A stretch of DNA of 64,000 nucleotides, taken from Trichoplax adhaerens. Its lineage: Eukaryota; Animalia; Placozoa. Below, piece by piece: positions 1-64,000 of this stretch (positions are counted from its first letter, which is position 1; each line of letters starts with the position of its first letter). The stretch lies in the NCBI RefSeq assembly GCF_000150275.1, contig NW_002060962.1, positions 310,001 to 374,000 on the forward strand, read 5' to 3'. A model generated the notes under the pieces. The model was not told where the DNA came from and did no database searches. It saw only the letters and a list, made by a program, of their open reading frames with translations. The position numbers were made by a program, and so were the translations under genes.

Positions 1-3000
1 TCACTGTCAATACTTCTCTGCGGTAGTCAAGAGGTACGGTACTTTTTCAAAGAAATCGTTATATCGACGTAATTGCGGTCTAAGCCGCATTTAGATTCTA
101 GTGCTACTCTACTATTCAATGTAAAATTGGCGTACTAGCCTACTTTTTACATGTACCTACATTGTATTCACTTTTGATGATATATAATACAAGCGTGAAT
201 CAATGATGGTCATTATCATACCATTTAATTAGTTGTTTATGAATAATAAGAGAGCATGCATCATCGCTATGACGTAAATAACATTTCTAATTAAATGAAA
301 TTGGTGTAGATCAAATAAATATCGCAAGTTGAATCAGTAATGATGGCTAAATGTTTATTCCTAGTTGTAGTCAACAAAGGAAGAATATACATATACGTGA
401 TACCATGATAGTACAGTATACCATACATTAAACGTTGTACAATGGTAAAGTAGACTGTGTGGATCAGGTCAAATCCAAAATTGATAACAACTACAGTATC
501 AGTATATTGGCCATTTGGCGTCCACTAAAATGATTCAGTACTATACTAAAAGTTATAATGAAAACATTACACAAACAAAACAGACAATAGTATTAATTGT
601 TTTCCTATTCTACTTGAAGCCGGATCTATTAAAGTTTGCAGTAATTACCTTAGTTTTCTCAGAAATTATCTTATATACTGTAACCAGTAGATAATAAACG
701 TTTGAGTATACCAAAACTACATCAGTTATTATTTAGAGATTTTTTCATGTATTACGGCATGATTTTATAAACTGGGTAGTACTATAGATATAAATTGACC
801 GTTAAAATTTAGTGTGTCTATAAGCTTGGAAGAAGGTATTCTAGCATTAGATCGATTGACTTACATATGAGAAAATATCGAATTCATGCTATTTACTGTA
901 TACTACTGTATACGCGTATACGCGAGTAAATATTACGAAAGCCAATGGACTTGTAGCAAAGTACAGTAGTGATTTCTAGTGATGATCCAATTTATACGTT
1001 GAACTTTGACATAGGCAGTAAAGTTGGCCATTCAGATAATACCCCTAAAGGCACTACGCTATCATTAATCACCTTACAGATAATACTAATAATATAATTG
1101 AACGTTTATAGAGCAATTGTTCGTATACAAGCAACTCTTTCGAAATGATAAATTAACGAAGAATCGATTAAAGAACCGTTAAACCAAATCCGGTTTGTGA
1201 CCGGCATCCATTATACATGTCCGAAAGTTAATTAGCATCTGGGTAAATGTAATCGTCATATCAATTATTGTTCTTTTAATGTCCAATGTTACTGGCTACC
1301 ATCAATCCCTTTAGTGGCGTAAGTTTAATGTGGTTTTTAATCGAAGAAAACGATATTAGTAGGCAAGGAAAGTGAGCTCTACATAAAAAATTTTGAATTA
1401 AAGATGTTTATATGATAACATTCACTATAAGTATGCTAGTATAAAGGCATTTGTATCGTTAATGAATGAAGAAGTTCATCTATTATTGATTATCATGATT
1501 ATTGTAGTCTTTCTGCTGTACTGTATTCTACAGTAACTGAATAATGAATGGCCCAATATTTATTTAACTTGAATTCAAAAGCATCGTATTACGACAAATT
1601 TTTAGACGGCGCCAATAACTGATGTTCCGCCTTCGGAGTAACAAAATATTATATTAGTATCGTATCCTTAATATTCCTTATGTAAGTAAAATGTACTTAC
1701 ATTATAACGCTATTCATTTTAGCCATATGCTAATCAATAATAAAAAATAAATAGGAAGTTTAGTTCACTGCTTGGCTTCACGAGAGTTTTGTTTTCAATC
1801 ATTTTACTTCTTAGAAAATCTAATTAAGAACAGGCCTATTCAAAGGCATTAAGCTAAGAATGATAGCTTATTTTATAGCGGAAAACATTCTATTAATTAA
1901 AAAATCGTATCATGCTTTATATTGAAGTTATGGGATAGTTATTTAAATTACAGTAAGAGTTGATATGTGTACGTCTGTGTCGCTGGATATAAATCATAGA
2001 AAGAAAACCTCCTGAAAGCAGAATTTAATTTATGAATAATTCGAAGGGTAAACTACGTATAACGAGTAAATTAATTTTTCAACATGTAATTATAGTGAAC
2101 ATATGGAAGATTTGCATAGCATTTAATAAAAAATATCATAATAACTTACTCAAATTTAAAAGATATAATAATAAAAATCAAATTAAATATGGAATGAGAT
2201 ACGTATGCAATAATTTAATCATAAAAAATCAATATGACGAGTAACCATCGCATAATACGTATACATAATTCTTAGTAAGCTGAATTGTCTGATTATTTTG
2301 GAGATGTGTCATTCTTAAATAAAAAGACTTTATTTTACGATTTATTTTACATGAATTCAAAGATTAGATAATTAATTTTTTGATTTTTCTGTACGGTAAT
2401 TATGGCAAGTGATCGTATAACAACAGATTTCAGTTCGAGTAAAAAGTTGAACCTTGGCACTAATTATCCATAGAGGCTAAATTTATGGCACAGCTTTTCT
2501 GGTCATTATGATCATCATCTATCTGTCAACTTGCCAACAACATCGCGTAAATAATATAATACTTGATTAACAACAATATATGTTACCGCACGTACAGCAA
2601 GGGTTTCGAACTTATTTCACAGTATTCCCCAGCTGTAACCTAACGACTATCCCTTTAAATCGACGTATGCCCATAATACAGCATGCAATACAATACCTGG
2701 CCACTATTTGATTATAATCTCTATAGGTAAATAGATCAAGATTAGAAAATAATCTACTTTTATACTGTAAAGTGAAATGCCGTTATATTTACAAATAAAA
2801 TGATAATTCTATTTACTAATTGTGGAGGTCACATATGCTTCAATGGGTTTACAAAGACTTGACGTTTACATATATTTTATCGGAATTTTGTCGCTCACAT
2901 CGTCTTTACCTATGTAGGCAAATCCATTATTACGCTAGAAAGTCGAAAGTTCGATTATGATATACCAATCAGCTTATTTTTTGATTTCTGTAATGGAATT

Positions 3001-4940
3001 AAGTTTGAAGAAGGATTACGTAATGTTATGAAATGCCAGCGCAGTCATGTCGATACTGCATAATGAAGTATTGATACACGCCACTAGTAGCTGGTAATGC
3101 ACAGTGATCTAAGCTCATACACGATACAGTAATTTAAGATGCTTGCTTTTCGATTTACTATACTCCTGTGCTTCTACAGTTTATAATGTATGCGGTCGTA
3201 CGATACGTATTTTTGTTCAAATTTTGCCATGAATAAATTACAAATGAGAGTTTAATGTATTTCACTAAACATAGTAATATTAAAATTGTAATAAAACTTG
3301 TTTCTCGAGTTTCTCTATAATTAAATTATAATTGTATATGATTCGGAATAAAACAGATTTTATTATGAGTTCATTGTATTGGCTAACACTACTGTATAGC
3401 ACCATAGTAAATAAAATATTTTTTCTCATCGGTAGACCAACAATACTAACGATTATCCATCTACTTTATACGAATAAGAATAAGGATAGCGTAGCTATAC
3501 TGGATGTGCAGAACTTCTAGCGTTATTCGCGCAATAGAGTTCATAATAAGAATAACATAATTGTTAGATATCGGTACGATACAATGATTCTTATTAAATA
3601 CTTTTAAGGTAATATTAGTTGTCACCCCTGTAACATGTGATAAGACGAAATTCATCAGATGATAAGTAAGACAGAGTATGCAGTCTATAAATACCGGTAA
3701 TTAATAATAAAGTGCTAGCTACAATTATATTCTCGGAGTAATCTCTTACTTTGGAAAACACAACGATAATCGAATGGTATTTGCAGCAAGTTATAAGATT
3801 AATTATGTTACCTATACATCGATATCTATGCTGTATATATAATTATTAATTCGGAAATTGAATATTATGGCTTAGTAAAAGGCCCTCTATGTCAGTACTA
3901 TATTTCTATATCTGTGTCTATGTTTACTATTAATTTCCACTGTAACTCAGTATTGTGGCATATTCATTGTAGTACTGATGTGTAGTACAATGTTGTAAAA
4001 TATACCCCAGTGAAAAGATAAATGAATTGTGCATTGATCAATTTGATATTTCTAATGCTGATATATAGTATACTATAGTAAAATATACCCTACGAATGAT
4101 ATACTGTATTAGGCAGTATTGAAATATTAGACCATCGCATAAGATTTATTATAAAGAGGATTCTCGCAAATTTCAAATTTTATCATCCTATGATTTGAAG
4201 ATTGTAATTCGGAAATTGAATATTGTGGCTATAGACTTCAATTATTTAGACTTATTTCATGTCTAATTTTGCTTCAGTAGAATACATTTTGACGACAGTA
4301 ATAATAATTATATTATACATACAGATATAATTACCTATTTTTTTTAGCGAATTCATTACAGAAATATAAGTATTATACTGTATGTTCTCGACATTACAGT
4401 AAACAAGGTAATTAATAATATTTATGTACACTTGTACAGTATTTATACAATTAATAATTATAATATATACATGATATATATATATATATACAATTAGCGT
4501 TATTGTATGCAGTCTGACATGAATTAAAGGTGCAGCAGTAATGTAAAAGCGATCATCAAAGATTGTTAAACGCCCTCGTTATACGCTGAGTAACAGTACT
4601 GCATAAAAATCGAGGGATCTAATTCAATGCACATAATTGTAGTGTACAAGTGTACAGTTGATAGTTGGTAGTAAAGCCAGTAAATATACAAACCTAAAAG
4701 AGTATTTCCACAGTAGCCGATAAGATGCCATGATCCATTCTTTCTTTAGTATTCCCTGTTTCAGTTCATAGAATTCTTTTTTATATCAACGGATCCACTC
4801 ATACTCGTGTAGCTTCTTTTCGTAGAAGTGGAGTACCGCTTAAAAAAAGTGTGCAAAATAGATATCGCACAAATCTCTACGCTCTACTACAAACGCCGCA
4901 TTATTCTACGACAGTTGTTTTGTATAAGTGTAATATCAAC

Positions 4941-5062
4941 AGTACAGTACAGTACATAATATCAATCAGTACAGTCATTGAAAGTCATGGATGGGAAGGG
5001 ACGTACAGATGGTATCCACCCGTCACCCATCAACTACGGTAGCAGATATACAGTACAGTACA
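4941..5062. repeat. Short TACAG repeat tracts at the FBXW2 promoter
   Basis: cagtacagtacagtac at 4940-4955 and tacagtacagtaca at 5049-5062, just upstream of the predicted first exon. Confidence 0.6.
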
Positions 5063-5352
5063 CAAGCATGTAACAAAACGACGAACGACTGGTTATTAAG
5101 CTCGGTGCAAGGAGCTGCTTGATCTTCGATGCATCTTATATCGATCTGTTTCAGGTCTTTGGTGAGCCCTTTACTAGTTTATAATGGCTTCATACAATAT
5201 TGATCAATTTTTGTATGCAATATTATAGGATGCATGCTGTCATATTGTTTATCTGCGTCAGACGATGAAGTAAATTTATTAGAATTATGGTATCAGTAAA
5301 TAACGCAACGTAGTCAACGTCTACATAGTCTAGTAGGAAGATTTTAGGCAAT

Positions 5353-8159
5353 ATGACAGACTCATTTAAGGTTTGGCTGCAAACAGTTTGCAAAGATTTT
5401 TCAGAATTAAAAAACGAAGAGAAAACTATCTGCTTGAAGGAATTGATAGAACTTTGTGGACCTTCTCAGTTATTTTCCCTTTGGCATCAATTTAGTCCAG
5501 TTCTACACTGCGATTTCTTGCAGTATTTACCGTTGGAAATAGTTTATAAAATCTTGCGTTATGTCCAAATCGAGCATGCCTTGCAATGCCGATTAGTAAG
5601 CAGAAAATGGAATCAAGTTATCTGTCGCTGTATTCCGTTATGGAAAAGTGCCTGTAGTGACGTTGGAGTTAATGTTGATAATGTTTTGTTCAAGAATAAG
5701 CATTACAGCGCTTGGAGAAAATTATATCTGCAATGCAGGACGAAGCTTAAGGCGGTATCGAATACATGCTGTTATGTTGAAACCAAACTAGCTGGTCATA
5801 CATTGCCTGTTAGAGCTGTAAAATATTACCAAACTTTACTAGCTACAGGTATGAATATTTGTCTGGGATCTAGAATTTATCAGTGGTAATCATACTTTGA
5901 TGCATGACGTGTGACGATGTGAAAATATGTTCGATATCTTGTTATTGATGACTATGCTTAGGACAACGATTGTAGAATACAAAAACTGCATGTGTTATGA
6001 TATTATAGCTCTTGATCAAACGCGATTATTGTTACTGTCCTATACTGTACCATGGACTTCTAGATACTGTACCTAGAAGTCTACGCCTATATCTACCCTT
6101 TTACGAGGTTACAATGAAGAATGCTATTATTCGATTTGTTTCTATCATTACTGTAGCAAAGTTATGACTAACACAGTATGTGTAAACTAAAATTTATAGC
6201 ATAATATTGAATTGATATACGTATTAATTCTCTATTCTACTGCATTATATACTATGTGTAGGTTCCGATGATAGGACTGTACGCATTTGGAGAAAAATAA
6301 ATGATCAGTTTCACTGCAATCATGTCCTTCAAACGCATTCATGTGCAGCTTTAAAGTGTGATGCAAATATTATTTTGACGGCTTCTTTCGATACATCGGC
6401 AGCCGCCTGGAATTGGCAAAGTGGCCAGCTAATCCAAAGATTTAAAGGACACACTGGAGCAGGTTAATTTACTGTATATGAAATTATGATTTATGCGAGC
6501 GCAGTGAGTAATAATATTGCATAATAACTCGTTTCGAAATCTAGTTGTCTATACAAATAATTTAAGAATTGTTTTACGTTCGTAATTGTTCTTCTGCTTG
6601 CATTACAGTAATAGAAGTTATTTTCTGTACTGTTGATTATTGTATTATATGATATTGAAATCTCAAATGCAGTTCTTGATGAACTTGAAATTTATTGTAG
6701 AATACTGTATACTGTACAGTATAATGACACATTTTGTCGTTTTTTAGTAGCTAGTCATGTCAACGAAATTAAAATTTAAAGGAGCTTAATTTACCTAATG
6801 TCAAATTTCTATTTCAGACTTATACGTGTATATATGTATGTTATGATCAGTGCATAATCCTCTTATCCATGGTTTATTAGGACTATATTTACAAATAAAA
6901 CGTATCAGCCCAATACTATCCATAATAATCCATTCCTACCAACAATTGAATCTCATTGTTTCACCAGTTTCCTATTGCAATTTTAATTTTCTCTTAGTTG
7001 GGATATTAAAACACTTCTATTATAATACGGTTAGAGATGTATGAGCAGATTTTAGAACCTTATGATTTGTTTTGTCTTTGCATCAAATTCTATTACTAGT
7101 ATACTGCCTAGATTATGATCTAGACCAAGATTTACTTGTTACTGGCTCCACGGATAAGACAGTTAAAATTTGGAAATTATCATCAGGAAGCCTACTAAAA
7201 ACTTTACGTCACGACGAGTGGATTCTAGAGGTAATAATGTATCTCAGATGTAACAAGTGATGCACTTAAATATTAGAGTAGCACATTCTAGACCTCAAAG
7301 ATTGGGCTAAAGTATGAATTTTCATATAGGTAAAACTAGCCAAATCTTTAGTTAATGGCGTGAAATTCGATAAGGAAGATCTGCTGCTAATTGTAAAAAC
7401 GCGTCATATCCTTTCGGTGTGCGAGATATTATCTATTACGAAAGTTGAAAATATGCTGTATTCAATTTTATTTCTTTAACGATTGTATTACTGAAATCTC
7501 AGTTAATACTTTTTCAAATAGATCTCAATTATTGCTGAATCGTTTCGCGAGAAGTTAATCTATCCACTCACAACTCTAAACAAGGACGACCAATTTTATC
7601 CTACAATGCAATTCAACGGTCATGTGATTGCGTGTGCAGCAGCTAGTGGCTTATATTTTTGGAGTATATCCTCGCTATGCTGTATCAAGTACGTACTTCT
7701 TCAGCTTTCAAATTTATAGCTGAGACCCACGTATGCTGTACTGCAGTCTTTAACTACTGAAACAGTGCTGTACCCTAGCTAGTTCGTTACTATCTCATGT
7801 ACTGATATATGAATAAATATGTGGGATTTTACTTTAGATTTATTCCTTCAGAGGGAGATAAACGACTGGTCTCGTTTGGTAGCGCTTTAACAGTGATCCT
7901 TTACAGAAGATTTGAGGGAGATATTTTGCGTATTATTGACACAAAGACTGGTTTAGAACGAGCTGCAATTTCTTTCAGTGATACTTTTGAAGTGATTGAA
8001 CCTTGTACATTAAATTGGCTCGATGACATATCTATGATTCCGATGGATAACGAACCTCTGTTTGTGATGTCTCCAAGTGCAACGAGAAAACTAGATTTTA
8101 ATGTAATTATAGTGCAATGGAAAGACCTTAAAAAGGAACATGTAAGCGATTCTGTATGA
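5353..8159 (+). CDS. FBXW2: F-box/WD40-repeat protein 2 (6 coding exons)
   Basis: Exons 5353-5848, 6262-6462, 7100-7230, 7330-7416, 7522-7688 and 7838-8159 join in frame at GT-AG sites. F-box DFLQYLPLEIVYKILRYV..CRLVSRKWN; WD repeats LATGSDDRTVRIW, QTHSCAALKCD..LTASFDTSAAAWNW..FKGHTGAV and LVTGSTDKTVKIW. The N-terminus (FKVWLQ..F..L...EK...L..LI.L.G..QL) and the THSCAA motif match FBXW2 specifically. Probable 5'UTR intron 5162-5336. Confidence 0.9.
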
Positions 8160-8396
8160 CAATTTGTTATAAGATAATTGATATTATATAGAAATTGAGA
8201 ATTATTTCTATTTTGTAAATAATATCGCAAAAGATAATAATTTATGTTAATGCAACAACAATATTGAACAATAAATAATTTGGTTATTTTATTGGCCAAT
8301 ACAAATTTACTTTAAAGAAAAATTATGTTATTTATAAGTATATATACATATGCTCAAGTTAAATCAGCTTTATATATAGAATGTTTTGTTGAAACA

Positions 8397-10408
8397 TTAT
8401 AAAATGGCTGGTGAGGTTCCCAATGCAAAAAATGAAACTCCTTTGTCACGAATTCTATAGTGAACGCATCTACTAAGTGGTGATAGTGAATGCAAATCAT
8501 TTTGCTCTCTTCTCGTGAAAACCACCTTAAGCTAGGAGTTATTAGCAATCCAAAGAAAATTGAAATTCAGTATTTTTCCACAGTATAATACATACGAGGT
8601 AATAAAGGAAATTCGATTAGAACTACAACTGCACTTTACACACATAGATATTTTATACTAGTATACGTTATAAAAGACCGACCTGACCGTGGACATCCTT
8701 AGATCTCCCACTTTGTAAACCTTCTAACTCCAAAACTATGTCGGCAAAATGATGGAACCATCTACTTAAAAGATTACTTGACTGATCTTCAACGTCCGAA
8801 TCATTATGAATTAAAGATAGTATACAACCGTTGGTCTGTAAAGGAGAGAATTTGAATATGGTTAGGGTTAATAATTTTGAAAAAGCGCTATGCGTGCATT
8901 CTTTACAAGATAATATTGTTAAATTGATTGTATCAAGAAATAGTGATGATTGTATATAACCTTTTTACAGACGGTATGTTGACAGTAAGTTAGAAAGGTA
9001 CAAATTTCCGTGTGTTGAAATCCAAGATATAACAATGTACTGATGTCGTCTATAATCAATAAGGTCGGCAATGATTGATTTTCATTTGCAGAGATTGCCG
9101 AATTTATGGCTTGATATAAAGAATGGAGGGATTTACAATTGCTGTAATAAATTTTTTAGGTAATCCAGGGTTAGATCGAGTAGATGTAGTTTACAACAGT
9201 TGAGTGGGTTTACAATCGATAGATTAAAGTAAAACGTATATAGTCGTTGCAGTTAAGCATTACGGTACTTTCACATACCTGGTATCCAAAAGTGGGTTTT
9301 CGACGTCTCGATTAATAATTCCATCTAATGTATACTTCAGCCCGGGTAAAAAGACAAAAGTCTTATCGTCGCAGGCAGAATTTAGGTTTATACCCTAAAG
9401 GTAGATTTGTTCAATGACATGATGAGTGAGATGTAGAATGAGTTTTTTAATATAGCAGGTGATATTGACTGGATTTGCTTACTAGTTTCTGGGCAACTGA
9501 GCTATAATGACTGAAAGACTGGGCAAAAGCAAGCATTACAACTTTTCCACCGCCTGAGATTGAATATGAGAATGATTATGTCATCATAACTATAACGAAT
9601 TAATGAATTCGATGGATTGCAATACATCAAAGAAGTCACACCATGTAATTGATACAAATGGATAATGTTTGATTCAAATTTAATTTATTGATAAGTTAAG
9701 AAAGTACCGGTTATTCTTATCGGTTGATTGTATGTCGTGTGCAGTCTACAAATTTACCTTGAATGTATAATGATATAAAGTGGTGCAATAAGAAACTTCC
9801 ATCTGTTTGAGAATCTATAATGACCAGCGATTTTCCCTACAATAAATAGCAACAGAACAAAATGGTTAGTAAGTAGCGTACATTAATTAATAAAACAACA
9901 TTTTCGACGTTAAACTATTGTAAAGTACAGCATGCTAGTAGAGAACCATAGAGTGTACAAATCTGTTCTAATGGTGTCAGAGGCATACAGAATAGTTAGG
10001 TAGATCTTTTTTTACTTCTACGGGTATTGGAGTACAGTAATGCGATAGCAATGAATGAAATTTAGGCAACTTCATGTAACTTGCAATTTAGAAGCAGTAT
10101 GCTAGCAATACAGTAGAACATGTCGATTTACTTTATAGTAAAGCCTTTTCTGCGGTATACTTATGCAGCTAAACTAAAGTGCATCTCTAACTGTACATGT
10201 ACTTATGCATACAGTATTTAAAGTAGTCGATTTTGGGCATCGCAAGCGGTCTTTCGATGAACGAATAACAAATAATAAAGTAGACGAGAGCAGAATATGA
10301 TAGCCAATTTTAGCTAGGCTAATGCAGTACGAATGCCGTATTGTAAAGCATTACGTTGGGTAAATTCTTCTTGTTACATTCCAATAGAGAATTAAGTTCT
10401 GGAAACAT
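8397..10408 (-). CDS. ELP6: Elongator complex subunit 6 (7 exons)
   Basis: Exons 10408-10355, 9836-9758, 9553-9483, 9394-9279, 9141-8961, 8835-8683 and 8531-8397 splice in frame: MFPELNSLL..|GKSLVIIDSQTDGSFLLHHFISLYI..|..AQSFSHYSSVAQKL|GINL..LIIDDISTLLYLG..GLQSGRSKDVHGQ|L..YRIRDKGVSFFALGTSPAIL*. These motifs closely match ELP6. Confidence 0.93.
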
Positions 10409-12015
10409 CTTAGTAACGTGATTAAGACGATGTAGAAGGGCTCCTGAAGTGTTTAAATTTTCTTTCTCGACGCTGCTAGCTACCCTGCACGATGGAGCTC
10501 TAAGCTCAGAGACTTCGTCTGGAGATCGTCTCATAGGGAATGTCTATGAGCATCTCGGACTCAAGTACTGTATACTGTACTGTCGTCTAGCCAGAACCAA
10601 GTATGCGACTTGGAACCGATATTAAACCCTAGTACCGGTACTCGTTCTGCATACTATATACTAGCGTTTAGCCGATACTGTACCCTCTCTACTATAGCAA
10701 TCTTACAACGCGCCTAATATGAAGACGATGGATGTGCTTTGCAATTTTAAAAATAAGGCGGCTACTCTACATCTACTATGGCCAACATTGACAATGTATC
10801 AGTCCTTTTGACTTACGAGAGATCTCTTTCCTATACCATAGACATTCTTCTAGAGATCTTTGTCAACAATAATGTATAAAGTGCTTATAGTAGACCCTTT
10901 CTACATAAGCTTATTCAGCATGGCAAGTTTACTGGCGCAAGGCATACATCTAAGGCAACGCATCCAATTTTCCTTGGCAAAGCTACCCTACAGAAGTATC
11001 TGTAATCTCTATATAGGACAGTGGGAAAATCGTATCATATGAGAGGCTATCCTGTAGATCGAGATGAGGTGTAAATTTCCTTTGCAAAACAACCATGCAT
11101 CCCGCGTATGTATCTAGACTGGTAATTAATATGCGGAATAGTTGAAGCAACATGGAAAATGGATGCACTGCAAGTTTAACCTTATTGTATTCAGGTAAAA
11201 TATTGAATTATTTATTTAATTTATGTATCGTTATTATGAGGAGATAAATTGGGATTTAGTCCATATTATAATAGAAAATATATCCATTAATACATGTTAT
11301 TTACTGTATTTGAGTGAATTTCATCCCCACCCTATGGATTTTTCGAACCTTCAACTTCTATACGAAGTCGTACAGGACATTGTCCATACTATCACTGTAT
11401 TCCTTAACATATGACTACTGTAATTAGCTAAAATTATTGACAGACATACTGTAAAAATGCTTAGTTTGTCTACAGTGTATCATGTAATCGTTGATGGTTA
11501 TTTCTCAGCAAGGTACTTGAAAACGACTTCAATAGATGCCTCCCAATGCAGGACACATTAATTACTATCTATAATTGCACAAATAGTCGATAGAAGCAGG
11601 AGTAGCTGGTGTTAATCAATAGGGTTAATTAGGTTCTACTGCACTAGCATGGATGGCAGAAATTAAAAGTAAACAGACGTGAGGTAATACACTTATACTG
11701 TAAATTTAATTGAAATTATACTAATTAGAAATAATCGTCAAAGTAGTACGTATGCAGTTTCTGTTCTGAATCTACGTAAACAGTATAAGAAATAATTATA
11801 GCCTAGCTACATCTAGATATAGTACTCGCTTGATGTAAGAATGCTACGTATGCAGTTCCCTCATCGACATCAAAGATGCATAATTTCCATTTACAATGAT
11901 GCTTTTAGCTTTCAATAAGCTCTCCCTTACTGGCCAAACCCCTACAGTGTCAAGACAAATGATCCAATGATATGAAGAAGAAGCGACAGAATGATTGGTG
12001 AGTAAGTTGTCATGC

Positions 12016-12029
12016 GTTTCTATAGCAAC
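12016..12029. promoter_or_regulatory. RFX X-box (GTTTCT-AT-AGCAAC)
   Basis: Full match to the X-box consensus GYTNYY-AT-RGNAAC. It lies ~20 nt downstream of a strong donor (TG|GTGAGT at 11998) that probably ends a non-coding first exon of the CCDC60-like gene. Confidence 0.6.
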
Positions 12030-15000
12030 CGATGTAAAACATCTTTTTTATTGTTGCGTAATTCCTTACGTTGCATTTACCATAATGATAGCGATTGTTC
12101 TACTACTAGATAATATTCTTGAAACATTGCAAGGCTACTATCTAATTCATTGATAATAATATAGAGCACTACACACTATACACGTATACTGTACTAATTG
12201 ACTGGATCATTTTTGACAATATTAGTTGTAAGATTCAACATTAAATCATTCATCATTGTCATCGATATTAAGAGCAAGTCATATAGGGAAGTTATTGTCT
12301 TGGATATCAACTAATGCTAAGATCTATGGCCATGGAGAATTACTAGGAGTTACATCAATATAATGAACATTAATCTTGAGTGTTAACAAGCGATAAGACG
12401 AGAGCACGATTGCAATTGCTCAATTACTTATATCGTAACTTTTATCTATCTATTCGTATATTATTGTACAATAATCTTGACGCCAATCATCATCAATTAG
12501 GTAAGAGATTTATGCGTGTGTTCAAACTTTATATATCAACGTAATAACTACAGTCATAGCCATTAATTATTTTTAATTGGAAATGATTGGTATTGTTAGT
12601 TCACGCTTGTTCTAACGTTTCGATGAATTTCATCATCGTTAATAACATTGAACGTAAAGCGACTTTCGATGGTAAATGATTCAGGGAATATGGGCTATTT
12701 TCTTACGATGGGCTATTATAGTTATAATAGGAAATAAAGCTTTTTGATACGATAGTAATTAACATCTTGGCATACCGCTGTTTTGAGTTATGTGAAAGAT
12801 TTTATATACAGAATTAAAGTAATGTAAAATATTATTTACGTGCTTTCGAAGTAGTACTATACCGTTTACTTTATAAATTATCCGAATAGGCGTTACGAGT
12901 GATAGTAAATTACTTGTGCACTACCTGCAATTTTACTCATGTTTACGTTTTAAATAAATGTCCTGGTAAATTATTCGAGAAATAATTCCCTTGACCTATC
13001 AAAGAGGGTGTACCAATCGAGAGTCAAATAGAAGTAATAATTATTTCTATTCAGTTATACTAGTTACTCAGAAATTTTCAATAGAATTGTTGAAAAAGTC
13101 TTCCTATTAGATTGAGATGCTCTCATAATAAACCATCTATCTACTGAATTTTCTTATCAAACTTTTAGATGGGAAGTGAATACTGCTACATCATACGAGG
13201 AAGATATAGATATATAGGTTAAAAACAGACAACGTATTGACCAGTGTCAGGCCCATTGCCTATTGGTTTTGGTGAAAGCCATTGCTTGACTATTCTAGTA
13301 TTTGAAAACAAGCAACACTTATACTTGTCATTACATGACGGTTAATCTTCTACAATACCTTACTTATCTTGATTTGCTTAACCTTACGAGCGGACTATCG
13401 GCTAGAAATGATAATATATCCGACATATTTAAGAAATGTTCCATCCACAGCTCATTCAGTGCACTATTTAAAGACATATACAGTACTTCATATCTTATTT
13501 TAATACAATCCTGACGCCAATAATAATATCCCCTCACAACGTGGAAATTATGATCACGTCATGGATGAAAACTGAGTATGCTAAATTTTGTTTCATTCTC
13601 AAGATCAATTTCGGAGAAAGTAATAGAATTTTCGTAACGTGATTGAAATTCATATTGTCTTTTCCTTAGCAGTTGTTGGTTTCTAATGTAATTTATATAA
13701 ATATAAGAAAGAAACGAAGTAGGTGATTTTAAAATAGAAGCTATATGAATAGGATTATTGACATTTCGTAGTCATTTTTAATATGTGAGTCAAGATGTTG
13801 GTGCATACGAAGGACTGCTCATACAAAGGGGCATAGTAAATCATTCTTCCCTTCTCTAATTTTCTGAATGTATCAAAATTAAAGAAATCCATACTCAAAT
13901 CATTTCATTAGATTTGTTTGATAGTTAGATGATGCTGAAATGTTGTACCCTTGCAGCATCATTGTTTGAGTTGGTTTTCGTTCATTTACTTCTCTTCGTT
14001 TTAACGTAATTTTTGATAATGATAAAAAATAATATCAAATAAAGTCAGTACTTCTGATTACAGCAAGTACGATTTGATGTTTATATAACAGGCAGTTAGT
14101 TTTTTATAACAATACTAATTGTTCATACTGGATGATTTTCTAAAGCCTCAATTATTAAACGCCGAAATATACTGCTAATACGAATTCTATTTTGATGATG
14201 TTTAAATATTATAAAATACACAATAGTTACTATATACTGTATCAAGGGATAAATGAGATTTTTGAATAATACTTACTCGGAGTTTAAATTTTTCAACGTA
14301 AAGGATAGGTAATATTATCTATTTATATTCTCTGATAGGGCGTTCAATCCTTTAGCTCCTTTAACTATTAGATTTTTAAATTATCCTATTGTCAGAGTTA
14401 AAAGTTATTCAGTCTTTTTATGTAACAATTGCATGAATAGATATAATTATAGACTTTTGGGATAGTGCATCCTAACTCTCAAAATAGCTAATATTTAATT
14501 TGCGCTATTTTATAAAAGTTACATATTGGGGCTATTCTAATTCAAGATTTATGAAATATATTTTTTGGTCTGTTAAGTGTTACATCAAAAACTTACAATT
14601 AAAATCTACGATTAGTTCATAAAATTTAGAACCATGAGTATAAAAGTGTTTCTCCACTTTTTAAGTATTTCTTATTATTGTAATTTAGTGAGAAAAATAG
14701 ACTCTTTTTATATAAAAAATTCAGCATTCGATTTTGGAATATATTAGGGTATCTATATACGGTTTAAGGATCTGCTTTTATCGAAGTTTATCAGCATTAC
14801 CTTATTTTGAGTAACATTCAAATCTTTTAACTAATAGTAATCATATACTACAAGTATATAATGTAATGTTTCGAAAATAATGGAAGAATAGGTATTTAAA
14901 GTGATCTTTAATTTATCTTCGACTTAATTACGTATCCGCTCATGCATTTTTTAATTAATTATATTTAATCATAGTGAGATTGGGCCCTTTTAAATTGAAC

Positions 15001-15193
15001 TTTGAACTGTTATTTCGATTGAATCATTACCAAATTCTATTATCTATATAACATTGTTTGTTAAATTATAAATATCGATTCGGTATAAAATCAAAAAATA
15101 AGTTCTTTATGATCATAAAATTGCTGTTGAATGACTGCTTGTATTATGAGCAAATTACTTCATTTTTTAATTTTTTATTCTAGGTGAAAAAGT

Positions 15194-18100
15194 ATGCTAT
15201 CCGTGAATGCTCATTATAATGTAAGAGATATTATCGATATTAAACCGTTACCAACGCCGTCATGTATTGGCGAAAAGGTATCAGTGAGAAGTTCAACAAC
15301 TTACATTAGCCCTAGTTTGAAAAAAGATCAATGGAAAAATAACCATGAAAGAAGAACTAAACAAGTCACTGAGTGTGGCTATCGATCTGTGCCTCACCGT
15401 CCTTATAAGCCCGTTGGCGAAATGTGCCTTGATGAAAAGCAGCTAATACTATCTGCTTTAGGCCAAAGCAATAATCATGTAAGTTTAAAAAGAATTATTA
15501 GTTATCGTCGATACATTATTCGTGTAAGCTACAATGATGTTACAATCGAATAACTTAACTACTTTAGGCTGATCAAGATGGAGGAACAAATACACCAAGC
15601 GATAAAGGCTTATATCACGATATCGCTAGAGGCGATAAGGTTAGTTTCTAAAATTCTATTGTATAAAAATATCTTTTTGGATAAATTTATTTGTTTCGCT
15701 ACCCTTTTTTTGTTATGCTTTATTTTAGTCGAAAGTGACAATAAGCAGTTATAAAAAGTTGTTAAAAGTTCAAGATTTAGTCAATAAAGATAGGTAAGTG
15801 CAGTTTTTTAATAAGTTCCTCTTTAATATGTAGTTTTAAGTATCTAAACTGTTTTCGATTCATATTCGATTACAATGCAGCTTGTAGTCGTACGCATTTT
15901 ATCTTAATTCGTTGATAGAATATTATACTTAATTACTAGTGATCGAATTTCTAAAATTAAGCTTGGGCATGGATTATTTCAAATTATTAAAGACGAAGAA
16001 AAAGCTAAGGTAAACCCATTTACAATATCAATAAAAGTAATAAAATTTTCGGCTACAAAATTAACTTTAGTCAATATTATGAAATTTTATACGACGGTAT
16101 TATTTTAACATCATGATTTGAATTTTCGATTGATATCAACGTGATTGCTGTACGATATTGTAATCCGTGTTCAGGCACAAAAGGCAGTCACTGAAGAGAT
16201 AGAAGCAAAAGCTAGAGCTAACAAGCAGTGGAAACCATCGAAGGGAGAGCCTGATTCGTCGTCAGACGATGATGATGACATAGGTTTCCGTGAGGTTGTC
16301 CAAAATTATTTGATAAGGTATGGCAAAATTTAGTAAGCCTCTAGAATATCTATCTATTTACAGATGTCAGAGAGATCCCTACAGTAAATGATACTGCCCA
16401 ATTCAAGTATCCCTTTAGAAAAATAAGTGTAAAAGTGCTCATGTTGGGAGAGTTAATCATTAACTGATTTATTATTTTATCCGACTTGTGCTTTATGACA
16501 TAGGTATCAAACACCTTCGTTACAGAAAGATAATCTGGAATTGCCATCTACTACGTCAAGTCCGATTGGAGTAAAATTTACACCAGTTAGTGCTCGCCAA
16601 ACTAATAATGGCGAGTATTCGCGAATAAGGTAGGCTGTAGCGGAAATTCTTTGTGCTGTAACTGTCATAATTCTTAATGTCATGGTACTATACAATACTA
16701 GAAATGTAAGAAATACTAGTTAGAAAAGATAATAGTTGCACTTTTTTAATTTGGAAAATCACAATGGAATGATGATTATTTGTATTAATAATTAATTCTT
16801 AATGATTAGGCGCTAGCTTTAGTTGTGGATCGGATCTACGAGTATCACTGTAATTTACTACTACATTTATCGTATGGTATTTAAACTGATATTACTTATA
16901 TCCATAGACATATGATCATGTGATACCAGTAGTTATTCATTTTTTATGGCTTCATATATACATCATAAATTAACTTGATATTAGCTGTAATTATTCATGT
17001 GCAGTACACTGTTTTCGTTTACTAGTAAATTTTATCGTATTGTAAATAACATACCCTAGTTATTATAGTTTAGAAATCAAAAATGATGATTTTCACATAC
17101 GAGTGAAATCAATTACAATCTAACTGTTACTTAATCTTGTCGTAATTATAGCTTGGATGGATCACCTTATGGCGATACGAAGGAACATAGTGGCCGTTCA
17201 ACAGAATCGCCACATCCGAACTTTAGGTTACATCGCAAGCATTACAGATCGCGAAAAAGCTCTTCAATTCAAGTTCGTCCTTTTTCTCCATATTATTCCA
17301 GTGTTGCCAGTTCACCGATCCAATCAGACAGGTATAATTTAGTATTTACAGCTGATGGAGAGTGATCGTATTTATTTACTATCAAATCTCTAATCCATAT
17401 GATAACAATATTTTCAATACTATAGAGAACATATCTTTCGTCAACTATGTGTTATTCAATGGCTTCTGGAAGCTACAGCATTAGAATTGGGTTATATTAT
17501 GGTTCCTATTTCTGCATGTTGGAAATTGAAGTAAGTTTAAGAATGAAAATTTGTTCATAAATGATGTTTTCTGTTAAAGTTGAATCTTCATTTTAAGTGA
17601 ATCAAATGACGGAAAAATGTCGCGTAAACGCCAAGAAAAGGATAATAAGAAAGCTTTGGATAATAAATGGGATGCATTATGCAATAATCCACATCAGTTA
17701 TCTAATATTGTAAGATTTCGTATTCATCGAGATAGCAGTTTACATTTGAAATAATGTACTTGTATATGTACATTTCAATATTCTAAGTTAATGTTAGGAA
17801 ATGTAGTAATTATCCTGTAAGCGAAATCAGTAGCTGTACACATTTTTTTGATATTGTCATATTCACTTTAAAATGTTTAGATCAAAATGCCTGATAAACC
17901 AAAAACTGCACGAGGGCAGAAAATTCTAAAGGAAGGCTGGCTAGTCAAGCGTAGTCGTAACAGAAACGCTATCAATAAAGATGCCAATTATCGATCTCGA
18001 TACGTCCGTTTAACGAAGGATTACCTGATATATTATCTTAACGAGAAATTGGTTAGAATCACTTTATTAAAATATAATATATCAATCCCATTTTAAGTAT

Positions 18101-21100
18101 AGAAAGGCGTCAAACTGATGTAAATAAATTTTTTACTTTATTTATCATCGATTTTACTAAATTTATGCCTCTTGAATTTCTCTATGTCATCAACTAGAAT
18201 AACTACAAAGATTGTATTCATCTAAAATATGCTACTATTGTTGAATCGGTAAAAGATCATACATTTGAAAAGAAGAAAAATGTTTTTCAAGTTAGTAGAA
18301 ATCTCTTTTATTTTTTGATACCCTGTCGATATTTTTACAATTTCTTGTGCTCTCAGATGTGATGCATTGGTAATCATTTTCAGAAACGTAGTGTTTGGTG
18401 CAACAGTTAGATATTTTCTGTAGTATTATTATATGAATAATGCCGTGATTGTATGTTTTAATCATGTCGGCTGGATTTAATAGAGTATGAAATAAATGAA
18501 TAGTGCAGTTTCAATTAGTTTTCAGGAATAGTACATATGGAAATATAAGCTAGATAACAGTGTATAGCGGGAAGTAAATCTCTCCTTTTACTTTTCTTTC
18601 GGCGACACTGCAAATACAGATTAAGCTACTGTATATACTGTACTGTGCAGTATATTGAGCCTTTGCTAGCTATATAAAAGTATGTATAAAAATGGCAGTG
18701 GTAGAAAACTTTTTTTTGGAATAACAATTGGATTGAATGAAACTAACGACTGAGCTTATTTATATATTCAAAATATAGATTGGCCAGAAAAATGATTTTT
18801 TATATCTACTAGCTCAAAGCGATAGTCATCGTGAAGATTGGCTGAATGCAATACGAAATGGTAAAGTAAAAAATTTCTTACCTGTTATGTAATTCATGAA
18901 GGCTAAAGTCCAAGAGTCATAAAATCATTATAAAACGTTTTCAATTTGAAATTAACATTATGGTATTTTCTATTAGCTTGCATGAGACTAAGAAATAAAA
19001 TGGATAAAAAATTTCACCCTGGGGCTTTAACTAAAGGTGAACGATGGTCTTGCTGCTCTCATCTGTCTAGTGCTGAAGGTTGCGAAGATGCTTTTGACTA
19101 TACGCTAGGTATGAAATGATTTACAGTTCATGTAAATGATCCACTTTAGGATGTCTCATTTCATGAAATGGGTCTGGAGTTAAATTTGCGAGCGTAATCT
19201 ATACAGTGTCCATTAGTTATATACAGTATAAATATATTTATTACAGACTAATATAAAGGACTTTTTATTTCTAAATAGATACTAAGGTTATTAAAGAAGG
19301 TTGGCTTACCAAAAGAAGTCGCAATCGCAAAGATCCCAAAAAAGAAGCCAATTATCGTGATCGCTATGTTAGAATGACTACAGAGTGCCTGTCTTACTAT
19401 ATTACGAATAAAGCGGTAAGTATTGTTCGAGAACTAATAAGGACATAATTTTTATTGAGTAAGTTTTAGTTCGTTTACAGTCAATCGTAGCATGGAGTTT
19501 ATCGTCTTACGATATTACCATAATATAAAAAGTAGTAAAAGATTGAATCAATTAATAGAACTGATGATCATCATTTTGTTCTTATTGATCTCTTGAACTA
19601 TATTTAGAACGCTGTACCTAAAGATTCCATGAAATTAAAAGATGTGACAATTGTAGAAGCAGTTACCGATGGCACATTTGGTGAACGAAAATACTTCTTT
19701 CAGGTCTTTAAGTTTTTTTTACCTAATTGTAGTTATCATATATTACGAAGTCTGCATAATAGAAAGGTGCTGATCTTGATTGCTTTATCCAGTAGAAAAA
19801 ATAGCATTATAATGCGCTAACATGTAACAATAGAAATTTTGCAAATCTCCATAGTCGGAACGATAAATTTTTATGATTGCTACAGGTTGGATCAAAAGGA
19901 GATCTTCTTTATGCTCATGCTATGAACCCAACTGATCGTGACGAATGGGTATTAGCATTACGGCAGTGTAAGTTTGCTTTTCTATACGGCTAGATATTAA
20001 ATGAATTTAAGCAGTTTATTTCCTTATTCTAACTGACTGAATTAGGTCAAAAAATAAGTTGTACCCTCAAGTATGTGAAATGTGGGGTTATAAATTTGAC
20101 CTCTTTTACATCATTATGTAGGCTGTCAGAGATTAAAACTAAATATGGATCGGCGCTATCATCCTGGTGCCTATACTGATAAATGGAGCTGTTGCCAAGC
20201 GGTTGATCTTTCGCAAAATGGTTGCCAACATGCATTTGATTATTCTACTGGTGAGTACAACGTAAACGATGTTTTAACTATTTGATTCCTAAAAGTTGAC
20301 AGTAATAATTGAATGACCTTAGAATGATCATAAATACTACTGCCCTATGGTAAGAGATTTGTTCGAATTACGATTATTTTTAATTTTTAATATCGTAATA
20401 CGATATACAGCATCAATTGCTCATGTCATGAAGTAAAGAAGCGTAGTATTCGCTCATTTTAAATGTACTATTGCTATGTATGGTAGATCTTACAGAAACA
20501 TTGTATTTTAATTGAACTAATTCTAAGTGATGCAAACTATATAGAATTGTCAACCGTAGTTAAGAAAGGCTGGGTAGTAAAGCGGAGTCGTGGACGTGGA
20601 AAGAGTAAAAATGCTGCAAATTATAGGGAACGATTTGTTGTCTTGACAGAAGAATTTTTATCATATTATGGAAATGAAGCTGGAGTAAGTATTCTTTTAA
20701 TTCATAAAAGCAATGTAGTAATTAACTAAGGGATGGATAAAATTGTTATTGCTGTATGCATATTTAAATGCATTAATAACTAAGTACTTGTGCACTCTGA
20801 GCTGGTATGATATCTTATGCAAAAGTATTAATTTGTTTTGTTTCTAGGAATATAAAGATTGCATTAACATGAAGCATGTCTCTATTGTGGAACCTGTTAA
20901 TGATGGAACGTTGGAGAGAGATTTCGTCTTTCAGGTTATTTCTTTTTCGTTTGTATAATTGCATTGATATTAGAAACATTAGAGTTGGTTAAAAGTTTCG
21001 TTACCAGCAAATATTGAGAGGTTTGATTCACGGAATTTTCATTTGCTATTATAATTGTAATCTGAATCCTACAAACTAAAGGAGTTTGATAGTAATTTTA

Positions 21101-24100
21101 AGAAATCAGTCTTCTTTAAGGATGGAACAGGAATAGAACAATACGTGTACTGGACTAAAATAATTTATCTATAGATATTAAATATAGATATACCCGTGCG
21201 TTAAAAACATATATTTTGGGGACTGCATACACTTATACCTTTACTTTTGTCATGACATAGGTTGGGAGTAAAGGAGATATTTTATATATATGTGCTCCTA
21301 ATGAAGAAGAACGAGAAGATTGGATTGTAGCTTTAAGATTTGGTAAGTAACGATGATATGAAATGTCAGACATTACAAGGTATCTAGTAAGTTAGTCAAA
21401 ATTGTTCAAATTTTAGACAGATAAGAATCATTTAAAGTGATTTTCACGGGTGATGTCATACAATATTGATAAGGTCACTACCATATCCTGAAACCTAACA
21501 ATAAAAGACTGTATGATCTGCAGTATGCATACTTTCTTAGAGTGATGTTTAAAAATATGGAGGTATTGCACAGAAAACTTTTCTTCCGTATCAGAGTTGA
21601 TTTGACCATAAATGAGCAAATTACCAAGAAATACGTTATTATTTTGCTACAATATGCAGTGCTACAAAACCTCAAGAAGGAGTTATTTATTTTTTAGGCA
21701 GAAAGTATACAGTTGGTAATAGTTAGAATTACAGGGTTGAATGATATAAGAGTACTAATTGAAGATCGAAGAAGGCGCTATTTGTTTATTACATCTCATA
21801 AAAAAATCAGTAGATCTTACATCGATACTATTGTATCTCACGGAAGATTTTAATTTATGCTGTATTTATTACTTAAATAGTAACTCAACAACTGCATAAC
21901 AAGATGGAAGATAGATTTCATCCTGGAGGTTTTACTAGGAGTAAATGGACATGTTGTGATTATCCTTCCCTCGATGAAGATGGGTGCCAGAGAGCGTTTG
22001 ATTATAGTAAAGGTAATTTAAAAGCCGCTATTGTAATAAATTTACATTATTCCAGGGTCAAATATACTTCAAAGTGCAAATTGAATAATCTTTTTTGAAA
22101 TTAGTGCTAGCATTTAAACTGTACATTGGTATAGGTAATAAAAAATTTGTAGGCTTACTTATTCTTAAATAAATCTGAAACTTGCAATTAAGCGACTATA
22201 TTCTATCACTAGGTGTTGCATACAGTCCTAAAACAGAAGAAGATTACTACCCTATGCCAACTGATGATAGTTTATACGCTTTTAATGGTAATATTAGTCC
22301 ATTTATGGTTGGTAGCTCAACGACACCAAAAGCTGAGACAGCTATTAATATTAAAAGCTCACGTCGAGCGTCTTTAGCAAAATCGAGCGATATTAACCAA
22401 ATTACAAGACGTGTATCAATGGCTATGCCCCCAACTATGGAAGGTATTGTAACTGGCAGGAGATCATCAATGGCTGTTCAAGCAGAAGCTATACCTCTGA
22501 GCAGCAATAAGAGACATTCAACAGCTGCTTCAAAACCGACTGATTTTAGTCAAATAACTAGGCGAATATCATTAGCCGTAGGTAAAATCCCTACTCAAGT
22601 TCCACTGACCCCTGGTGGACAAAATGAAAATGCACCAAAAAGCAAATGGCCAATTGCTGCCTTACGAAGTATACAAAAATTTATGCAATATACACAACAT
22701 CGTCGAATTAGAACATTAGGAAACGTAAGTTTATAATCATTATACTGAATATTGTGCTATTTCAATGCAATCTTAATTAAAAATGTCCGCATAAGCTAAC
22801 AATATTTATTTCAACTTTTACTGGCTGTATGATATCTGATAATCGTAAGGCTACAACTCCATTTATACTTTTTACGTGCTTTTTATTTACAAGGCTGAGG
22901 ATGTTAGCAAGGACAAAATTAGCGACGATGCTAAAATTAGGGCATGGATTGAAGAGTTTGGTGGCATAGAAGAAGATGACCGCCAGCGAAAGAAAAAATT
23001 ACGACCGCAAAGGTGATTATTATAGCTATATTTTTAAAGTAAATGATGACATGGATACTATACTAGCTGGGGTACCGCTTTATTACATTTTGTGAAGCTT
23101 TAAAAACATTTGATTTGATATCAAGATTAATTATTGTTAACAATAATAGCCAGTCATAGCTGCTTGATAGGTAAATCGAATACACTTAAATTCTCAGTCT
23201 TCAATTTATATTGAATATGAATAAAATTATCTCTTACGTCTAGCGCACCTGTTAAAAATACACCGGGTACTGCAGGTATTGAGAGATACCAAGATTTAGC
23301 GTCAAGAATGCGACAGAAGTTTATTGATGTTGCCAAAGAAAACGAAGAGTTACTACACGATCAGTTAGATAGGATAGAAATGTAAGTACTACGTAATTCG
23401 TACAGATTAATTTTGAATAATATTCACTTTTTACTCTATGTGTCATTGTCAGCCTGTTGTCGACGATGATATTTCGATTGATTGTTACCCACTTATTTAA
23501 ATAGATGGCGAAATGATTATAAAAATGATTTATGTTTACCTAAAGTTTGTTCTTTACTTATATTAGGAAAAGATCTCAAAAATGCGAGCTTCGCTTCTTT
23601 GCTATTGAGCCCAAGACTTATGTTCATCGGGATTTAGGAAAAATGCGACATAAGATAAAAAAAATCGAAATACGCCAAGCTAACAAATCAGTCCATCGAC
23701 CTTGGTAATTGTCATTTTTATTTAGCTAACAATCACAATGCTTTACCTACTACGTGATAATATAGAGTTGTTCCATTTAAGCTTTCAACCAACTTATCCA
23801 CTTTTTTCCTATTACTTCATGATAGGTATATTAATCTAGTCGACACTTTACCGGAAAGTATTCGGGAAGATCGTCAATGTTCTCAAACGTTAGAAAGGAT
23901 TTCATCCCACGCTAAGGTAACTAATAATTACAAATAAAAGTATTCTACGATACGACCATGGTAGACTAGGCTGTTTTAGCTACTTGTTGTGAAAATAGTA
24001 TATTTTAATCGTTTAAATAACAAATGATATTGCATTATGTATTATTATAGATTGATGGAATAGTTCCGAGCTCTGTCCAGTTAATTCGAGTACTATCTGG

Positions 24101-24412
24101 GTTACGTCATTGGGAAATTTGCTCTCCAGATATTAGTGCAGCTATAGAAGTAAGTGATGTATGATTATTTATGTACTGGTATATTTCTTATTTAGAGATG
24201 TCAGAGTAACTGCTATAAAAATTTTATTTCTAGTTTGAATAATAGTAGTATAATAGTAAATTAATTTTTTACCTAATCTTATACAGTTTGTAAGAGAAAA
24301 GATAGTAGAAATGCCTGATTACGAATATGAAGAATGGTTACGATCCATTTTACCTATGAAAAAGCCCAGAGCTGAATCTGATCCAACAAGTACGAACAAA
24401 AGTGACTCGTAG
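15194..24412 (+). CDS. CCDC60: CCDC60-like protein with three inserted PH + Btk-type zinc-motif modules (~29 coding exons)
   Basis: All exons from ATG 15194 to TAG 24412 can be joined in frame at GT-AG sites. The N-half has IKLGHGLFQIIKDE, VRPFSP, EHIFRQLCVIQWLLEA..MVPISACW and KALDNKWDAL; the C-half has PWYINLVDTLPE and LIRVLSGLRHWEICSPDISAAIEFVREKIVEMPDYEYEEWL. Both match CCDC60 as I recall it (PLFRQLCALHWLLEA; LRIWELCSPDIAVAIEFVREHII). Between them lie three PH-Btk modules (17881-22012) and a low-complexity exon (22213-22724). Confidence 0.8.
17881..22012 (+). repeat. Three tandem duplicated PH + Btk-motif exon cassettes (17881-19108, 19279-20250, 20545-22012)
   Basis: Each cassette has 4 exons with the same intron positions and phases (0,0,1,1): KxGWxxKRSR..ANYRxRyv.lT...L.YY | ..KD.I.lK...IVE.V.D.T......FQ | vG.KgD.LY..A.....R..W..AlR | ..M...F/YHPG.....W.CC........GC..AFDYs. 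Confidence 0.9.
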
Positions 24413-26227
24413 AAATGACTTCGTAAATTTTCACCGATCAAAGGAAAAACCTATATCAACATCATATTCATATTATTTCATGTCGTAAGGATTATTGATG
24501 TAAATGATAGTGTAATATCATACCCCGTTAATAGATGAAGATGTATACTTGTATATTAAATGCTATATCTACTGCGCATCAATTCTAAAATTGGTTATTA
24601 GAGATGACATTGATCTTCCTGATTTCATTTAGGAATAACGGTTCGTATTAATATACAGATATGATTATATATTGATGATCTTCTTCAGGCCAATTTTTAT
24701 TTATATCTCACTCTAAAGTTCATAATTTATTTAAGATACAAGTCGAATAATATTCAAATACTCCTCTTAATCTTACGTAATTGATTGTATTCGTTGAAAA
24801 TGTTTACTAAGGATAATTTTTTATATCACTTTTATACGAGATTAATGCATATTAACCATGTTCATATTACAATAATTGAGTTAAGAATAGGAAAATTGTC
24901 ATTTTTAAATAATAACCTGTCATGAACTTTGCTCACCGTACGTGTCTTAAAACTGACAGTATCCGGCCATTATTGTCATAACGCTGGGATATCAAAGATA
25001 ATCATATTGCATTAATCTGATTCATATTTTATGTATATATATGAGCATAATTTTTTTATTCTATTGATCTATGGTATCATTGATCCATTATATTTGCATT
25101 TTATGTAAAAAATTTTCATCAAATATTAGCACAATCATACAAGTAATTTATAATATCTAAAATTATTTTAAAGACAAATTTTGAAGCTATTCAAATACAA
25201 ATAAAAAGGACGCATTTAAGAAGTATATTTACTCAATTGATTCAGTTACTTAAAAATTGATTTTAAACCCTGGGGTTAAATAGTTCACAATCGATAGTAA
25301 ACTCGATACATTACAATTATCGTACACGATATGAGAATAGTCGCTGATAAACGAGTATAAGATTTAGAGAGATTATCTGTCCTGAATACCTGAAAAGCGA
25401 TTTTACGAATAATGATAAATTAATGATTGCGTATCGTTTCAATTTATAATATTACTTTCTAAATTCGTGCCTCATGCTCTAAGAGATACCGTAGCTATTT
25501 GGATATCAGCAATGAGAAGGACTAATGAAAATTTAACTGTAAATTAATGATAATACTTTCCAGATCCTTAATCAATGCTAAAGACAGTACCTTACCTAAT
25601 TTAGGTACGATATTTACTTACATGAAAGATTACTAATAGAGTACCAGCTTACTAGATTCATATCATAAAATGTAGCAGAGTTAAGGATTACCGACAGATA
25701 CCCTAAACATAATCAAATCTATGGATTAAGGTGATTATTACTGTTAAACACCTTTGATGATATAATTACGAAAGAATTGATGAATAAATAAATTTCATCG
25801 TCGCTAAACCTACTCTAGAAACGTTTTAGTATACTGTATATATTTAGATAAAAATCATGTTTATTTTAAGTTTGATCTTATTGATGAGCTTCTAAACCAT
25901 AAAACGTAGATAGTATCTTACGAAAATATTGGCTTGACCTTAAAAACACATAAGTATCAGTAGATTAAGTGTAATTCGTACACGTATATACAACACCCGG
26001 TAGCAAGAACAGAATAAATTGCCGGAGATCAAGTTTGATATTAAACTGTAATTTAGATAGATTTAATACTATAAATTTTCTGTAAGCCTATGATATAATC
26101 GATAACAGAATTTACTGTAGCTGATCATATACAGGAGATTGTTGAGGTACTTGATGTTAAAATGCTGTACTGTAAAATATAGAAAAAATTCGATAATAAG
26201 GACAACAGTCTGACATTGTAAAACTAC

Positions 26228-29200
26228 TTATTTCGTTTTATCAATCCCAGTTCAACAGCTTTTAGTAAACCACGTTCAGCGTTGGCTACAATTTCTTTTT
26301 TATTTATATCAGTTTCCTGCGAAAGAACCATTAAAACTTCCAAGAGCTTGCTTTCTACAACCTAAACGACAAATTTACAGCATTTTACAATGCGAACATC
26401 GAACAATTTTTACTCATAAATCTGGTCATACTAACTTCGCTAGCTATTGCTTTGTTCGCTTCAATTAGGTTTGCAACAATGTATATTCCCCTGCAAAGAA
26501 AGATATTAAAGTGTATTGGTAAGAATGACTGGATAAAGCCAAGCTAGTTACTTCTACAAATACTAAAATTTGCAGCCTTACCTGTGCTGTAATTCTAATT
26601 TTTCAGAAAGTAATAGTTCTTGCATGATTTCTAGCCAAGGTTTGACCTAGATGAGTGTATGGGGGAAAATACGCTTAAAATTATCAAAAATTTTATTCTA
26701 AAGACGCTAAATCAAGCTTATATTCATTAACATACCTGGATAATCTGCTTGCAAATATTTTCATTGGACGACAGGATTGCCAATGTACCACTTGCAGCTC
26801 TAACGTGTACATATAAAGATTACGTTATCCATGAGAGTAATTTACTGTAGCAGATACAGACATAAGAAGCTAATAATGCAATAAATGTCTATTCATTACA
26901 GTCATGTTTATAAGTTAACAGGCATAGCAAGATAATTTACTGTACCTAGCTAATTCAAAATCAGATTCGCCACTATACAAAGTCAGCAGCTTAACGCGAT
27001 CTGTTTTATCGTTTAAGTATTTTTCTGCAGCCTATATGCGACATGCATAAGGAGTCATTAAGGGCTAAATCTTAAATCTAACGGTGGGAAAACGAATTTA
27101 AGTCGTTTGACAAGTAAATATACTTCTTCGCAATTGACTAGGTTACACATAGCCTCTGTAGCCGCTCTCTTTATAAGTTCGTGATCGTCAAACATCAACT
27201 GTTCAATACTCGTAAATCCCTTTTCCGCCATAATTTTTCTCCTAAAGGAAACATACAAATACAACATCGTCGGTATCATACTTTTGCAGCATTTCTCTCA
27301 GCTATACCATTATATTTTACCATTTGCAGTCATTAAAACCCATGCAAAAGTTTACGATTAAATCTTCAGGTTTATTCAATATCAAAATTATTAGATCTAA
27401 ACTACGCAAACAGTATTACTGACGGCGGTAATTCTATACACAAGTGTTACCTAACAGTGTCATTGACTTGAGCTAGATTAGTCAAAGCCATTAAAGCTTC
27501 AAATTGTTGTATTCCCTTAAATATAAAAAATATGTAACGATCAGAAACATTTCATTGAATGAAAGGTAAGCTACATCAACAGTTAGATTACAGGATTAAA
27601 CTTACAGAATCTGAAGAAAGTAATCCAATTAAAGGGCGGACAGTTTCTAATATCTAATTATCAAATTTAGCCAGGGTATAAACATCATTAAAAGACGGAA
27701 TTCTTATACTATGCAATAAGTAAAAGAAATTACGAAAATTTTCCTTGTGAATACTAGCTAAATTAAAATGCTTGAAATTGATCAATGTTACTGACTCTTT
27801 GCCCAGAGAATGCTAATTCAGGATTAATTGAAATTCCTATCTTTGCGATCGCCTGAGTTGCCAATGACTTTCCTTTATCTGTGCCACTTAAAGCTAGTGA
27901 GCACAAAATCTGTTAAAAAGTATGCGAATACATGATCAACAGATGCCAAGATAATCTAAGGATATAAATTGATTTACCTTTGTCCCACCTTGCTGTACAA
28001 TAACACCTCGGTGTTTAGGCTCAGTGGATAAGGCTAAAAATACTCTATTCCCGTAAATAGTAAAATGCATAAGTAATAATTTAGCTACAAATACAAGAAA
28101 TTTAATAATTTGATCGATAGTATAAAAGAGACCTGTTTAAAACATTAATATTATACATATAATCTCTTACAATCACTAAAAGCGAATTGTAATGACATAG
28201 CGTTACTGTGTAACGACTAATTTCATTAGCTAACCTTGCCAGTTTTTCTTTACAGTTATCAGACTTTTCATCTAATCCCAGGTTGACTAAAGTCACTACG
28301 ACATCGTTCTAACATAAGAAAAGTAGCACAGTAAATGAATACTTATGACAAGTACTTTGATAGCCAGTGAGGTTTTGTACATGGCTTTTCTACCTTTATC
28401 ATGGTTAGGATTCTTTTTTCGACATATTTTTCACTATCCTAAAATTAAATAGGAAAAGTAATTCATAAATAATTGTGTAATTGGATTAGGAAAAATTGAC
28501 GACTCTACCATAAAACTATAATTACCTTTTCGTGAACTTTCGGAATTTTATATTGAGCAAATTTAGCAAGCTCTTCAAGTTCAAGATTTTTTTCCGGTTT
28601 ATCATAACTATTGGTAACATTTACTAATGTTGAAGCAATTCCAAATGTTACTGCCATATCTTTAGTCTAGTTAGAAAGTATTTAAAATATCATAAACCAC
28701 CATTAAATGAGGTGTCGTAATTGCTTGAACAAAGGACGTTATACAGTGAAATTGAATGTTTTATTACTCTATATACATTCAAATTCATAATGATAAATTG
28801 GATAACCTTAGCCATATTGAATAGAATCTTTAAAGCTTCTGTATCGGAGACCAAAGCATCCTAAAACCGATATCAGATGACAAGTATTATTGCAAGTCCT
28901 ATTGGAATAGCAACGTGATTTTTTGACTATTGATGTTACAGTACCTTAGCGTCAGCATCCAGAGTAATTAGGGCCAATGCTTCTATAGACCATTTCTTTA
29001 GATCCGAACTCCTTTCTCCCCCCACTAGATAACTAAGTTACAATAGGTTTATGAATGTAAAATTCACTTTTCGCCATAGCAATCAGTTATTTGACTGACC
29101 TTCTAATAATAGAATACAATTCCAGTACGGATTCTTCCGGAAGCCAATCTTTTACTTCGCTGGCGTCAACAAGACCTATTTTACATAAACCCTGTGGTAG

Positions 29201-32200
29201 TAAAGTAAATAAGATTTAGTGGAAGTGATATTTTATAACATATAATATCAACGTTCTTCTAACAGCATAGCAGATATTGGTTGAGGAACTAACCACTAGA
29301 GCCCGAATGCGTATTTTTCTGTTTTTCATCTCATAAAACACTTTCATCAACGGAAAGATCTAATCATTATAATAACATGATTTGTTACAGGTGAATGAAT
29401 AATAAAGCAATATTTTATAAAGATAATCATACCTGCGATCTAATTTCCAGGCATTTATTCTTATCGGAACATATATGAGTGAAAACTTCGGTAGCGGCGC
29501 ACTAAATAAGAGTCCCAATAAAATGATATGAGTGAACAATAATGTCCAGTATAAATGTAATTTTGACTTTAGCTATTGTCATGGCATGTAGTAAAAACGT
29601 CCAATATAATATAGCTTGATTAGAGAATTTTTATGCAGTAATGCATAAATAGATCTCATACAGTATTTTCATAAAGAAGTTACGTAGTATTACTTTCGCA
29701 GCCAAGTCCTTCGACGCAATTAATTCAAACAATTTCTGAAGGATACTGTCTGTGTACGCAATTTCGATTCCAACCTCACTAACTCCCTAGGATTATATTA
29801 ATAATTTGGCCAGAATTATCCTAAAACTCTTGTTTTCATATAGATTCAACTACGTTGAATTAATTTTGTGCCTCTTACAACAAGGAGTGCAGATAGAGCG
29901 ATGACCCCTCCAATATTCATATCAATATCGTTGCTATATTGCATATGCTCTCTAGTTGTTATAATTATATCGATAAAATCACAACGTCATAATTCATAGA
30001 GGTCAATTGTTCTGTTAGAAATAATTGTAGTAATTTTCCTTACCTAATAAAAATTTCACATTGCCTTCGAAAAATTAAGCGGCTTTGGTCATTTCTATGA
30101 GAAAGTTTGTTTTAATAAATTGCTAATATTAAATATTACTTAGAATTGTGTCATTAGTTTGTCGACTTTGATTCGTAATATTATTTAAGTTATCTGAATA
30201 ATTCCAGTACTGTGACAATGAATTGATAACTCGTTTATTAATTTAATAAAATTTTTGGTTAGTTAATAGCAGAACTTGAGAAATTAAAATTGTTTCTTCT
30301 TACCGGAGCGATTTATACAACTGGAATAAAGCTACTGATACATGCATTTGACATTCAGATGTTGTATTTTCATTTTGATCTTTGGAAGCACTAGTGTCAA
30401 TCATAAAATATGGAGCAGAGTCTGCTGCGACTTTTAAGAGTTTGCTTAGTCCTAATAAAGATTTGAATTTTAAGAAATGCTACTCAGTTTGCCATTAAAT
30501 ATAGGTTATACAAGCAATAATCCATGAAGCAGTAATTTATAAAATAATATGCATGCGCTACTTAATTTTTTGGAGGGGATAAAAAATCGAAAAGTCCCTG
30601 TAATATGATACCTTTGCATTCGATGAACGTTTTCGTCATGCCAGCTTCGGGAATTGCATATACCACAACATTAATAGCAGCGCTTCTACCACTGATAGTA
30701 ATGCTATAAAATGATAAAATATTTTGAGGTTAAAGTAATAGATTTCCTGAGTTGAATAGTTAATGCTTTTACCTTTGATTCGTCATTGCATGAATTAGCA
30801 AGTCAAGTAACTCATCAATGTCCACTTTGTTATCTTTTTTATAGAAGGATTAAGAATTCTTTTATATACACTTTCATGGATAAATGTTATAATGAAATGA
30901 TTACGAGTACAGTATTTGTGATAGTATAGCATACCTATTACAATAGCTTCATTGGGAATCTTTGCCGGATTGTCGTCGCAGCCGGTTAATGTAGTCAGAG
31001 CAGTTTGTAGGAATAAAGCGATTGATTGGCACAAATCTTCTTCTGGCTGCAAGAGTAATTGTTTTTATTATGAAATATAATAAATATTTTTAATAAATTA
31101 CTTGGTATAGTCCCATAATAGAGGCGATTGAGATTATTCGATCTAAAGGATTACATATACGAGTATCTAGACTCAAAAACTGATGGTCTGGTAATCCCTA
31201 CCGACGATAACATCGTGAGCAATCTTGATTTAGTCATTTCCTTGAGAGCAACAGACATCTACACCATCGATTGATTACAAAAGGAACGAATTAGCGTCGA
31301 TAACATCAGATGGTATAAGAAATAATAGCATTGAAGCAAATTTACCCTATTTCGATGACCTTGACAAATGCGTATAAAAAGTTTAACAATGGAAGATTTT
31401 ACTTCTTCTGTTTCGCTATCTAGTGATGATAGCAGTTTCCAAGTTGCTTCTATTAGAGGAAGAAACAAATTGTTAGTATAGAGTAGGAAAAACTTAATAG
31501 ATTCGCCTGAATTTAGATATCATTTTACTGTAAGCTACAAAATGACTTTATAGATAGTTTATTGTAACCTTCTCGAAATATGAATTCAGAACCAGCTGCT
31601 TCCTTGGCTACTACGCGTAAATTATTAAGAGCCTATTAGGAAAGTTAACTGTAAGTCAATAATTAATTCATTTTAAATAAAACATGATTTTAGAATTTGG
31701 TTCTTAAATTAAAATAATATCCTACCTTCATCTTTTGGTCATTGGTACTAGAAGAGTTCAGAACTACTGATAGCATTTGTTGTACCTTCGTGCTGGTTTT
31801 ACCTAAAGCTTGGGACTATGCATACAAGACCATAATTAGCTTTACAATCATTGAAACTATTCTAATGATCACTAAAATTGTTATTTTTCTTAAAATTCTT
31901 TCAAACGGAGTTCTATGCCCTTGTAATAGCTTAAGAATAGCATTTTTAACGTAGATTTAATTTTGTGTTTATATCTATTCAAGGTGATAGCTAACTTTGT
32001 GAAGTTATCATGTAGTTTACGTGAATGATTTCAATCTGAATTCATCATGACATAGTATTACAATACAATCGGTCGAAAAAATATGATGCAGTGGTAGAAC
32101 TAGTTTATACTTACTTGTGAAGTCATTTGTATATTAAGTTGGCGTAGCATATCTATCACAGCTTGATTCTAATTTTAGTGGCAGTTTCAAACATTAATCT

Positions 32201-33294
32201 TTTAGTTGGATAGAAGAAATCAATGTATTCGCACGATACTGTGAAGAGCAACACGTTATTGATATGCTGTAATATGCTTTATCTGATAAACGAACTTTTG
32301 AGTCTAATTTGTTGAGCTTTCTTGCTTCTTGATACGCTTCCTTTAATTGACCTAATTTTTGGAAAGCTTGGCAACGACGGAATAGAGCTTTTGTATCGCT
32401 AGGAGTAATGGCCAATGCTGCAATAGATATTAGTAGAATAGCGATGAAAGAATTTAATTTATACAAATTGTAGTGAGGTATGCAATATTATCATTACCCT
32501 GAGATTATTACTTATTGGATTAAAAAAGACGTGATTGATAATAAATTATATGAAATTGACTCCTATTATCGAGATAGGGTTTAGCTATATTGGTGTAGTT
32601 TTTCAGTTCTAGAAACATTCATGACAGAGAGTAGAGGTTACAGTACTATACTACTGTATATATTTGTTAGGTGAAATTACTGGTAAGCATATCATTATAC
32701 TGTACTGTGACACACACACTTGATTATACTATAAATTTCTTTTAAGAAGTCCAAGTTGATCAAATCAAACCGGCTGATGTAAGTTTATTTATATTTCGGT
32801 AAACGGAATACTTACAGGCATTGCAATCCGTTATTGCATCTTGATATTGGTTCTAGAGTGTTATAGAAAGAACTGATTTTAAAACCTTTCTTCTTAATTC
32901 ATGATATAAATATATATAGATATAATATGCGGAAAAATTGATTTAAAATTCAATCTTATACAATGATACGTATAGCTTTTCAATGTTGATCGTTTTATTA
33001 TCGATCATTTATAAGTATTGCATACAAGTATTCTTTCACTATCGTATTCTATACAAAAATAACTGATACTATCCATAGTGTAGGAGTGGAACTGACCAAT
33101 TTTAAATAGCAAGCAGCACGATTTTTATAATAAATGCTTGCATCAGTCGACTGCTTGTGTTGGCATAGCGTTAAGGCTTTGGTATAACATCGAGCAGCTG
33201 AGGTATAATCCTGTTGAGTAAAATATTGATTGCCTTTGTCTTTGGCTGTATGATCATCTGCAAAGTCGAAATCTTCTTCATTTCCCATATTCAT
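26228..33294 (-). CDS. UNC45: UNC-45 myosin chaperone (N-terminal TPR + central ARM + UCS domain), many short exons
   Basis: TPR start KDKGNQYFTQQDY..A.RCYTKAL..YYKNRAACYLKL and KALFRRCQAFQKLG. Central region has KWSIEALALITLDADAK and ELEELAKFAQYKIPKVHEKD. UCS region has RGVIVQQGGTK, ATQAIAKIGISINPELAF, QFEALMALTNLA, IEQLMFDDHELIKRAATEAMCNL and ELQHRGIYIVANLI. Ends LGLIKRK* at 26228. Confidence 0.93.
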
Positions 33295-33677
33295 ATAGCT
33301 ACATTGAATAGCATACCAACATCAGTTTCATAAACAGTAGCAAATCACTCTTGGCCTCCTTTATTTTCTCGCTCGTCTTACCTCAGTGATTTCAACTTGT
33401 GCACTGCTTACAAGTTGTAAACGATGTTGGCCAACCCACTTCAAAACTAGCCTCGCCCTAGTCTAGCAAGATTTACTCGGGGCGAAAAAATGATCAAGAA
33501 GGAAAAGAAAGAGTTTTTGTTGGTTGACTTTCTATTTGCACTTTACGAATGATTGAGCAATGATCAAGTAGGTAGGAATGGCCAAGATTCAATTTTGAAT
33601 TCATTGAAACGCAACCATGGAGATGGCTGCATTCATTGCAGAGCAAAGTGAGCTTTTACAATACGTTTTGCAAGAAG

Positions 33678-34795
33678 CACAGTACAGTACTGTACAGTAC
33701 TGTACAATATACTGTAGTACTGCACTGTAATGGCCAATGAAAGTGCAATAAAGAAAATTGACCATGCACAAACCTAGTCTAAAAGCTGTTAAAACCTCAA
33801 AATTATAGCACTTCTTATTTCGTATCCACAGAAAGAAGTTTCCTATTTTTAAGCTTTATTCTCCTGCTTATACGATATATGAAGCTCTTTAACAGGCTAC
33901 AGAGTGGATTATTAAGCTGTTACAAATTTTTCAATTCGTCACAGCACGCTCTTAAGTCGACTGATGATTTTTTCAACGGACGCCATCATTTTTTTTCGGT
34001 CGAATTCTGATGCTCACTCGAATGTTCTCTTTTTAAAATATTCATTTACGGCCAATAAAGCTTAATTAGAAATAAAATATTTAAATATAGAAATTTTGGA
34101 TTTTTTTTACGCATTTTAGGGAATTTTTAACCCTGTTTAAGTAACTCAAATTGAATTCTACATATTCAAAAATGAAGTTGATTTGACCGTAAAAATGGCC
34201 GTACAAAAGCCTTTATTGCACTTCCATTGGCCATTAGTGAAAGTGGATAGTGCAGTGCAGTACTGCACCGTACTGTACTGTATAATGAGTGTACATGCTG
34301 TTGCTGAGTATGCGTATTACTGTACGGCACTGTACAGTGTACAGTGTACAGTGTGCAGGTACGCTCTGGTGCATTACAGTACAGTATACTGTACAATACA
34401 GTACAGTACAGTACAGTACTGTACACTGTAGTGTACAGTGTACAGTACAGTTCAGTCCTGACACAGTCCGATGACCATGAAGTAGTAGTTAACCTACACA
34501 ATTTTGGGCAATGAACTCTTGAGCAGTTGCTCTCTCCTTCATAGACTAGACATGATGTCGGTGACAGAAAAGTCTCAATCAATCCTGTTGTATTGTCGCT
34601 CAAAATTGCAGTCATTTCAGACTGGCATGAATGTCATATTGCATGTGCGCTTCGCCTTGAAGATTGAGTGTGCACTGTACAGTACACTGTACTGTACAAT
34701 GCTACAGTACTATGTACTGTCCCAGCAAAGTCCTTCGTGAGTTCGATGTACTGTACTGTACCTCCGTAAGCGCGATACTGCTGCAGTCTACTGTA
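33678..34795. repeat. TACAG/CTGTA pentamer-rich array in the UNC45/LSM6 divergent promoter (interrupted by the MITE)
   Basis: Dense runs such as cagtacagtacagtacagtactgtacactgtagtgtacagtgtacagtacag. The YCTVLY/VQYST ORFs here are translations of the repeat. Confidence 0.85.
33732..34232. mobile_element. MITE / non-autonomous DNA transposon, 501 bp, 22-bp TIRs, AT target duplication (ISL2EU/PHIS-like ends)
   Basis: Left end GGCCAATGAAAGTGCAATAAAG (33732-33753). Right end CTTTATTGCACTTCCATTGGCC (34211-34232) is its reverse complement with 1 mismatch. AT flanks both sides (AAT|...|ATT). The interior is AT-rich, non-coding and lacks the TACAG repeats that flank it. Confidence 0.8.
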
Positions 34796-34976
34796 ATGAG
34801 AGATTGAGATTAGCAAGTCGAAATACACTACGGTTTGCGCGTACCTTCAGCTGGCTCATACTTGGAAGTACTTGGAAGTTGGAAACTCCATCGAGGCTAA
34901 CATTTTAACTAAAACAGCGTTAATTTACTGCCAGCCATCGCCGATTATTTTGAAGGATAAAATAAAGGTCAAGAAA

Positions 34977-36207
34977 ATGAGTAAGAAACAGACACCAAGT
35001 GAATTTTTAAAGAATGTGATTGGCAGGCCAGTGGTCGTCAAGCTCAACTCCGGAGTAGATTACAGAGGTAATGAAGTAGAAATCATCCATTTAGGTCGAA
35101 CTGTATGTAGCACATTGAGCGAGTACCAAGATACAAGATTGAGCAACCCAATCGATCGATTTTATAATCTTAATCGAGATTGACTACCTGTCTTTGGCTC
35201 TAAAAATTTGAAAGTCATAACAACAGTCGATACTCAGTCAATATACAATAGAAATCCATACTCTATCATAGTTGGATAGACTTGGTTTCATTACTTTGAA
35301 CACCAAAATCCTCCATGATTCCTACAGCATTCTACCTGATACACAGAATACCGCGAAATTGAATATACGATTGTACATTGTACAATGCACAGTGTATGAT
35401 ATCACGTAATTACTTTATACTAAGCCTTAGCTTTGCTAAATTTATTCACTGTCTGCCCTATCTCTAGTAGTAGTCATTCAATATGTTAAAAACTATTTTA
35501 TCATGGATCGATTGGAAGACAAGCTGCTGCAAATGCAGTTCAATGCAGTACTACCAGCTTTTGATGCTATTATCCATACTCTTAACGTGAAACTTGATGG
35601 AATACGATTAGATATCAACTCATTCATAATTAATATTGCAATCAAACATTTTAGGGATTTTGACTTGCCTTGATGGTTACATGAATATCGCTTTGGAACA
35701 AACCGAGGAATATATTAATGGACAAGTATGTGGTATTGGTAATCCTTTGTTGTTCAAATCACTCATTTCTTATACTGTATGAAACACATACAACGTGTCG
35801 TAATATTATATGAATAATATATAGAGTTAGTTTATACTTGCTTTTGGTTACTGATTACCATGATAAGTACTCTAGGTGTTGTAAGACAACTGTATAATCA
35901 TTAAATTTCTGTATTTCATGGCGTACAGGCATTTCAACTTACAAATAGACTTTCCTAGTATCATGCTTACATGATGTGATAATGGTTTATGCTATCGTAA
36001 GCTGTTATTATTAACTTGTATTATTTTTCTTTTAGCTAAAAAACAAGTATGGTGATGCATTCATTAGAGGCAATAATGGTAAGCTAATCTCTACAAGTTA
36101 TTCTTTTGCTAGGGTATAACGTAATGTAGTCATTGACTCATGACATAAACACTCTTTTCTGAATTTTTCTAGTTTTTTATATAAGCACGCAGAAAAGACG
36201 ACTTTAA
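34977..36207 (+). CDS. LSM6: U6 snRNA-associated Sm-like protein LSm6 (4 exons, 79 aa)
   Basis: Exons 34977-35067, 35655-35725, 36036-36078 and 36173-36207 give MSKKQTPSEFLKNVIGRPVVVKLNSGVDYRGILTCLDGYMNIALEQTEEYINGQLKNKYGDAFIRGNNVFYISTQKRRL*. Confidence 0.97.
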
Positions 36208-37039
36208 ACCTTCTAGAGACTTACATTCCAGTGTTAGAAGGTGTTTGATCCAGGCAAAGATTGAATTTCCTTCTTAATGTTATATAGCATTTTATACAGT
36301 ATATTATTTTGTAGCATAAATTCATCATTATGAAGATCCTATTTTCCTTTTGAAAGTCGTTGTCGAAGTTCATTCTGAACTTGAAGTTGTACACTTGTCA
36401 TTATTATTCTTTGTACCTGTAAACTGTCGGATCATTTTCCTAAATTGCTGTACTTAAATTAAAAACGTTTACATAAAGTACTAATTTAATGAATTATACG
36501 ATATTATTTGTGGTACTTGGCATTGCGACGAATATTTATCGTATTAGATAAAATCTTGCCATAAAGGATTGATTTTCTGAAGCGTGAGTAGTATTATCCA
36601 TTTATTTACTGTTGCACGTACGTACAATTGCGTCAAATAATGCCTCTTTAGATAACGATTTTGACATTCAAGAACAAAGTCGTTAATGGCATACGTACAT
36701 TCCTGGACTATGTGTACTATAAAATTCATTCATTGCAAATGTCCTCAGTCGTAGTAGGACCAATTTTATTTATTACGATCAATATTGTATTAGCTCTCGT
36801 GCTGGGACACAGCAGATAACAGCCTTAGAAATAGAATATTACAAAGAACAGTATTTTTACTCGACAACCGAATGGCAATGTTTTATACTTAACTTCCCTA
36901 ATAAACTAGGTACAGTTTTCACGCAAATAAAGTCAAATACAAGAATTAATCATTAGCAGAGTTGTATTTAAGAATCATACTTGAGTATAACATCTGCCAT
37001 TTGTTGCCGAAATTACAATATCAACTTGATAGGAAAACT

Positions 37040-39916
<2,877 letters not shown>

Positions 39917-40049
39917 GATTATGTTACAGTAAGAACGATTAATAAGGAAAGATTTGCGTGTAAGCTGGAAAAATGGTGATTGGAAAAGATTTTATGGGAT
40001 TTTAAACGAGCGCTTTCTCACTGATTTCTATTCTGTTGGAGATGGAGTA

Positions 40050-40410
40050 ACAGTATAGTACTGTACTGCACAGTACTTTCAGCCCGTCGTACAGTACGTA
40101 CAGTCACTACTGTACACTGTACACTGTAGCCAGAAATGCTTTGTCATACTGTAGTCACGGTACAGTGTACAGTGTACAATTTACAGTACTATCACGTACT
40201 GTACACTGTAGCCATCAATGCTTTGTTTGTCATACTGTACAGTACTGTACAGTACTGTAGCCATGGTACAGTGTACTGTACAGCACTATTACGTACTGTA
40301 CTGTACTGTACACCGTAGACAACAATGCGTTGTCTTTTGCCATACTGTAGTCATGGTACAGTGTACAGTGTACAGTGTACAGTACGATGACCCTACTGTA
40401 CTGTACGTTT
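40050..40410. repeat. TACAG/CTGTA array organised as three imperfect ~100-bp tandem units in the PSMD14/NOL6 divergent promoter
   Basis: The unit actgtacactgtagcc..aatgc(t/g)ttgt..catactgta..(c/t)ca(c/t)ggtacagtgtac recurs at ~40110, ~40198 and ~40303. Confidence 0.8.
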
Positions 40411-40947
40411 GCAGTTTGGCTGCCTGTGAAAGTTGAACTGCCATGCTCTTAATATTTCTTACTAAATCCTTCCGTCTTAAATTGAATCATAGACGTTGTT
40501 TATGAACTCTATGGACTGAATAACTTCGTAGGCTTTCTCGTTGAATCATCATTTCCTAGGCTTAGTCGTTCGCATGTAGGCAGAATACATAAATATCAAA
40601 TAATTATAGCGATGTGATACTGTACTGTATAGTAGAGAGAATTGGTTGAATGGATAGCAGGAATCGAATCGATGTATAGGTATCAAACAGTATCTAATCG
40701 ATAAGGGATTGGACTCAGTAAAGCGGACGATATAATATAAAAGAGGCAACAAACGATCGATCGATCAACGGACGGACTCAAAATGATTCGGTTCAAGTCC
40801 ATGATTGGGCACATTGAGCGACATTAATTTTGATTCCGATAACTATTCCACTATGCTATCTTGGACAATTAAGTGCGAAATCAATGTCATGCCCACTACT
40901 ACGCATACGCTACCGCACAGTCCTACCGGATGGAGTCCAGTTCTCTG

Positions 40948-40964
40948 TGACGTAAGCACACGTG
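40948..40964. promoter_or_regulatory. Adjacent TGACGTAA (CRE/bZIP-like) and CACGTG (Myc/Max E-box) motifs upstream of NOL6
   Basis: TGACGTAA at 40948-40955 and CACGTG at 40959-40964, within a GC-rich island. E-boxes near the TSS are an established hallmark of animal ribosome-biogenesis genes. Function here is untested. Confidence 0.45.
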
Positions 40965-41446
40965 GTAACTGAAACGGAGCCATTCAGACCTGAGTTCTAT
41001 ACGGAATACGCAATGATTGAACGCGAATACTATTCTGTAGGGAGGAAATGGCTCACGAGAGACCTAACCCTGACATCTACCCTGAGGGAGTCAGACTGGC
41101 AGTTTTGGATGAAGCATTGCAGCCAGGCAAGCAGCTCGATTTAGGATCAGAAAGTTGAAAGTAAGCAATTATTGTTGAGGTTTATTCAAGCAATTGGACT
41201 ACATTCAGTATATTAACAATGTCTATAGCTAGATTGCCATAGTTAGATAGTCGTTCGCTAGCTTAAATATTAAAGTACGATCTGTAATATTGGAATACTG
41301 GTGATTGTCCTGGTTTTATTTCAGCTGTTGACCATTTTGAGCTTGTACTGTATCATCATTTGTAGCTGTAGATAAACTCACTTGATTTATCATTTCACGT
41401 AAGTAGTTTACTCATTTGCTCAGCCATCCTGTCAAGCTCTACCGAC

Positions 41447-44400
41447 ATGAAATCCAAGAAAGCCGATCATCTTAAAAGAAAGGTAATGTTACATTTTATA
41501 GCCAATGTTGAGATAAATGAGTGGAACCATCATTAGCTACAATTTAGCTTGGTTTAGCAGCTTGCTGTAGTACTTTGAATTAGCAAACATTGCAAAATAG
41601 TGAATGTAGATTGGCACTTTGATTGGCCCAAAATTATACCTTGTAAGACGTTCTTATCATCATACAGGTGTAGCCATATAGGTAGAATGATTGCTACGTA
41701 TTTTATAGAGGCATACATCAACTACATTATCGGTTAAAAAAAATTTCTTATTTCTGGCAATACACACGCATATACAGTATACTGTACAACACATACGAGG
41801 ACGGGCATACGACTCGTGTCCAATTTTGGTTTCAAATTGTACGGGACTATGCACGATACACTTCTCGTAGGCATAATAGGCAATAGATATACCTAGAACA
41901 GGTTATATTGAATTACTGATACAGCTTATTGGATAATATATATATATATGTATATATTTTAATTGACCATATAGGAAAATGCTTCACAGTCCGATCATGC
42001 TGATACTGATGAAGGCAAAGTTGTCAAAAAGAAGAAAAAAAGTTTATATGCACCTCTGACTCGAGATGAATTATTTACCATCAAAGAAACTGAAAGTCTC
42101 TATCGATCTGGATTATTTCGTATGCAAATTGATGAATTATTAAAAGAAGTTAAATTAAAGAAGAAAAGAAATAAAAAATTAGATCTTTTTCTTCATGCTT
42201 TACGTAACTGCTTAATCAATATACCCGATGACAATCAACAGGAACTTGAATTTGATAGTTTATCCTGCAAACCTGATGGCATTCAGATACCTCTTCATTT
42301 AAAAGATGTGCAGACTATCAAGGGCAAATTTATATTTAAAACCCCGACTGTCATTGCTGTTGTTGGCAGCTATATGATTGGTACCATTACCAAGCCAATA
42401 GTCAACGTGGATGTTACCGTAGAGATACCGCAGGTCTCAATCGCTATACTTATAATTAAAATTTAAAAATTGATTAGTGTACAAAATTAAATTTATTAAC
42501 ACAAGATATACTCGTAAAGTAATAATTTGTGTTTTGTGTATTTCAGGAATGTTTAAATTCTAGAGATCACATCAATGCTAGATATTATTACCGACGTGCA
42601 CTTTACTTAGCACATTTGGCTTATCATTTAAATCAGAGTGATATCTGTCAAGAAGTCCAGTATTCAACAATGAATGGAGACCCACTTAAGCCAATCTTAG
42701 TTATAAAAGCAGCACCGGAACGATTTAATCGCTACTTTACCATTCGTTTATACCCTTGCATTAATCAGTCAGCGTTCAAATTAAGTCAATTAAAGCCAAC
42801 TAAAGATAATATAAGATATGAATTTTATCCAACGATAGAGAGTAAATTAAATGAAGAAACTCAACGGTTAGGCCCGCCAACACCTCATTACAATCATGGT
42901 ATATTGGTAGATATGAGCTTCGGCCGCCACCTGAGGGAGATTTATCAAGCAACGCGACAAAGTCAATCTTTAATTGATGCCATTACCTTAATCAAGATAT
43001 GGCTATACCAACGTGAATTTAATAAAGGGATAAACGGATTGAATGGATTTCTTGCTTCAATGTTTTTGATTTACTTATTAAAGAAAAAGAAACTCAACTT
43101 GCAAATGAGCTCTTATCAGATTTTAAGGATCTTCCTTATACAATTAGGTATCATAATACGATTGTACGATAAAATAAGATGGTATTAATTATTACACAGA
43201 TAGAAATCAATAAAATTCGAAGAAAAATTTACATACAAGCATTAACATTTTTTATCACCTGGACTTTTTTGTTGGAATAGCGTCATCCGACTGGTCTACC
43301 AATGGAATAACACTTGCGGAACAGGACAATTCCAATATTGTAATTTCAATATTCAGATTATGAGCTTCTTTTATATTTTTCAAATATCTATATAACAGTC
43401 CGCTCTAAATTTTTTATAGCCATCTACTGCAGAATTTTCTACAGTTTTTGAAGTGGTTTTTATCGACTCTTCTGGATACTTAAATTTAGCCGCCAACTTA
43501 ACGAAAATTTCATACGATGAAGTTAGTAACAATTATAATCCTGCAATAGTAATGCTCTTAATTATTACAGTTCGGTATTATAAATTTATATTCATCTTTA
43601 CAAATTGTACGCTCTTAAATTATTATATTCTGATTTGTTACAGTTACGTCATGCAGCCTCCTCGTCACTGCGACATCTCGATAGCAGCTCTAGCGATGTT
43701 TTCTCTGACCTTTTCGTGAAAAAAGTACCATACTTTACAAAATATGATCACTATATTACGTAAGTCCTTGACAGCTGTTATCATTAAAAATGCATGGAAA
43801 AAAAGTATTCAAAATAAGCTATTATAAATTAAATTGATGATATTTTTCGGATTAATGGTAATAAACATGATTTCTGTCTTTATTGGCTAACCATTGAATC
43901 TGTACGTTGAATTTAAACCAGGTTAAAACAGTTACCACAAATAGAAAAAGCTAATATTGGACAAGAAGTGTTAGAGTATCTTATCAGCAGATGCAATCAT
44001 TTACGACCAGTCATGCTACGCTGGTTAATGGTTATCCTTCAAAAAGGTTTAAATAAAAGAGTTAAATTGATTTCTGTTATGCCTGAAGATATTTCAAAGG
44101 TAAAATTTCGAATTTTAAAATACTATCTAATATATTTTATTCAACTATGAAATGCTTTTTATTCGCTTATAGTGGCCAATTACTAAGATGCCGCCTGCAG
44201 AAAGTGAAACTGTAACCATCGGCTTATCACTTGATACAGAACAATATTCTTCCATTGTAGAAATGGGTCCATCGGCTGAAGACTCACAGGTAGATATGAC
44301 TTATAGATTAAATTATATTTATTATTTCTGTTATTTAGGTTCTTGATACCATTCGTTATACTATATAATAAACTTCGATTAGGCTGCGGAATTATTTAGA

Positions 44401-47140
44401 AAATTTTGGGGTGAGAAGTCAGAATTACGAAGGTTTAAAGACGGCGCTATTAAGGAAGCAGCTATTTGGCAATGCAAGAATATAGCAGAGAGGAGATTTA
44501 TTTGCGAACGAATCGTAAAATATCTATTGCAGCTGTAAGTTACTACAGTAATTATAGGATCTACAAGGTATCCTGTATGTCCGCAACAAATCTTAACTTA
44601 AATTTATTTAATAATTAATCAGACATGGTAAAATTTCTCCAGAAAATGTTAACTATATTGCCGGCCAATTAGATCATACATTAGCGATAACATACGAGGA
44701 CGAGAAATCTAAACTGCCTTTCTGTAATAATAACGCTACAGAAGATGCTATCTCAATTATAAAGTCTTTTAATGAGCTCTGCAAGCAGCTGCGTTTGTTG
44801 AAAGGTTTATCATTAAGTATCAATACAATTCAAGGAATCAGTCCTGTTTTTAGGCATACCGAAGTAAGTTAACTTTAAATCAAATTTTTGATGCTCTAGA
44901 ATTTAGTACTCCAGTTGAGAACATCATTTTAATGCTACAATTGCTTAGTTTTATATTGTGATCATGCATTGGATGTAATATGCCATCATGAAATATTTTA
45001 GTTATTTCCATCAAAGCCAGCGAAACGTTTTAAAAGTCGCACCAGGCTTTCCGACGATGTACAATTTCGAAATGTTGCCAAAAATGTTTTACTACCAACT
45101 GCGAATAAGACATGTCCTGAATGGATTCCTGCTAATGAAGGTTATTACTATGTCTGATTTATATCATTTAGTATTCAGTAGTCATCAAGTTTATTTACAG
45201 CGATATTAATATATGTTCACAATTGTCTTACACTAGCTGTATGCAGCATGGAATTAAGTGGCGATTGGCCTCAAAATGCAGAAGCCGTACAACGAGTTAA
45301 ATCTGCGCTTCACCTAGAAATTGCTAGATTACTATCTCAGCATTACTCGTTGCTGGCGGTTGGTCAAACCAACTACATTGACGTTTTCAAAGTAAATACT
45401 AACTTTATGCGCTCTATTATGTGATCTATATTAAGTTAAGAATAAAATTTTACACTTTAATCGACTTTTGAATCATTTAACACTAGGATGGCTACGTATT
45501 TCGAGTGCGTGTTGCTTATCATAGAGAGCCAGGTTTAATACGATTAGTTGAAAATGAAGGAAATGAATTACTTGCTGCTGAATTAGAGAAAACTACCATC
45601 TTGCTACCTCAATTTGCTACCATGATAAACGGGTATTTGTCCTAATTATTTTTGACAAAGTAACGACTTCCTATGTACAAGGCAGTGCACTAAACTGACT
45701 CTCGTTTCAATATACTTTAGTGTGAATGAACAGTATCATTCATACAGTACCACCGTTCGATTAGCCAAGAGATGGATTTCATCCCACCAACTTTGTGGCT
45801 ATGTTACCGAAGAATGCATTGAAGTTATTGTGGCTTCTCTTTATCTAAATCCGGAAACCTACGATAAGCCTGGGTAGGATAACATAAATGCTTTCTGTAA
45901 TATACATTTAAGAAAGGTAACTTTGGTAGTATCTTTTAACGTTGATAGGTCGGAGATTAATGGGCTGTTGAGGTTTCTTAAACTTATTTCTACTTTTGAT
46001 TGGTTAAACTTCCCATTACTTGTTAACTTAAACGAAGAATTCAGTGGTGCGTTCAATAGTACAAAAGCTATGAACATTAATGCGTTAATGACATGACACA
46101 AAAAATATAGAATTACTATCTCTGATACCTTAGGCTCTGATATGGTAGAAATAGGAACGGACTTTAGAGAGAATAGATCTAAATTTCCAGCAATGTTCGT
46201 CGCCGTTCCGAAAAAGAAATTAAATCAACTTTTAACTACTTCGAAACTTACAAATTCGATACTGCATAGGCTAACATTGTTAGCCAGCGAGTCCTATAAT
46301 CTTCTGATTAAGCAATTGTCAACATGTGCATCGGAAAAGGTTGATTTTATGGTAAGCCATTGCTAAGACAGTAAATTATTTAACTGTAATTTTGTTGTTG
46401 GTATATATTGCAATCGATTGGATGGAACGTATATATCTCTGAAGCTTTTATTCTATTGGTAGAAAATATTTCGAACTCCAATGGAGGACTATGATGTGAT
46501 TATTAATTTAAATCTAGAAAACGTTTGTCGATTCCACGAAGGCATTGACAGTGTAGTCACTGAATGCCATAGCGATTTAAATAAGAAATATATGCCCGTC
46601 GTTAATTTCGATCCTGTTGAGTACTACCTTAAAGAACTAGAGGTAAATATTGCCTAAATTTCAATATAGGTTATTGAGTAATAATCTACTATAATGAACT
46701 TTTAGGATGCCTTTGGAGATATTGCTTTATTCTTTTATAACAAGTATGGTGGCGACTTCATTGCTGTGGTCTGGAAGCCTGATGCATTCAAATTACAATC
46801 ATTTAAAGTACTGTTGATACTGTATTTTTGTAACCGAAATTTCATTATTCTAAAATTTAATTAACGTAAATGACGTTTATGAATTTTCAAGGTTAATGAA
46901 ATGTATTATAAAAATATCAGGAAACAGGTACATTGTCATAGGATTTTACAAACTTTCTAAATATTTATTATATCAAGTAGCAGGTGTTTGAAACTAAAAA
47001 TATTTCTCTTCTAACAACTGGACTTATTGCCTTAACAGGGGAGTTCAAAAAAGCTGCTGATGTGCCCAGATAAAGAAAGTATTCTACAAGACTTTCGATT
47101 ATTGGGTGACAATCTTGTTTCTTCTATTGAATCCAAATAA
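41447..47140 (+). CDS. NOL6: Nucleolar protein 6 (Nrap/UTP22 family)
   Basis: MKSKK..|..ETESLYRSGLFRMQIDELLKEV; VVGSYMIGT..VDVTVEIP; YYYRRALYLAHLA; PTPHYNHGILVDM; LIKIWLYQR; VVFIDSSGYLNL; FRKFWGEKSELRRFKDGAIKEAAIW; TVRLAKRWISSHQL; VVNFDPVEYYLKELE; LFFYNKYGGDFIAVVWKP; ILQDFRLLGDNLV. Stop TAA 47138-47140. Probable upstream 5'UTR exons end at 41160 and 41398. Confidence 0.93.
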
Positions 47141-48157
47141 TTACATCTCAACGTTGTAGCCATATTTAATATCAGTACGGTAATTATAGGTGATAGATAA
47201 ATCATGCAATACTGATAATAATTCTGCAAATTACTTTATTGGACAAAGAATTTCAGATCGTTAAAATTTCGGATATTTGAGTAAGGAATACCGTACCGCA
47301 ACTGTGTAGGAACGTTTTTTGTAAGCATGCCCAACAGTTGTAGTAGCGAATTGCATATCCGTATACATTGTATCTTCATTTACACGTACATACAGACACC
47401 GATGCCAATGAATTGAGGATAACTTGCTATACATATTATATGCGGTTAAAAAATTTCTCTTTAATAAATTATCCAGTTAGCTTCATAATACTTATTTGTT
47501 GTTACTGGAATATCTGCATACTCTGTAATCAATCAGCCGCGAAATATAAATCATCACGAGTTAATGCAAATAAAGAGTATGACCTTTTGTTGAAAATGTT
47601 TTTTTTTGTTAAGCTAGGTTAGTAAGTAATGGCCCTAGTATTATGCAACGTGCAATTCCAATCTACTGATACAAATTGAAAATCTATATGCTTGCTATCT
47701 TTAATAAGTACTAATCCAATACAGTATTGTTCTCCACGTTGGATCATTAAATATAATTACAATACCCGTACACAGATTAAATATTTGACATCTAGACCTA
47801 AGTAATAACACATGTATAATAAACAAGAATTTATGATCCAGTCTTTTGTTAATTCTATGATTAATTAATTTTTATATATTGTAACGAATTATACAAATAA
47901 AAATAGCTGTACAGGTCTATTATGTTTAAGTGACATGCCATTCCTGTAAGCAACTAAAACGGGTCAATTTCAAACACTTTTCCTACCAACATATTACGAA
48001 GAAATAGTCAGGATATCACATAAAGCGACATACCAACTCAAGAATATGACAACCGTTAGCTTTCAGTACAGTACATGATGTCACAAAAAATAAACATGGA
48101 AGTATGTTCCTAACGATTCGATATGTACTAATAAAGAATATCTTCCCAACGCTTATA

Positions 48158-51100
48158 TTATTGCATGAGATGTGGCTGGGTAAACGGTACCTTCGAATTA
48201 AATTGATTTGCTGCTTGTGGATACATGTTATATTGAGGTTGTGCGTTCATTTGAGGTAGTGGCTGTTGTTGGGTTGTGCCTCCTTGAGACGTAGAATATA
48301 CCCCTTTTGGATCGATAGGTTGCTGTTGGTGATAGTATTGTGATTGTTGCACTGGAAATTCATTAGACGTCCCAGATGACTGATTTCTACCGTAATGAAT
48401 ATGGTTTCGTATAAAAATGTTAAAAGCACTAATATCTTTTGCATTGACAAGAACTTGTATCTTTTCAGCAAAGCTAAACAGTATACTTACACTGGATTGT
48501 ACATGTTCTAGAATAAAAAAATTGTATAAAAGTATAAGTACTGAGAAAAGGAATTAAGAAGGAAAATTTGTTGCTTTTCTAAGTGTCGTATATACAGTAC
48601 CTGTTGCGATTGAACAGTTTGCGGCTGTTGATTCAATCCCTGCATCATTGGGTGCTGTATAATTTCCAATTTTACCCAAATCAAAAATATTTCAGAAATA
48701 TAGATGGTAGTCTACTTTTGATTTAGAAGCTTCACACCTATAATTAAAAATGACTTTGAAAATTTACCTGTTCCGGCGAAAAATTTTGTGGACCTGTAGG
48801 CTGTTGTTGGTAGCCAAGAGTATTAGGTTGCTGCGGAATCTACCAAGATACATATAGTATAATTATCCGTAAAGAATATGCTTGTAGGCCTTTTCTGTTA
48901 TCGTAGAGGTTAGTGAATTTAAATACGCCAAAAATAAGTTCAGTAAGGATAACATACCATATGCTGTTGCGGTACAGGCTGCTGAGGTACAGGTTGCTGA
49001 GGTACTTGTTGTTGAGGTACTTGTTGTTGAGGTACTTGTTGTTGAGGTATGGATTGCTGAGGTAAAGGTTGCTGAGGTACAAGTTGCTGAGGTGAAGATT
49101 GTTGAGGTAGAGGTTGCTGGATTGGTGCCATCCTTTGATTATCTTGCAAACGGTTGGATTGGAAGTGCTGCTGTGACATCTCTGTAAATATAAATGTAAA
49201 CATTGCATTAACGAAATGGAAATTTTTCTCAAATTAAAATAAGGACAAGAGAAAAGTACCAGGTTGTAAGCCTGCTGCAGAATAAGCTGCGTAGATAGAA
49301 CTATATCGCGGCCGCTCTTGCATCAATCTATTAATATGAAAAGTAATATAAAAATTTTAGTTATTCGAATAACATCGAAAAAGCAATAGTTCATTTAGGT
49401 CAAGTCTTACTTTTGATAAAGAGCAAGAGTTTCTTCAAATTGATTTTTTAAAGTATTTACTTCTTGATCTTTACTATTGGTAATAATAATATAAAAATAG
49501 TGTAAATATTTAATTGAAACAAAAATAAGTTACTGTACAAGGTATAAAGACTCACGTTTCCAGGCGCTCTAATTTGTTAGTCACTTGATAATTCATTCGA
49601 TTACACGTATCTATAAAATGATATGATTGCGCTTGTATTAAGTAAAAATGACTATTTACCTATCTAACGGAAACATTTTAAGTTAAATTCTTCAACCTTC
49701 TAAGTCAATAAGTTCTTGAGTATCTGCATTTACAGTTATATCAGCCTTTCCAAATATCTCAAGTGTGATATCTATTTTTTCCTAAAACGATTGCAGACAT
49801 TAAAAATACGTTTTTGTGGGTGATAATTACTTTTAATTATAGATAGAAAATAACTTCTGCAAATAAATGTGATCTCAGCTTATGATTTTATTTCATACTT
49901 CGTCAATTTGAACTTCTTTATATTCGTCCATTGACGGTTCTATAAGTAAAATTCAATATATTGTAATTAAAGTAGTAATAATACTATATTACAATTTTAA
50001 ATGTTGTCGCTAGATACAAACGTTTTGCCTCTCCAAGACCATTTTGTACTTCAGATTCCTCTACTACTTCCGTCTCTAATTCCTGATGTACCTCATACTT
50101 GGGTACTTAACACCACAGGCAAAAAGTTAGTATCGTAAAAGGATGTCATAAAATTATATGTTGTTATAGAGATGAGACCGAGTAAAATTGTTAATAAACC
50201 TGGTTCATTGAGATCGGAAGTAACAAAATTTGACGGAAATAGTCCAGACCCATGTGGAGTCTCTCCCTTCCACCAGTTGGGGTCGCTATTATATCAACGT
50301 ATGAAACAGAATTATTGCATGAAGTAACCTAATCTCATACATTCAAATTGCTAGTAATAGACTTCATTGTGCTATACTACCTATCATCAATGATAGAAAT
50401 GATGTCACCAGCTTTAAAAGTTAACTCGTTATCTTCAGCGGCCTCGAAATCGTATAATGCAAGAACTTTACGTCGTTCAAGTTCCTATAATATAGATATA
50501 CATCCAACCCATTAATTTCTTATGGCCATTAGTAACATAGTAATGCACGCGCATTAGATCTATATTTGATAGTGAAAAATAATACATGGGCTACAACTTA
50601 CCTTCCTAAGTGACTTAGGAGAAGGTGGTTTAACTACAGGGTAAATACTTGATGTCGAAGTCTAATTTAGAATAGTTAAAATAGAAGTTAGGTAAGAAAC
50701 TAAATGTCATATTATAAATTCATTTTACCTGAGAATAAGTTGCAGGAGTACTAGTATTAACCGTCGTAGAATGAGAAGAATGGGATGCACCAGTTTTATC
50801 TGCATCTCTTAAAGACATTTCAATTGCTGATATAATCGATTGAAAGAATAGATATCTTTTAATGACGAATTAAATATATATTACTAAGATGTAGAACTAA
50901 ATATAGTTGAAATCTACTATCGCATGTAGCGTGGTGTCATTTGTACCTCTAGCAAGATCTTCGTCCTCTTGTAGTGCAGCTCTATCGCTACTAGGTTGAT
51001 TCTTGTTTGATGTAGAAGTGAAGTTCGGCGATTCAGTAGGATTGGAAGAGGCTGCTCCCCCAGGTACAATTTCAGGTGTAAAAGCAGGAAACTCAACACC

Positions 51101-52579
51101 TTCATTCTTTAAGCTATTGTAAAGTGTTGGTATTAACCTATGATTGAAATAGATATTGAACACGGGTTAATCCAATCTACAAGTCGAAATCTATTACAAA
51201 TACCGAACTAATATAAATAGTATTCATGTTGATTTCAATGAGAAGCTGTTGGAAGAATTGCAACAGTAGTTTAAAACAATAATAAATCAAGGTTGTATTT
51301 CAATACTATATAGTGTACTGTACTGTGTATGAAGTCCAATTATTTTTAAAAAGCGACTTATTATAAGTAGTATTTCCTTACGTCACTTTAGGATCATCTT
51401 TAAGCATATGAGCCCATTTCTGTAATAGTTCTTTCATCTTGTTGCCAACAGCAGCATTGGAATGCTATGAATTATATATAATTGATATCCGTGAATCATA
51501 GTTTAGCAATTTAATTGATTGTGTAAGTATATACAATATGATCATCACATTATTTCAGGAGAAATTGGAAAGACTACTTGGGAAATGGTATACAGCAAAT
51601 GAATTGTCATTGAGCATTGGATTTTTAGAAAGGTGTTCTATGCATTGTAGAAAAAGTAGGATATCATTTTACTTACTTTTTGTATGATATTTCGTATTTC
51701 CAATGACAATGGCCTAGTACAAATTTCCAAATGGAATATTTGGCCACAGTTGTTCATACAAGCATCAAGAAGCTAAATAAGCGGAAGAGAATCACATTAT
51801 GACTTGTCTAGGTACAGGATTTTAATTTTAGGACATGGATTATCCTCCATGGCTATTACAAATGCAGTGATAATCAAGTTGATAGCGAATTAGTACTGTA
51901 AACTAGTGTACTCGCATATTACATTTTCGATAGTGCATCTTGTCATGCAAACAATGTCAAAGTGATCTCTGTACGCGTATTTTATATCCATCAAGACTCT
52001 AGCACTGATGGTCACAATTATTAAGCAAGCAATTGATCTGTTTCTTTTACCGTTAATGCTTGTATAGCAACGTGAGGAATTTTATGATTAACTCTTTTCA
52101 TGATCGATTTAAGGCATTCTTTTGGTCTACCAATAAAAACAGGAACGATATCATTGGAAATATTGAACAAAGCTCATACTTGTTATCATCAGAGCAATTT
52201 GTACAACAACAATCATAAAAAAAAATCAATTTCTTCTACGTTAACAGCCAGTTATTGCTTTTCATTGATATTGGTTAGCATTAGTCTTACCCATTTGCAG
52301 TACGGCCAACACGATCACAAATTTCCATAATCAGAGACCAATCTTCAGAAGTATTGGTTTCATTGGTAACCTTATCTATAAGAAAAGAATATCCAAAGCA
52401 CAATATTAACATGAACAGGCAAGATTGATTTTCTCTACAATCTACTGGTTACTATTGCAGAATTCCAATCCATTTCTTTTTATTAATACCACTCCATCGA
52501 CAACTAAAATACACTTATTCTCCTATCTTGACTAACCTACGTCGGCATCGAACGTATTATTGGAAGAAAATAGAGGCAT
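48158..52579 (-). CDS. STAM: Signal transducing adaptor molecule, ESCRT-0 subunit (VHS-UIM-SH3-GAT + P/Q-rich tail)
   Basis: [14 protein letters not shown]|..[22 protein letters not shown] (VHS); [15 protein letters not shown] (UIM); [30 protein letters not shown]|[26 protein letters not shown] (SH3); Q/P-rich C-terminus ending PHLMQ*. Confidence 0.95.
48962..49122 (-). repeat. Coding 15-bp minisatellite encoding ([15 protein letters not shown])n in the STAM tail
   Basis: About 10 tandem 15-nt units (ctgaggtacttgttg-like on +) within one STAM exon. Confidence 0.85.
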
Positions 52580-52793
52580 TTTGGCATCAAAAATGGTGGC
52601 TGCTTTGTGAAATTTTAACCAACTCGAATCGTTGACTTTGACTGACTGAAGTGGTACCGACAGGGGCGATTGATTACGTCGTTTTTGACGACGACGGTGT
52701 CTTGTACCAGGGACGCAATGGCTAGGCTGGTGTAATAGCAATGGGAAGAGTCATGTTTGAGTGATGATGGTCGCACAGTCGATTCTAGAACAC

Positions 52794-52900
52794 TACAGTA
52801 CATGGTACAGTCACATGTGCAGTACTGTGCACTGTACACTGTACTGTACAGTACAGTATAGTACCATTAAACGCTTACAAGTACACTACTGTACAGTATA
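52794..52900. repeat. TACAG/CTGTA array at the STAM promoter
   Basis: cagtactgtgcactgtacactgtactgtacagtacagtatagtac, ~220-320 bp upstream of the STAM ATG. Confidence 0.75.
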
Positions 52901-52979
52901 GCCTGAGTCATGTTGGCAGGCCAAGACCAAGACTTTGTAAGCAAATGATGTCATCGTTATATTTATATTTATTTATTTA

Positions 52980-53007
52980 CTAGCCTACAGCTCGCTAAAA
53001 AGCGAGC
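52980..53007 (-). mobile_element. Helitron-like 3' terminus (hairpin + CTAG|T)
   Basis: On the minus strand, the perfect hairpin GCTCGCT-TTTT-AGCGAGC ends 10 nt before a CTAG terminus followed by T, the canonical Helitron 3' signature. The 5' TC end and internal extent were not identified. Confidence 0.45.
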
Positions 53008-54884
53008 GATAGAATTCTTACACCTAAAATAGTGCACAACCAAGTATATATTGTATCCAATTATAATGGTATCAGAGGGTCAGACAGGTTCAATAATACA
53101 AACTTTGATCGTATACTGTAAAATTAGACAACCGATATTTTAACATAGATGGATAGGATATTTCAAAGTTGTTTTCCACTCATCAAGTCATCATGGATGA
53201 CATGGATTGTCTCGTTGACATTTTAAATGGCTGAAATTATGAACAGGCTGCAGTTGGTTGATAGCAAACCTAAGCATAAACATTCAATTTTCATTCTTAT
53301 AATATCCTATCTTACTGTAAGTCATAGACTACAATAACTTTACCTCAAGCTTAGTACAATATAGAGGACTGCAGTGCTGATTTTGCATAACAGTTATTAA
53401 TCAAGTGCTGCTAATAGCAATATGTAATCAATGAATACATGTATCATGCATCATATTAGGCTTGTTTGCCACTGCAAAGTGTTTATACTGCAACGAGAAA
53501 CGGCCAACTCAAATAGGAAATGATTATTTCCTAACCCAACTCCTTACGCACGCTATGTTATGCCATAGACTTCCAATTTTGTCAACAATACTACTGAAAG
53601 AAAGTGCTCGATTTACAGCTAATGCAGTATGCTACAGTACAGCACAATGGAGAGTGTACTGTCAACAAGGAGGGACGCTTGTCGTCGCCTCACGGACACT
53701 ACAGCGGACAGACACCACTCCAATCTTACTGTACTGTTCTGTCTTGTATTGTCTGTCCATCAGTCCTACTACTACTGTATCATAGTCAATATGGATGGAT
53801 ACCAAAGATACTGTCGTACAGTATGCACAAAAAAAATTTCATACCAGAATCTCTAAGCATCATTTTCAAGCAGCATTTCACGTCTTGGCAAATAAGGATA
53901 GAAATTGATACGTACAGTATAATGTTATTGTATCAATGCACTAGTTACCCTTTTCCCGCTTTTATTATCGTTATTATACCTACACTGATGCACATTATAA
54001 TAAATAAATGATATTTAAAGGTGAACAGTTTCATAGATTGTTTTTAATTTATTTATCTCCACTAGCTAACAAAGTTTATTACGCTTTGCTTTGGGCAACA
54101 TGCCCTTATATACTGTATATGTTACAGTGTACAGTAGTCTGTAGTACAATGCATAATTGTCAGTATCTATTTATAAACAAACTAATATACTTGATGTTTT
54201 TGATTTCTGGATTACTGTTACTTGAGTGTGTGACATGATATAGCTCTGCACATTGAACACCCGTATAGCAGTTATTAATGATGAATTGATTACAGTATCC
54301 TAAAGTAAAAAAAAACTGCAACATACAGTACACCAGTATAGTATAGTACTTGTTCATACAGTACCAGTGACATGTACGCTTATTTAGTACAAGTAATATT
54401 GTGTTGAGCATCAAAGGGCTTTAATTAATGAATCGATCTGTTACTGTAAACTGTAGATTACTGCATAACTGCAGCGTGGATGGTCCATGACGTTGGATAT
54501 CAAGTACCTACATTTAGTACAAAAACGACTTTTTTACCTCCAGTAAAATACTTTTATTGTAATAATAACAGCTTCAAGATGACAGTTAATATGACAAGGC
54601 CGCACGATGCAAGTACTCTCTATACAGTACATGGTAGTTTTTCATCTTAAACTCATTCACCAAATTTTACTTGTGTATGACTAGCGATGAAAACAAAATA
54701 TGTAATTGCGCCGACGAAAATTTTTGTACATATTTACGTACAAGCTTGAGAACAATGTTAATGTCATTGATGATAATCAAAATGTATGTAAAGATAATAA
54801 ATCGATGATTAATTAGTGTAATCGGTAAGTAATTACTCAGATAGGATCATTTTCAACCATCTAAAGGATATTACGTGATCAATT

Positions 54885-55893
54885 TTAAGCTTCCACGTTG
54901 ATTAATTCTTCTGGAACAGCATTCTTCGGATGTTTATTAACAAAGTGTTGTTTGTACGTCTTTGGGTCGGGCATTTGGCACTAAATAGAAGATTGAATAC
55001 AGATTCGATAATGAATTAGTTTAGCTACATCATTGTCGTTGATTACATTGTACACTTTACAGTATACTGTACGTACTACTACTAGCCGCTGCTATGTTGT
55101 ACTGTACCTCATTGCTATTGCACTGTTGCAATAAGATGGGTACATTAGAAGGCTAGACAGCAGTAGAAGTTAGATACAGTACTGAATTAATCACTCGGCG
55201 AATGAATATGCTATAGTAATGTGATAATAATATTATTCAGTTTGGTAAGTATTACTTACATAGAACTGTAAATTATAAAAATAACCGATATCATCCTCTA
55301 ATTTCATTAACTGTTCAGGATAACTTTACTTATCTTTGGTAAATCTACATAACTCCATATACGCACATATAGTGTCAAATCAAAAAGTACCAACTGTAAA
55401 TCATGATCATTAGAAACTGAATAATGGTGGAATTGAAAGCAAACTACTTGTACTGTAGATTAGTAAGAGATTGTAACAGTATACTGTAGTGTAATCCTTA
55501 ACATCAACAACTGCAGAAAGTTCCGTTTACTGCTGCCAATATAGTACAATTAGTACTACAATATAGTCAACAGCACATGATAGTGTATCAGAAAGCATTT
55601 ACTAATCTATATCCCATCAAAAGAGATGTGATTAAATTGATGAGATGTACAATTATACAGTACATGCAATGGTAAATAAACTCTTGTTGTCAACTACTAC
55701 TGCAGTGGGATAGCAACCTACTCGTATTGAATGTTCTATGCAATACAGTGTGCCATACCTTACAAACAGTGCACGTATGAACTAGGGCCTTTTTAGCGGC
55801 TGTCTTCTGATCATGTCCATGTGCTTTGGCTATTTTGGCTTTCTTTTCTGCATTTTTTTTCTGTGATTGAATCTTTTGATGTCCACGAGCCAT
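54885..55893 (-). CDS. ZNF706: Zinc finger protein 706 (SERF/4F5-like N-terminus + C2H2 finger, 76 aa)
   Basis: Exons 55893-55759 and 54980-54885 give MARGHQKIQSQKKNAEKKAKIAKAHGHDQKTAAKKALVHTCTVCK|CQMPDPKTYKQHFVNKHPKNAVPEELINVEA*. Confidence 0.96.
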
Positions 55894-56300
55894 CGCTTTT
55901 ATGACAACGTAACCGATAAAACAGTGTAGCCAAAATTGGGTGAGCAAATACCAACCTTATAACTTGTCCAAGTGGTTGAACTCCAGACTTTCTGCTTTCG
56001 ATAGATACTCGTACGGTCGAACTTTTTTTACCTTAGCAATAACAGAGTAAAAACGGTAGCGCTATCGAAGTCATAGTGTATTATGTCAGGTCTACGTACA
56101 GTACACCAGGCTCATTGTAAGTCAACCCGAAACCCGATTCGAGGGCGGGATTCGGGTTTAAAAATTGCTATTGTAATACAGCGTTTGCATAGCGATTGCA
56201 CCATTTCGGGTTAGAAAATCAACAATTTGATCGGGTTTTGATCGGTTTCGGATTTCGTTTTCACTCCACTTGGTTACAGTATAAAGTGCGCTTTGTCTTT

Positions 56301-56910
56301 GCAGTACTGTACACTGTACACTGTACCGTCAGGGACTGTCCGGGACGGCCGGGCCGAGTGAGTTGTCATTTTTTTCTGAAATCTAGGACACTACTCTATG
56401 GTTCATACCAGTGTACGACGTACTGTATCAGTCCTTCTATCATCATACAGTTAACTAGCGAAAATGATGTCGTTAACAAAGCCCTCGTTTTTAGTGTCAG
56501 CCTACTACCGATTCTTTACCAAGTATGACATCCTTTTTGCAAGACTGCCAAACCGGACTCAGTGTAGTAGTACGATGCAATACTAGTACAGTATAGTAGG
56601 CTTTGATCATAATTATAAATCAGTTATATATACATGTATATACTGTACATTATTATGGGTATCAAAGGTCTCGTCCTTTTATATAAATTTCACCATCAAA
56701 CGGTCGAAAAAATGATCTACTTCCTGACTTCGTAAAAGATTCTATGACACTTTACTGTACATCATGGAGGTAAATAATAAAAAAAAAAAAAAAACCCTAA
56801 CCCTTTTACCTCAGTACTGTACTGTACTGTACAGTACGATAGTTACAGTACTGTACTGTATGTTACGGACTGTGAGTGTGACTGAGTAGCATACTGTACT
56901 ATACTGTCAT
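56301..56910. repeat. TACAG/CTGTA-rich tracts, poly(A)16 and AACCCTAACCCT in the ZNF706/RPS8 divergent promoter
   Basis: cagtactgtactgtactgtacagtac at 56812-56837 and further tracts; A16 at 56779-56794 runs into aaccctaaccct (56793-56804). Confidence 0.75.
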
Positions 56911-57047
56911 AACGAGAAGTCCGCACGTCCGCACATCTGTCGTAATAATGAAGCATAGAGCGCATGACAGTATTGCTCATGCTCACTGACAAAGCTGGAG
57001 CGAAAGGCTTGATCGTTCTTTCTTGTCGCTACCTGTGGTCCAGCAAG

Positions 57048-59460
57048 ATGGGTATGTAGCCGACTCCTCTCCATGCTTTTATATTGCTCTAATATCACAT
57101 CCATCGGTTACTTTTTCAGACATTTACATAACTTTTATGCTCGCTGTAGTCACTTTGAATCATCTTTTCTACTTAGTTTAATTTTTCCAACAGTCTTTTT
57201 GTAAATTTTTTCCGTTTTATTGATTAGCATTTGGTAAGAGTGTGCTCTTCGTTGCTATACTACCATTTCACTGAAACTATCCTGTACAATTATATGAATC
57301 ACCCAGGACATGCTTTTTTGTACAATTTGCTATGGCTATGAACAACATGCTCATAGTAATAATCGCGGAAGAGGGATTAGAGATACGTTCAGTTGACTAC
57401 TCATGATCGTTTTTAGCAAGTAGCTCATTCTCCATCATATTACAGTAAAGTGGCCTTATTCCCGTAATGATTCGTATAGAGTACAGGATTAGTTGGCGAT
57501 ACGACTAGTCGAGATTGGATTAGCTCGCTAGTTCGTAGTATATGGAGACTTGGATGTCTATCTCTCTTGCGGTCGAACTTTGCCACTACAGTACTGCATA
57601 ATTGACAGTAGTTGCAGTTTCTTTAAACAGGATGCACGTTGATCATATATTTTGATGATAGTAAATGATGGTGTCCGATATGATGGATAAGTTTGACCTT
57701 GTGCATGTCTTAGTAATATTGAGTAAAGAGCAAATCTATTTCTGCAGACTTGAGTGTTTTAGCAATCCTTTACACGCCAATTTAATGTCATATTCAAATA
57801 CTGATGACGATAGGGTTATTAATTTTTATTGTATGATTAACGCAGGTATTTCTCGTGACTCTTGGCATAAAAGGCGAAGTACCAGTGGGCGAAAAGCCCC
57901 TCTTCGTAAGAAGAGAAAGTTCGAATTAGGCCGACAGCCTGCTATGACGAAGGTTTGTCGATCTGTTATTTAATTATCAACTCTTGATAAAAGCAAATAA
58001 TAATCGATAGAACTACTCTGGTATTAAATTATCCTTCGTAGTATTGGGCATAAAATTTCTACTATATACTTAACCGTAACTCCCTACGATTTACGACGCT
58101 AGTTGGCTAGAGTATTTTTTAGCATGCCTTGACTATGCTATTTTTTAGCTCCCTGCGGTTGCAGTGTAAAAATATCATGCATATTGGCCTTATTAGCAGA
58201 AGCAATCGACGCAGTACTAATTCTGAAATGATAAAATACTGGTATTTTACCTTACAATTTAAATAGTTGAAAATAATAAATGCTACTTAATTTTTACGTG
58301 AAGTGAAGTGTTACACCAAATTGTTAGAATCAAGGGTAGGGAATACTGTAGAAAGTAATTTGATTGAGGTATCTATCTCTCGCAAGGCGTAATTTTTAGA
58401 GTATTTTCATGCTTCACGGATCACTTGTCGTTATTATAAGTTTCAGTCTTGATTGTGCTTTTTTTTTACAAAGCTATTTCGTCCTTTTTAATTGTCATAC
58501 TACTTTTATTCTTATTAGATGGGAGCTAAGCGTATTCATACCGTACGAACTCGCGGTGGAAATTACAAATACCGCGCTCTACGTTTAGAAACTGGAAATT
58601 ATTCATGGGCTTCGGAAGGTAAGTACTTACTAAAAGGACAGTCTTATTTAAATTCCTTGTCTTTTACTGAGCATAGAAAGACCAGTATATCTGACAAGAT
58701 TGAAATTGTTAATGTAGCCATCAGCCGCAAAAGCCGTATATTAGATGTTGTCTACAATGCTAGCAACAACGAACTTGTTCGTACAAAGACTTTGGTTAAG
58801 AATTGCATTGTTCAAATCGACGCTACTCCTTTTAAGCAATGGTATTTATTAATGCTTACTTACGTACTATGTCATATATTTTATCCTAGATAATAAGTAG
58901 GCTGTCAATAGAGTGAATTTTAACTCGTCTAAGATAATAATGATGCGCCCTACAAGATAATTTCAAGTACTAACTACCTTTATTCGACTTAACAGGTATG
59001 AGAGCCACTACAATATCCCTATCGTACGTAAAAAGTCGAAACAACAGCAGGTATTACTACGATGCTACTTCAATTTGTATACGCGTACATGTAACATTTA
59101 AGAACCCGCCATTCATATGCCTATGTAGACTACGGAAGAAACTGAAGAGATAAGACGATCTAAGAGGGTAGAAAAGAAATTGGAAGCCAGAAAACGTTTT
59201 GCCAAGATCGCCTCTGCCTTAGAAGAACAATTCGGTACAGGACGTATTTATGGTAAGACATGTAGTACGATCAAATTATGAAATAATGTACACAAGTTAA
59301 TACTGCCATTACTTGATAACATAACATTAATCCAATACAACCTATTGTAGCATGTGTTGCGTCCAGACCTGGCCAGTGCGGTCGTTGCGATGGTTATATA
59401 CTGGAAGGAAAAGAATTGGAATTCTATTTAAAGAAAATCAGATCGAAGAAAACAAAGTAA
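57048..59460 (+). CDS. RPS8: 40S ribosomal protein S8 (eS8), 7 exons, 207 aa
   Basis: Exons 57048-57051 (ATGG), 57846-57952, 58519-58618, 58718-58841, 58996-59050, 59129-59252 and 59351-59460 sum to 624 nt: [33 protein letters not shown]|[72 protein letters not shown] pyrimidine-rich, 5'TOP-like tract (ttctttcttg) lies just upstream. Confidence 0.98.
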
Positions 59461-60358
59461 AATGTAGAACGTTTCTGTTCTTTCATTCTGGTAGATCTTT
59501 GTGTATATTTTACAAGTGGAATGTTGGAAATAAAATACTATTGAAATAAAGCTGTTATGTTTGATTTCGATCTCCTACATTTGACGATGCGAGAAATCAA
59601 CCCTGTGATAATTCGCTTTGCTAAGAAATCGCCTATGCAGCTTAGTTCTGCCTCAAGCTTTAGATTTTGCTGGAGCAATGTTATAATACAGAAGCTAGAT
59701 AAAGTTCCAATTTATTGAGGCTGTACTAATCCTATTAGAATGGTTTTACGCATTCTAAATTGTACAATCGAAATTACTGGTGCATGACACAAAAAACAAT
59801 TAAATTATGCGCTCTACATTCATAACAGGATAATTAATATACTTCTTAGTTATTATATGAAGTTTAAGATTGCAAGTGCAATCTTTCAGTGTCGTAATCA
59901 CAAACCTTACTATTAATTGATCATTTAATCTCGAACTATGGCAATCAAGCATCTACTGCACTATGTGCACAGGTTTCATGAGTAACTGCCTTTTCGCTAT
60001 GACTTTATAGCGAGCCATAATCGATTGTGTGTATTAGCAGTAATCATTTTGCATGGATAATACCAATGTTTACAAGAAATCGTCCTTATTTAGCGACACA
60101 AATCGCACAGAATAAGTATAAAATTGAATTTGCAGAGCAATAAGTTCGAGATATGTTAAGGTGTTTCACTAACAATTTCCAATTACTGTAGCAATGTATT
60201 AACTGACGATCATCTACCTTATTTTGAATATTATCTATTGGTACGAGCATTTTAGCAGCCTGAAACTGAATTATTTCACTTCGGTAATCGTATTCATGAA
60301 AGCATAATTGCCAATTCAGAAATATTAACGTACATGAAAGAGCCTTTCAAACTCTGAA

Positions 60359-61564
60359 TTAATTGCTAGATTCAGAAATGTTACAAGTAACTACTTTATG
60401 CCTGCCATATTTTCGCCAGTTAAAAGCATACCGCACAATTGTAAAAATTCCGAAGTAAAGAGAGCGAATATGATTAACTGTTAAAGATCGGATAAGAGCT
60501 AACTGCTCTTTAACTGTCAACACTGGAATAGATGTTGAATTTATATTATTTCGAATGTTGGCTATAATGTCGAATAGCAGACCAAGTAATTTTTTTACAC
60601 GCAACGCTTCTAAAACAAATACAATACCGCGAAAGGAATGGATACCCAAATTCAGTAAATATTTTAGTAATCGCCACAAATTACTTAAAGCGTCGGTTGT
60701 CTCTTCATCAATTAGAATCGTAAACAATAACTGCTCAATAAAGTCGTAAATTGAGATCCATGGAAAGGCAGAAGTAAACAATATACACACCGGTTTAAAG
60801 CATTTAAGCCAATAGTGGGTAAATCTCAACAGGGTCTGGTCCACGAAGGAAATGAAATAATCAAAGTAATGGCCCATAGCAATAACTAAAGGTTGTAATG
60901 AAACTTTAATAAAAGAGACATTCTTATATAATTGCCATGTCGCCCAAACTACCGAGAAAAGTGTATAGAGTACTACAATAAACTGTAGAAATTGACGAAA
61001 TCTTTTACTGTAGAGAGCAATAGGGATATAGATGATCCAGTGAGGTAAACCTTGTTGAACTATTCCAAGATTAACAACTCTCTTTTCTTGGATGAAGTCA
61101 ATTTGCGTATTTTGACTATTAAAAATCAGATCACTGGAATAACGATCACTTTTGGCATCAACATCTTTATCTTTGAATAACTTCTGTTTGGATTGTTGAT
61201 GTTTCTCAGCTCGATAAATATTTTTACCAGGTAGTGAGTGATCGCTTATGCTGTTAACGTCTTCAAAGATATTAGAAAAGCGATGCATACTGTGCAGAGA
61301 CTCATCATTATTACAACGGCAGATTTGATGGTACTTTTCTTCCCGGAAGCGAATGAACTGACTTAAAGAATCTCGCAACGTACCACAGTATTGAACATCT
61401 AACCTAGCAATAATAACGTCGGTCGATAAATAATTCCGGCGAGAGCTACATTGGCCTGCGATAATAGAATTAAAAATAAATGGAGTCGATTTATGAAACT
61501 CGGCGATTAATATCAAGTCTAACGAATCCAACATTTTTTCCTTGAAATTGGAATCCAATTTCAA
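60359..61564 (-). CDS. Uncharacterised ~390-400 aa protein with hydrophobic/putative transmembrane segments, single long coding exon
   Basis: 1.2-kb stop-free frame in ~33% GC DNA. First ATG at 61534, or spliced in via the acceptor near 61577. Hydrophobic stretches FLQFIVVLYTLFSVVWATWQLY and VCILFTSAFPWISIYDFIEQLLFTILI. Family not recognised; start uncertain. Confidence 0.7.
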   Translation of the reverse strand: MKLDSNFKEKMLDSLDLILIAEFHKSTPFIFNSIIAGQCSSRRNYLSTDVIIARLDVQYCGTLRDSLSQFIRFREEKYHQICRCNNDESLHSMHRFSNIFEDVNSISDHSLPGKNIYRAEKHQQSKQKLFKDKDVDAKSDRYSSDLIFNSQNTQIDFIQEKRVVNLGIVQQGLPHWIIYIPIALYSKRFRQFLQFIVVLYTLFSVVWATWQLYKNVSFIKVSLQPLVIAMGHYFDYFISFVDQTLLRFTHYWLKCFKPVCILFTSAFPWISIYDFIEQLLFTILIDEETTDALSNLWRLLKYLLNLGIHSFRGIVFVLEALRVKKLLGLLFDIIANIRNNINSTSIPVLTVKEQLALIRSLTVNHIRSLYFGIFTIVRYAFNWRKYGRHKVVTCNISESSN

Positions 61565-62165
61565 GTCGATAATTACCTACTGTATATTGTAGTGGATTAA
61601 TAATCGCTAGTCGTATCGACTGCAAGACCAGAACAAGTTTTGCAGGCCGTAGAAATAGGCAAGGAATTAGCTATAGTAACAGATAGGAGAGCGTTGGCTT
61701 GAAACGACACTTACTAATAATTTGCTACTGAATCCAGTACTAGTGTTATACGGAAATACTTATATATCTTCAAAGTAGGGTAGTAGGTGTGCAGATAATT
61801 AAGAATCATTATTACGATTAGGTTGAGGCATTTATCCACCATTATGCTCATCACAAGAATTTATGTTTTATTTGTCTAATAAAAGAGAGTAGATCGGTAT
61901 AACATCGACATATTACGATTCAAGAATGCAAAATCATTGCTATCAATATACGACATAATCATCAAGTGAAAGTGTTAGAATTCAAAAGAATATTAAACAG
62001 CTTTGAAAATGGAAGGAAACCGTAATGATAACCCTAACTTTTTATTTACATATTATTTTCACTAAAAATTGTAGTACTGTACCAGTTTACAAATAGCTGG
62101 ACTTTTATCCTAGATTTGCTATAGTAGGTATGTAATCTAAGGCGATAATATACTATCAAACAAGA

Positions 62166-63912
62166 CTAAGGTTCCGGAGGAGGTGGCGGAGGTGGTGGTG
62201 GTGCCTGTTGCTATAGAGTAAGTACAGTAAATTCACACATCAGAAGTTTCAACATGTCAGTTTAATGACAAATAATAGTTGTAATAATCTTTTACCCATG
62301 GAGCGGTACCAGGAGGTGGAGGAGCAGTGACATTTTTTGAGTCAAATCCAGGCGCTGCAGCACCAGGTTGAAGCCAAGGCGCACCACCTGGATTAGGAAC
62401 ATTGGCTAGAATTAAATTAAAAGAGTAACTTCTAAGTATTTAATTAAAGTTATAATTGTCCAATAACTACGATTTATAGAGGTATGGTATTATTAAATTT
62501 AGAAACAGTGATGATAAAATTCAATGCGGTTGTAGCAAAAACTTAAAAAGATTTCATCTAATCTTCATAAATCAGCATCTGAACCTTGTTGCCAAGGAGC
62601 TGATGGTACAGCCGATGGATTTGTGTCCGAAGCAGCTAAACCAGGAGGAGGGGGGTTACCGCTTGGTACTGAAGAGAATAATGTACCGTATATTATTTTC
62701 ATTTGATAAAGACAATAAATAAGTAAACGATTATGTAGCAAATGTTGATCTACCTGATGGACCATGTGGTAGAGGTTGTTGCATTGGTGGATATCCCCAA
62801 GGTTGATAACCACCCCACGTAGGTTGAGGCATCATCGGATATCCATACGGAGGGAAAGCACCAAAACCGGGAGGACCAGGGGCCTAAGAAAAAGGTTGTA
62901 GTTATGATTATATTAGAGAAAATATTCTTAAAATGGATAATATCGTGTCATATTAATATGTCTATATTATGAGAAAGAATTGTACCATAGGCATATTTGT
63001 CATAGGCATCCCTGAAGCTGGAGGCATTGGATGAGGACCACCACTAATAGGTACAGATGTCGGAGCAGGAGCAGGAGCAGGAACAGGAGCAGGAGCAGGA
63101 GCAGGAGCTGGAGGTGCAGGAACTGCTGTGGTAGAAGTAGTAGTTGCAATAGTAGCAGTTGTGATTACGGTATTAAGATTAGTAGCAGGAGTAGATGTCG
63201 CTGCACTAGTAGTATCTGGTTTCTTAGTAATTTCTTCAGGGGCAGAGCCTTCACCCAGTTCGGCCATCAATGATAGGTACTGTGATAATCAATTACCATC
63301 AAGTTACGCCTTTCTTTAGTGGTTAAGTTGGATATCATTGCAAGTAAACTAATAACTACCAAATCGAGAGTATCACTACTTCAACAGATGGCCAATGTAA
63401 CTATAATAATCGAGTACGTTACTAAACTTAAAGGTACCCATACCTCATTATCCATTTTTTCTCTATCGATAACAGGTTCTACTGGCTCGTTACCACCTTC
63501 TTCGTTACTTCTAATTAAACCAGTAAGGAAGTGTAACATATCTAGAATATCGTGTAATATATTCTTTATAGAATAATAAAACATATTTATTTCTTACTTT
63601 TGTTTACAATCAGTTGCTACATGGCCAATACCACCGCATATGGTACATGCGATAGTACTTGTAAGATTTCGCTGCTCTGGGCATTCCCAGTAACGATGCC
63701 CAGTGGCTCCACAATTTCGACATCTATGTTGAATCATAAATAGAGTCAGGGATAATCAAACAATAAGTTTAGCTTGTAAGAAGTTATGCATACCTATTCA
63801 AATCTTCTTCTCTCAGTGTGCCATTTAATTGAGCTAGTTCACGAAGTTGCATACGTTTTAGATCATTTTGTCCTTCCGGAGAATCGATACCGCACTGAAT
63901 TATTTCATGTAT
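62166..63912 (-). CDS. SF1: Splicing factor 1 / branchpoint-binding protein, 3' part (5' end lies beyond the window)
   Basis: QUA2 motif [26 protein letters not shown]; two CCHC knuckles [16 protein letters not shown] and [14 protein letters not shown]; [16 protein letters not shown]; Pro-rich tail ending [10 protein letters not shown]. Confidence 0.95.
63061..63122 (-). repeat. Coding hexamer repeat (CCTGCT)n encoding a Pro-Ala tract in SF1
   Basis: The + strand reads ggagcaggagcaggagcaggaacaggagcagg..., translating to [17 protein letters not shown]. Confidence 0.85.
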
Positions 63913-64000
63913 CTGTAGTTAGATAATAAAATTTAGTTACAATGATAGTAGTGATTCTAGTAGTATATCTCCCAATCAGAAGTATGGTCAAAAATTTCGC

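Follow-up and report, generated by a model that had tools for sequence, protein, structure and literature searches.

The window analysed here is a stretch of 64,000 nucleotides of the small, AT-rich Trichoplax adhaerens genome (contig NW_002060962.1, positions 310,001 to 374,000 of the forward strand), and all coordinates below count from its first letter. Positions 15194 to 24412 hold a CCDC60 gene into which three tandem modules, each a PH domain followed by a Btk-type zinc motif (PH-Btk or PH-TH module), are inserted together with a linker. This three-module insert was observed and is confirmed. The gene is composed as follows:

15194..24412, plus strand: entire coding region of 1247 aa (3744 nt in 28 coding exons), open in a single frame, introns all GT..AG
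15194..17709, plus strand: CCDC60-like N-half, 9 exons, the final three RNA-supported
15194-15478, 15568-15639, 15729-15793, 15940-16009, 16175-16317, plus strand: N-half exons 1-5
16504-16629, 17152-17331, 17426-17530, 17598-17709, plus strand: N-half exons 6-9
17426..17530, plus strand: exon with the best DUF4698 (PF15769) match, RNA joints 17329>17424, then to 17598
17881..19108, plus strand: PH-Btk module 1, exons 17881-18051, 18198-18290, 18779-18860, 18977-19108 (Pfam, RNA joints, alignments A1-A4)
19279..20250, plus strand: PH-Btk module 2, exons 19279-19415, 19608-19703, 19886-19967, 20122-20250 (Pfam, RNA joints)
20545..22012, plus strand: PH-Btk module 3, exons 20545-20684, 20848-20934, 21261-21342, 21881-22012 (Pfam, RNA joints)
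22213..22724, plus strand: linker exon, 170 aa, low complexity
22894..24412, plus strand: CCDC60-like C-half, 6 exons (PF15769 matches, RNA, collinearity with contig L013)
22894-23012, 23244-23381, 23567-23704, 23826-23916, 24051-24149, 24287-24412, plus strand: C-half exons

The reading frame was checked on the joined exons; the ATG at 15194 and the stop at 24410-24412 are compatible with a single open frame, and an in-frame TGA lies three codons 5' of the ATG. Exons 7-23 are supported directly by RNA contigs, and exons 1-7 (L015/L017) and 20-28 (L013) are conserved and collinear in contigs of related placozoans. The frame conserved in these contigs demands exons 15568-15639 and 15729-15793; an alternative exon 2 at 15578-15639, in another frame, was ruled out by stops of that frame in L015. 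The C-half exons were modelled by hand and checked against L013, and a model of this part from enumeration by splice-site score, which preferred spurious additional exons, was discarded. The cassette comprises 13 exons (10-22; 1875 nt, 625 aa) between phase-0 introns, namely three four-exon modules and then a single exon that encodes a disordered linker. Modules 2 (444 nt) and 3 (441 nt) are each bounded by introns of phase 1 to 1.

RNA contigs of three runs from three studies (X4, X5 and X8) lead from CCDC60-like exons through the three modules and the linker back into CCDC60-like exons in a single frame. Each exon boundary between 17331 and 22894 is a GT..AG joint in all three studies. These include the three junctions given in the preliminary description (17709>17881, 22012>22213 and 22724>22894), the text of which nevertheless lacked exon 17426-17530, shown by the RNA. 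Two contigs reproduce the whole exon series 17152-23012 collinearly and extend past it on either side: X5 record 7 (3976 nt), in which exons 10-22 span exactly 1875 contig bases, equal to the summed exon lengths, and X8 record 19 (4811 nt). By contig X8, ~330 nt of 5' exon sequence are located upstream of 15184. The loose RNA end 3' of 23012 continues into exon 23244. The cassette is spliced in frame into the mRNA of one gene, and the spliced joints bear out the earlier proposal of a single transcript rather than a nested gene.

The identity of the flanks was assessed by matching to Pfam, exon by exon, with a gathering cut-off of 28.6 bits for PF15769. The best CCDC60 match of the gene was exon 17426-17530 (39.4 bits, E 4.7e-10, profile 96-129). 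Exon 24051-24149 scored 30.6 bits (profile 435-459), and exons 23244-23381 and 24287-24412 corresponded to profile 317-348 and 457-478, respectively. The four matches, two of which exceed the cut-off, are collinear along the profile in genomic order and lie on either side of the cassette, in agreement with the earlier assignment of both flanks to CCDC60. The exons of the N-terminal 313 aa, the linker and exons 9, 23, 25 and 26 gave no match to profile 1-95 or 130-316 (E up to 1-10), which is a weak negative because short exons give little power. Collinear N-terminal, middle and C-terminal profile matches are thus shared with vertebrate CCDC60, but the Trichoplax gene has a 625-aa cassette between profile ~130 and 317 and no match to the intervening profile. 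Human CCDC60 has ~550 aa and is not known to contain a PH domain. The gene is the sole DUF4698 locus recovered by profile search of the genome and, as judged by that search, its single CCDC60/DUF4698 family member. A search of the ESM Atlas with the DUF4698 exon brought up no look-alike of use.

To our knowledge, the molecular function of CCDC60 has not been established. The ciliary label of the family derives from human expression data, in which CCDC60 is found in ciliated tissues (PMC8485144, PMC12991005). The supplements of the placozoan cell atlas (PMC10580291) held no entry for CCDC60, DUF4698 or BTK. A scan for the RFX X-box pattern found 22 matches in the window versus 19 expected, which is at chance level. 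One perfect X-box palindrome lies at 12016-12029 in the window and is not assignable to the CCDC60-module gene without a transcription start.

The modules were likewise matched to Pfam exon by exon. The N-terminal PH exons of modules 1, 2 and 3 scored 22.1, 24.6 and 25.3 bits with PF00169, each over about one third of the domain, and module 1 gave a further PH match of 16.9 bits. The Btk motif (PF00779, cut-off 24 bits) scored 20.7, 33.6 and 28.1 bits, so that of the three motifs claimed from the letters those of modules 2 and 3 were recovered by profile and that of module 1 fell below the cut-off. The zinc ligands (HPG..W-x-CC..GC), said to be retained throughout, were so: H13, C25, C26 and C35 of alignment A4 do not vary among the three modules and the Tec gene of the same genome, and we take them to be Btk H143, C154, C155 and C165. 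The basic beta1-beta2 signature, KRS...YR[SDE]R, is present in all three modules as quoted in the preliminary description. Pocket columns of alignments A1 and A2, which presumably correspond to Btk K12, R13, S14, N24, R28, T33, L37, Y39, Y40 and K53, are invariant among the same four sequences, and so is the Trp of the C-terminal helix of the PH domain. In the column of Btk K26, Arg is substituted, and the beta1-beta2 loop of the modules is one residue longer than that of Btk. The roles of Btk R28, K53 and E41 have been described, and in a choanoflagellate Tec kinase E41 serves an autoinhibitory contact of the PH domain with the kinase domain (PMC13648279). Position 41 (Btk numbering) is Glu in the Tec gene versus L, I or G in the modules. 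An autoinhibitory PH-kinase contact finds no partner in the CCDC60-module protein.

Solved structures were searched with profiles of four aligned sequences (the three modules and the Tec row, the latter biasing the results towards Tec), and the nearest were Tec, BTK, ITK and BMX; myosin-X (3tfm) was among the weaker PH matches. With one PH exon as query, phmmer found no match among the solved structures. Overall, the Pfam matches and the solved-structure relatives identify the insert as three complete Tec/Btk-type PH and zinc-motif modules, as originally described. Pairwise identity among the three is ~50%.

In Tec kinases and some RasGAPs, a PH-TH module is known to occur once and to direct the protein to PIP3. 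The modules share with those of the Tec family (BTK, TEC, ITK, BMX) the fold signature, the zinc ligands and the inositol-phosphate pocket residues, but they occur as three tandem copies rather than one, share no more than 27-29% identity with the PH-TH of the genome's own Tec gene, and lack the acidic residue of the Tec gene at position 41. The SH3, SH2 and kinase domains and the proline-rich region of Tec kinases are absent from the gene; in the RNA-supported frame each Btk motif leads directly to the next PH domain or to the linker, and the Tec-kinase domain order was not found. The other classical carriers of a PH domain with a Btk motif are the GAP1-family RasGAPs (RASA2, RASA3, RASA4), which use a kinase-free PH-Btk module as a PIP3/IP4-dependent membrane-targeting device. 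Module use is likewise kinase-free here, but the RasGAPs have C2 and RasGAP domains and a single module, whereas the CCDC60-module gene has neither domain and three modules; the exons upstream of its PH-Btk region are CCDC60-like rather than of the GAP1-type C2/RasGAP kind. The earlier term kinase-less holds, as the transcript frame contains no kinase or RasGAP domain. A likeness in manner of working is offered by the triple PH cassette of myosin-X, in which several tandem PH domains in a cytoskeleton-linked protein give PIP3-dependent targeting to a cell protrusion. The myosin-X domains, however, are not of the Btk type, carry no zinc motif and belong to an unrelated host protein, so homology is limited to the PH fold. 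No description of a CCDC60 plus PH-Btk architecture was found in the literature searched on CCDC60, DUF4698, and the Btk motif with Trichoplax; the gene is probably present, uncommented, in public placozoan gene sets.

Btk motifs above the family cut-off were found in the genome only in the CCDC60-module gene and in its single Tec kinase gene (G000:C1410, ~6.18 Mb, minus strand). Neither of the genome's two weak Btk matches has a RasGAP locus close by, and no RasGAP match was found on the contig of the window (C1395). All three intron positions and phases in the PH-Btk region of the Tec gene recur in the modules, and in the alignment the third codon of module 1, ATG 17887, falls on the Tec gene's initiator Met. 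An origin by exon shuffling at the DNA level would fit the intron positions shared with the Tec gene of the genome, as would the domain shuffling put forward earlier. A Tec-type PH-TH unit may have been copied at the DNA level into the poorly conserved middle of a CCDC60 gene, with module 1 retaining an apparent former initiator Met two codons past the acceptor. Two internal tandem duplications of the phase 1-1 four-exon unit would have followed, and these would be old since the modules are just ~50% identical to one another.

Conservation was measured in contigs of other placozoan lineages, in which, where recovered, the exon order is retained. Exons 1-7 are 52-91% identical in L015/L017. In L013 all six C-half exons are collinear (63-88% identity), and the last two exons of module 3 are 100% and 86% identical. 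Among the modules, cross-lineage conservation was observed for these two exons only; modules 1 and 2 and the junction of the N-half with module 1 were not recovered from the relatives' contigs. With synonymous sites close to saturation (pS ~0.6), dN/dS was ~0.03 for the two exons of module 3 and 0.18 for the linker, and pN rose from 0.035 in these two exons through 0.095 (C-half) and 0.145 (N-half) to 0.177 (linker). As estimated from these substitutions, purifying selection on the cassette is strong where it is measurable.

The linker exon matched no Pfam family, and against a 50% representative library its 170 aa gave one true fragment, P0001. Four further matches were rejected as low-complexity and false, and Pfam matches as without any passing stretch. 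When aligned with P0006 and P0001, from two other lineages, the linker showed an acidic/aromatic start and a basic C-terminal stretch, both conserved, and five RRxS-type sites (RRxS four times, KRxS once) that are invariant across the three lineages. These five are putative sites of the basophilic-kinase type.

We consider it more likely than not that the triple PH-TH cassette of this single CCDC60 gene is Tec-derived and acts by PIP3-driven multivalent recruitment. The canonical Btk pocket of each module would hold either the head group of a 3-phosphoinositide, PI(3,4,5)P3 being the likeliest, or a soluble inositol polyphosphate. With three sites per chain, avidity could make the CCDC60 scaffold's recruitment to PIP3-rich membrane steep and threshold-like, and the five conserved linker sites might allow tuning by a kinase of the PKA/PKG/AGC type. 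A ciliary structure as the target is the weakest step of the mechanism, because it is based only on the expression of human CCDC60 in ciliated tissues. The preliminary description stands as to one transcript, CCDC60 flanks and three Tec/Btk-type modules; its multivalent lipid sensing and its coupling of PI3K signalling to cilia are proposals.

In principle, the modules could be functional and yet not be membrane PIP3 sensors, their ligand being IP4 or IP6, another phosphoinositide or a protein, and their tandem arrangement serving oligomerisation or scaffolding. A PH domain with a good signature can at times bind a protein or another lipid. The beta1-beta2 loop of the modules exceeds that of Btk, and the Btk PH-TH module, according to two reports (PMC4384635, PMC11338949), also binds IP6 and dimerises. 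As read from the alignments, however, the canonical IP4/PIP3-contacting positions are all retained in three of three modules, and the genome encodes PI3K Ras-binding domain and PTEN-C2 loci, markers of the signalling pathway; we regard a function of this kind as unlikely, though still deserving weight.

A second alternative is that the PH-Btk exons mainly or additionally form a nested transcription unit with an internal promoter just 5' of ATG 17887, its product comprising the three PH-TH modules, followed or not by the CCDC60 C-half, and the fused mRNA being just one of several. Exon 10 does start two codons 5' of this ATG, the aligned counterpart of the Tec initiator Met, a TAG stop lies directly upstream in frame, the whole resembling a captured first exon, and transcript starts are not visible from contigs. 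Yet the 17709>17881 joint was found in three of three spliced runs with the frame maintained across it, in two runs one contig (3976 or 4811 nt) covers N-half, cassette and C-half collinearly, and no unjoined start was seen among the RNA contigs, so that such a unit seems quite improbable. The cassette might also be evolutionary baggage, inserted in one lineage where a disordered part of CCDC60 tolerates it and at most a spacer without a ligand role: it is located where DUF4698 profile ~130-316 is unmatched in the gene, and it could be skipped harmlessly and in frame because it lies between phase-0 introns and its total exon length is divisible by three. This is very unlikely given that the two module 3 exons have a dN/dS (~0.03) under that of the CCDC60 parts, that zinc ligands and pocket residues are intact despite drift to ~50% identity, and that no exon-skipping joint occurs among the RNA contigs. 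That the fusion is an artefact, due either to wrong assembly of this part of the genome or to RNA contigs that chimerically link two genes, we dismiss almost entirely: short-read contigs are capable of joining adjacent genes, but all joints are canonical in-frame GT..AG splices in three studies and independent genomic contigs of other lineages (L013, L009) likewise have module 3 followed by the linker and then by the CCDC60 C-half.

Domain fusions confined to one lineage are common, and we consider the finding solid and its reach moderate at present. It presents a clean case of the entry of a cassette into a gene, combining ancient introns in common, two duplications of a four-exon unit with compatible phases and a first exon that was probably captured, and CCDC60, a protein of ciliated cells, gains a testable biochemical property. 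A question in the Btk field is what number of PIP3 molecules, and what degree of dimerisation, switch-like activation requires. As a kinase-free chain that bears three PH-TH modules and is very strongly constrained in an early-branching animal, the protein amounts to an experiment of nature on the multivalent reading of PIP3, and it is a simple system for measuring avidity and cooperativity. More speculatively, and with considerable doubt on our part, the trivalent array may be an ultrasensitive threshold detector of PI(3,4,5)P3 (or IP6) that anchors the CCDC60 scaffold to the periciliary membrane or the base of the cilium, with cyclic-nucleotide-dependent phosphorylation of the linker as its gate. 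If this were true, it would give a first molecular handle on CCDC60 and tie PI3K signalling directly to ciliary gliding or feeding behaviour in an animal without neurons.

Transcription of the CCDC60 (DUF4698) gene was assessed by aligning Logan contigs from four sequencing runs to window positions 17120–23110. Runs X4 (a declared RNA-Seq library), X5 and X8, which come from three separate studies, gave spliced pieces only, with a GT..AG joint at each exon boundary. The preliminary description had proposed that the CCDC60 homolog is split in frame by three PH-Btk modules; its joints 17709>17881, 22012>22213 and 22724>22894 were all present as GT..AG in these RNA contigs. Single contigs (X5 record 7, 3976 nt; X8 record 19, 4811 nt) were collinear with every exon from 17152 to 23012, placing the PH-Btk and CCDC60 exons in the same mRNA. 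In X5, the cassette of three modules and a linker (exons 10–22) occupied exactly 1875 contig bases, equal to the summed exon lengths. Loose contig ends led to exon 16504–16629 upstream and exon 23244–23381 downstream, and the RNA-supported exons, once joined, formed a single open frame when checked by script. The RNA contigs run 1312–1392 nt beyond 23012, and the 3' UTR is therefore about 720–800 nt. Run X6, labelled probable RNA, gave unspliced pieces over introns and no joints across 17120–23110, and looks like DNA or pre-mRNA.

Splice sites and reading frame guided the modelling of exons outside the RNA-covered part, which were then checked one by one against related genomic contigs with local tblastn. 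These contigs, L013 and L015 (ENA ERZ23499115 scaffolds) and L009 and L017 (Logan SRR30664516/7), come from metagenome and Logan assemblies and represent, in fragments, at least two further placozoan-like lineages; their synonymous sites are saturated relative to the window, and they are useful for comparative exon finding. L013 (5035 nt) contained exons 20–28 in order at 63–100% identity, L009 exons 21–23, and L015 with L017 exons 1–7. Exon 2 of the first version was overturned by this comparison, and exon 15729–15793 was added. As finally modelled, the coding region comprises 28 exons (3744 nt, 1247 aa) and runs from ATG 15194, which an in-frame TGA precedes by three codons, to the stop at 24410–24412. 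Other features of the window are:

5353–5889 (+): F-box open frame (PF12937/PF00646, E ~1e-8)
26200–31000 (-): multi-exon gene convergent with the 3' end of CCDC60
42529–43188 (+): large exon with Nrap domains 1 and 2 (nucleolar protein NOL6 family), E 4e-36
48965–49119: tandem repeat (15/45 nt, ~10 and 3.4 copies) within a 130-aa minus-strand open frame
58519–58893 (+): Ribosomal_S8e open frame, E 5e-22
60359–61564 (-): unusually long unbroken 401-aa open frame, C-terminal half hydrophobic, without a Pfam match at E ≤ 0.001

Pfam matches were scored per exon, with cut-offs of 28.6 bits for PF15769 (DUF4698, the CCDC60 family) and 24 bits for the Btk motif; genome-wide searches covered the 105,631,681-base assembly (1414 contigs, ~31% G+C). 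The PF15769 matches are:

exon 8, 17426–17530 (+): profile 96–129, 39.4 bits
exon 24 (+): profile 317–348
exon 27 (+): profile 435–459, 30.6 bits
exon 28 (+): profile 457–478

They are collinear with the profile and are the sole PF15769 matches genome-wide, which bears out the assignment of both flanks to CCDC60. Exon 8, the strongest match of the gene, was absent from the preliminary description; profile positions 1–95 and 130–316 were without a match in the exon-by-exon search. The stretch from exon 9 to exon 23 encloses the three proposed modules, which have four exons apiece, with a PH match in the first exon (22.1, 24.6 and 25.3 bits for modules 1–3) and a Btk-motif match in the fourth (20.7, 33.6 and 28.1 bits, module 1 being below the cut-off). 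Profiles of the aligned exons, one Tec row included, gave Tec, BTK, ITK and BMX as the closest solved structures.

The genome's own Tec kinase was aligned together with the three modules. Invariant in all four are the PH Trp and the zinc ligands (His, Cys-Cys, Cys), the latter described earlier for all three Btk motifs. In human Btk numbering, the columns of K12, R13, S14, N24, R28, T33, L37, Y39, Y40 and K53 are likewise invariant, and K26 is replaced by Arg. At position 41 the Tec gene has Glu, where the modules have L, I or G. The change would fit the loss of a PH-kinase autoinhibitory contact in a kinase-less protein; roles of R28, K53 and E41 have been described for a choanoflagellate Tec kinase (PMC13648279).

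Genome-wide, just one further Btk motif exceeds the cut-off, in the single Tec-family kinase gene, and no RasGAP locus was found in the genome search near two weak Btk hits. The Tec gene and the exon lengths of the modules are:

contig C1410, ~6,179,000–6,190,150 (-; pieces L012:16-5147 and L011:4285-9850): Tec-family kinase gene with PH, Btk-motif, SH3-like, SH2-like and tyrosine-kinase exons
17881–19108 (+): module 1, 171/93/82/132 nt
19279–20250 (+): module 2, 137/96/82/129 nt
20545–22012 (+): module 3, 140/87/82/132 nt

The three introns of the Tec PH-TH (PH domain plus Btk motif) region are identical in position and phase to those of each module. With lengths of 444 and 441 nt, modules 2 and 3 are both phase 1-1 units, and tandem duplication would therefore keep the frame. 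Module 1 opens in phase 0; the last of its first three codons (17881–17889) is an ATG in alignment with the initiator Met of Tec, and an in-frame TAG directly precedes the exon; this suggests that its start may be the captured first exon of a formerly separate PH-TH gene, and would leave room for an internal start. The whole 1875-nt cassette is flanked by phase-0 introns. Identity is 49–51% between modules and 27–29% between modules and Tec, so the duplications are old. Because vertebrate BTK also has ancient introns at the same positions, the introns show an origin at the DNA level without, on their own, identifying the donor.

Linker exon 22 (22213–22724) encodes 170 aa without a Pfam family match. 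Alignment with P0006 and P0001, sequences from two other lineages, showed that four RRxS sites and one KRxS site are kept, two of the five within a repeated QITRRxS[ML]A motif, and that an acidic/aromatic start and a basic C-terminal stretch are both conserved. The classical PKA-type consensus is R-R-x-S with a hydrophobic residue next to it on the C-terminal side, and the linker sites may be phosphorylated.

Divergence was measured against the L013/L015 lineage, for which synonymous sites are near saturation (pS ~0.6):

two module-3 exons: pN 0.035, dN/dS ~0.03
CCDC60 C-half: pN 0.095, dN/dS 0.09
CCDC60 N-half: pN 0.145, dN/dS 0.14
linker: pN 0.177, dN/dS 0.18

Both values are lowest for the module-3 exons, and the PH-TH part is therefore the most constrained among the parts measured. 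A search of the relatives' sequences did not recover modules 1 and 2 or the point where the N-half joins module 1.

In the literature searched, we found no paper on DUF4698, none that connects CCDC60 with a PH or Btk domain, and no description of tandem PH-TH arrays. Placozoan epithelia are ciliated; no expression data for the gene were found in a placozoan cell-atlas supplement. Positions 12016–12029, 3.2 kb before the ATG, form a perfect palindrome resembling an RFX X-box (GTTTCTATAGCAAC), and counts of such patterns within the window are at chance level. Human CCDC60 is expressed in ciliated tissues (PMC8485144, PMC12991005), which is the basis for a possible ciliary role of the Trichoplax gene.

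The architecture, expression and conservation of the gene are established: it is a CCDC60-family member with a kinase-less triple PH-TH array. The genome has a PI3K Ras-binding-domain locus and PTEN-C2 loci. Each module would bind PI(3,4,5)P3 or IP4 in the manner of Btk, the three together could make the response steep and add avidity, the linker may act as a phospho-switch, and the cargo would be the CCDC60 scaffold.
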